Positions 1-32,000 of a DNA stretch of 32,000 bases are shown in pieces. The DNA comes from Desulfocapsa sulfexigens DSM 10523 (GTDB lineage: Bacteria > Desulfobacterota > Desulfobulbia > Desulfobulbales > Desulfocapsaceae). A program made the position numbers and the translations under genes. How positions within the stretch are numbered: the first letter of the stretch is position 1; each line of letters opens with the position of its first letter. The stretch spans positions 3,300,001-3,332,000 of the forward strand of contig NC_020304.1 in assembly GCF_000341395.1 (NCBI RefSeq), written 5' to 3'. A model generated the notes under the pieces. That model did not search any database. It was not told where the DNA came from and saw only the letters and a list, made by a program, of their open reading frames with translations.

Positions 1-1
1 G

Positions 2-109
2 GAATTACGCAAACGTCACAAACTGCAGATACCTGAAGAGGATTATCCAGAACTTGCAACCCTTGACTCATGTGTTAACTACCTGGAACCCCTTCTTGCC
101 GACGCATAG
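2..109 (+). CDS. C-terminal fragment of an acyl carrier protein-like (phosphopantetheine-binding) protein; the 5' end lies outside the window
   Basis: Frame 2 is open from the window edge to TAG at 107-109 and reads ELRKRHKLQIPEEDYPELATLDSCVNYLEPLLADA. The x-IPEED...TL...V-YL pattern resembles ACP helices III/IV (compare E. coli AcpP ...[24 protein letters not shown]). It is absent from the ORF track because no start codon lies in the window. Confidence 0.5.
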   Translation, partial: ELRKRHKLQIPEEDYPELATLDSCVNYLEPLLADA

Positions 110-112
110 CAG

Positions 113-1498
113 GTGCATGTTCCTCTGTTAATTATCGGCGGTGGTCTTTCGGGACTTGCCGCCGCTGTCCGTTTTTCCCGTTTCATTCCAGACGTTCTCC
201 TTCTCGAACAGCACTCCCGTGTTGGTGGGCTCAACTCCTATTACTATAGAAATAACAGACTGTTTGAAACTGGCCTTCATGCAATCACAAACTATGCTGC
301 GCCAAAAGAAAAAAACGCGCCATTAAACCGTCTCCTCAGACAGTTAAAAATAAAACGTAATGAACTCGAACTGCACCAGCAGAATCAAAGTGAAATTCGT
401 TTTTCAGGGCAGGAATCCCTTCTCTTTTCGAATGATTTCTCTCTTCTTGAAACAGAAATTGCCGAGAAATTTCCCGCCAGTTATGATGGATTCCAGCGAC
501 TGTTGCAGCTGATAGATGAATATGACCCATTTAAGCCACTTCCTTTCATATCTGCCAAACAGGTACTTCAGCAGCACCTTCACAATTCACTCCTGACGGA
601 CATGCTACTCTGCCCCCTGATGTACTACGGCTCCTCCATAGAAAATGATATGGATCTTGGCCAATTTGTTATTATGTTCAGGGCAATTTTTCTGGAAGGG
701 ATGTTTCGGCCCGGCGGAACCATCAAGGACCTCCTTGACCTCCTGTTAAGTCATTATAAAAAAAATGGTGGTGAGATCAGAACCCGTGCCAAAGTCTCTA
801 AAATTCTCCAAAATAACAGGAAAGTCCATGGCGTTCTTCTAGATGATGGTGAGGAAATCAGCTGTGATTATCTACTTTCTACCGTTGGCTCAGAAGAAAC
901 CTTTAGCCTTCTTGGAAAATCATCCGGGATTCAATCAATGCCGCGACTTGGCTTCGTTGAAACTATTTTTGAAATAGATCCCTCCACAAACCTGCCGCTT
1001 GCCCATAACCGTACTATAATCTTTTTCAATAATGAAGAGAGGTTCTCCTACCAGCAACCCGATCAACTTGTGGACTACAAATCAGGGGTAATCTGTATGC
1101 CTCAGAACTTCGAGAATCTTCCCTTTTCCACTTTCAGAGAAGTACGAACCACTCATCTCGCCAGATATGAAGATTGGAAAGAGCTTGAAAAGGAAACAAC
1201 TTCATACAAAAAAGCAAAGGATGTAACAGCCCTCACATCCCTTTCCGTCGCTGAGAAAATTCTTGGTAATTTTGGCTCAGATATAGTATATCGTGATACT
1301 TTCACCCCGCTCACTATTGAACGCTTTACTGCCAAAATAAAGGGGGCGATTTACGGCAACCCTATTAAGATAAAAGATGGTGATATTGGTTATGACAATC
1401 TTTACCTGGCTGGAACCGACCAGGGATTTCTCGGTATTATCGGCTCCATGTTAAGCGGGGTATCCATTGTCAATCAGCATATCCTGCCACGCCTGTAG
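113..1498 (+). CDS. NAD(P)/FAD-dependent oxidoreductase, phytoene desaturase (CrtI)-like family
   Basis: 461-aa ORF with a GTG start 3 nt after the ACP stop. It has an N-terminal Rossmann dinucleotide motif (LLIIGGGLSGLAAA...LLLEQHSRVGG) and a C-terminal GTDQG-type motif typical of amine-oxidase/CrtI-fold flavoenzymes. Confidence 0.8.
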   Translation: MHVPLLIIGGGLSGLAAAVRFSRFIPDVLLLEQHSRVGGLNSYYYRNNRLFETGLHAITNYAAPKEKNAPLNRLLRQLKIKRNELELHQQNQSEIRFSGQESLLFSNDFSLLETEIAEKFPASYDGFQRLLQLIDEYDPFKPLPFISAKQVLQQHLHNSLLTDMLLCPLMYYGSSIENDMDLGQFVIMFRAIFLEGMFRPGGTIKDLLDLLLSHYKKNGGEIRTRAKVSKILQNNRKVHGVLLDDGEEISCDYLLSTVGSEETFSLLGKSSGIQSMPRLGFVETIFEIDPSTNLPLAHNRTIIFFNNEERFSYQQPDQLVDYKSGVICMPQNFENLPFSTFREVRTTHLARYEDWKELEKETTSYKKAKDVTALTSLSVAEKILGNFGSDIVYRDTFTPLTIERFTAKIKGAIYGNPIKIKDGDIGYDNLYLAGTDQGFLGIIGSMLSGVSIVNQHILPRL

Positions 1499-1541
1499 TA
1501 AACACTTTCTTTTATAATCTCAGACCCTACAATGTATCATT

Positions 1542-2951
1542 ATGCCTGTTTCTTTCTCTCAAGCCGCTGATAAATATGATGTTGTAATTATTGGTTCCGG
1601 TCTTGGAGGCCTTACTTCCGCTAACCGCCTTGCTTACTGCGGATACAAAGTGCTTCTCCTTGAATACCACAACCAGCTTGGAGGCCTTGCCACCTGGTTC
1701 AAACGTAAGGGACATATCTTTGATGTTTCCCTCCATGGATTCCCCTACGGTATGGTGAAAACCTGTAAAAAGTACTGGAACAGGGAAATAATGAACTCCA
1801 TTGTTCAATTAAAAGACATAATTTTTGACAATCCCCAGTTTCACCTGAAAACTACCTTCGACAGGGTGGATTTCACAGAAAAGCTCAACAGACAATTTAA
1901 AATATCCCAAACGGTTATTGATTCTTTCTTCTCCCGTGTTGCCGGAATGAATTTCTATGATGATCAGTCCATGACAACCAGGGAACTATTCAATGAGTTT
2001 TTCCCTGGACGCAGTGACGTTCACAGGCTGCTGATGGAACCAATCAGTTACGCAAACGGCTCCACTCTTGATGATCCTGCCATTACCTATGGTATTGTTT
2101 TTTCAAACTTTATGAACAAGGGTGTATTTACCTTCGAAGGAGGAACGGACAAACTCATAGCAATGATGACAACCGAGCTTGAAAAAAATGGCGTTACAAT
2201 CTGTACAAATGCTAAGGTTGATCGCATCGTTGTTGAAAAGGGTGTTGTCAGAGGCGTTGAATGTAATGGCAGAATGATCGAAACGGCTTCAGTTGTTTCT
2301 AACTCTGGAATTACGAACACCATTTACAACCTTGCCGACAGAGATGCATTCTCCGATGATTTCATGGAAAAAGCTGATAAAATCCGGGTCAACAATTCGT
2401 CCTGCCAGGTCTATATGGGCATAAAAAAAGATGAGCGAATCAACGACATAGGTGACCTACTCTTCACTTCCACCGCAGAAGAGTTCGATTCATCAGAACT
2501 ACTCGACTTTAAAACAAAATCTAAAACTTTTTCCGTATATTACCCAAAGACCAGACCAGGGCATAACCGCTACACAATAGTTGCCTCAATGAACTCTAAT
2601 TTTGACGACTGGAAAGACTTTACCGATGAGGAGTATGCTCTCGAGAAAGACGCACTCATTGAGCGTACTCTTATTGACTTGAATCGCTATTTTCCCGATG
2701 CCAAAGAAAAAATGGACTGGATAGAGGCTGCGACACCACGAACATTTAACAGATACACCCTGCATACTCACGGAACATCGTTTGGAACCAAATTTGAAGG
2801 TCTCGATGTCTCCAGAAATATTTTCAAAGAGGTAGGTGGACTTTTTCATGTCGGTTCTGTTGGAATTATAATGTCCGGATGGCTGGGTGCTATTAATTAC
2901 GGAGTCATTGTGTCAAATGATGTCGATGCGTATATGCGAAGCCGGGATTAA
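1542..2951 (+). CDS. second NAD(P)/FAD-dependent oxidoreductase, phytoene desaturase (CrtI)-like family
   Basis: 469-aa ORF. The N-terminus reads YDVVIIGSGLGGLTSANRLAYCGYKVLLLEYHNQLGG (GxGxxG followed by an acidic residue at the end of beta2). Its length and layout parallel the preceding paralogue. Confidence 0.8.
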   Translation: MPVSFSQAADKYDVVIIGSGLGGLTSANRLAYCGYKVLLLEYHNQLGGLATWFKRKGHIFDVSLHGFPYGMVKTCKKYWNREIMNSIVQLKDIIFDNPQFHLKTTFDRVDFTEKLNRQFKISQTVIDSFFSRVAGMNFYDDQSMTTRELFNEFFPGRSDVHRLLMEPISYANGSTLDDPAITYGIVFSNFMNKGVFTFEGGTDKLIAMMTTELEKNGVTICTNAKVDRIVVEKGVVRGVECNGRMIETASVVSNSGITNTIYNLADRDAFSDDFMEKADKIRVNNSSCQVYMGIKKDERINDIGDLLFTSTAEEFDSSELLDFKTKSKTFSVYYPKTRPGHNRYTIVASMNSNFDDWKDFTDEEYALEKDALIERTLIDLNRYFPDAKEKMDWIEAATPRTFNRYTLHTHGTSFGTKFEGLDVSRNIFKEVGGLFHVGSVGIIMSGWLGAINYGVIVSNDVDAYMRSRD

Positions 2952-2954
2952 TAA

Positions 2955-3695
2955 ATGATGAATTTTCAAGGACAAAAAGTTGTAGTCAGTGGGGCAAGCC
3001 GCGGAATTGGCAAGGCAATAAGTCTTGAATTTCTCGAACAGGGGGCCACGGTAATAGGAGTATATGCCGGAAACACAGCGGCTGCCCAGTCATTTATATC
3101 CGAATGCGAGCGTTTTGATGGCCGCCTGCAGCTTCACCAATGTAACGTCGCTGATGCTGATCAGGTCGCAAGTTTTTTCAATGCTGTTGAGAAGCAATTT
3201 GATTATATTGATATTCTAATCAATAATGCAGGAATCCGTCGTGATAAATTACTGGCCCTCATGGATCAGAGCAGCTGGCAACAGGTAATCGATATTAACC
3301 TCACCGGCACCTTCAACATGTGCCGCGGTGCAGTACTCCTAATGCTGAAAAAGAAATACGGCCGTATCATCAACATCACCTCCCCTGTTGCAACGCTCGG
3401 CTTTGCCGGACAAACAAACTACGGTGCATCAAAGGCCGGCCAGATTGGTCTTACAAGAAGTTTATCAAAGGAAACAGCACGAAAAAAAATCACCGTCAAC
3501 TGCGTTTCCCCTGGTTTTATTGACACCGAACTCATTGACGATCTCACTCCCGAGCAGGTCAAGGCGTACAAAAAAAGTGTCCCCATGCGAAGATTTGGAA
3601 CAGTTGCTGAAGTTGCAAGCGCTGTACTCTTTTTAGCGTCGAAAGATGCAGCATATATAACTGGGACGGTACTTGATGTTAATGGAGGCCTTTAG
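2955..3695 (+). CDS. fabG: 3-oxoacyl-ACP reductase-like short-chain dehydrogenase (FabG family)
   Basis: 246 aa with classical SDR motifs: GASRGIGKAI (TGxxxGIG), NNAG, and YGASKAG (catalytic YxxxK). The start lies 3 nt after the upstream stop. Confidence 0.88.
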   Translation: MMNFQGQKVVVSGASRGIGKAISLEFLEQGATVIGVYAGNTAAAQSFISECERFDGRLQLHQCNVADADQVASFFNAVEKQFDYIDILINNAGIRRDKLLALMDQSSWQQVIDINLTGTFNMCRGAVLLMLKKKYGRIINITSPVATLGFAGQTNYGASKAGQIGLTRSLSKETARKKITVNCVSPGFIDTELIDDLTPEQVKAYKKSVPMRRFGTVAEVASAVLFLASKDAAYITGTVLDVNGGL

Positions 3696-4140
3696 GCAGG
3701 CAATGCATGACATTAAAATAACAGATCTCATTCCACATCGTCCCCCATTCCTCTGGGTTGACACCATTGTTGAGTTTGCAGATTCGACTCTTATCACCGA
3801 GAAAACGATTTCTGAAAATCTTGAAGTTTTTAAAGGCCATTATCCCGACCATCCTATACTCCCAGGAGTTCTCCTCTGTGAAGGACTCTTTCAGACCGGT
3901 GCTCTTCTTATTGCTCTGCTTCAAAAAGACTCTGGACAAGTTCTTGATGGTGTTCCGGTTTTGACAAGGATTGAAGGTGTTAAATTCAAACGTTCTGTTT
4001 ACCCTGGTAATACCATCTGGATGAAAGTAACCCTCAAAGAAAAGATTGGAGGGGCATGGTTTCTCAAGGGTACTCTACGAGTAAATAATAAAGTCGCTGT
4101 GCAGGCCAATTTTGCCTGTACTTTAGCTCCAACGAAATGA
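3673..4140 (+). CDS. FabZ/FabA-like 3-hydroxyacyl-ACP dehydratase (hotdog fold)
   Basis: Contains LIPHRPPFLWVD and GHYPDHPILPGVLLCE, which match the FabZ signature (PHRxPFLLVD ... GHFPxxPxxPGVL). The track start at 3673 (TTG) overlaps fabG. The ATG at 3703 (MHDIKITDLIPHRPPF), downstream of GGAGG at 3684-3688, is an equally plausible start. Confidence 0.85.
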   Translation: MMLMEAFRQAMHDIKITDLIPHRPPFLWVDTIVEFADSTLITEKTISENLEVFKGHYPDHPILPGVLLCEGLFQTGALLIALLQKDSGQVLDGVPVLTRIEGVKFKRSVYPGNTIWMKVTLKEKIGGAWFLKGTLRVNNKVAVQANFACTLAPTK

Positions 4141-4328
4141 AGACACCACAGGATCTTGAACCCTTATTTGTCTGTATTTTTTGTGAAGAACAACGGGCCG
4201 AACTGCGCGGTCGTTGACACAATGGTACCGTAATCTGCACGGCGTGCGGAATGGAAGTCCCTTTATCATTTTACCAGGAGCAACTAGACAGTCATATACG
4301 GTATTTGTGTAAAATTGCAGAAGATTGA
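4137..4328 (+). CDS. small dual-CXXC zinc-ribbon ORF (63 codons) interrupted by an in-frame TGA at 4215-4217. It may be a selenoprotein, a readthrough product or a pseudogene.
   Basis: The ATG at 4137 overlaps the FabZ-like stop (ATGA). The translation is MKTPQDLEPLFVCIFCEEQRAELRGR-TGA-HNGTVICTACGMEVPLSFYQEQLDSHIRYLCKIAED-TGA. The two CXXC knuckles lie 17 residues apart in the same frame on either side of the TGA. Confidence 0.35.
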
Positions 4329-4353
4329 CCTTTCTGTATAGGTAATATATAAA
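4325..4353 (+). promoter_or_regulatory. candidate sigma70 promoter: TTGACC-N17-TATAAA
   Basis: The -35 TTGACC lies at 4325-4330, followed by a 17-nt spacer and a -10 TATAAA at 4348-4353. The predicted start near 4360 coincides with the first base of the outer helix of the structured element. Confidence 0.45.
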
Positions 4354-4360
4354 ACAACCT

Positions 4361-4532
4361 GATTACCACTAATCCTCAGCCTACCCATTTGAGGAGGTGT
4401 TGTTTCGTGTTGATTATATGGGCATCTGCGGCCTGGACGGCCGCAGCAGAGCCCCCAGGGATGGGTTTATGGCGTCCCATATAATCGACACGGAACAACT
4501 CCGGGTTGCAAAGCTGAGTTTCGATGGTAATC
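4361..4532 (+). ncRNA. candidate structured RNA, structured tolQ leader, or nested-palindrome element; family not recognised
   Basis: Nested complementary segments:
- 4361-4368 GATTACCA pairs with 4525-4532 TGGTAATC.
- 4375-4380 CTCAGC pairs with 4513-4518 GCTGAG.
- 4383-4386 ACCC pairs with 4503-4506 GGGT.
- 4399-4422 pairs with 4476-4499 as a 24-bp helix. Its only two non-Watson-Crick positions are G-U on the + strand.
- An apical GC-rich hairpin runs 4426-4433 / 4439-4446. Confidence 0.35.
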
Positions 4533-4589
4533 AAGTAAAATAAACAATTCTCGTACCTCTCATCTCACATTTTCAAGGAACTGCAAACA

Positions 4590-5291
4590 GTGCAACTCTC
4601 AATTTCAGATATGATCATGCATGCCGGCCCCATGGGCCAGATGGTAATGCTCACCCTGTTGATTTTTTCTCTCACCTCCTGGTCTATTATTTTTATGAAG
4701 ACCAGAATGTATAAAAAGGCCATCAGGGAAACCGATAATTTTCTCGAGGTGTTCTGGTCTTCAAAAACCTTAAATGATGCCAACAATGCAGCAGAGGAAC
4801 ACCCATTAAGTCCAGAAGCTTCTGTTTTTCAGGCAGGGTTTTCCGAACTCCAAAAAATTAATAAAATTCGGAATCGTGAAGAAGGCAGTAACGGTAACGA
4901 GCCTCTTGAAATGCAGCTTGCCACCATGGACAATCTCAAGCGAGCCATCCGAAAGGCAGAGTCACAGGAAATAGCTATTCTCGGAAAATCCCTTCCATTT
5001 CTCGCAACCACAGGATCTGCAACCCCTTTTATCGGTTTGTTTGGTACCGTCTGGGGGATCATGGCATCATTTCATGATATTGGCCTACGTGGGTCGGCAT
5101 CGCTCGCCGTTGTTGCTCCAGGGATATCGGAAGCGCTCGTAGCTACCGCCGCAGGTCTTGCAGTCGCAATTCCTGCAGTTATTGCCTATAATTATTTTTC
5201 CAACCAGCTTGGCGATATTGAGATTGAAATGCAAAATTTTTCAACTGACTTCCTCAATCTGGTAGAAAGAGACCTTCTCAGCAGGGTATAG
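4590..5291 (+). CDS. tolQ: Tol-Pal system proton-channel protein TolQ (MotA/TolQ/ExbB family)
   Basis: 233 aa with three TM segments and the conserved C-terminal LATTGSATPFIGLFGTVWGIM...ALVATAAGL motif. It is followed by tolR-tolA-tolB. The start is GTG at 4590, with ATG at 4608 as an alternative. Confidence 0.9.
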   Translation: MQLSISDMIMHAGPMGQMVMLTLLIFSLTSWSIIFMKTRMYKKAIRETDNFLEVFWSSKTLNDANNAAEEHPLSPEASVFQAGFSELQKINKIRNREEGSNGNEPLEMQLATMDNLKRAIRKAESQEIAILGKSLPFLATTGSATPFIGLFGTVWGIMASFHDIGLRGSASLAVVAPGISEALVATAAGLAVAIPAVIAYNYFSNQLGDIEIEMQNFSTDFLNLVERDLLSRV

Positions 5292-5299
5292 GAATCACA

Positions 5300-5719
5300 A
5301 TGGGATTTAATACTGGTAACAAAAGAAGCCGCCTGGTTTCAGACATCAATGTAACCCCTTTGGTCGACGTAATGCTTGTCTTGCTGATCATTTTTATGGT
5401 TACTGCCCCCATGATGACCCAGGGTCTGGAGGTAGACCTCCCCGAAACCACGGCTAAGTCTCTGCGCCAGAAAGAAGAACCAGTTATTGTTACACTTGAT
5501 AAAGATGGGAAAATACTGCTTGGAAAAATTGAAGTGAGCCAGACAATGTTTCGTCAGCAACTCGAAAAACAGCACGGGAAAAACACGGAACAGCCAATTT
5601 TTTTAAAGGCCGACAAAAATGTTGCTTACGGAGTGGTTGTTGCCCTGATGGCTGACATTAAGTCCGCTGGATTTGATAAACTTGGCATGATAACCGATCC
5701 GATAGAAGAACCCCGCTGA
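5300..5719 (+). CDS. tolR: Tol-Pal system protein TolR (ExbD/TolR family)
   Basis: 139 aa. The N-terminus SDINVTPLVDVMLVLLIIFMV is the ExbD/TolR TM signature with the conserved Asp. Its position after tolQ supports the call. Confidence 0.9.
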   Translation: MGFNTGNKRSRLVSDINVTPLVDVMLVLLIIFMVTAPMMTQGLEVDLPETTAKSLRQKEEPVIVTLDKDGKILLGKIEVSQTMFRQQLEKQHGKNTEQPIFLKADKNVAYGVVVALMADIKSAGFDKLGMITDPIEEPR

Positions 5720-5721
5720 TA

Positions 5722-6618
5722 GTGTTTAGAGAATATACAATGACTTCTTCTGCAAACAGCTGGAAACTCCCTTTTAACCTTGCTGTTCTCAGCCATGTGC
5801 TCATTTTGGCATCGGCCATTATTCTCCCCAAATACTTTCACAAAAAGCCTCTAATTCAAGAATTTCTTTCCGTTGATCTTGTCAATATTGCAGCCCCACT
5901 ACCATCAACCCCCCAGCCCACTCCCGCCCCTCCCCAGATAAAGCAGGAGGTCAAGCCCTCCTCAAGCCCACCACCTGCAGAAAGAAAAAAGACAGCCCCA
6001 ATAGTTCCCATCAGACCAACCGTTACCAAGGAAGTCATTCCTTCTCCAGTAGAAGCCATCTCAATCCAGCCACTCAAACGAAAGGTTAAGGTGAAAATCC
6101 CTAAAAACACAGCCAGTGAAACAAACAGGCAAAGGGATAGAGAACGTGAGAGACGGCAACTCCTGGAGGAAGCCAGACGTCAAAAGGCTCTCGCTGATGC
6201 TGAGGCAGCTGCCGCAAACGATGCCGTCAAAGCACTTAAGCAGCTGCTGCAGGCCGATTCTGTAACATCTGCAACTCAGACGGCGACTCAACCAACAACA
6301 ACGCGCTCTGGCGGAAATTCCAATACTGCCATTGAAAATCAATACATCGCCACCATCGGAAGCAGTCTCAATCAGCATTGGGCCCTGCCGGAAATTAAAC
6401 CCTGGAATCCTGATCTCTCTGCAACGGTCATTATCCATATTGCAAAAGATGGTAAAATTATCAATCACCGTTTTGAAAAACGCTCAGGCGATAGCGTCTA
6501 TGACCAATTTGTCAGCCGAACTATCCAGGACGCCAACCCTCTCCCGCCAATTCCCGGCGCAATGAAAGTATCTGATTTCACAATCGGCCTCCGTTTCACC
6601 CCCGGTCAGATTCGCTAA
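5722..6618 (+). CDS. tolA: TolA-like protein: N-terminal TM anchor, Pro/Lys/Glu-rich linker, TonB/TolA C-terminal domain
   Basis: It has a TM helix (LAVLSHVLILASAIILP), a Pro-rich stretch (PLPSTPQPTPAPPQIKQEVKPSSSPPP) and a charged helical region (RDRERERRQLLEEARRQKALADAEAAAA). The C-terminal domain ends in ...NPLPPIPG.... It sits between tolR and tolB. The start is GTG at 5722 or ATG at 5740. Confidence 0.68.
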   Translation: MFREYTMTSSANSWKLPFNLAVLSHVLILASAIILPKYFHKKPLIQEFLSVDLVNIAAPLPSTPQPTPAPPQIKQEVKPSSSPPPAERKKTAPIVPIRPTVTKEVIPSPVEAISIQPLKRKVKVKIPKNTASETNRQRDRERERRQLLEEARRQKALADAEAAAANDAVKALKQLLQADSVTSATQTATQPTTTRSGGNSNTAIENQYIATIGSSLNQHWALPEIKPWNPDLSATVIIHIAKDGKIINHRFEKRSGDSVYDQFVSRTIQDANPLPPIPGAMKVSDFTIGLRFTPGQIR

Positions 6619-6644
6619 CCATTATTGTATTCTAGTGAAAAAGG

Positions 6645-6672
6645 TTGACTGTAGTTCTTAAACACTTATAAT
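6645..6672 (+). promoter_or_regulatory. candidate internal sigma70 promoter ahead of tolB: TTGACT-N16-TATAAT
   Basis: TTGACT lies at 6645-6650 and TATAAT at 6667-6672, within the 98-nt tolA-tolB gap. Confidence 0.4.
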
Positions 6673-6716
6673 CTGATGCCTATAACTCTTCTTTTTCCAA
6701 CTACAAATTATCCCTT

Positions 6717-8003
6717 ATGAAATCACGATTCTTTTTATTTATTATTGTTTTACTTGCAGGCCTTCCTGCTCTCTCATCTGCAAAAGAGATTGCCTATATA
6801 GACATAAGCTCTCCAGATGCTCGGAAAATAAATATAGCAGTTCCCTGGTTTATAAATACTGCGCAACCAGAACGTCTTCAGCCTCTGGGGCGTGATCTTG
6901 CAGATACTTTAGCCAAATCACTTTCCTTCCATGGTATATTTTCTCTTATTGCCAGTGAACAATATGGAAAGCGTCAGGATGCCAACTGGAAATCTCTTGG
7001 CGCTGATTTTGTCGTTCTCGGCAATTATTCACTTTCTGCTACCGGAATTAACATGGAAATTCGTCTACTTGACGTTGCAGGGGGTGATATGCTCATGGGG
7101 AAACGCTATGATGGAAGCAGAAATCTTGAACAAAACATGCTGTTCCGCTTTTGCGATGCTGTTATCAAAGAAATGACAGGTCAGGATGGTATTGCTTCCA
7201 GTAAAATTGCTTTTGTGTCGGACGCAACTGGTTTTAAAGAGGTCTATGTAACTGATATTCTAGGAACAAACACCAGGCAAATAACTCGCCATAAAAATCT
7301 TGTTGTCTCACCGAGATTTTTGCCAGGCGGTAGGTATCTGACTTACACTTCCTACCATTCCGGCAATCAAAACCTCTACATAACCGACCTCGATCAGAAC
7401 ACAACAACTCGCCCTCTTTCCAGGCGTAGAGGAATGAACCTGGCCCCTGCGTGGTCACCAGATGGGACCAAAATGATTCTTACACTCAGTATGGATGGTA
7501 ATCCTGATCTTTTCCTCCTTGACAGGAAGGGAACGATTATAAAACAGCTAACCCAGCGTTCCGGTATTAACGTTTCACCGACCTGGGCTCCTGATGGCAA
7601 ACAGATTGCCTTTGTCTCCGACAGAAGTGGAACCCCTCAGATATATGTTATGAACCTGAGAGACAGTAAGGTGCAGAGAATAACTTTTCAGGGCCGGGAA
7701 AATGCCGAACCAAGCTGGTCCCCCAAAGGTGACCTGATAACATACTCAAGTCTTATTGAAGGAACATACCAGATATTCACCATTGCCCCGCTCCCTAATG
7801 CGCGGCCACAGCAGATAACCAACGACCCTGGACAGCACGAATCTCCGACCTGGTCTCCCGATGGCAAGCAAATCCTTTTCTCACTGCGTAAAGGGAAAAG
7901 TCAGAAAGTGTGTGCTATACTGAAAAATGGTTCTGTAATGAGACAATTATTCGAAATGCCGGGGAACCAAACCTATCCCCAATGGACCATCGACAACAAT
8001 TAA
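6717..8003 (+). CDS. tolB: Tol-Pal system beta-propeller protein TolB
   Basis: 428 aa with a signal peptide (LLAGLPALSSA). It carries repeated WSPDG / P-x-WSPDG blade motifs (APAWSPDG, SPTWAPDG, EPSWSPKG, SPTWSPDG) after an N-terminal TolB domain. Confidence 0.92.
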   Translation: MKSRFFLFIIVLLAGLPALSSAKEIAYIDISSPDARKINIAVPWFINTAQPERLQPLGRDLADTLAKSLSFHGIFSLIASEQYGKRQDANWKSLGADFVVLGNYSLSATGINMEIRLLDVAGGDMLMGKRYDGSRNLEQNMLFRFCDAVIKEMTGQDGIASSKIAFVSDATGFKEVYVTDILGTNTRQITRHKNLVVSPRFLPGGRYLTYTSYHSGNQNLYITDLDQNTTTRPLSRRRGMNLAPAWSPDGTKMILTLSMDGNPDLFLLDRKGTIIKQLTQRSGINVSPTWAPDGKQIAFVSDRSGTPQIYVMNLRDSKVQRITFQGRENAEPSWSPKGDLITYSSLIEGTYQIFTIAPLPNARPQQITNDPGQHESPTWSPDGKQILFSLRKGKSQKVCAILKNGSVMRQLFEMPGNQTYPQWTIDNN

Positions 8004-8033
8004 CTTTTTTATCCCTAACGCCATACTACTCAA

Positions 8034-9053
8034 ATGAAAAAAAGATACCTGACCCCCTTACTTCTCGTTGGCCTCATGCCTCTTCTTACTCACTGTGCCT
8101 CCCAGCAGGATGTCCAAAACCTGAGCTATAATATCCGGTCTATCAATAAAAAACTTGATGACATGAAGATGAACACCGTTGAACAGATGCAACAGCGACA
8201 AGCCATGTCATCTGGCTACCTCGATCAATTACAGGCAGACATGTTGAAGCTCAAAAGTGAGCTTGATGAAACAGCGCACATGAACAGATTGCTTCAGGAG
8301 CAAAACAAGGAATTACAACTTTCTTTACAAAATCTTGCCATTCAGCAGGAAGAGAAACTTACCGTAAAGGTGGCTGAACTCGACTCCAGGATAACCAGCC
8401 AGAAAGAATCACTTACGGCAATGCAACTGGCACGTATCCAGGATGCTGAGAGACGTTCAAAGGCTGCAAAAATGGCTGCAGATGAAGCAATGCGTAAGGC
8501 TCAGCAAGCTGCACAATTACGAGCAGAATCAGAAAAAGGTGATATCTCTCACTTGAAAGCAACCTCACAAAAAGTACTTTTTTCACCTGCCAATACAACT
8601 GTGGAACCTGACACCACTGACACCACTACTGCTGCTCCTGTTGCAATTATCAAACAATCTGCCGTCAAATCTGCCACTTCTACAGTGGTGGCTATCGACT
8701 CATATGCTCAGGCAATGCAGCAGTACAGAGATGGCAACTACAAAGCAGCCTTTACACTTTTTGAAAAAACTGCCACCCAGCGAGGATCGTCAAACGCTTT
8801 AATAGCCAGGTACATGATGGGAGAGTCTCTCTTTAAACTAGAGGAATATGATCAGGCAATCATTCAATATCAGCAGATCATATCAAGCTTCCCTGGAAAC
8901 CCACAGGCTGCGAAGGCACTTCTGAGACAGGGTGAGGCATTCGAACAGTTGTCGGATACCGAAACTGCTCGTATAATTTATAAGAAAATAACAGCATCCT
9001 ATGGATCATCCCCCGAGGCAGTTACAGCGCAACAAAAGCTTTCAACACTATAG
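8034..9053 (+). CDS. cpoB: CpoB/YbgF-like Tol-Pal accessory protein: signal peptide, coiled coil, Thr-rich linker, C-terminal TPR
   Basis: 339 aa. The N-terminal hydrophobic leader ends in LLTHCAS. A long heptad-rich segment follows (LDQLQADMLKLKSELDE...). The C-terminus has the YbgF-type TPR region (YRDGNYKAAFTLFEK...MGESLFKLEEYDQAIIQYQQIISSFPGNPQAAKALLRQGEAF). It lies directly after tolB. Confidence 0.78.
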   Translation: MKKRYLTPLLLVGLMPLLTHCASQQDVQNLSYNIRSINKKLDDMKMNTVEQMQQRQAMSSGYLDQLQADMLKLKSELDETAHMNRLLQEQNKELQLSLQNLAIQQEEKLTVKVAELDSRITSQKESLTAMQLARIQDAERRSKAAKMAADEAMRKAQQAAQLRAESEKGDISHLKATSQKVLFSPANTTVEPDTTDTTTAAPVAIIKQSAVKSATSTVVAIDSYAQAMQQYRDGNYKAAFTLFEKTATQRGSSNALIARYMMGESLFKLEEYDQAIIQYQQIISSFPGNPQAAKALLRQGEAFEQLSDTETARIIYKKITASYGSSPEAVTAQQKLSTL

Positions 9054-9117
9054 GAAACGGGTTCGAGACAGTTTCCCAAACAGGGACTACGTGGAAAAAG
9101 CAAAATTGTAAAGTGTT

Positions 9118-9846
9118 ATGGGAAAATTACGCCTTGATGAGCTTCTCGTTCACACGGGGTTAACTGCCGATTTACAGCTGGCTCGGCGCCTGATTGGTGC
9201 CGGTGAAGTCTCCGTTGATGGTATATGTGCCGACAAAGCAGGCACTTATTATCCCGACACCAACCTTCCTGTAATCAAAACTAAATGCCCCTTTGTGTCC
9301 CGTGGCGGTTACAAGCTGCAGGGTGGTCTTGATACCTTCTCAATAGACCCCGGCGGATTTATCTGTGCCGATATAGGTGCCTCCAGTGGCGGTTTCACCG
9401 ACTGTCTCCTGCAGCGCGGGGCGAAGAAAGTATACGCAGTGGATGTTGCCTACGGAATGCTTGACTGGAAGCTCCGTCAGGACGAACGGGTTGCTGTTAT
9501 AGAACGCTTTAATGCACGCAAAATTAGTCAGAAACAAATCCCCGAACCCCTGGATCTTGCTGTCATTGATGCAGCATTTATATCTCTCACCAAATTGCTC
9601 CCCCCTCTTATCCCACTTTTCAGAAAAAAGGTATCAATTATCTGCTTAATCAAACCTCAATTTGAGCTACCTCCCAAACTTATCCCAAAAGGTGGAGTAG
9701 TCATCAACGAGGAACATCATCAGCTGGCAATTGACAAAATATATGATTTTTTAGATTTAACAGGACTCCGCCCATTACAGATGACACCAAGTCCAATACT
9801 GGGGCCAAAGGGGAATCGGGAGTTTCTTCTTTTAATCGGCAATTAA
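9118..9846 (+). CDS. tlyA: TlyA-family 16S/23S rRNA (cytidine-2'-O)-methyltransferase
   Basis: 242 aa. It has an N-terminal S4-like segment (RLDELLVHTGL...RRLIGAGEVSVDG) and an FtsJ-type SAM fold (SRGGYKLQGGLDTF...ADIGASSGGFTDCLLQRGAKKVYAVDVAYG). Confidence 0.87.
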   Translation: MGKLRLDELLVHTGLTADLQLARRLIGAGEVSVDGICADKAGTYYPDTNLPVIKTKCPFVSRGGYKLQGGLDTFSIDPGGFICADIGASSGGFTDCLLQRGAKKVYAVDVAYGMLDWKLRQDERVAVIERFNARKISQKQIPEPLDLAVIDAAFISLTKLLPPLIPLFRKKVSIICLIKPQFELPPKLIPKGGVVINEEHHQLAIDKIYDFLDLTGLRPLQMTPSPILGPKGNREFLLLIGN

Positions 9847-9897
9847 CTATAGCAACTTATGTGGCAAGATCAATCTCTTGTTATAGAGACAGCAGAC

Positions 9898-10854
9898 TCA
9901 CTGCGTGTCCCACAGATTCACAAGTGTATACGGACTTCCTTTGGGTGACCAGAAATCACCGCTGACATAGCGACGGTTCCGGTCAAGTCCTGCTATTTCC
10001 TGTAAATCTTTCTGCGTAAGTAACACATCTGCTGCCAAGAGATTTTGCTTCATTCGCTCAGGGTTGACCGACTTGGGAATGACCGCGGTTCCCCGATGGA
10101 TTGCCCAACTGATGAGCACCTGGGCCTGCGTGGACCCGCATCGTTCAGCAATAGTCGCGAGGACAGGTTCCTGCATAAGTACAGGCTCGTTTTTCACTTT
10201 CATTCCAGGAGGTCTATCCAATGAACCCAGTGGTGAATAGGCAGTAAGATGAATTTGGTTTTTTTTGCAATAGTCTAGCATAGCAGGCTGCTGTAGATAC
10301 GGGTGTAATTCGATCTGGTTCATCTCGGGTTTCAGCCTCGCGGTACCAAGAAGATCCTGCAGTTTGGTGGTACTGAAATTAGAAACACCTATATGCCTGC
10401 ATAGCCCCTTCTCGACCATTGCTTCCATTGCCTTCCAGGTTTTCGAGATTGGCAAAACATCGAGACTGATAAAGTCTTTTGCAGACTCGGGAAAGACAAC
10501 TCCCCTCTTTATCACAACCGGCCAGTGAATCAGATAGAGATCAAGGTAATTAAGTTGCAGATCCGAGAGGGTTTTTTCTAGTGCCTGCTGGACATCCTCG
10601 GGTTCATGGGAATTATTCCATAGTTTTGAGGTAATCCATAGCTGATCTCTGCTGACCACACCCTCCTGAAAAGACTCAAGCAGGGCCTGACCAATCTCGG
10701 GTTCATTGCCATATATTGCCGCGCAATCGATGTGACAGTAACCTAACCGTAAGGCTTCCTTGACCGCCCTATATACGTCACCGGGTGCAGATTTCCAGGT
10801 TCCCAATCCCAGAATAGGCATCTGATCACCGTTATCGAATTGAAGTGTCTTCAT
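9898..10854 (-). CDS. aldo/keto reductase (AKR superfamily)
   Basis: 318 aa with AKR motifs: LGLGTWKS, HIDCAAIYGNE (catalytic Asp/Tyr region), ITSKLW (Lys), LIHWP (His) and AVIPKSVNPERMKQN (C-terminal NADPH-binding signature). Confidence 0.9.
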   Translation of the reverse strand: MKTLQFDNGDQMPILGLGTWKSAPGDVYRAVKEALRLGYCHIDCAAIYGNEPEIGQALLESFQEGVVSRDQLWITSKLWNNSHEPEDVQQALEKTLSDLQLNYLDLYLIHWPVVIKRGVVFPESAKDFISLDVLPISKTWKAMEAMVEKGLCRHIGVSNFSTTKLQDLLGTARLKPEMNQIELHPYLQQPAMLDYCKKNQIHLTAYSPLGSLDRPPGMKVKNEPVLMQEPVLATIAERCGSTQAQVLISWAIHRGTAVIPKSVNPERMKQNLLAADVLLTQKDLQEIAGLDRNRRYVSGDFWSPKGSPYTLVNLWDTQ

Positions 10855-11403
10855 CGTCGTTCCTCCGTTATTTTGATTCCATTACAGTCTCCAGACAAAA
10901 TCGCATCTCCTTATTAAGGTATCGATAAATCGTGGTTTGTCCATTAAAACAACCTGAAACGAAAAAAAACAGTCCACCGCGTAGCGGCTTCGTCCAACTA
11001 AGTTTTTTAATAAAAAAGGCTTGTTCTCTTGGAATGCTTTTCTGCTGAACGTAAGAATCTGTTTAACTGTTTCAATGGCCCGAAACCCGAATTAAGGAAT
11101 TAGGTTGGGGGGCAAGCAACTCTTCTGCCATGTCATGCGATACCTGCTGTATCGAGATATCAGTAAGCACAATTCTGTGTGCCAAGATATTATTAAAGTC
11201 GTTCGCTATCCCGTCAGCAACCTGAGTTCAGTGACATCTAGACAGAAGAAATCAATTTGCTCGACAACCATGCCCTGGCTGAGGAAGAACAAATTCATGT
11301 AACGCCTGAATTGATAAAGAAATTTGCTGTTCCCTTGCGGTGTGTCATCGACTATCTGTCATATCGTGAAAAAGAACATCTCAGGCGAGTCGAACAATAC
11401 AGC

Positions 11404-12761
11404 CTAACACTCGATACCCAGATCCTTAAGTTTTTTCCAAAGAACCTTTCTGCTGATACCAAGTTTGTCGGCAGCTGCAATTTTTTTTCCGTCCGTCTCA
11501 TCAAGAGTCTTAAGGATTCTCTGTCGTTCGTAACATTTAACCCCCTCATCCAAAGACAGGTCTTCGGTAATACAAGGAAGATCTTCGCCCCCCCCCTACA
11601 TTCCGAAGGCAGGTGTGTCACATATATATGACTTCCGGTAGAGAGAAGAACTGCTCTCTCTATGGCATTCTTGAGTTCCCTCACATTCCCCGGATAGTCA
11701 TAGGCCAGAAGCCTTTTATAGGCATCTGGAGAAATATCCAGCCCTTTTTTTCTGTACTTTGTGGAATAAATTTTAAGAAAATGCTCAGCAAGGGCGGTTA
11801 TGTCTTCGCCCCGCTCACGTAACGGCGGCAAATGGATGGGGACAACATTGATCCTGTAAAACAGATCCTCTCTGAACGTCCGTTCGCTAATAGCTTTTTT
11901 CAGATCCTTGGCCGTGGCAAAAATTGTCCGTACATCTATCTTGATACTGGTATTGCTCCCTAATCTGGTGAGTTCATGTTCTTCAAGCACTCTGAGAAGC
12001 TTTGCCTGCAGAGTGATGGGCATCTCCCCAATCTCATCAAAAAAAATAGTTCCTCCATCCGCCACTTCGAATTTACCCTTTTTCGACTGGACAGCACCGG
12101 TGAAAGCACCTTTTTCGTAACCAAAGAGTTCAGATTCAAGAAGATCTTCAGGGATAGCAGCACAATTAATCTTGAGAAAAGTCTTGTCTTTACGAAGGCT
12201 CAATCTGTGGAGAGCGCTGGCCACTAGTTCCTTACCTGTACCACTTTCTCCCTGGATACGAACCGGGACATCGGTTGGGGCAACGGTGGCCAAGCGATCA
12301 AATACGGCCTTAATGGCCGAGCTTTCTCCAATAAACTCCTCAGACTGACTCTTTTCTCGGACGGTTTCACGGAGCTGATCATTTTCAAGCTGGAGTTGCC
12401 TGTATCTGAAATACCGGTCCACAACAATAAGAAGAGTGTCGTTACTAAAGGGTTTACTCAGGTAGTCGAAGGCTCCTTTTTTTATGGCAGACACTGCAGT
12501 ATCTACCTCTGGAAAACCAGTAATGATGATAACACCCGTATCAGGACAAATTTTCATGGATTCAGTAAGTATCTCCATGCCGCTCATCCCTGGGAGCCTG
12601 AAGTCTGTAATAATTAGGTCAAAGTTATGTTGCTGTATAGCTTTTAGCCCCTCTATGCCATCTTCACAGGCAGTCACCTCGTAGCCGTGTCCGCTGAGAG
12701 AGTGACTGACTCCAAGCCGCATGGAGAGTTCGTCTTCTATGAGGAGAATATTTCGTTTCAT
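11404..12761 (-). CDS. sigma54-dependent (NtrC-family) response regulator, frameshifted at a C9/G9 homopolymer (11588-11596) between the AAA+ domain and the Fis-type HTH
   Basis: - Receiver domain: LLIEDE...LIITDFRLPGMSG.
- AAA+ domain: Walker A GESGTGKE and the sigma54-contact loop GAFTGA.
- After the G9 run, the track ORF (to 11352) reads nonsense.
- The adjacent frame reads EDLPCITEDLSLDEGVKCYERQRILKTLDETDGKKIAAADKLGISRKVLWKKLKDLGIEC and ends with a stop at 11404-11406. That is a typical Fis-type HTH tail.
- Ten (or seven) G residues would restore the reading frame. Confidence 0.85.
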
Positions 12762-14239
12762 GTGTTCTCAGGCTCGCTGAGGGGAAGACTTATGATGAAT
12801 TTTGCACCCTGGCCTTCCTCTGATTCAGCGTGAATACGTCCCCCATGTTGTTCAATGATAGATTTACAAACTGCCAGACCAAGCCCTGTTCCCTTGCCGG
12901 GGTCCTTTGTGGTGAAAAAAGGGTCAAAAATCCTTGGCAGTACCTCGGGATCTATCCCGGGGCCAGTATCAGCTATGCTGAGAAAACAATCCTCTTCATC
13001 CCTCGTCAGATCCAGAGAAAGAGTTCCTCCCATGGCCATGGCATGGATCGCATTAATGATAATATTAAGGAACACCTGTTCAATCTTAGCCGGATCCACG
13101 GGAACCAACGGCATGTCTTCGCAGGATTCCCGATGCACTGTAATCTTCTGTTTGATAAGAAAAGTATCTACTAATTTAAAGCAATTATCAACAATTTCAC
13201 AAATGGAAGAAGGTACGATATCAATTGGTGTTTTTCTTGAAAAATCAAGGAGTCCCTGAACCGTATTTTGTATTTTATGAAGCCCGGAGTTGATAACTTC
13301 TATATGGGTCTTCCGAGACTCCTCATCCATGGAATCTTTGGCGAAATTATTAAAGCATAGGATCACTCCGCCAAGGGGATTATTTATTTCATGAGCCACC
13401 CCGGCCGCGAGATTGCCGACGGTAGCCATTTTATCTGTCTGACAGATAAGATCCATGGTTTTCACTTTTTCTCTGTCTGCCTGCTGCAGCTTACTGATCA
13501 TCCAGGAAAAACTGGCTTGCAACCTGCCGATCTCATCTTTGCGTTGCTCAGGAATAGAATACTGGATATCCAGATTCCCTTTTTCTGTTATCAGATCCAT
13601 GGTATTGGCCAGATTGATCAAGGGAGTTGCAAAAGCCCTACCAGCAATGCCAATAACAACGAGGGCTCCTAAAATCATCAATGACACCATGGAAAGAATC
13701 TCATTTCGCAGGGTACGGACCCCTTCATTTACTTCCTCTAAGGAAAAACCAATCCGACATACCCCCCAATTCTTGGTACTTATCTTCAGGGGCGCCACCA
13801 CATCAATCATATCGATTCCCTGAGAGTTTTTAAATTGCTGTATCGCTATTTCCATAGCCTGCAAAGACTCCGTCGTGACCGGATCAGTATATATTTTCCC
13901 ATACTCCCTTATGTCGCTATGAGAAAGCACTTTACCGTGTGGATCAAGAACAACCAGGTAGAGAAGGCGTTTTTCTTTACGGATAATATCTGAGACATAA
14001 TAGTCAAGATAATCGGTAAGGCCTACATTATCAACAAGGCCCAGTTCCTTATATACAAGAGCATTTGTAAAGATTACTCCTGATATTTCAGCAATTATCT
14101 TTGCCTGGTGAATTGTATCCTCGGTATAGAGTTTCTTTTCACGACTGATAATCAGATAACCAAAGATACCCGCAAAAAGAAAGATACAGAGCGAGGCGAT
14201 AACAATAAACTTCCCCTGAACGCCTTGAAAAAATTTCAT
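12758..14239 (-). CDS. sensor histidine kinase: two TM helices flanking a ~150-aa periplasmic domain, then HAMP, HisKA and HATPase_c
   Basis: 493 aa. TM1 is IVIASLCIFLFAGIFGYLII and TM2 is MVSLMILGALVVIGIAG. The H-box is AAGVAHEINNPL. The N-, G1- and G2-box regions read IINAIHAM, DTGPGI and GTGLGLAVC. ATGA overlaps occur at both ends (14236-14239 and 12758-12761). Confidence 0.9.
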   Translation of the reverse strand: MKFFQGVQGKFIVIASLCIFLFAGIFGYLIISREKKLYTEDTIHQAKIIAEISGVIFTNALVYKELGLVDNVGLTDYLDYYVSDIIRKEKRLLYLVVLDPHGKVLSHSDIREYGKIYTDPVTTESLQAMEIAIQQFKNSQGIDMIDVVAPLKISTKNWGVCRIGFSLEEVNEGVRTLRNEILSMVSLMILGALVVIGIAGRAFATPLINLANTMDLITEKGNLDIQYSIPEQRKDEIGRLQASFSWMISKLQQADREKVKTMDLICQTDKMATVGNLAAGVAHEINNPLGGVILCFNNFAKDSMDEESRKTHIEVINSGLHKIQNTVQGLLDFSRKTPIDIVPSSICEIVDNCFKLVDTFLIKQKITVHRESCEDMPLVPVDPAKIEQVFLNIIINAIHAMAMGGTLSLDLTRDEEDCFLSIADTGPGIDPEVLPRIFDPFFTTKDPGKGTGLGLAVCKSIIEQHGGRIHAESEEGQGAKFIISLPLSEPENT

Positions 14240-15141
14240 TTTTCACTCTCAATACTTATGCCCTGTTTTTGCAAATACCAAATCATTTGTCTGACAGGAT
14301 CATACCTGGAATCATCAACTCTCATAAAACCATATCGTATATTCACATCCCACGTATCCATCATGGCTCTTTGTTTTGGATTTAGATAATCAAGATCGAG
14401 AAGGACTTCTTCAAGAGAGCGTATCAACGCTGAATCCAAGTCGGGTCGAATGACAAGTAAAAAACCCGGAAGGGGGTCGGTTTGGCCGATAATTTTAATC
14501 CCCTTCCCCCGGTACTTTCTGGCAACAGAATCAAGCACGACACCCGCATCATAATTTCCTCTAAGAATCTCTCTAGCCACCGAATCGTGATAACTGAGAT
14601 TTTCATAGGTACTAAAATCCTGGAGACCGATCTTTTCATTGGCATACAGATGGTACAGGGGCGCTAGATTTCCTGACGTGGAGTGGTGCGAGGCAAAGGC
14701 AAAGCTCTTTCCCTTGAGGTTCCGAAGTTTACTTATCTCAGCGTTCCCCTCTCGTGCTATAAAGGTTCCTTGGTAAAACGGTTTTTGTTCAGAGTTCAGG
14801 GCAGCGAGAAAGGGCAGGCCACAGGAAGTACTCGCGGCCTCAATATAGGTTAGCCCGCCCAGAAGAGCAATATCAATACTCCCATCGCAAAGAAGCCTGA
14901 TGATACTTGGATAATCCTGGGTGATTTTTAGTTCAAAATCATAGGGGGTTGATTTACTCAAAAAATCGACAAATGGCTGGTATTGTCTGTACATAACCAG
15001 TGGATGGTACAGTGTGATAACCCCGAGGCGAACAACTGGTGACATACGACCCTGATCCGAGGCAGCAGCTTCAAGGTCTGAAAAGAGAACAGGCTGAATA
15101 ATGCAGGAAAACAAAACAATAATGGCACAATAGCGCAACAT
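14236..15141 (-). CDS. periplasmic substrate-binding protein, PhnD/phosphonate-ABC-type (PBP) family; candidate ligand sensor partner of the adjacent kinase
   Basis: The mature part (VRLGVITLYHP...YQPFVDFLS...DIALLGGLTYIEA...GKSFAFASHHSTSGNLAP) fits the PhnD-like fold pattern. The probable start is ATG at 15141 (MLRYCAIIVLFSCIIQPVLF signal peptide) rather than the track start at 15198. Its stop overlaps the kinase start (ATGA). No ABC permease or ATPase lies next to it. Confidence 0.72.
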   Translation of the reverse strand: MLRYCAIIVLFSCIIQPVLFSDLEAAASDQGRMSPVVRLGVITLYHPLVMYRQYQPFVDFLSKSTPYDFELKITQDYPSIIRLLCDGSIDIALLGGLTYIEAASTSCGLPFLAALNSEQKPFYQGTFIAREGNAEISKLRNLKGKSFAFASHHSTSGNLAPLYHLYANEKIGLQDFSTYENLSYHDSVAREILRGNYDAGVVLDSVARKYRGKGIKIIGQTDPLPGFLLVIRPDLDSALIRSLEEVLLDLDYLNPKQRAMMDTWDVNIRYGFMRVDDSRYDPVRQMIWYLQKQGISIESEK

Positions 15142-15433
15142 GGTGGCATTTTCTCCCTGAAAAGTGTGATGGTGGACTATATGAGTTATGGAAAACAATA
15201 ATCATCCATCCTGCTTGTCCTTTCGGAGTCTGCGCTTACCTGCCCATTTTATGCACTGTGGCAACAGTTACATCCCCCTGCTTTACGCCCATTGCCACAC
15301 CTTGAGAACAAACAAAAAACTTACACAGGTAAGCGAGGAACGAGACTCCGATAGTGGACAATTATTTTTCCCATCGCCCTGTGATTTTACAGATACCCAA
15401 TCATTAAAACAGCTATACAGATAAAACAGGATA

Positions 15434-16132
15434 TCACATTTTTTTGTTCCATGAAGAAAACATACGCATCTCATACTGAAAAAATTTATTAGCCATCTCC
15501 GCCAGTAAAGAAAAATAGGTTTTTGGCTTCCTCTTCTTGACATCAGCCAGAAATTGATGCATCCACTTTCCAGGATGGTCAATAAAAAATCGGCACTGTT
15601 CATCTTGAGAAAAGGATCCCGACTCAATGGCCTTTTCGATCAGACAGGCCATAAAGTCGAGTTCAAGAGCAATATGATCGGGCAGCAAATAGGAATGCTG
15701 AGGATCCACAGTAAAGCCATATTGTTCATACTGCTCGCCTACACGCCGAGCAGATTGTCCCATAATAGTATCTTCCAGATACACGGATTCGTAAGGGGAA
15801 ATCCTGTTTGTATTGGGACTATTGATAAAGAGCGCAGTATGGTCACAGCAGAGCTCATTAAAATCCAGGGAAGAAGACATGTCAGCTAAAACTTCTGTCT
15901 CCTCTCTTACATCGAGGCACAGAACCTCTGACGCCTCTCCTAAAACTCCAGGGAGTTCGCGTGTAAAGGTAGTCCAGTCAATGTCACCTGGATAAAGATA
16001 GGCGAGGCTTAACATCTTGTAGATGGCATGCCTTGCCAGATGCAGCTGCTCTGTATCTCTGCCCTGCTCCTGACTAAAGGCAAGAATCCCAACAGAGCCA
16101 GCGTTACTTTCGGTCTCGGCTGTAACTTTCAT
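15434..16132 (-). CDS. TorD/DmsD-family redox-enzyme maturation chaperone
   Basis: 232 aa with motifs typical of the TorD/NarJ family: YKMLSLAYLYP, HTALFINSPN...ISPYESVYL, and LPDHIALELDFMACL. It is the last gene of the molybdoenzyme operon. Confidence 0.8.
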   Translation of the reverse strand: MKVTAETESNAGSVGILAFSQEQGRDTEQLHLARHAIYKMLSLAYLYPGDIDWTTFTRELPGVLGEASEVLCLDVREETEVLADMSSSLDFNELCCDHTALFINSPNTNRISPYESVYLEDTIMGQSARRVGEQYEQYGFTVDPQHSYLLPDHIALELDFMACLIEKAIESGSFSQDEQCRFFIDHPGKWMHQFLADVKKRKPKTYFSLLAEMANKFFQYEMRMFSSWNKKM

Positions 16133-16150
16133 TATCCCTTATACTCCCAC

Positions 16151-16828
16151 TTATTGTTCATTCTGTTTGATTTTTTCATACCAGAGAGGATGATGAGACT
16201 TAACTTCTTCCTCATTAAGCTCACCGGTACCAAACATAGCCTTGAAACCGGCCCTGTTTAACGGATGAATACCAAAATACATATGCCCCAGAAGAGTCGG
16301 AAGTAAAAGGGCAAAACCGATATCGTGAAGATTCCTGGCAAGTGTCAGCGTTGCCACTGAAAACGACCCACGAAACCAAAGAACGAATCCCGAAAAGGCC
16401 AGCATGGCAATGCAGACAATAAACACATAGGCTGCAATCTTCTGACCTGCATTATATTTCCCCTGCCTGGCGTGTTTAAAATCAATATAACTGGTCTTCA
16501 GTCCTCCTATTCCGGCAGCCCCCGATTCAGGCCAGATATGCCATTGAGCAATCTGCAGCAACTGGGTGACAGCAAAAGGGAGACTGAAAAGCAGAAAAAG
16601 CATGGCCGCCACTCTGTGTATGATGCGGCAGACCTGAATACCAGCGGTCAGGGCATCACCATTCTGGCTACTGATAAAATCAACGGGCACACCGAAGCAA
16701 TACGCAATCCAATGAAAATAGTGAGAAAGTATTGGTAAGCCTGTCAGGATAAAAAAGAACATCAGGATGATGATTGATTTATGATAAAACATCTGAAACG
16801 GGGTAAACGCTGTGATCTTTTTACTCAT
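16151..16828 (-). CDS. membrane di-haem cytochrome b subunit (FdnI/PhsC-like, PF01292-type)
   Basis: It has at least four TM helices with conserved His residues (FYHKSIIILMFF..., RIIHRVAAMLFLL, NLHDIGFALLLPTLLGHMYFGIHP). The probable start is ATG at 16828 (MSKKITAF...), preceded by GGAGGA. This start overlaps the Fe-S gene end by 8 nt. The track start at 16903 would lie inside the upstream gene. Confidence 0.78.
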   Translation of the reverse strand: MSKKITAFTPFQMFYHKSIIILMFFFILTGLPILSHYFHWIAYCFGVPVDFISSQNGDALTAGIQVCRIIHRVAAMLFLLFSLPFAVTQLLQIAQWHIWPESGAAGIGGLKTSYIDFKHARQGKYNAGQKIAAYVFIVCIAMLAFSGFVLWFRGSFSVATLTLARNLHDIGFALLLPTLLGHMYFGIHPLNRAGFKAMFGTGELNEEEVKSHHPLWYEKIKQNEQ

Positions 16829-17636
16829 GGCTGTCCTCCTTCTCTTGTGCAGAGAGTACTTCTTTACGATTTGCCAGCCAGTAGAGAAAATGGGCACCGG
16901 CACCCAGAGCTACAGCTGCTGTTGCTCCAATTCCAATGGCCTTAGTTGTCTGGCGTATACCCATGCTGCTGACTATAGGTTTTTTGGGTAATCCATATTT
17001 CTCCATTTCTTCGGCTGCAACTATTGTCATCCAACCGGTCTTCCCAACATAGTCGTTTATCTTATCAGCACCGTAAACGATATACTCTTTGCCAAACTGT
17101 TCACTATAGCGTTTGGCTCGTTTTTTCGCCTCTGCAACCACCTCCTCTCTGGAACCACTTATCAGAGCATTGGCAATGCAGGAACTGACACAAGCTGGTT
17201 TAAGGTCCGACTCCACCCGGTCGTAACACATTATGCATTTGTATGAAGCGTTTGTCGCCTTATCATAAACGGGAACATCAAAGGGGCAGGCTTCCTGACA
17301 GGTGCGGCAGCCCACACAGAGGTCCTGATTGATAACCACTTGACCACCCGGTCTGCGTTCAATCGCTTGGGACGGGCAGTATGTGGCACAGGGAGAATTC
17401 TCGCAATGCATGCAGTGGTGCAGCTCGGTGATCCGATAACTTTCGGGATATTTCCCATATTCCCTCTGCACAGGCTGCAGGTAATTCAGTTGCGGCAATG
17501 ACTTGTTCACGCCATTTTCCAGGGCTGTTGTCCCGTTTCTCTGCAACCGTAAACGATTCTCCACACTGCAGCTCACCACACAGGTGAAACAGCGCACACA
17601 TGCCTGTGAATCATAACACATTGAATAGGTACTCAT
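16821..17636 (-). CDS. 4Fe-4S ferredoxin-type electron-transfer subunit with a C-terminal TM anchor (FdnH/DmsB-like)
   Basis: 271 aa with four Cys clusters (CVRCFTCVVSC, CMHCENSPCATYCP, CVGCRTCQEACP, CIMCYDRV...CVSSC). It has a C-terminal hydrophobic helix (IGIGATAAVALGAGAHFLYWL), as in formate dehydrogenase-N beta subunits. Confidence 0.88.
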   Translation of the reverse strand: MSTYSMCYDSQACVRCFTCVVSCSVENRLRLQRNGTTALENGVNKSLPQLNYLQPVQREYGKYPESYRITELHHCMHCENSPCATYCPSQAIERRPGGQVVINQDLCVGCRTCQEACPFDVPVYDKATNASYKCIMCYDRVESDLKPACVSSCIANALISGSREEVVAEAKKRAKRYSEQFGKEYIVYGADKINDYVGKTGWMTIVAAEEMEKYGLPKKPIVSSMGIRQTTKAIGIGATAAVALGAGAHFLYWLANRKEVLSAQEKEDSHE

Positions 17637-20185
17637 TATATCTTCCTCATTTTGATGACAAAATCATGCGCCGCATGTCCGCCGACCAGGGGAGCGTGGT
17701 GATAGGGTGCGGAGTGATTCGGATTAAAGCCTGTCTTGGGCGCATTGCTGTAGAACTTGTTCAGATTCTTAAAAGCGCCGGGACCTGTACCATAGTAACT
17801 AAACATGGCGTCGGGGTGGACTAGTTCACTTAAAACAACCCTGGCCGTCTGTTCCAATGTGTTGTCTGGATTTCGTATGGATACCAGATCGCCATCGGCA
17901 AGCCTGAGAGACTTCCCCTTGGCCTTATTAATAAAAACAGCATCCCAGGAAATGGATTCACCGACATTGGCAAGCAGCCTGTTGTCCTTGGTCTGCTGGC
18001 CGGTAAAGGAGTTGAGCGGCGCAAATCCTGTAATGGGAATAAACTCATCTTGAGCCAGTTTGTCTCTGGTGGTCATCCAATTAGCAGGTTGCCAGACTGG
18101 CAGCGGACTTGCCACCAAAGCGTTACTGTCTCCTTTTGCCTCAAGTTCTGCGTACTCACTGGCAAGGAAGGTACTGAATATCTCCAACTTATGGGTCGGT
18201 GTTTTGGCTTTTGTTTTTGGAATCGGTGCTTTACCGTTCCAGATTCCATGTTGTTTCAAGTAGTCAACGGTGATTTTTTTCTTCTCATCGGCAGAGATTC
18301 CTTTGAGTCCTGCAAGCTGGGTTTCCCAGAGCAATTCAATACCACCATCTTCATAGGGTTTGAAATGAGTTGCGTATTCTTCGGCAGTTAAAAGCCTACG
18401 TGCCAGTTCCAAACTGATCCAGTAAGGATCCTTAGCATCAAAAAGAGGGTCAATGGCCTTCATGTTGATGGTCACACCAGGTACTTCAGACTTATATTTG
18501 CTGTTAATGGCCTCGTCACGTTCAACAAAGGTGGCATCCGGCAGGATGACGTCGGCATAAAGTGTCGTCTCATTGAAAAAGGGGGATATACAGAGGGTGA
18601 ATTCCAGCTTTTTCAAAGCCTCAACAATTTCGGTTCCTCCTGCTGATCCACCAAGCAGATTTGCACCATTAAAGACCATTGCCTTGATAGGGTAAGGCTT
18701 GTCAGTCAATAACGTCTCAACAGCCCTGTGACGATAGTAGTGGTCGTTGCCGAATCGGAAATTCGGATCATGCTTCATATAATATTTACTGATGGCTGCT
18801 GCTTTGGCCTTTGGCGGATGAATCAGTTTGCCGGTCTTGGGAGAATGGTTCCAGATGATTCCACCTTCCTGGCCAAATGCCCCGATAAGGGCGTTCATCA
18901 TGCCGATAACCTGAATCCCTTTAAAGGAATTAAAATAGCGTTCACTGCGATAGGTCGGATCGATAAAGGCATGGGGCCTGTTCTGCTCCAGTTCCTGGGC
19001 AACCTTTCGAATCTCGCCCGCCGGGACATCACTCTTCTTTTCGGCCCATTCCGGTGTATAGTTTTTAAGTTCCTGGGCTATCCTGTCCAGGGCAGTTACG
19101 GCCTTAAAGGTCTTGTCTGTAAACGTAACCTCATAGGTGCCGTTTAAAGCAGGATTTTTAGCGTCACTGGCAAATCGTACCTCCCCAGCAGCCCTATCAA
19201 AGACAAGATAGTCAAGGATTTTGACTTTTTTCCCCTTCTCCTCTTTCTCGATTTCCCTGACTCCGGCAGGCTGCAGAGTCTTGGCATCTACCAGCATGGG
19301 GGCATTGGTATGTTTGATGAGATATTCTGGCTCGTATGATTTGTTTTTTATGAGTTCATGAAAGAGACCGAGCATAAAGGCGAGATCAGATCCAGGCTTT
19401 ATTGGCAGCCAGTGAACATTGTCCTCACCTGCCTCAGAAGGTTTGCGCGGATCAACCACAGTCAACCTGAGTCCGTCTCGTTTCCCTTTACAAAAGTTCA
19501 TGGCCCATGGATAGCAGACCAGGCCGCCAGCTGGATTGCGCCCGGCAAGCACTCCGTACTTGGCTTTGGCAAAATTAATACTGACCTTGCTCGGGCTGCA
19601 GCCAGGCAGCCCTTTGCTGAAAGGCCCGCAAACCACTCCAAGACCAACGGCTCGGGAATTGGCCCAGCAGGTATCTGCGTATCCGGGAAAGTTGGGCGTA
19701 CCGTATACCTTGAAGACTTCATTATCCACCCCAGGTGCGCCGTGAAAACGAACGGCAACGGCCACCGCTTCGGGGGTTCCCTGGTCCCGATAGATTTTCA
19801 GCTTTGAGGCTACAAGATCCAGGGCTTCCGGCCAACTGGCCCTGCGGAACTTCCCTTCGCCTCTTTCACCTACCCGAATAAGTGGCGATTGAATACGGTT
19901 CGGATTATAAACCATACCTGCTACAGCCACAGATCGTCCACAGACCCCCGGCAAGACAGACTGAGGATTTGCTTCAATCCCTACGAGACGGCCATCCACC
20001 ACCCTGGCAAGGCCCGGACACTTCTGGGCACACATCCGACAATTAACAGGTACATGCTTTTCCATGCCGTAGGATGGCAGCTTCTCTGCTTGAGCGGGCT
20101 TGACATTTAATCCTGTGGCAACCAACGGACCAGCAAGTGCTAAGCCACCAAGCTTCAGAAAATCTCTTCTGTTTGTTTTTTTCAT
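17636..20185 (-). CDS. Tat-exported molybdopterin (bis-MGD) oxidoreductase catalytic subunit, Psr/Phs/Arr clade-like; substrate unknown
   Basis: 849 aa. The twin-arginine leader reads MKKTNRRDFLKLGGLALAG...AQA. The N-terminal FS0 cluster motif is CRMCAQKCPG...(25 aa)...CGRS. The candidate Mo-ligand region is GTPNFPGYADTCWANSRAVG, with Cys and no in-frame TGA. The stop overlaps the Fe-S gene start (TAATG). Confidence 0.88.
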   Translation of the reverse strand: MKKTNRRDFLKLGGLALAGPLVATGLNVKPAQAEKLPSYGMEKHVPVNCRMCAQKCPGLARVVDGRLVGIEANPQSVLPGVCGRSVAVAGMVYNPNRIQSPLIRVGERGEGKFRRASWPEALDLVASKLKIYRDQGTPEAVAVAVRFHGAPGVDNEVFKVYGTPNFPGYADTCWANSRAVGLGVVCGPFSKGLPGCSPSKVSINFAKAKYGVLAGRNPAGGLVCYPWAMNFCKGKRDGLRLTVVDPRKPSEAGEDNVHWLPIKPGSDLAFMLGLFHELIKNKSYEPEYLIKHTNAPMLVDAKTLQPAGVREIEKEEKGKKVKILDYLVFDRAAGEVRFASDAKNPALNGTYEVTFTDKTFKAVTALDRIAQELKNYTPEWAEKKSDVPAGEIRKVAQELEQNRPHAFIDPTYRSERYFNSFKGIQVIGMMNALIGAFGQEGGIIWNHSPKTGKLIHPPKAKAAAISKYYMKHDPNFRFGNDHYYRHRAVETLLTDKPYPIKAMVFNGANLLGGSAGGTEIVEALKKLEFTLCISPFFNETTLYADVILPDATFVERDEAINSKYKSEVPGVTINMKAIDPLFDAKDPYWISLELARRLLTAEEYATHFKPYEDGGIELLWETQLAGLKGISADEKKKITVDYLKQHGIWNGKAPIPKTKAKTPTHKLEIFSTFLASEYAELEAKGDSNALVASPLPVWQPANWMTTRDKLAQDEFIPITGFAPLNSFTGQQTKDNRLLANVGESISWDAVFINKAKGKSLRLADGDLVSIRNPDNTLEQTARVVLSELVHPDAMFSYYGTGPGAFKNLNKFYSNAPKTGFNPNHSAPYHHAPLVGGHAAHDFVIKMRKI

Positions 20186-20325
20186 ACCTCTACTCTCCTA
20201 AAGAATCATCGTAAGATCACACAAAATCGTATCTATACTTGACTAGACACATGATAAATACTCCATAAAACCGAGACTACATGGCTGATTTGGAGCAATA
20301 CAGTGATGTATATAGAGAAGAACAA

Positions 20326-20341
20326 GGCAATAAGCAGGCCA
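20326..20341 (-). promoter_or_regulatory. candidate sigma54 (-24/-12) promoter: TGGCCTGCTTATTGCC
   Basis: The reverse complement of 20326-20341 is TGGCCT-GCTTA-TTGCC. It matches TGGC-N7-TTGC with the canonical GG-N10-GC spacing. It points toward the molybdoenzyme ATG at 20185 and lies about 140 nt upstream of it. A sigma54 activator is encoded in the same locus. Confidence 0.5.
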
Positions 20342-20456
20342 TTACCTGCTCTTTATTGAATATTTTTTAAAAAGCTGAGATAGTATCAATATGTTAGTAT
20401 GTTACAAACGAAATGGGTGCGGTTAGAAAAACCTTGAGAGGTTTGGTATGCTGAGG

Positions 20457-20524
20457 ATGTTCCTTACTGGGAACATGAATGCTCCCGACAAGGAACATAC
20501 ATATTTGGGGGCTGCCTGGCAGCC
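20457..20524 (-). promoter_or_regulatory. candidate upstream activator sites: dyad ATGTTCC-N6-GGAACAT, an extra GGAACAT half-site, and the palindrome GGCTGCCTGGCAGCC
   Basis: The perfect 7-bp inverted repeat spans 20457-20463 / 20470-20476. A third GGAACAT lies at 20492-20498. The 15-nt perfect palindrome lies at 20510-20524. All sit 115-185 nt upstream of the putative -24 element, the usual distance for bacterial enhancer-binding proteins. Confidence 0.3.
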
Positions 20525-20714
20525 GCGGGAGGGGAAAAGGACTTCTTCTTGCGAATAACACTTGAGGATAGATAAGGGAAATCCCAACTTTTATTCCCTC
20601 CAGCCTCAACTGGAATTTTCTCCACTAAGTGTCGAGTGAAGTTCCAGCGGATCAAGTTAGAAGTACTATAATTTAGAGTATCAGAAAGTGAGCAACTGAG
20701 TTCAACAGCGCTTC

Positions 20715-22139
20715 TTATTTGTTATCCTCCAAGCGTTTTATTGTTTCCTGCATTTTCTTTATTTCCCCCCTATGTTCCTTATCCAGTCCTGGATCTTTAT
20801 CTGCAATTGTGAAATTATGTGCAGCCAGTTTTAAACGACCTTCATACAGGTTGTATTTTCCAAGAAAGAAAGCGGAATTACCTTTCTCACCCTTGGCAGC
20901 CTTGAGCTTGCCAAGTTCAAAATATACTTTGGAATAGGTGGGCATCTCCCCCTTTACTTCTTGTAGATATTTTTCTGCATTATCAAGGTCTTTATACTGC
21001 AGCCAGACTCGGGCCATCTGAAAAGCAGCCCACATATCATGACTATTACTCTCATAGGCCTTCTGGATGAGAGCCAATGCACTCTCTTTATTACCTGCCT
21101 CTAACTCGACTAGACCTAAATCCACTAAAAGGATAGATTGTTGAGGATAAAAATCAATAACCTCTTGAAGCAGTTTTTTGCTGGATTCATAATTGTTTTC
21201 CATTCTATCCAGCTGTGACAAACCATAACGAACCATAACCCTTTCACTTTTACTGAGTGACGACGATGCAAGAGAACTGAGAAGAAGATTTCTCAGATTT
21301 TTTCCGTCATTTACTAACGACAGAATCCGGTATTTCATGCGAAGAAAGGCAAAATCATCTGTTTCCGGGAAGGATTTCAGTTCCTTTTCTTCGAAGAAAA
21401 TCAGTGACTGAACATAATCGAGACGTTCATCTGGATAGGGATGGGTCAGGAGGTACTGGGGAACAGCATTCCCCATTGTATACCGATTGATACGCCGCAT
21501 TTCCTGAAGCATGGCTTCCTGGCCCACGGGATGGCGACCCATTTTTTTCATCCAGTCATAGGCCAGTCTGTCAGCCTCTTCTTCATGTTTGCGACTGAAA
21601 TGGAGATTTGCAGCTTGCCCGGCCGCCAATGATCCAGTTAATAAGGCGTGACTAAGCGCACCGGCACCCAATGCAAGGCTTGCAACAGCGAGTAAGGTTG
21701 AAGCAACACCAACTTTCATTCCCTGATCCATTCCTTTTGCAATATGGCGGGAAACAACATGACCAATTTCATGAGCCAATACCGAAACAAGCTCATCTTC
21801 ATGATTCATTTTTTCAATAAGACCAGAATAAAAAAATACTAAGCCAGATGGGGCTGCAAAAGCGTTAAACTGTGGGGAGGCAATAATGTTGAAATGGTAA
21901 TTAAAGTATTGAATTCCAGCGACATCCACAACTTCACTACCCAACTCATTGATATATTGCGAGATATCAGGATCGTCAAGTAATGGGAAAGCAAGTCTTA
22001 TCTGATACAGTAACTGCTCTCCAAGTTCTCTCTCCTCTCCGACCGTTAGAGCCATACTCCTGCTAATACAGTTTGCCTGTAAAAAGCTTACAATCAGAAA
22101 ACTGATAAAGAATCGATACAAAAAAGATTTTTTTCTCAT
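20715..22139 (-). CDS. M48-family zinc metalloprotease with C-terminal TPR repeats (BepA/YfgC-like)
   Basis: 474 aa with an N-terminal signal/anchor segment. It has the HEXXH motif (LAHEIGHVVSRH) with a downstream acidic ligand region (EEEADRLAYDWM). The C-terminal half is TPR-like (AAFQMARVWLQYKDLDNAEKYLQEV...). Confidence 0.85.
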   Translation of the reverse strand: MRKKSFLYRFFISFLIVSFLQANCISRSMALTVGEERELGEQLLYQIRLAFPLLDDPDISQYINELGSEVVDVAGIQYFNYHFNIIASPQFNAFAAPSGLVFFYSGLIEKMNHEDELVSVLAHEIGHVVSRHIAKGMDQGMKVGVASTLLAVASLALGAGALSHALLTGSLAAGQAANLHFSRKHEEEADRLAYDWMKKMGRHPVGQEAMLQEMRRINRYTMGNAVPQYLLTHPYPDERLDYVQSLIFFEEKELKSFPETDDFAFLRMKYRILSLVNDGKNLRNLLLSSLASSSLSKSERVMVRYGLSQLDRMENNYESSKKLLQEVIDFYPQQSILLVDLGLVELEAGNKESALALIQKAYESNSHDMWAAFQMARVWLQYKDLDNAEKYLQEVKGEMPTYSKVYFELGKLKAAKGEKGNSAFFLGKYNLYEGRLKLAAHNFTIADKDPGLDKEHRGEIKKMQETIKRLEDNK

Positions 22140-22156
22140 AATTCCACAAACTCCCT

Positions 22157-23152
22157 TTAAGCTGAATAGGTGTTTAGCAGACGTTTCATACCGTCCTCAG
22201 TACTGACACGCGGTCTGTAACCTAGGTCGTTTTTTGCCAGTTCTATCGAAAAATAATGCGATTTTGCAAGTTGCTCCGCTAAAAATCGTGTCATTACTGG
22301 CTCTTTATGGTTTGCAAAAAGATGATGCCATCCTTCAAGAAAAACTCCAGCACTGTAAGCCAGGCGAAAAGAAACCTGGGATCGTATCTCAGGAATATTC
22401 ATTCTAAGAAACAGTTCGTCTATCCATTGCCAGAGGTTAACAGGGGTTCCCTGGTTAATGAAATAGGCCTTCCCAGATGCCGTTTGGCTTGACTCTAAAT
22501 TATCGGCAGCCAATATATGAGCCTCAGCTACATTTTCAACATAACTGATATCAACAATATTGGTACATGTACCAACTTTTCTAAGTTGTTTTTTTCTGCC
22601 CCTGTCCAACAATCGTGGGATCAGATGAGGGTCACCAGGGCCCCAGACAAGATGAGGTCGTATGGCGCAGGTGTGAAAGTTTTCTTCTTTAGAACCACTT
22701 GCAAGTACATACTTTTCCGCAAGAATTTTACTTTTGGCGTAATTACAGAGTGGTTTTGTGGCATAGGGAAGCTTCTCATTACCATTTATAATATCATCAC
22801 CGTTAAAAACAACGGAAGGGGTGGAGGTGTAGACCATCCGTCTAACATTGTTCGCCTTACAGGCCTGTATAACATTTTCGGTTCCAAGGACATTGATTCT
22901 ATAATAATCCTGCCATTTCCCCCAAATTCCAGCCAATGCAGCTACATGAAAAACGGTATCAATACCTCGTACCTGTTTTTCCATAAAAGACTTGTCACAA
23001 ATATCTCCAATAACACAGGTAACACCAAGTAACTCTATTGCAGGATAGGGATTGCGACCAATAACCAGAGGTTCCACATTTCGAGCGAGAAGTTGTTTAA
23101 CAATATGACTCCCGACAAATCCACCTCCTCCGGTGACAAGGGCTCTTTTCAT
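22157..23152 (-). CDS. oleD: NAD(P)-dependent reductase of the 3-beta-HSD/extended-SDR family, OleD-like
   Basis: 331 aa with VTGGGGFVGSHIV (Rossmann motif) and YAKSKILAE (YxxxK). It is translationally coupled (ATGA) to the preceding OleC-like gene. The oleB-oleC-oleD gene order supports the call. Confidence 0.65.
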   Translation of the reverse strand: MKRALVTGGGGFVGSHIVKQLLARNVEPLVIGRNPYPAIELLGVTCVIGDICDKSFMEKQVRGIDTVFHVAALAGIWGKWQDYYRINVLGTENVIQACKANNVRRMVYTSTPSVVFNGDDIINGNEKLPYATKPLCNYAKSKILAEKYVLASGSKEENFHTCAIRPHLVWGPGDPHLIPRLLDRGRKKQLRKVGTCTNIVDISYVENVAEAHILAADNLESSQTASGKAYFINQGTPVNLWQWIDELFLRMNIPEIRSQVSFRLAYSAGVFLEGWHHLFANHKEPVMTRFLAEQLAKSHYFSIELAKNDLGYRPRVSTEDGMKRLLNTYSA

Positions 23153-24789
23153 ATCAGTCCCTTAAGTTCTTCTGCAGCCCAGATGCTGAGTTTTTCACGA
23201 TATATTTTGGCATTATGACGAATATCTACGGGAAAGTCAGGGTGAACAAGATAGTATTGAATTGAGGTAGTTAATGGTTCATCCTTACCCATTTTTTTCA
23301 CCTCTGCAATCAATTGATCTGTTGTTCTGGTGAATCCTTTTTCTGGTTCTACCACCATCACCGCAACAATTTGTTTTGCACTCCCCATAACTCCAACAAG
23401 TGCAGATCGAAAGACATCAGGATGATTATTGAAAATTGCCTCACAGGGAATAGTATAAAGAGTTTCAGTTATATTTTTCGATTCTAGCACCACACGATGA
23501 GCACGTCTACCGCAAAACCAGAGTCGTCCTTCTTCATCGAGGTAACCCACATCTCCCATACGGTGCCAGAATCTCTTCCCATCAGGAATCTTTGCCATGC
23601 TGTCTTCATTTTTATTGTTTTCATACCCACGCGTTACTACATCTCCGCTAACTATTATTTCACCAATAACACCAGGAAGCAAAAAATCTCGGTGCTGAAA
23701 AGTAGGGATGACTGTATCAGATATAGGAAGAATGGCTATTTCAATTCCTGGCAAAGGTCTGCCGACACAGGTCCCCTTTCCTGCTCTTGTATGTTGCCAG
23801 GTAGTTTCCGTTATTTCTCTTCCTTCAATGGAGACAATCGGTAAACTTTCTGTTGCACCATACGGGGTATGGATATTGGCATCAGGAGAAAGAACATCCT
23901 GCATTCGTGCAATAAGTTCCCCAGAAACAGGAGCACCAGCCATCAATACCTTGTCGAGAGTTTTTATTCTCCTATCCCCCTTGCTACAATACCTGGATAT
24001 AACATTCCAGATTGCAGGGGAACCAAAGGAGTAAGTAACACCATATTTTTCGATGGACTCGACAAATCGTTGAGGATTGACCTTTGCCGGTTGGGTTGGA
24101 TCCATATCAGGAATTACAGCCGTGGCACCAAGAGCTGTTGAAAAAAGGGCAAAAAGAGGAAAAGCAGGTTGATCAACCTGACCAGGGCCTATACCATAAT
24201 AGTCGCGGATAAGGCGAAGCTGTGCCTCAAATATTGAATGTTCATAGCGAACGCCCTTAGGGGGGCCTGTCGAACCTGTAGTAAAAATAATTGCAGCGAG
24301 GTCATCCTCTGCAGCCTTATAACTGTGATACGCACCGTAGTCGCGATCAGCAGCTTGTGAGATGTCTTTTCCAAAGAGTCCCAACGAATTTCCAAGGCAT
24401 AGAGAATATTTGACAGTTGCAAATGGTTTTCTGAACAGAATTCTAAAGAAATGGGCCTTGGGAATACCGATAAACGCAAGCGGTCTAACACCTTCAATAC
24501 AGCGCAAAAGATTTTTATAGCCCATTCCTGGATCAATAAGAATCACAGGGGCGCCAATTTTAAAGAGCGCGAAGGTCAAACAGATAAAATCTGCAGATGG
24601 CTTTACCATCAGCATGACACGTGTGCCAGGTTTAATCCCTTTCTTTTCCAGCAGATGCGCATAGGAATCAGACCTTGTGGCAAGCTCTCTAAAGGACATT
24701 TCCCTGCCGCTTACAGCTTCGATCAAACCAGTCTGTTCACCAAGAAGTGCAGCGCTTTTGGTCAAGGTATGAGCAATATTATGGTTCAC
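23149..24789 (-). CDS. oleC: AMP-dependent synthetase/ligase (ANL superfamily), OleC-like beta-lactone synthetase
   Basis: 546 aa with ANL core motifs (IFTTGSTGPPKG, YGATE, GDVGYLDEEGRLWFCGR). The GTG start overlaps the OleB-like stop (GTGA). It sits between an OleB-like hydrolase and an OleD-like reductase. Confidence 0.68.
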   Translation of the reverse strand: MNHNIAHTLTKSAALLGEQTGLIEAVSGREMSFRELATRSDSYAHLLEKKGIKPGTRVMLMVKPSADFICLTFALFKIGAPVILIDPGMGYKNLLRCIEGVRPLAFIGIPKAHFFRILFRKPFATVKYSLCLGNSLGLFGKDISQAADRDYGAYHSYKAAEDDLAAIIFTTGSTGPPKGVRYEHSIFEAQLRLIRDYYGIGPGQVDQPAFPLFALFSTALGATAVIPDMDPTQPAKVNPQRFVESIEKYGVTYSFGSPAIWNVISRYCSKGDRRIKTLDKVLMAGAPVSGELIARMQDVLSPDANIHTPYGATESLPIVSIEGREITETTWQHTRAGKGTCVGRPLPGIEIAILPISDTVIPTFQHRDFLLPGVIGEIIVSGDVVTRGYENNKNEDSMAKIPDGKRFWHRMGDVGYLDEEGRLWFCGRRAHRVVLESKNITETLYTIPCEAIFNNHPDVFRSALVGVMGSAKQIVAVMVVEPEKGFTRTTDQLIAEVKKMGKDEPLTTSIQYYLVHPDFPVDIRHNAKIYREKLSIWAAEELKGLI

Positions 24790-25655
24790 CCCTCACTCCC
24801 GAAAAATCGAAGAGCAAGAGGAGCAATTTGTTCAAATGCGTCTTCAAGAATATAATGGCCGCCCTCGGGATAATAATGAGTTTCTGCCTGTGGAAAGCGC
24901 TGGCACCATTCGTCATAAAAATGCCTGTTAAAACAAAAATCTTTTCCACCCCAGCATATAAGCAAGGGAAGTCCAGCTTTCTGGAATTTTTCCAATCCAT
25001 TTTCAACATCAACCAATGTCTGGTAAGACGGGTGGTGAGGAGTAAGAGGAATATCCCTAACAAAAGCCGAAACTGCTACTCTGTTTTGCCATGAATCATA
25101 TGGTGCCAGATACGCACTAGCTGTATTCTTCTCCAACTTTTTTGTGACAGCCATCCATACAGCAGGCCTGGCAAAACCATTGAAAGCACGAACAAGCACT
25201 TCACCAATAAGAGGCCAGCGACAAACGCTGATACGAAAAGGGATACGCCTGGATCGAAAAGCTGCTGTGTTCAGAACCATGGCTTTCTGTAGTGAAGCCG
25301 TTCTTTTTGCAGCAACACCCATCCCTATAGCTCCACCCCAATCGTGAACAACAAGAGAGAATAATTGTATATCAAGATGAGTGAGAAGTGCATCGAGATT
25401 ATTGATATGATTTTGAAGGCAATAGTTATAGTCCTGAGGTTTGTCGGAGAGACCGCAACCAAGATGATCGATGACGATGACACGATGATTCTGTGCCAGA
25501 AGAGTTATCAGACGGCGGTAATAAAAGGACCAGGTAGGATTTCCATGTACCATGACAATAACGTCACCATGGCCTTCATCGACAAAGTGAATCCGGTACT
25601 TGCCTCTGGAAAAAAAATGCGATTGAAAGGGATAGTCAGGATACACGATATTCAT
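24786..25655 (-). CDS. oleB: alpha/beta hydrolase of the haloalkane-dehalogenase-like subfamily, OleB-like
   Basis: 289 aa with HGNPTWSFYYR (oxyanion-hole motif of dehalogenase-like hydrolases), VVHDWGG (Asp nucleophile elbow) and a C-terminal GGHY (His). It is the first gene of the three-gene minus-strand unit. Confidence 0.65.
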   Translation of the reverse strand: MNIVYPDYPFQSHFFSRGKYRIHFVDEGHGDVIVMVHGNPTWSFYYRRLITLLAQNHRVIVIDHLGCGLSDKPQDYNYCLQNHINNLDALLTHLDIQLFSLVVHDWGGAIGMGVAAKRTASLQKAMVLNTAAFRSRRIPFRISVCRWPLIGEVLVRAFNGFARPAVWMAVTKKLEKNTASAYLAPYDSWQNRVAVSAFVRDIPLTPHHPSYQTLVDVENGLEKFQKAGLPLLICWGGKDFCFNRHFYDEWCQRFPQAETHYYPEGGHYILEDAFEQIAPLALRFFGSEG

Positions 25656-25743
25656 TGTTTAAGTTAAATTATTAAGGTTGCTGAAACTTAGGCTTACACG
25701 CGAATTGTGTCAACTCTTTTCAAAACAAGGACTGGCTATTTAC

Positions 25744-25771
25744 TTGCCCGGTGAACGATTTCCTGTATAAT
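25744..25771 (+). promoter_or_regulatory. candidate sigma70 promoter for the ABC ATPase gene: TTGCCC-N16-TATAAT
   Basis: TTGCCC lies at 25744-25749 and a perfect TATAAT at 25766-25771, 57 nt upstream of the ATG at 25828. Confidence 0.38.
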
Positions 25772-25827
25772 GGTTCGAATTTAGCCCACATTCACATTTA
25801 CTCAATCCATGGTGTCTGGTTTACCCT

Positions 25828-27474
25828 ATGCTTCTTGAAATCGACAAACTCAACCTCAGCTTCCACCTGGATACAGGCAAACAGCAGACCGAGAAGAAGC
25901 AGGTTCTCTTTGACATTTCCCTTTCCGTTGACTGTGGTGAGACCATAGCCCTTGTCGGCGAATCAGGTTCCGGTAAATCCGTAACGGCTCTCTCTATCCT
26001 CAGGCTCCTCGAAGACTCCTCACATGTCAGTTCCAGCGGTGCCATCCACTTTGAAGGAAAGGATATCTCCACTTTGAACAAAAAGGAACTGAGGGCTGTC
26101 CGTGGAAACAGGATAGCCATGATTTTCCAGGAACCGATGACTTCATTGAATCCCGTATACACCATAGGGAATCAACTAATGGAACCCCTGCTTCTCCATC
26201 AGAAACTCACCCAGAGAGATGCCCATCTTGAGGCAATTAAACTCCTGGAACGTACAGGTATTGATGAACCAGCGGCCCGAATGAAATCTTTTCCACACCA
26301 ACTTTCCGGAGGACAACGACAACGGGTTATGATTGCCATGGCCCTGGCTTGCAGACCATCATTACTTATAGCCGACGAACCAACCACTGCTCTTGACGTT
26401 ACGATTCAGGTACAAATCCTTGACCTTATAAAAGACCTCCAGGAAGAGTTTGGTATGGCTCTTCTGCTTATCACCCATGACCTGACCATGGTGAGAAGAA
26501 TTGCCGACAACGTTCATATTATGAAAGATGGCCGGATTGTTGAACATGGGAGAACAGATCTTGTTTTTGATAATCCGAAACAACCCTACACCAGGCACCT
26601 GATGAATTCACTACCTGGTGGCCATCACAGCCCTAAAGATACGAACAGGGTATTGATAGAGTTGTCCAGACTGAACTGCACATTTCACCTCAAAAGTGGC
26701 TGGAAAGGGTTTTTTAACAAAAACAAAGAGAAAAATACTATACATGCAGTTGATCAGGTCAGTCTCAGCATCAAACGTGGCACAACCTGTGGGCTTGTTG
26801 GTGAATCAGGATCAGGAAAATCAACTCTTGCCATGGCCATTCTCCAGCTCACCAGAAGTTCTGGTCAGATACTGTTTAACGGAAAAAATATCCAGGGACT
26901 TTCGAACAGAGAAATGCGGCCATTGCGCAAAAATCTGCAGATAATTTTTCAGGATCCGTTTTCTTCTCTCTCACCGCGGCTGAATATTGGCCAGATCATT
27001 ATGGAAGGAATGAAAGTTCACGGTATAGGGAGAACGTATTCAGAACAGAAAAAGAAGGTTGCGGAGATATTGGTAGAAGTGGGACTGAACGCTGAAATGA
27101 TCCATCGCTATCCCCACGAATTTTCAGGCGGACAGAGACAGCGAATAGCAATAGCCCGTTCCATTGTGCTTCAGCCTGAATTTCTGGTGCTTGATGAGCC
27201 AACCTCAGCCCTTGACATGACAATCCAGAAACAGATTATTGACCTCCTTAAAAAACTTCAAGATCGCTATGGAATGACCTATCTTTTCATCTCCCATGAT
27301 CTTCGGGTTGTCAGGGCTATGGCGGATCATGTCGCGGTTATGCAAAATGGACGAATTGTCGAATCAGGATTTGCCGGTAAAATCTTTGAAGCGCCTGAAC
27401 ATGAATACACAAAACGCCTCTTTAAGGCTGCTCTTGGCAACCACAAGTCGTTCACATCTTCTGTAGAAGAATAA
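25828..27474 (+). CDS. ABC transporter ATP-binding protein with duplicated ATPase domains (peptide/opine/nickel type, YejF-like)
   Basis: 548 aa with two full NBDs. NBD1 has GESGSGKS / LSGGQRQR / LLIADEPTTALD. NBD2 has GESGSGKS / FSGGQRQR / FLVLDEPTSALD. Each is followed by an oligopeptide-type C-terminal extension (QPYTRHL, HEYTKRL). No permease or binding-protein gene is adjacent. Confidence 0.88.
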   Translation: MLLEIDKLNLSFHLDTGKQQTEKKQVLFDISLSVDCGETIALVGESGSGKSVTALSILRLLEDSSHVSSSGAIHFEGKDISTLNKKELRAVRGNRIAMIFQEPMTSLNPVYTIGNQLMEPLLLHQKLTQRDAHLEAIKLLERTGIDEPAARMKSFPHQLSGGQRQRVMIAMALACRPSLLIADEPTTALDVTIQVQILDLIKDLQEEFGMALLLITHDLTMVRRIADNVHIMKDGRIVEHGRTDLVFDNPKQPYTRHLMNSLPGGHHSPKDTNRVLIELSRLNCTFHLKSGWKGFFNKNKEKNTIHAVDQVSLSIKRGTTCGLVGESGSGKSTLAMAILQLTRSSGQILFNGKNIQGLSNREMRPLRKNLQIIFQDPFSSLSPRLNIGQIIMEGMKVHGIGRTYSEQKKKVAEILVEVGLNAEMIHRYPHEFSGGQRQRIAIARSIVLQPEFLVLDEPTSALDMTIQKQIIDLLKKLQDRYGMTYLFISHDLRVVRAMADHVAVMQNGRIVESGFAGKIFEAPEHEYTKRLFKAALGNHKSFTSSVEE

Positions 27475-27796
27475 GGAGCTGTTCAAGCTTTGGGAGCAGT
27501 TCAGTGGCAACCACCAGTGAACCATCACGACAATCAGCCTCCATTGCTGCTGAAACTTCTCGAATACCTTCAAAACCAAGGCTTGCGGCAGCCCCTTTTA
27601 TGGAGTGGGCACTTGCTCTTCCCGTAACAGCATCCCCACTTGCAATTCCCTGCTTGAGCTTTGCCAGGTCTGAGGTGGATGATTCTTTAAATATCACAAT
27701 TAATTCCTGTAAAAGTTCCTCATCATCCGCCGCCTGTTCCAGGGCAAATTCCTTATTCCATTTCAAATCTTTCATTTCAGACTCCTCTGCAGACAC
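27452..27796 (-). CDS. stand-alone histidine phosphotransfer (Hpt) domain protein
   Basis: 114 aa with the Hpt phosphorylation motif AHSIKGAAASLG in a four-helix-sized protein. Its 3' end overlaps the convergent ABC gene by 23 nt. Confidence 0.78.
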   Translation of the reverse strand: MSAEESEMKDLKWNKEFALEQAADDEELLQELIVIFKESSTSDLAKLKQGIASGDAVTGRASAHSIKGAAASLGFEGIREVSAAMEADCRDGSLVVATELLPKLEQLLILLQKM

Positions 27797-27866
27797 CCTG
27801 ACCTGGTGAAAATATAAATTGTTTTTTTAGGATCGACTCACTGAAAATGCTATCATATTCAACTAA

Positions 27867-28499
27867 TCATTTGCAAACGGTATAATGAGATGGTAAGTGC
27901 TGAGATAACTGTTCGTGACTAATTACACCCTCCCGTATGATTCTGCACTCCATGGTATCGTCTGTACAGTGGACGATTGTTGATCCCTGCCCTCCAGGCG
28001 TCGGTCCACCATCCAGAACACAGGACACCCTGTCCCCAAACACTGTATGCACATCCTCTGCCGTAGCAAGTGCCTCTTCTCCACTTATGTTGGCACTGGT
28101 GGTCGTCAGTGCTCCCCCCCAGGATTCTGCCAATTTCATAGCAACGGGATGTGAGGATACCCGAAGAGCCAGGGTATTCGTCCCACCGGTGAGAATCGAT
28201 GGAATATGTTTTCTGGCAGAGAAAATAAGTGTTAGAGGACCAGGCCAGAAAGAATTCATCAGCCCCTTGTATCCATTAGGGACTAAAGACACAAGAGATA
28301 AGAGATGTGTCACATCTGGAATGATAAGGGAAATAGCCTTTTGTTCTTCCCTTTTTTTTAAGGCATAGAGATCAGTTATGGCCTGTTCGTTTTCAGGATC
28401 AACGGCCAGGCCATAAAAGGTTTCTGTCGGATAGGCTACAATGCCACCCTGCTTCAGACACTGCAAAGCGTATTCATAGTCATGCTCGGTAGGTTGCAC
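27867..28499 (-). CDS. tsaC: L-threonylcarbamoyladenylate synthase (TsaC/YrdC family)
   Basis: 210 aa with YrdC-domain motifs: GGIVAYPTETFYGLAVD, PLTLI, LALRVSSHP, TSAN(I)SG. The start codon is GTG. Confidence 0.86.
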   Translation of the reverse strand: MQPTEHDYEYALQCLKQGGIVAYPTETFYGLAVDPENEQAITDLYALKKREEQKAISLIIPDVTHLLSLVSLVPNGYKGLMNSFWPGPLTLIFSARKHIPSILTGGTNTLALRVSSHPVAMKLAESWGGALTTTSANISGEEALATAEDVHTVFGDRVSCVLDGGPTPGGQGSTIVHCTDDTMECRIIREGVISHEQLSQHLPSHYTVCK

Positions 28500-28514
28500 G
28501 TAAAAAAACCTTTA

Positions 28515-30296
28515 TTACAGGCCAATTCGTTTCGCTTTTTCCTCTACTTCCCTGGCCATGGTAATTTTATAGTTTGATACTCTCTTACTCAGCTCTTTGT
28601 CACCAAGAGCTAGGATCCTAGCTGCAAGCACCGCAGCGTTTTTGGCACCGGGTTTACCGATCCCCATTGTGGCAACAGGAATTCCCGGTGGCATTTGAAC
28701 TGTTGCAAGAAGTGCATCCATACCTCTGAGGGGCGAGGCATCAAGGGGCACACCAATAACGGGTAGGTCAGTATGTGCTGCAAGGACTCCTGCCAGGTGA
28801 GCAGCCATTCCTGCCCCGGCTATAATGAGTTTCAAACCTCGACCCTGAGCTGTTGCAGCAAAGCTTGCAGCGCGTTCGGGCGTACGGTGAGCCGAGGCTA
28901 CGGTCATTTCCCAGGGAATCCCAATGTAGGTTAAAAAGTCTGCTGCAGCCTGCATGACCGGAAGATCTGAGTCACTTCCCATTACGATGCCAACAAGAGG
29001 TTTTGCATCAATTTCCATTCTTTTCTTCAAAGCCTTCGCTCCAATGTCTGTGCGATAGAAAGAACCAGTCCATTCTATCATCTCCGTTGCCTTATAGGCA
29101 GCTGCTATCGCTTTTTCTAGATCCTTAGCAACCGCTGTTACCCCAAGAACACGTCCCCCTGCAGAAATGACCCGGCCGTTTCTAACATCGGTTCCTGCAT
29201 GAAAAACAACAACACCAGTGACATCGGAAGCCTTTTTCAGACCTCGAATAACCTTACCTGATTCATAACTTCCGGGGTATCCGCCAGATGCCATAACCAC
29301 ACATACCGTGGGTCTTGGATCTATCTTCATTTCAACCTGATCAAGGCGACCATCAATAACAGCCTCGAAAATATCAACGACATCACTCTTTAATCGCATG
29401 AGCAATGGCTGCGCTTCAGGATCACCAAAACGACAGTTAAATTCGAGAACCTGTACATCATCACCGTCAATCATCAATCCGGCATAGAGCATTCCTTTAT
29501 AGGGACGGCCTTCTGCTGCCATCCCCTGAATAGTCGGCAGCATAACCTTCTCCATAACGTAGTCAGCTATTTTCTCTGTGACTACGGGAGCCGGCGAATA
29601 GGCCCCCATCCCTCCGGTATTTGGCCCTTTATCCCCTTCATATGCAGCCTTGTGATCCTGTGAAGTCGGCAGAGGAAGAACAGTTTTCCCATCTGTAAAG
29701 GCAATAAATGATGCCTCCTCTCCCGTTAAACATTGTTCAACAATCAGTTTATTTCCAGCTTCTCCAAAGGCCTTATCGCGCATGATTAGATCTACCGCGG
29801 CCTTGGCCTCTTTCACAGTAGATGCAACAATTACACCTTTCCCGGCAGCAAGTCCATCGGCCTTAACGACGAGGGGAGCACCACATTTGTCGATATATTT
29901 TTTGGCTTTTTTGGAATCCTTAAAAACCTTGAATTGAGCAGTGGGGATATCATATTTTTTCAGAAATTCTTTTGTGAAAACTTTACTGCCCTCTAAGATT
30001 GCGGCATCCCGAGTTGGACCAAAAATGCGGAGTCCCTCTTTTTCAAAGGCATCGACCACACCTACGGTTAATGACATCTCAGGACCGATAACTGTTAAAT
30101 CAATTTCCTGTTCTTTTGCGAAGGCTACCAGAGCATCAACGTCAGTAACGCTGATATCGACACATTCGGCCATTCTTTTTATTCCGGCATTTCCTGGGGC
30201 ACAGAAAATTTTATTAACCCGTGTACTCTGGTGGATTTTCCATACCAGTGCATGCTCACGACCTCCCGATCCAACGACAAGAACCTTCATTTTCAT
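28515..30296 (-). CDS. purD-purE: bifunctional purine biosynthesis fusion: phosphoribosylamine-glycine ligase (PurD, ~aa 1-425) plus N5-CAIR mutase (PurE, ~aa 430-593)
   Basis: The N-terminus reads MKVLVVGSGGREHALVWK, with an ATP-grasp core (...PLVVKADGLAAGKGV..., EFNCRFGDPE) typical of PurD. The C-terminus reads VGIVMGSDSDLPVM...VASAHRTPE...IAGAGMAAHLAGVLAA...PVIGVP, typical of PurE. It is one uninterrupted 593-codon ORF. Confidence 0.88.
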   Translation of the reverse strand: MKMKVLVVGSGGREHALVWKIHQSTRVNKIFCAPGNAGIKRMAECVDISVTDVDALVAFAKEQEIDLTVIGPEMSLTVGVVDAFEKEGLRIFGPTRDAAILEGSKVFTKEFLKKYDIPTAQFKVFKDSKKAKKYIDKCGAPLVVKADGLAAGKGVIVASTVKEAKAAVDLIMRDKAFGEAGNKLIVEQCLTGEEASFIAFTDGKTVLPLPTSQDHKAAYEGDKGPNTGGMGAYSPAPVVTEKIADYVMEKVMLPTIQGMAAEGRPYKGMLYAGLMIDGDDVQVLEFNCRFGDPEAQPLLMRLKSDVVDIFEAVIDGRLDQVEMKIDPRPTVCVVMASGGYPGSYESGKVIRGLKKASDVTGVVVFHAGTDVRNGRVISAGGRVLGVTAVAKDLEKAIAAAYKATEMIEWTGSFYRTDIGAKALKKRMEIDAKPLVGIVMGSDSDLPVMQAAADFLTYIGIPWEMTVASAHRTPERAASFAATAQGRGLKLIIAGAGMAAHLAGVLAAHTDLPVIGVPLDASPLRGMDALLATVQMPPGIPVATMGIGKPGAKNAAVLAARILALGDKELSKRVSNYKITMAREVEEKAKRIGL

Positions 30297-30452
30297 ACTC
30301 CCGATAAGTGTAAGTAGTAATCCCTAACAATTAGAGGAAAACCTATGTTTTTTTAGCTTATAAAAATAAAAACAGAATATAAGTAAATAGTTTCACTATA
30401 TTAGCAAAGAGTGACAAACAGAAAAAAAATTACATACTTAAAAGACAAAAGA

Positions 30453-30497
30453 TTGACAATTCTGACAAGACGAATACAATGAATGAACAACCATTCA
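30453..30497 (+). promoter_or_regulatory. candidate sigma70 promoter (TTGACA-N16-TACAAT) with an overlapping palindromic operator, TGAATG-N6-CATTCA
   Basis: TTGACA lies at 30453-30458 and TACAAT at 30475-30480. The inverted repeat TGAATGAACAACCATTCA spans 30480-30497, at or just after the predicted start site. It lies 65 nt upstream of the TetR-family gene. Confidence 0.42.
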
Positions 30498-30562
30498 GTA
30501 TATCCATCTTTCAAACATTTTCAAACAAGAAACTTTGATTTTAATATAACACATTCAGGCCA

Positions 30563-31162
30563 ATGAAAGCAGCAAATAAGCATTCTAAAATTATTCACGC
30601 CGCCACCAAAGTTTTCGCAAAAAAAGGATTCTTTAATGCAAGGATATCTGATATTGCTAAAGAAGCCAAGGTTGCCGATGGTACTATCTATCTCTACTTC
30701 AATAATAAATTTGACATCCTTATTTCAGTTTTTGAAGAAGAGATAGGAGCTTTGATTGAACAGGTTAAAAAACTTCTCGCTGCAGAAGACGATCCTCGAA
30801 AAATGCTCGAAATATTTGCCCAAAAACACCTGACGGTTATGAAAAAAAATAAAAATCTGGCGGAAGTTATCCAGATAGAGCTGAGACAGAGTGCTAAACT
30901 CATCAAAGACTATCGCAACAACAAATTCAGTGAGTATGTAAATATAATCTCTTCAATAATCAAACTTGGCCAGGAACAGAATATTTATCGCTCTTCCATT
31001 CGTCCAGGCATAGCTAAACGTGCCTTCTTTGGTGCACTCGATGAGATATCACGGATATGGACCGTTGGGGTCACAACAGAATACACCGTTGAAGAAACGA
31101 CTCAACAGGTACTTGAGATTTTTCTCTGTGGAATCCTGGAACCCGAGGCAGCCCTACGGTAA
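30563..31162 (+). CDS. TetR/AcrR-family transcriptional regulator, FadR(YsiA)-like
   Basis: 199 aa. The N-terminal HTH reads IIHAATKVFAKKGFFNARISDIAKEAKVADGTIYLYFNNKFDILISVF. The VADGTIYLYF-N-K-x-DILISxF stretch is, as I recall it, characteristic of the acyl-CoA-responsive Bacillus/Thermus FadR subgroup of TetR regulators. Confidence 0.82.
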   Translation: MKAANKHSKIIHAATKVFAKKGFFNARISDIAKEAKVADGTIYLYFNNKFDILISVFEEEIGALIEQVKKLLAAEDDPRKMLEIFAQKHLTVMKKNKNLAEVIQIELRQSAKLIKDYRNNKFSEYVNIISSIIKLGQEQNIYRSSIRPGIAKRAFFGALDEISRIWTVGVTTEYTVEETTQQVLEIFLCGILEPEAALR

Positions 31163-31251
31163 ACAGCAGAGACCATTCCCCTCTCCCCCCCATTTTCTAA
31201 TTCTTCCACCAGTACATATCATTAATACCTTCTGATAGCCTACGCAACCCA

Positions 31252-31749
31252 TCAACTGAAGGAAGAGGGACGGATAGAAATCACCTCAAATTCCCTGGTT
31301 CCTCCTGGTGTTACAGCAGTAACATCATCACCTACTTCTTTACCAAGGAGACTCTTCCCAAGTGGCGAAAAAACTGATATTGAGCCCTTCTTTACGTCAG
31401 CTTCCTCAGAGCCAAGCAACTGGTAGGTAACCTCCTCGTCAGTATCAAGATCAAGGAGTTCAACAACGGTACCAAACACTGCTCTCTCACAGGAAACTTT
31501 TGTACAATCGATCACCTCGGCACGACCAAGCTTATCCTTTAGATCCATGATCCGGCCTTCAATCATCCCCTGACGTTCCTTGGCAGCATGATATTCTGCA
31601 TTTTCTTTGAGATCGCCGTGCTCTCGTGCAATCTCAATGGCCTTAACAACAACATGCCTCTCAACGCGTTCAAGATTGTTTAATTCTTCTTTTAATGCAA
31701 TATATCCTGTTTTTGACATCGGAACGCGCATTACCATTTCTTTCTCCAT
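31252..31749 (-). CDS. greA: transcription elongation factor GreA
   Basis: 165 aa. It has an N-terminal coiled coil (PMSKTGYIALKEELNNLE...AREHGDLKENAEYHAAKERQ) and a C-terminal FKBP-like domain (SVFSPLGKSLLGKEVGDDV). The true start may be one of the internal Met codons (M5 or M7). Confidence 0.9.
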   Translation of the reverse strand: MEKEMVMRVPMSKTGYIALKEELNNLERVERHVVVKAIEIAREHGDLKENAEYHAAKERQGMIEGRIMDLKDKLGRAEVIDCTKVSCERAVFGTVVELLDLDTDEEVTYQLLGSEEADVKKGSISVFSPLGKSLLGKEVGDDVTAVTPGGTREFEVISIRPSSFS

Positions 31750-31810
31750 ATAAAAAAATAACTCCTGTAAAGTACATCTCTACAGGAGTACAAGACTAAA
31801 AACACAATTT

Positions 31811-32000
31811 TTACCAGCGATAAATCACAGAGCCGACAAAACCAATATTCTGAACATCTGCTCCTGATATGTATTCAACCCTGCCATTTAATAAAAAATG
31901 ACGACTCATTTCAAGAAAAATCTGTGCTTTGACCTCATGATTATCATATCCGCCCATTTCATAGCCAAAGGAATATTCAATTGTGTAATAACTTGGTGCA
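31811..32000 (-). CDS. C-terminal fragment of a probable outer-membrane beta-barrel protein; the 5' end lies outside the window
   Basis: The minus-strand frame is open from the window edge to TAA at 31811-31813: APSYYTIEYSFGYEMGGYDNHEVKAQIFLEMSRHFLLNGRVEYISGADVQNIGFVGSVIYRW. It shows alternating hydrophobic/aromatic beta-strand periodicity and a terminal aromatic residue (W), typical of OMP C-termini. It is not in the ORF track because no long Met-initiated ORF exists here. Confidence 0.4.
   Translation of the reverse strand, partial: APSYYTIEYSFGYEMGGYDNHEVKAQIFLEMSRHFLLNGRVEYISGADVQNIGFVGSVIYRW

Follow-up and report, generated by a model that had tools for sequence, protein, structure and literature searches.

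The nested-helix element upstream of tolQ in Desulfocapsa sulfexigens: a probable IS1595-derived MITE

The 178-bp nested-helix element located before tolQ in Desulfocapsa sulfexigens is very probably a MITE derived from insertion sequences (ISs) of the IS1595 type, that is, a non-autonomous and otherwise ordinary mobile repeat. It lies in the window, the whole 32-kb stretch of DNA that was analysed. The original prediction offered three readings of the element: a stable non-coding RNA (ncRNA) with paired ends, a structured 5' leader regulating the tol operon, or a palindromic intergenic repeat or MITE. Dispersed copies, 8-bp target-site duplications, and IS1595 termini bear out the last of these.

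The element, its copies, and its partner insertion sequences

The helices, the apex hairpin, and the promoter hexamers that had been predicted are all seen in the sequence (Table 1), and minimum free energy (MFE) folding of positions 4355-4540 gives the nested structure at -87.9 kcal/mol. Shuffled versions of this segment reach -54.2 +/- 4.4 (z = -7.7), and 0 of 200 were as good. The left and right terminal repeats, which agree at 17 of 23 positions and are nearly perfect over the outermost 11, pair to form the two outer helices. The 24-bp helix contains two T:G positions, and its pair of arms was also recovered by a repeat search of the window; the 53-nt apex includes an 8-bp GC hairpin and a near-invariant stretch, CCCCCAGGGATGGGTTTATGGCGTCCCAT. 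The element has no transposase coding capacity: its sole open reading frames (ORFs), of 48 and 52 aa, are derived from the palindrome, and an exact look-up among called genes found none on record. Neither a second copy of the element nor an IS1595 transposase gene (tblastn) was found in the 32-kb window.

Table 1. Features of the region upstream of tolQ, in window coordinates.
Feature	Position	Strand	Description and basis
Putative resident tolQ promoter	4325..4353	+	-35 TTGACC 4325-4330, 17-nt spacer, -10 TATAAA 4348-4353
Left 8-bp target-site duplication	4350..4357		TAAAACAA, one T-to-C change; overlaps last 4 nt of -10
Probable MITE, 178 bp, non-coding	4358..4535	+	Missing from L081; full-length copies elsewhere; family alignment
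Left terminal inverted repeat	4358..4380	+	CCTGATTACCACTAATCCTCAGC; matches ends of the full-length ISs in L084, L103, L143, and of ISEc70
Outermost helix	4360-4368/4525-4533		TGATTACCA/TGGTAATCA
Second helix	4375-4380/4513-4518		CTCAGC/GCTGAG
Third helix	4383-4386/4503-4506		ACCC/GGGT
Palindromic core	4399..4499		24-bp stem 4399-4422/4476-4499 closing 53-nt apex
Apex hairpin	4426-4446		CTGCGGCC-TGGAC-GGCCGCAG
Right terminal inverted repeat	4513..4535	-	GCTGAGTTTCGATGGTAATCAAG on the + strand; transposase C-terminus remnant and stop, AEFRW*
Right 8-bp target-site duplication	4536..4543		TAAAATAA; comparison with L099 and L081
tolQ, first gene of tolQ-tolR-tolA-tolB	4590..5291	+	ORF; Pfam MotA_ExbB/ExbD/TonB_2/TolB context

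Among strains of ~96-98% nucleotide identity, the element is present or absent at tolQ, and the empty site is intact. The TolQ protein of contig L081 is identical to that of the window, and the DNA flanks are 96.8% and 98.5% identical; the contig is missing precisely the element and one 8-bp copy of the target, and a single TAAAATGG remains. The site in L099, a contig that is 96.3% identical to the window over 9.3 kb and shares its sample of origin with many element copies, is filled as in the window: the element is at the same place, within a perfect TAAAATAA/TAAAATAA duplication. In a blastn comparison, the element was found at none of 80 Desulfocapsaceae tolQ loci (L001-L080), among which a weak terminal-repeat-like match in L003 is the sole trace. 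The element is thus missing from the orthologous position in L001-L080 and in L081, where a conserved leader of the tol operon would be expected to recur.

How widespread is the element? In a scan of metagenome contigs, at least 120 stretches matched the pattern of the terminal repeat, where by our estimate (~40 bits) chance would supply ~1 match per 10^12 bases. At least ~30 full-length copies with 90-97% identity were found at unrelated sites by blastn and nhmmer, together with diverged subfamilies of 74-86% identity. A scan of viral contigs for the stem arm returned 0 matches. Among the matches listed, 29 of 31 copies are intergenic, the flanking genes occur in all four configurations without orientation bias, copies are also found between convergent genes, and JGI10211J34971_10000026, Ga0136557_1000195, and JGI11705J14877_10000177 have two separate copies each. 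Many copies sit at contig ends, and contigs L082 and L083 terminate inside the element. According to the original prediction, many dispersed near-identical copies would make the element a repeat and not a dedicated RNA, and such copies are what the metagenome contigs contain. The copy-bearing contigs resemble the window in GC content (44-48%) and in tetranucleotide usage (r up to 0.96-0.97), and from this likeness we infer that the element is also multi-copy in its own genome, beyond the 32-kb window.

Script scoring of the matches listed found perfect 8-bp duplications at 13 of 28 distinct sites, and duplications with at most one mismatch at 21 of the 28. No two of the duplicated sequences are the same, and their A+T content is 82%. 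The perfect duplications, and copies that are 96-97% identical, suggest that the element has been active recently.

Which elements might have provided the transposase? The ~23-bp termini of the element (CCTGATTACCAC.../...GATGGTAATCAGG) recur unchanged at the ends of ISs that co-occur with it. The same termini, CCTGATTACCAC...GGTAATCAGG, bound ISs of 1.0-1.06 kb, namely 1019 bp in L143 and L164 and 1063 bp in L084, L103, L139, and L165. An intact 319-aa transposase with the same type of right end is found in L149 (right boundary only). The ORFs of L143, L149, and L084 match Pfam DDE_Tnp_IS1595 (PF12762, E about 1e-32), and the 319-aa ORFs additionally match Zn_ribbon_IS1595 (PF12760, E about 1e-16). 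The IS in L084 is flanked by a perfect 8-bp duplication, TTGTTTTT. Plasmid transposases annotated as IS1595 family (ISPma1, ISEc70, ISKpn3) share 52-58% identity with the transposase of L103. For example, ISEc70 (NZ_CP015139.1) has the ends CCTGATTACCAC.../...CTCGATGGTAATCAGG, its right end being GCTGAATCTCGATGGTAATCAGG, and an 8-bp duplication, ATCCCTTT. The transposases of the full-length elements end ...LAEVQW* or ...LAEDRW* within the right terminal repeat. The likeness of the element to the IS ends stops after ~27 nt, and the core is not found in the full-length ISs, as nhmmer gave no match in IS-bearing loci.

Remnants of the transposase C-terminus are present at both ends of the element, so that it resembles two right-hand ends of an IS placed head to head. 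It may have arisen by the joining of two such ends, which would flank the palindromic core; with this origin, the outer helices would be the paired terminal repeats and the 24-bp stem the core palindrome. An IS1595-type transposase would bind the terminal repeats and mobilise the element in trans, with a staggered 8-bp cut. At tolQ, the insertion target would have been TAAAATAA, which overlaps the -10 box on its 3' side.

The resident promoter and the tolQ leader

The promoter assigned to the element in the original prediction is a real site, but it does not belong to the element. Upstream of tolQ, the motif TTGACC-N17-TATA(A/C)A is kept both in the empty-site contig L081 and in Desulfocapsa relatives that are free of the element. 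TTGACC-N17-TATAAA is thus part of the target DNA, where it probably functions as the conserved tolQ promoter. Its -10 hexamer is without the usual final T, and for this reason the site was unlisted in a consensus promoter scan. The predicted transcription start coincides with the onset of complementarity because the element was inserted into 8 bp overlapping the -10 box.

What would the insertion mean for the tolQ transcript? The duplication preserved the promoter, and so transcription should begin within the left terminal repeat and continue across the whole element into tolQRAB. As originally predicted, no terminator-like site was found after the element and before tolQ, which begins with GTG at 4590. 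From a comparison of the filled and empty sites, the tolQ 5' untranslated region grows from ~45 nt to ~230 nt with the insertion, assuming a transcription start ~7 nt past the -10 box. Since the insertion is into 8 bp overlapping that box, the tolQRAB mRNA of this lineage probably starts with the hairpin, which would have a predicted stability of ~-88 kcal/mol and lie 55 nt 5' of the start codon. A hybrid outward promoter, composed of the right end and the duplicated TAAAAT, was considered and rejected: no suitably spaced -35 was seen by eye, and the promoter scan listed none. Just upstream of the element, a small ORF (4137-4328), with a predicted product of 63 aa, has a conserved in-frame TGA; searches of protein databases gave neither a full-length homologue nor one that contains Cys.

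By accident of insertion, the tolQ 5' leader of this lineage has come to include the element, and we infer only that it may have a regulatory effect. Has it been retained because of such an effect? A co-opted MITE would act as a 5'-terminal hairpin regulating tolQRAB, either by protecting the 5' end of the mRNA or through RNase III processing. The geometry is favourable, since the element begins 4 nt past an intact -10 box and the tol mRNA would thus open with it. In the predicted fold, the ribosome-binding site of tolQ stays unpaired, and a helix of 24 bp has the length that RNase III requires. By analogy, the hairpin could offer RNase III a cleavage site or change how stable the mRNA is: RNase III can cleave co-transcribed Correia elements, and decay by RNase E can be modulated by ERIC elements (PMC10969869, PMC2649163). 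The insertion common to the window and L099, which are ~4% apart in DNA, must have persisted for some time; however, the two copies are 95.6% identical and their flanks 96.3%, which gives no sign of extra constraint, and the equally close relative L081 manages without the element. The other copies have no preference for promoter-proximal sites or for co-orientation with the downstream gene. Co-option is distinctly unlikely, and the element is best regarded as a MITE that happens to lie in a leader.

Constraint on the core and the question of strand

Has the palindromic core been selected as a module in its own right? The family alignment shows compensatory changes in 17 of the 27 pairs of the core helix. 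For the core hairpin, 19 pairs have compensatory changes, compared with 7.7 +/- 1.8 in shuffles. Both the 27-pair helix and the apex hairpin are kept in this way between subfamilies that are ~25% apart, and a segment of the loop is nearly invariant across subfamilies (29 nt; CCCCCAGGGATGGGTTTATGGCGTCCCAT). If a selfish repeat were simply decaying neutrally, this alone would predict neither the compensation nor the nearly invariant segment, which leaves room for a functional constraint on the structure at the DNA or RNA level. The core might be a binding site for a host protein or the transposase, or a structured RNA, with the terminal repeats as a mere vehicle; that it is missing from the full-length ISs would fit this proposal. 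Most of the compensatory cells, however, come from a single split (5 vs 25 sequences) and represent few independent events, and the arms of a palindrome could co-evolve by intrastrand repair without selection. Within the main subfamily, no extra constraint was detected in the loop columns, which vary at least as much as the others (0.06-0.07; mean ~0.06), and the core lacks both a strand or orientation bias and an Rfam match. We consider selection on the core in its own right to be very doubtful. The broader reading, in which a 178-nt 5' hairpin has been co-opted for mRNA stability or RNase III processing and, more generally, the core with its invariant loop is a selected module, is unlikely.

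A dedicated ncRNA, or a riboswitch-like leader of the tol operon with its own promoter, is extremely unlikely. Its appeal lay in a statistically exceptional fold directly downstream of a promoter-like site, but that promoter exists without the element, and the minus strand folds as well as the plus strand or better (-90.4 kcal/mol, z = -10.0). The structure is thus that of a DNA palindrome and is not strand-specific. It had also been noted that the two imperfect positions of the 24-bp helix would be G-U wobbles if the + strand is the RNA, and A-C mismatches on the other strand. The T:G positions are present, but they are not specific to this copy: they are the consensus state of the repeat family, with U:G in 19 of 30 and 20 of 30 copies among the matches listed. 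In the family stems, departures from the consensus pairs show no bias between G-U and A-C (22 vs 17 events, p = 0.52; singletons 12 vs 13), and the wobble argument was rejected. The remark that the element could not be matched to a familiar RNA family is upheld by Rfam, which gave 0 matches at the gathering threshold over the whole window and two chance-level matches on 4250-4620 with E up to 10 (15 bits vs a threshold of 43, and 12 vs 146). Finally, neither a stable ncRNA with paired ends nor a dedicated tol leader agrees with the empty site in L081, the absence of the element from the 80 related tolQ loci, and its at least 120 dispersed matches, which occur in both orientations and also between convergent genes.

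The chance that the element is a REP/BIME or an IS200/IS605-type palindromic element (PATE), moved in single-stranded form by an HUH (tyrosine) transposase, is negligible: it is indeed a palindromic repeat outside genes, and either strand can form a stable hairpin, but its 178 bp far exceed the 20-40 nt of REP units, its termini belong to DDE-type IS1595 elements, and it is flanked by 8-bp target-site duplications, whereas to our knowledge HUH-mobilised elements make none.

Significance and comparison with known systems

With the element assigned to an IS1595-derived MITE, the annotation loses a spurious candidate regulatory RNA. The assignment also defines, by consensus, termini, 8-bp target, and partner ISs, an apparently undescribed MITE family of Desulfocapsa-like bacteria, which breaks metagenome assemblies. 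The filled and empty tolQ alleles constitute a natural experiment on a 5'-terminal MITE hairpin in an envelope-maintenance operon, and insertions of this kind are commonplace.

The closest likeness is to the IS1595 subgroup that includes ISEc70, ISKpn3, and ISPma1, with which the element shares identical outermost termini, an 8-bp duplication, and a right end bearing the last transposase codons and the stop. Unlike these ISs, it is 178 bp long without a transposase gene, its interior core is unrelated, and both of its ends resemble right ends.

Prokaryotic MITEs typically give rise to stable stem-loop transcripts and have A+T-rich intergenic targets (PMC10969869). Among them, the Correia elements of Neisseria and the ERIC/IRU elements of Enterobacteria are dispersed intergenic MITEs of 100-180 bp with long-hairpin transcripts (PMC10969869, PMC2649163). 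They provide a model for the possible effect of the tolQ insertion, for which the argument here is one of geometry, the upstream promoter being intact and no terminator intervening. They differ from the element in their termini and target duplication (TA in the case of Correia), and their parent ISs are different or unknown.

An IS1595-derived MITE related to ISHwa6 has been described in Haloquadratum walsbyi, with a length of 165 bp, inverted repeats of 25 bp, and direct repeats of 8 bp (PMC3852290). The two MITEs are alike in size (~170 bp), in their ~25-bp repeats and 8-bp direct repeats, and in having a parent of the IS1595 family. By contrast, the host of the Haloquadratum element is an archaeon, and the likeness is one of description that does not imply relatedness beyond the family level. 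In Coxiella burnetii, QMITE2 has a core of 113-145 bp between terminal repeats of 23-29 bp, with direct repeats of 7-9 bp, and its transcript is predicted to form a single long stem-loop (PMC10969869). This is the same architecture as that of the element upstream of tolQ, likened by description in an unrelated host.

The palindromic element and its dispersed copies

Is the structured segment between the tolQ promoter and tolQ a stable non-coding RNA, a leader regulating the tol operon, or a palindromic repeat or MITE? The original prediction left all three open, and the anatomy it described is present: both promoter hexamers with their 17-nt spacing, four helices (4360-4368/4525-4533, 4375-4380/4513-4518, 4383-4386/4503-4506 and the 24-bp 4399-4422/4476-4499), the asymmetric loop AUUUGAGGAGGU, the apex hairpin CTGCGGCC-TGGAC-GGCCGCAG (4426-4446) and the tolQ start. 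As it had also noted, no terminator-like site follows the element in our scan. A consensus scan missed the promoter because its -10 hexamer does not end in the usual T. RNAfold gives 4355-4540 a nested structure of -87.9 kcal/mol, against -54.2 +/- 4.4 kcal/mol for dinucleotide shuffles (z = -7.7). Folding of the minus strand gives a slightly lower energy (-90.4 kcal/mol, z = -10.0), and the element is therefore a DNA palindrome.

Features of the tolQ region and insertion sequences (IS) sharing the MITE termini
Feature	Position	Strand	Length	Basis or loci
FAD amine-oxidase-like protein	113-1498	+		
FAD amine-oxidase-like protein	1542-2951	+		
FabG-like short-chain dehydrogenase	2955-3695	+		
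FabA/ApeI-like hot-dog dehydratase	3673-4140	+		
Small ORF	4137-4328	+	63 codons	
tolQ promoter -35 TTGACC	4325-4330	+		sequence
tolQ promoter -10 TATAAA	4348-4353	+		sequence; 17 nt from -35
MITE	4358-4535		178 bp	boundaries from flank comparison across copies
tolQ	start GTG 4590	+		ORF and Pfam MotA_ExbB; then tolR, tolA, tolB
IS with MITE termini			1019 bp	L143, L164
IS with MITE termini			1063 bp	L084, L103, L139, L165

TolQ relatives place the source among Desulfocapsa-like Desulfocapsaceae, and three assembled contigs carry a gene for an identical TolQ protein. In L081, whose two flanks match the window at 96.8% and 98.5% identity, ...TATTATATAAAATGG runs directly into AAAATTCTCG... and the element is absent. 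The Logan contigs L082 and L083 match the window exactly and begin at window position 4504, inside the element, where the 24-bp stem's 3' arm has just ended; such a break is typical of repeats, and a repeat or palindrome breaks short-read assemblies here. Contig L099 (96.3% identity to the window over 9.3 kb) has the insertion seen in the window, flanked by a perfect TAAAATAA pair. A conserved tol leader is not borne out: besides the empty site of L081, blastn found no match to the element upstream of tolQ in any of 80 Desulfocapsaceae tolQ loci. Rfam returned no family at gathering thresholds, and relaxing E up to 10 gave two chance-level matches only. The element is an insertion and not a conserved leader.

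The repeat or MITE reading was the right one, as dispersed copies with 8-bp target-site duplications (TSDs) demonstrate. Both ends of the element agree over 23 nt, and a degenerate pattern spanning them (CYTGATTACCAYYRAWMCTCAGC) matched at least 120 stretches of metagenome contigs; from ~40 bits of pattern information we estimate that chance would yield a match about once in 10^12 bases. In these contigs the listed blastn and nhmmer matches include full-length copies with 90-97% identity, numbering at least about 30, more distant subfamilies (74-86%) and many further copies that run off contig ends; at least three contigs bear two separate copies each. Forward nhmmer matches outscore reverse ones (~200 versus ~50 bits), which gives the element, though palindromic, a definite orientation. 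Flank comparison puts its true ends at CCTGATTACC...GGTAATCAGG. Copies are bordered by 8-bp direct repeats whose sequence varies between insertions (TTGGGAAA, TTTCTTTA, AAATTTAA, TACCTTAA and others), the window copy by TAAAACAA/TAAAATAA. Scored by script over 28 distinct sites among the matches listed, the TSDs are perfect at 13, have at most one mismatch at 21, and are 82% A+T. Contigs with copies have a GC content of 44-48% and a tetranucleotide r reaching 0.96, a composition that fits the same genome or close relatives.

Tests for selection on the hairpin

Covariation was tested on a family alignment of 30 copies among the matches listed (A2), with a consensus fold of 52 pairs. Paired cells amount to 96.2%; column shuffling lowers this to 92.3%, and sliding the partners to 25-50%. 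Both members have changed in 19 pairs (7.7 +/- 1.8 in shuffles), 17 of which lie in the long core helix. Independent events are few, because the bulk of the signal stems from the single division that sets five diverged copies apart from the main subfamily.

Would any such selection act on RNA? Two T:G pairs in the 24-bp helix had been described as G-U wobbles if the plus strand is the RNA. They prove to be the family consensus, and departures from consensus are G-U-type in 22 and A-C-type in 17 events (p = 0.52; 12 versus 13 among singletons). Among the matches listed, 29 of 31 copies are intergenic, and their neighbours are convergent, divergent or tandem genes, with the element either way round. 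Loop columns of the main subfamily in A2 are no less variable than other columns. Departure types, gene orientation and loop variability, in A2 and the copy contexts, thus give no sign of strand-specific, RNA-level selection. One loop segment, CCCCCAGGGATGGGTTTATGGCGTCCCAT (window 4450-4478, A2 columns about 101-129), is near-invariant in 30/30 aligned copies, including a subfamily differing by ~25% elsewhere, and varies less than parts of the terminal repeats do; within the main subfamily alone its conservation is not unusual.

The tolQ promoter, leader and upstream genes

When tolQ-upstream regions of relatives without the element are aligned, GATTGACCTTT-N-TATA(A/C)A with 17-nt spacing is conserved, and L081 has the motif at its empty site as well. 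This is tolQ's own promoter and not part of the element. The insertion target TAAAATAA overlaps the final four bases of the -10 box, and the TSD left the promoter whole on the left side. The coincidence of the predicted start with the onset of complementarity is real, but it arises because the element inserted at this point.

If the tolQ promoter fires as usual, the 5' UTR would grow from ~45 nt to ~230 nt, and transcription would place the element at the start of the tol mRNA, hairpin first. In the predicted fold of 4360-4625 the element is self-contained and the AAGGA ribosome-binding site unpaired. A search for a hybrid outward promoter at the right end of the element found none. The hairpin may affect how stable the tol mRNA is. 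The element's nearest functional counterparts are Correia elements, co-transcribed hairpins cleaved by RNase III, and ERIC elements, with RNase E effects (PMC10969869, PMC2649163); by analogy, the tolQ hairpin could be processed similarly.

Other loci carry additional sequence in the interval from the tolQ -10 box to the start codon. In L002, from another Desulfocapsa MAG, it is occupied by an insert of about 183 bp that is unrelated but likewise a nested palindrome (2774-2956; ends AGGGCCTGAAAAAAATAACATGG.../...CCATGTTATTTTATTACAGGCCCT), and L013 and L016 have an additional ~200-nt segment in this leader interval (about 2780-2990). Small mobile elements seem to have inserted repeatedly in the A+T-rich, promoter-proximal tolQ leader.

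The genes upstream span 113-4140 on the plus strand and make up an aryl-polyene-like lipid module, in place of E. coli ybgC. Between them and the promoter is a small ORF, MKTPQDLEPLFVCIFCEEQRAELRGR-[TGA]-HNGTVICTACGMEVPLSFYQEQLDSHIRYLCKIAED, whose start overlaps the FabA/ApeI-like gene's stop codon (ATGA) and whose end lies in the tolQ -35 box. Its in-frame TGA (4215-4217) is kept in 29 of 30 homologues from Desulfocapsaceae loci, the exception being CGA in L013. CxxC...CxxC is conserved either side of it, and beyond it protein conservation and third-position variability persist, with coding-like codon-position entropies of 0.73/0.72/1.18. Pfam gives a weak, below-cut-off match to Zn_ribbon_Elf1 (E 0.0015). 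The protein database holds no full-length or Cys homologue, and its only matches are 33-aa fragments stopping at the TGA (...LQGR). A weak 5-bp hairpin 20 nt past the UGA shows no covariation. The ORF is a candidate for a small, unannotated zinc-ribbon-like protein in which the TGA encodes selenocysteine or is read through.

An IS1595-family parent

Which transposon gave rise to the MITE? Among the retrieved loci, inverted pairs of its termini also enclose longer elements, one of which (L084) has a perfect 8-bp TSD; L149 has an intact 319-aa transposase and the same right-end type, with a weak left-end match. Pfam assigns the IS ORFs (258-319 aa) to DDE_Tnp_IS1595 (E about 1e-32) and finds Zn_ribbon_IS1595 as well in the full-length ones (E about 1e-16). 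Transposases carried on plasmids and assigned by annotation to the IS1595 family (ISPma1, ISEc70, ISKpn3) share 52-58% identity with the one from L103. The parent is an IS1595-family insertion sequence.

The transposase gene of these ISs terminates within the right repeat (...LAEVQW*). The right end of the MITE still reads AEFRW* and its left end, in reverse complement, AED*W*; because both match the transposase C-terminus, both ends appear to come from right-hand IS ends. Such a foldback-like origin would make the whole element a long palindrome. An IS1595-type DDE transposase would mobilise it in trans.

Further short elements have IS1595-type termini around different interiors: one of 460 bp (L136, 85-544), which keeps a transposase N-terminus remnant (tblastn, 48% identity over residues 4-76), and one of 231 bp (L091, 1277-1507). 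L003 has a single terminal-repeat-like sequence (about 2744-2766) ahead of its tolQ promoter. IS1595-type ISs seem to be the source of several MITE lineages.

The element is an IS1595-derived MITE in Desulfocapsaceae. Like it, ISEc70 (NZ_CP015139.1) has ends CCTGATTACCAC... / ...CTCGATGGTAATCAGG and an 8-bp duplication, here ATCCCTTT. An IS1595-derived MITE of the same format is on record from Haloquadratum walsbyi (165 bp, IR 25, DR 8; PMC3852290).

Follow-up and report, generated by a model that had tools for sequence, protein, structure and literature searches.

A rare membrane-bound molybdenum enzyme beside its own candidate three-protein oxyanion sensor, most likely for thiosulfate or a related sulfur anion, in a sulfur-disproportionating bacterium

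The genome of Desulfocapsa sulfexigens SB164P1 (4,023,512 bp) carries a block of seven genes on the minus strand of the 32,000-nt stretch of DNA that we analysed (the window). All seven were found in the order given in an earlier note made from the sequence alone, A-B-C-D and then X-S-R. ATGA overlaps join X to S and S to R, as described there, and the gap between D and X, given as 290 nt, measures 292 nt. The features of the locus, in window coordinates, are as follows.

20458..20475, minus strand: probable enhancer (UAS) dyad for R, TGTTCC-N6-GGAACA, invariant in four aligned relatives
20327..20341, minus strand: sigma54 (-24/-12) promoter TGGCCTGCTTATTGC, about 140 nt upstream of the A start codon, by pattern match
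17636..20185, minus strand: A, Tat-exported bis-MGD catalytic subunit, 849 aa, by profile search, motifs and alignment
16821..17636, minus strand: B, four-cluster ferredoxin subunit with a C-terminal TM anchor, FdnH/HybA/HmcB-like, 271 aa, by profiles and motifs
16151..16828, minus strand: C, FdnI-like dihaem cytochrome b with four TM helices, 225 aa, by profiles and alignment
15434..16132, minus strand: D, TorD/NarJ-family maturation chaperone, 232 aa, by Pfam PF02613
14236..15141, minus strand: X, secreted PhnD-fold solute-binding protein, 301 aa, by profiles and structure model
12758..14239, minus strand: S, membrane histidine kinase with a periplasmic sCache_3_2 domain, 493 aa, by Pfam profiles
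11404..12761, minus strand: R, NtrC-type sigma54 activator (receiver, AAA+ and Fis-type HTH), frameshifted, by profiles and ortholog comparison
11588..11596, minus strand: G9 homopolymer that breaks the R frame, by frame analysis

Subunit A (102 bits against Pfam Molybdopterin) has the twin-arginine leader RRDFLK, an FS0 [4Fe-4S] motif (Cys49-x2-Cys52-x3-Cys56-x25-Cys82) and, in the segment ADTCWANS, the predicted Mo ligand Cys173. This residue aligns with Cys173 of T. thermophilus PsrA, which we take to be the Mo ligand of that enzyme. The Tat signal, N-terminal cluster motif and Cys to Mo together make up the feature set of PhsA and PsrA. In profile searches A passes no curated family cut-off. 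Its best NCBIfam match is the PhsA model (299.5 bits, cut-off 694), and its scores against ArrA (107 bits, cut-off 1600), AioA (21.9, cut-off 359), TtrA (79, cut-off 1750) and the formate dehydrogenase model TIGR01553 (65, cut-off 814) all fall short. An Aio, Arx or Arr identity for the enzyme was considered and rejected on the ArrA and AioA scores. The PhsA model gives 259–397 bits on seven further relatives of 818–883 aa (four from the A clade and three from neighbouring groups) and 520–570 bits on ordinary Psr/Phs-like proteins of 730–740 aa.

A phylogeny of the catalytic subunit, suggested in the earlier note, supports the A clade at 100/99 and places T. thermophilus PsrA in another clade (support 100/98). 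The separation is seen relative to one characterised reference sequence, itself partial. Together, the scores and the tree place A in a small, rare clade next to the PsrA/PhsA group rather than within it. By curated cut-offs the enzyme lies outside every characterised family, and on this point the earlier reading is supported. Within the genome, A is the only Psr/Phs-related enzyme adjoining a PF01292 cytochrome b.

The membrane module resembles that of formate dehydrogenase-N, with an anchored beta subunit, a four-TM haem b protein and a quinone site. B has four Cys motifs holding 16 Cys and a TM helix at residues 233–251. For C the start codon was reassigned, guided by relatives, from the GTG at 16903 to the ATG at 16828. 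C matches Pfam Ni_hydr_CYTB (PF01292), and its four histidines (His16, His71, His168, His182) lie at FdnI-equivalent positions, with the equivalents of FdnI His18, His155 and His169 conserved; its quinone-site motif KYNAGQK aligns with FdnI residues 108–114. Both B and C score below equivalog cut-offs. The membrane subunit is the sole feature that discriminates Psr from Phs, PhsC being a dihaem cytochrome b (PMC12949373), and C, a dihaem cytochrome b in place of NrfD, falls on the Phs side. D scores 79.1 bits against PF02613 (gathering score 22.2), as expected of a TorD/NarJ-type chaperone. The protein identities proposed from sequence by eye for A, B, C, D, X and S were all borne out, but the description of the subunit combination as a mosaic was not. 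A, a TM-anchored FeS subunit and an FdnI-like dihaem cytochrome b occur together in ten of the eleven loci examined, from four phyla (Desulfobacterota, Thermodesulfobacteriota, Deferribacterota and Campylobacterota), and the trio is a stable, family-wide architecture. Most A-clade members outside Desulfobacterota, Deferribacter autotrophicus among them, do not carry X-S-R.

Upstream of A, the promoter core AATGGCC.G.TT.TTGC is invariant in four relatives, in an intergenic region that is 67% identical overall. The dyad TGTTCC-N6-GGAACA occurs once in the 4.02-Mb genome, and an additional ATGTTCC half-site lies at 20492–20498. The genome contains rpoN, and sigma54 promoters are also found upstream of A in Dissulfuribacter thermophilus and Thermosulfurimonas marina. 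R has the receiver and sigma54 AAA+ domains expected of the sigma54 activator that had been proposed, but not the single open frame. The frame breaks in the G9 run, and the Fis-type HTH, ending at 11404, sits in another frame. A G10 in place of the G9 would give R the same length as in a relative, whose ortholog (locus L007) is intact at 452 aa. Long homopolymers tend to be miscalled in 454 pyrosequencing. The D. sulfexigens genome was sequenced by this method (PMC3739170), and the frameshift is probably a sequencing error.

X starts at the ATG at 15141, and its 301 residues include a signal peptide. It scores 183 bits against Pfam Phosphonate-bd and 87 bits against a model for a putative selenate-binding protein, and it is the sole protein of its kind in the genome, represented by a single ortholog. 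The structure model that the earlier note had called for has a pLDDT of 90. Its best fold match is PtxB with phosphite (TM-score 0.86), and AioX ranks 33 in the same search. X retains the cradle that holds three oxygens in PtxB (Y77, Y123, S154-T155-S156 and H185; reference pocket residues from PMC5700983). Across the X family, which comprises at least 120 proteins from Desulfobacterota and Nitrospirota, Tyr77, Ser154, Thr155 and His185 occur without exception (120 of 120 members). The capping tyrosine of PtxB (Y208 in Te_PtxB) is replaced by Phe227 in X and by Leu (89/120) or Phe (31/120) in the family. The pocket Cys that is conserved in the arsenic sensors AioX (Cys106), ArxX and ArrX is missing: its counterpart in X, by alignment to ArrX, is Gly95, and among 120 family members the residue is Gly in 116, Ala in four, and never Cys. 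Among proteins of solved structure, those nearest to X are binders of phosphite or phosphonate rather than of sulfur anions. X is not followed by genes for an ABC permease or ATPase; the next genes encode the kinase (sCache_3_2, HAMP, HisKA and HATPase domains) and the regulator. From this arrangement X appears to be a sensor partner rather than a transporter component. X-S-R triads elsewhere adjoin rhodanese, YeeE, DsrE and other Mo enzymes.

Given a conserved promoter and dyad, a dyad sequence found nowhere else in the genome and a single X ortholog, X-S-R very probably regulates the enzyme operon, as had been proposed. An oxyanion signal is likewise plausible, since X retains the XO3-binding residues. 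We tentatively regard the whole block as one regulatory and metabolic unit. The earlier note gave sulfur, selenium, arsenic and phosphorus oxyanions equal weight, and this field is narrowed by three observations: X has no AioX-type Cys, the ArrA score is low, and an ortholog of A has been linked to thiosulfate by proteomics.

That ortholog, GF1_03980 of Desulfolithobacter dissulfuricans GF1, is 849 aa long and 82% identical to A. It was detected only during thiosulfate disproportionation, with a weak signal (spectral counts of 1, 5 and 10; PMC9751629). The GF1 operon is damaged, with B frameshifted and C split by an IS, so the enzyme is not essential for thiosulfate disproportionation in GF1. 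The named hosts of A relatives include the sulfur disproportionators D. thermophilus and T. marina, and also D. autotrophicus, a sulfur reducer (PMC6896113).

Our preferred reading, held with somewhat less than even confidence, is that X-S-R and sigma54 induce an enzyme that is coupled to menaquinone and acts on a sulfur oxyanion, with thiosulfate the likeliest. X would bind a periplasmic XO3-type sulfur oxyanion, again most likely thiosulfate, and signal to the Cache-domain kinase S, which would phosphorylate R; R at the unique dyad would then activate the sigma54 promoter of ABCD. By its sequence features the ABCD product is a periplasm-facing, Cys-ligated bis-MGD enzyme; the anchored four-cluster subunit connects it to a dihaem cytochrome b of FdnI type, with the quinone site on the cytoplasmic side. 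As has been proposed for PhsABC of Salmonella, the membrane potential would push electrons from menaquinol onto an acceptor of very low potential. Since the geometry of the quinone site and membrane permits such potential-driven reduction, the enzyme would cleave thiosulfate reductively to sulfite and sulfide during disproportionation.

Some of the same evidence suits a sulfite:menaquinone oxidoreductase working in the formate dehydrogenase-N direction, with sulfite as the anion sensed by X, although we think this unlikely. Electrons from periplasmic sulfite would cross the membrane and reduce menaquinone at the cytoplasmic face, and sulfite oxidation would generate proton-motive force. B and C resemble Fdh-N even in the haem ligands and the quinone-site motif, and the phosphite-binding protein PtxB is closest to X by both sequence and fold. 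Phosphite and sulfite share a pyramidal XO3 shape, and SoeABC is an earlier example of a sulfite dehydrogenase related to Psr. Sulfite oxidoreductase activity has been reported for D. sulfexigens (Frederiksen and Finster 2003, as cited in PMC3739170). In GF1, a related strain, no gene for a sulfite oxidoreductase was found (PMC9751629). However, the sequence has no feature that would tell an oxidising enzyme from a reducing one, Psr and Phs, the closest characterised relatives, are reductases, and the damage to the GF1 operon counts here too. It is also improbable that the enzyme is a Psr-like reductase of polysulfide, elemental sulfur or tetrathionate with another membrane anchor, to which X-S-R is a lineage-specific addition. 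The trio does occur without X-S-R in Campylobacterota and Deferribacterota loci, a rhodanese gene adjoins the copy in one relative (locus L004), the GF1 cluster abuts a Ttr-type operon, and tetrathionate reduction by a Psr homologue is on record (PMC12949373). Yet the membrane subunit is not of the NrfD/PsrC type, A and PsrA do not group in the tree, and A scores far below the TtrA cut-off. Polysulfide, moreover, is not an XO3 anion and so would misfit the conserved pocket of X.

We see little chance that this is a respiratory enzyme for an oxyanion without sulfur (arsenate or arsenite, selenite or selenate, tellurite, antimonate, phosphite), in a system that parallels AioXSR, ArxXSR or ArrXSR. 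The X-S-R order and sigma54 control are those of the arsenic systems (PMC5908839), the match of X to the putative selenate-binding model points the same way, and a SLAC1/TehA-like gene lies near the GF1 locus. Against this stand the family-wide substitution of Cys106, the low ArrA and AioA scores, and the detection of the A ortholog in cultures given only thiosulfate. Decay is equally hard to credit: a real frameshift in R, with loss of the HTH, would leave ABCD no longer inducible and the system silent in D. sulfexigens. The G9 run and the visibly decaying GF1 operon would fit, but the genome is a 454 product, the remaining genes are all intact, and the out-of-frame HTH is still perfectly conserved.

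Returning to the reading in which the anion is a sulfur compound, the locus bears on a process whose enzymes are largely unassigned, and it makes a missing step testable. According to recent papers, the molybdoenzymes of sulfur disproportionation are not distinguishable by sequence (PMC12998232, PMC13490349); X, as a soluble dedicated sensor, could be titrated with candidate anions, which would name the inducer and probably the substrate. The Fdh-N-type membrane module indicates coupling of the reaction to membrane potential, the central energetic problem of thiosulfate disproportionation. A 2018 paper (PMC5908839) described signalling within the PhnD family as confined to the AioX orthologues. 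Should X sense a sulfur anion, the X-S-R design would not be an arsenic speciality. It is conceivable, though we would not yet favour it, that X-S-R is the first non-arsenic PhnD-type three-component sensor, for thiosulfate or sulfite, and that it turns on a redox-loop molybdoenzyme of a new clade, which would supply the missing quinone-linked step of disproportionation. That step would be either a proton-motive-force-driven thiosulfate reductase or the sulfite oxidoreductase reported for D. sulfexigens.

Among known systems, PhsABC of Salmonella enterica shares the Tat-exported, Cys-ligated Psr/Phs-type subunit, the four-cluster FeS protein and the dihaem cytochrome b, and PhsABC itself couples such a catalytic subunit to a dihaem cytochrome b (PMC12949373). 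A is about 90 residues longer than PhsA and below its cut-off, B has its own TM anchor, C has four TM helices, as FdnI does, against a predicted five in PhsC, and a TorD-like chaperone and the X-S-R sensor are attached. PsrA (T. thermophilus 2VPW; PsrABC is also known from Wolinella succinogenes) is the best solved relative of A (229 bits), and its Mo-ligand Cys173 and His145 align with A. In PsrABC, however, the membrane subunit is of the haem-free NrfD type, and A differs from PsrA in its separate, well-supported clade, an insertion of about 70 residues (positions 293–366) and a Tyr aligned with PsrA Arg332. FdnGHI of E. coli (1KQF) has the same TM-anchored beta subunit, four-TM dihaem cytochrome b and redox-loop geometry, with the haem ligands and KYNAGQK motif conserved in C; yet A is not a formate dehydrogenase, having Cys in place of SeCys, and C falls under the FdnI family cut-offs. 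The arsenic systems AioXSR, ArxXSR and ArrXSR likewise set a PhnD-fold protein, histidine kinase and response regulator beside a molybdoenzyme operon with an upstream sigma54 promoter, and R is a sigma54 AAA+ activator like AioR and ArxR. Here, by contrast, X has no Cys106 and stands closer to PtxB and PhnD than to AioX; the enzyme under control is none of Aio, Arx and Arr, and the host is a sulfur disproportionator. Finally, X shares with PtxB and PhnD the fold and the Tyr-Tyr-Ser-Thr-Ser-His three-oxygen cradle, but a kinase gene takes the place of ABC transporter genes, and the cap that gives PtxB its phosphite specificity (Tyr208 in Te_PtxB numbering) is Leu or Phe in the X family.

The ORF map and domain scans place seven co-directional genes on the minus strand, A-B-C-D and then, after 292 nt, X-S-R, confirming the order claimed in the earlier note.

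Genes of the seven-gene block, in window coordinates
20185..17636, minus strand: A, bis-MGD catalytic subunit, 849 aa, with a twin-arginine leader
minus strand: B, four-cluster Fe-S subunit, 271 aa, with four ferredoxin Cys motifs and a single C-terminal TM helix at 233-251
best start ATG 16828, minus strand: C, cytochrome b, 225 aa
minus strand: D, TorD/NarJ-type chaperone
start ATG 15141, minus strand: X, PhnD-fold binding protein, 301 aa, with a signal peptide and a Phosphonate-bd domain (183 bits)
minus strand: S, histidine kinase with sCache_3_2, HAMP, HisKA and HATPase domains
ends at 11404, minus strand: R, sigma54 activator with receiver and sigma54 AAA+ domains and a Fis-type HTH in another frame

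A carries the motif Cys49-x2-Cys52-x3-Cys56-x25-Cys82, and its Cys173 lies within ADTCWANS. ATG 16828 is the best start for C because B and C then overlap by 8 nt, as they do in relatives. The X/S and S/R junctions are both ATGA overlaps. The genes flanking the block, encoding an aldo/keto reductase and an M48/TPR peptidase, are unrelated to it. A scan of the D-X gap for sigma70 promoters and terminators returned nothing usable. The same gap holds an 8-bp perfect inverted repeat, TGTGGCAA ... TTGCCACA, with arms 27 nt apart (window 15257-15299), a candidate operator or RNA hairpin.

The frame of R is broken at a G9 homopolymer (window 11588-11596). The receiver and AAA+ portions read on as far as ...SECRGG, and the Fis-type HTH (KIAAADKLGISRKVLWKKLKDLGIEC, then a stop) continues in a different frame to 11404. 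Intact R in a Desulfocapsa MAG is 452 aa, and a G10 tract in the window would give an identical length. Because long homopolymers are prone to miscalls in 454 chemistry, a sequencing artefact is the likelier reading. The DSM 10523 genome data come from 454 Titanium and Sanger reads (PMC3739170).

Upstream of A, TGGCCTGCTTATTGC at 20341-20327 matches the sigma54 -24/-12 spacing. Four relatives share its core, and a TGTTCC-N6-GGAACA dyad about 115 nt upstream of the promoter, without a single change, against 67% identity elsewhere in their intergenic DNA. The genome assembly examined (4,023,512 bases in two contigs) encodes rpoN; the dyad is present as a single copy in 4.02 Mb, and there is one X ortholog, the remaining matches being at most 30% identical. 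The invariant promoter and dyad, the single dyad copy and the lone X ortholog support the earlier proposal that XSR regulates the enzyme genes, while the idea that it serves an unrelated locus found no other target in the sequence. ABCD is thus probably under XSR control. In D. thermophilus and T. marina, too, A has a sigma54 promoter ahead of it, and the T. marina, L004 (a locus from another genome) and Limisalsivibrio copies stand beside sigma54 regulators that come with other sensors. We also noted a further TGGC-N7-TTGC match on the minus strand at window 11116-11130, in the interval from R to the aldo/keto reductase gene; this pattern has seven matches in the window against 1.4 expected.

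In profile scans A fell below every curated family cut-off: 299.5 bits for PhsA (cut-off 694), 107 for ArrA (1600), 79 for TtrA (1750) and 65 for Fdh-N alpha (814). Its best solved relative is the T. thermophilus polysulfide reductase PsrA, at 229 bits, with ArrA at 87 bits. Cys173 and His145 of PsrA align with Cys173 and a His in A. A differs from PsrA in having a Tyr opposite Arg332 and an insertion of about seventy residues.

We placed A in a maximum-likelihood tree of forty-six sequences whose sole characterised reference was the partial T. thermophilus PsrA. A tblastn search of plasmids had returned oxidoreductases with generic names only, none annotated as PhsA, TtrA or ArrA, and 14 control genomes had yielded no loci. 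A and its relatives form their own clade (support 100/99). PsrA groups separately (100/98) with ordinary 730-740-aa proteins of the polysulfide/thiosulfate reductase (Psr/Phs) type, including two paralogs from the D. sulfexigens genome. Nesting within a characterised thiosulfate or polysulfide reductase clade, which would have contradicted the earlier note, was therefore not seen against this one partial reference, and the view of A as an enzyme of no characterised family stands, given that it passes no curated cut-off and branches apart from PsrA. The clade is rare: of 400 further genomes sampled from the phylum, one has it. Cluster representatives that are full-length and exceed 400 bits number about five among 1.84 billion, and a locus search with the single protein as query found only two close relatives.

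Ten of the eleven loci read have all three subunits, A, B (about 258-271 aa) and the PF01292 cytochrome (about 222-240 aa): the window, L003, L006, L007, L039, D. thermophilus, Sulfurospirillum arcachonense, D. autotrophicus, Thermosulfurimonas marina and Limisalsivibrio acetivorans. Among these eleven, C is missing from L004 only. What had been called a mosaic of subunits is thus the family norm. DITHS69_1982-1990 was considered as the D. thermophilus cluster and ruled out, as the locus tags do not match. In L003, which comes from a relative, a TorD, 739-aa molybdoenzyme and Fe-S cluster (2629-6339) lies directly upstream of the ABCD-XSR block; it is similar to the published MOLY cluster, and its D. 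sulfexigens ortholog is elsewhere, at about 3.11 Mb.

Aligned with E. coli FdnI, C keeps the equivalents of the haem ligands His18, His155 and His169 as well as the KYNAGQK motif, which lies at the quinone site. A is the sole Psr/Phs-related enzyme in the D. sulfexigens genome that adjoins a PF01292 cytochrome. Phs is told from Psr by the membrane subunit alone, PhsC being a dihaem b (PMC12949373). Given this distinction and the FdnI-like C, the predicted A-B-C complex combines a Phs-like plan with a division of its five membrane helices in the manner of Fdh-N, four in C and one in B.

Published proteomics link the enzyme to thiosulfate in Desulfolithobacter dissulfuricans GF1. By position and length, GF1_03980 is the ortholog of A in that strain; the 849-aa protein is 82% identical, and its gene lies 15 kb upstream of the GF1 XSR. 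This protein had spectral counts of 1, 5 and 10 in thiosulfate-disproportionating cells only and was absent from hydrogen/sulfate-grown cells (Hashimoto et al., PMC9751629). The orthologous operon (L037 15025-18312) is decaying, with B split across two frames and C broken by a 1.8-kb DDE transposase; its A protein is nonetheless in the published proteome. Given the broken B and C, GF1 can do without the enzyme, although its regulation in that strain is informative. GF1_04120, seen only under thiosulfate disproportionation, was rejected as X, being an SBP_bac_11 protein of 196 aa; the X of GF1 is GF1_04160, which did not appear in the part of the proteome supplement examined. Directly upstream of the ortholog (L037 644-10692) is a Ttr-type B-C(NrfD)-A operon with TorD-like and DUF302 genes, preceded by a divergent dCache kinase and sigma54 regulator. 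This Ttr-type operon is the one most induced by thiosulfate disproportionation (Hashimoto et al., PMC9751629).

D. sulfexigens SB164P1 is a marine specialist in disproportionating sulfur, thiosulfate and sulfite (PMC3739170). During disproportionation, sulfite oxidation via Apr/Qmo would feed electrons to the quinone pool and thiosulfate would have to receive them, a gap that the ABCD enzyme could fill. The potential for thiosulfate cleavage lies far below that of menaquinol; in a dihaem b with its quinone site on the cytoplasmic side, the membrane potential could drive electrons outward. Such a push has been proposed for Salmonella Phs (Stoffels 2012, as cited in PMC12949373). The main rival runs the identical geometry in reverse, as a sulfite dehydrogenase generating proton-motive force. 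The sequence has no feature deciding between the reducing and oxidising directions, and we regard the dehydrogenase as unlikely.

In sequence, X is nearest to the phosphite-binding PtxB (73 bits) and then to ArrX (50 bits). Its model (mean pLDDT 90) best matches closed PtxB-phosphite, with a target TM-score of 0.86; AioX ranks thirty-third. The X family retains the residues with which PtxB and PhnD bind three oxygens (PMC5700983): Tyr77, Ser154, Thr155 and His185 are present in 120 of 120 members, with Tyr123 found in 104 and Ser156 in 107. The capping Tyr of PtxB is replaced by Leu or Phe. From these two features the predicted ligand is an XO3-R anion with its fourth position against an apolar cap, and the pocket would be compatible with thiosulfate or sulfite. 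A His-His pair ahead of the STS motif was discarded as a pocket feature, being unconserved in the family. The signal for XSR is probably an oxyanion, as the earlier note held; the open identity it allowed has given way to a substrate range that narrows to sulfur anions.

X orthologs are followed by a Cache kinase and sigma54 regulator in all six contexts read (L003, L007, L027, L028, L029 and L030). L028 and L029 have a PF03601 membrane protein and Usp as neighbours, with a DsrE gene farther upstream in L028. The L030 triad, from a Nitrospirota MAG, neighbours rhodanese, YeeE/YedE and an NrfD-type molybdoenzyme; judged by this gene context, the sensor family serves different enzymes in different lineages. 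The L030 X-S-R (15979-20891) is about 50% identical and sits between the rhodanese/YeeE genes and a cytochrome c, Fe-S, NrfD and 975-aa molybdoenzyme cluster. D. thermophilus contig 18 (L023 7339-13553) encodes a second X-like protein whose immediate partner is a sigma54 regulator, no kinase intervening; these two are preceded by a PF03601 membrane protein and Usp and followed by an OprO/P-type anion porin, the whole set lying 3-9 kb upstream of ABC.

The arsenic subfamily of these sensors is defined by Cys106 of AioX (PMC5908839), and X has a Gly at that position. What is new here is a non-arsenic XSR family linked to a rare Psr/Phs-related clade.
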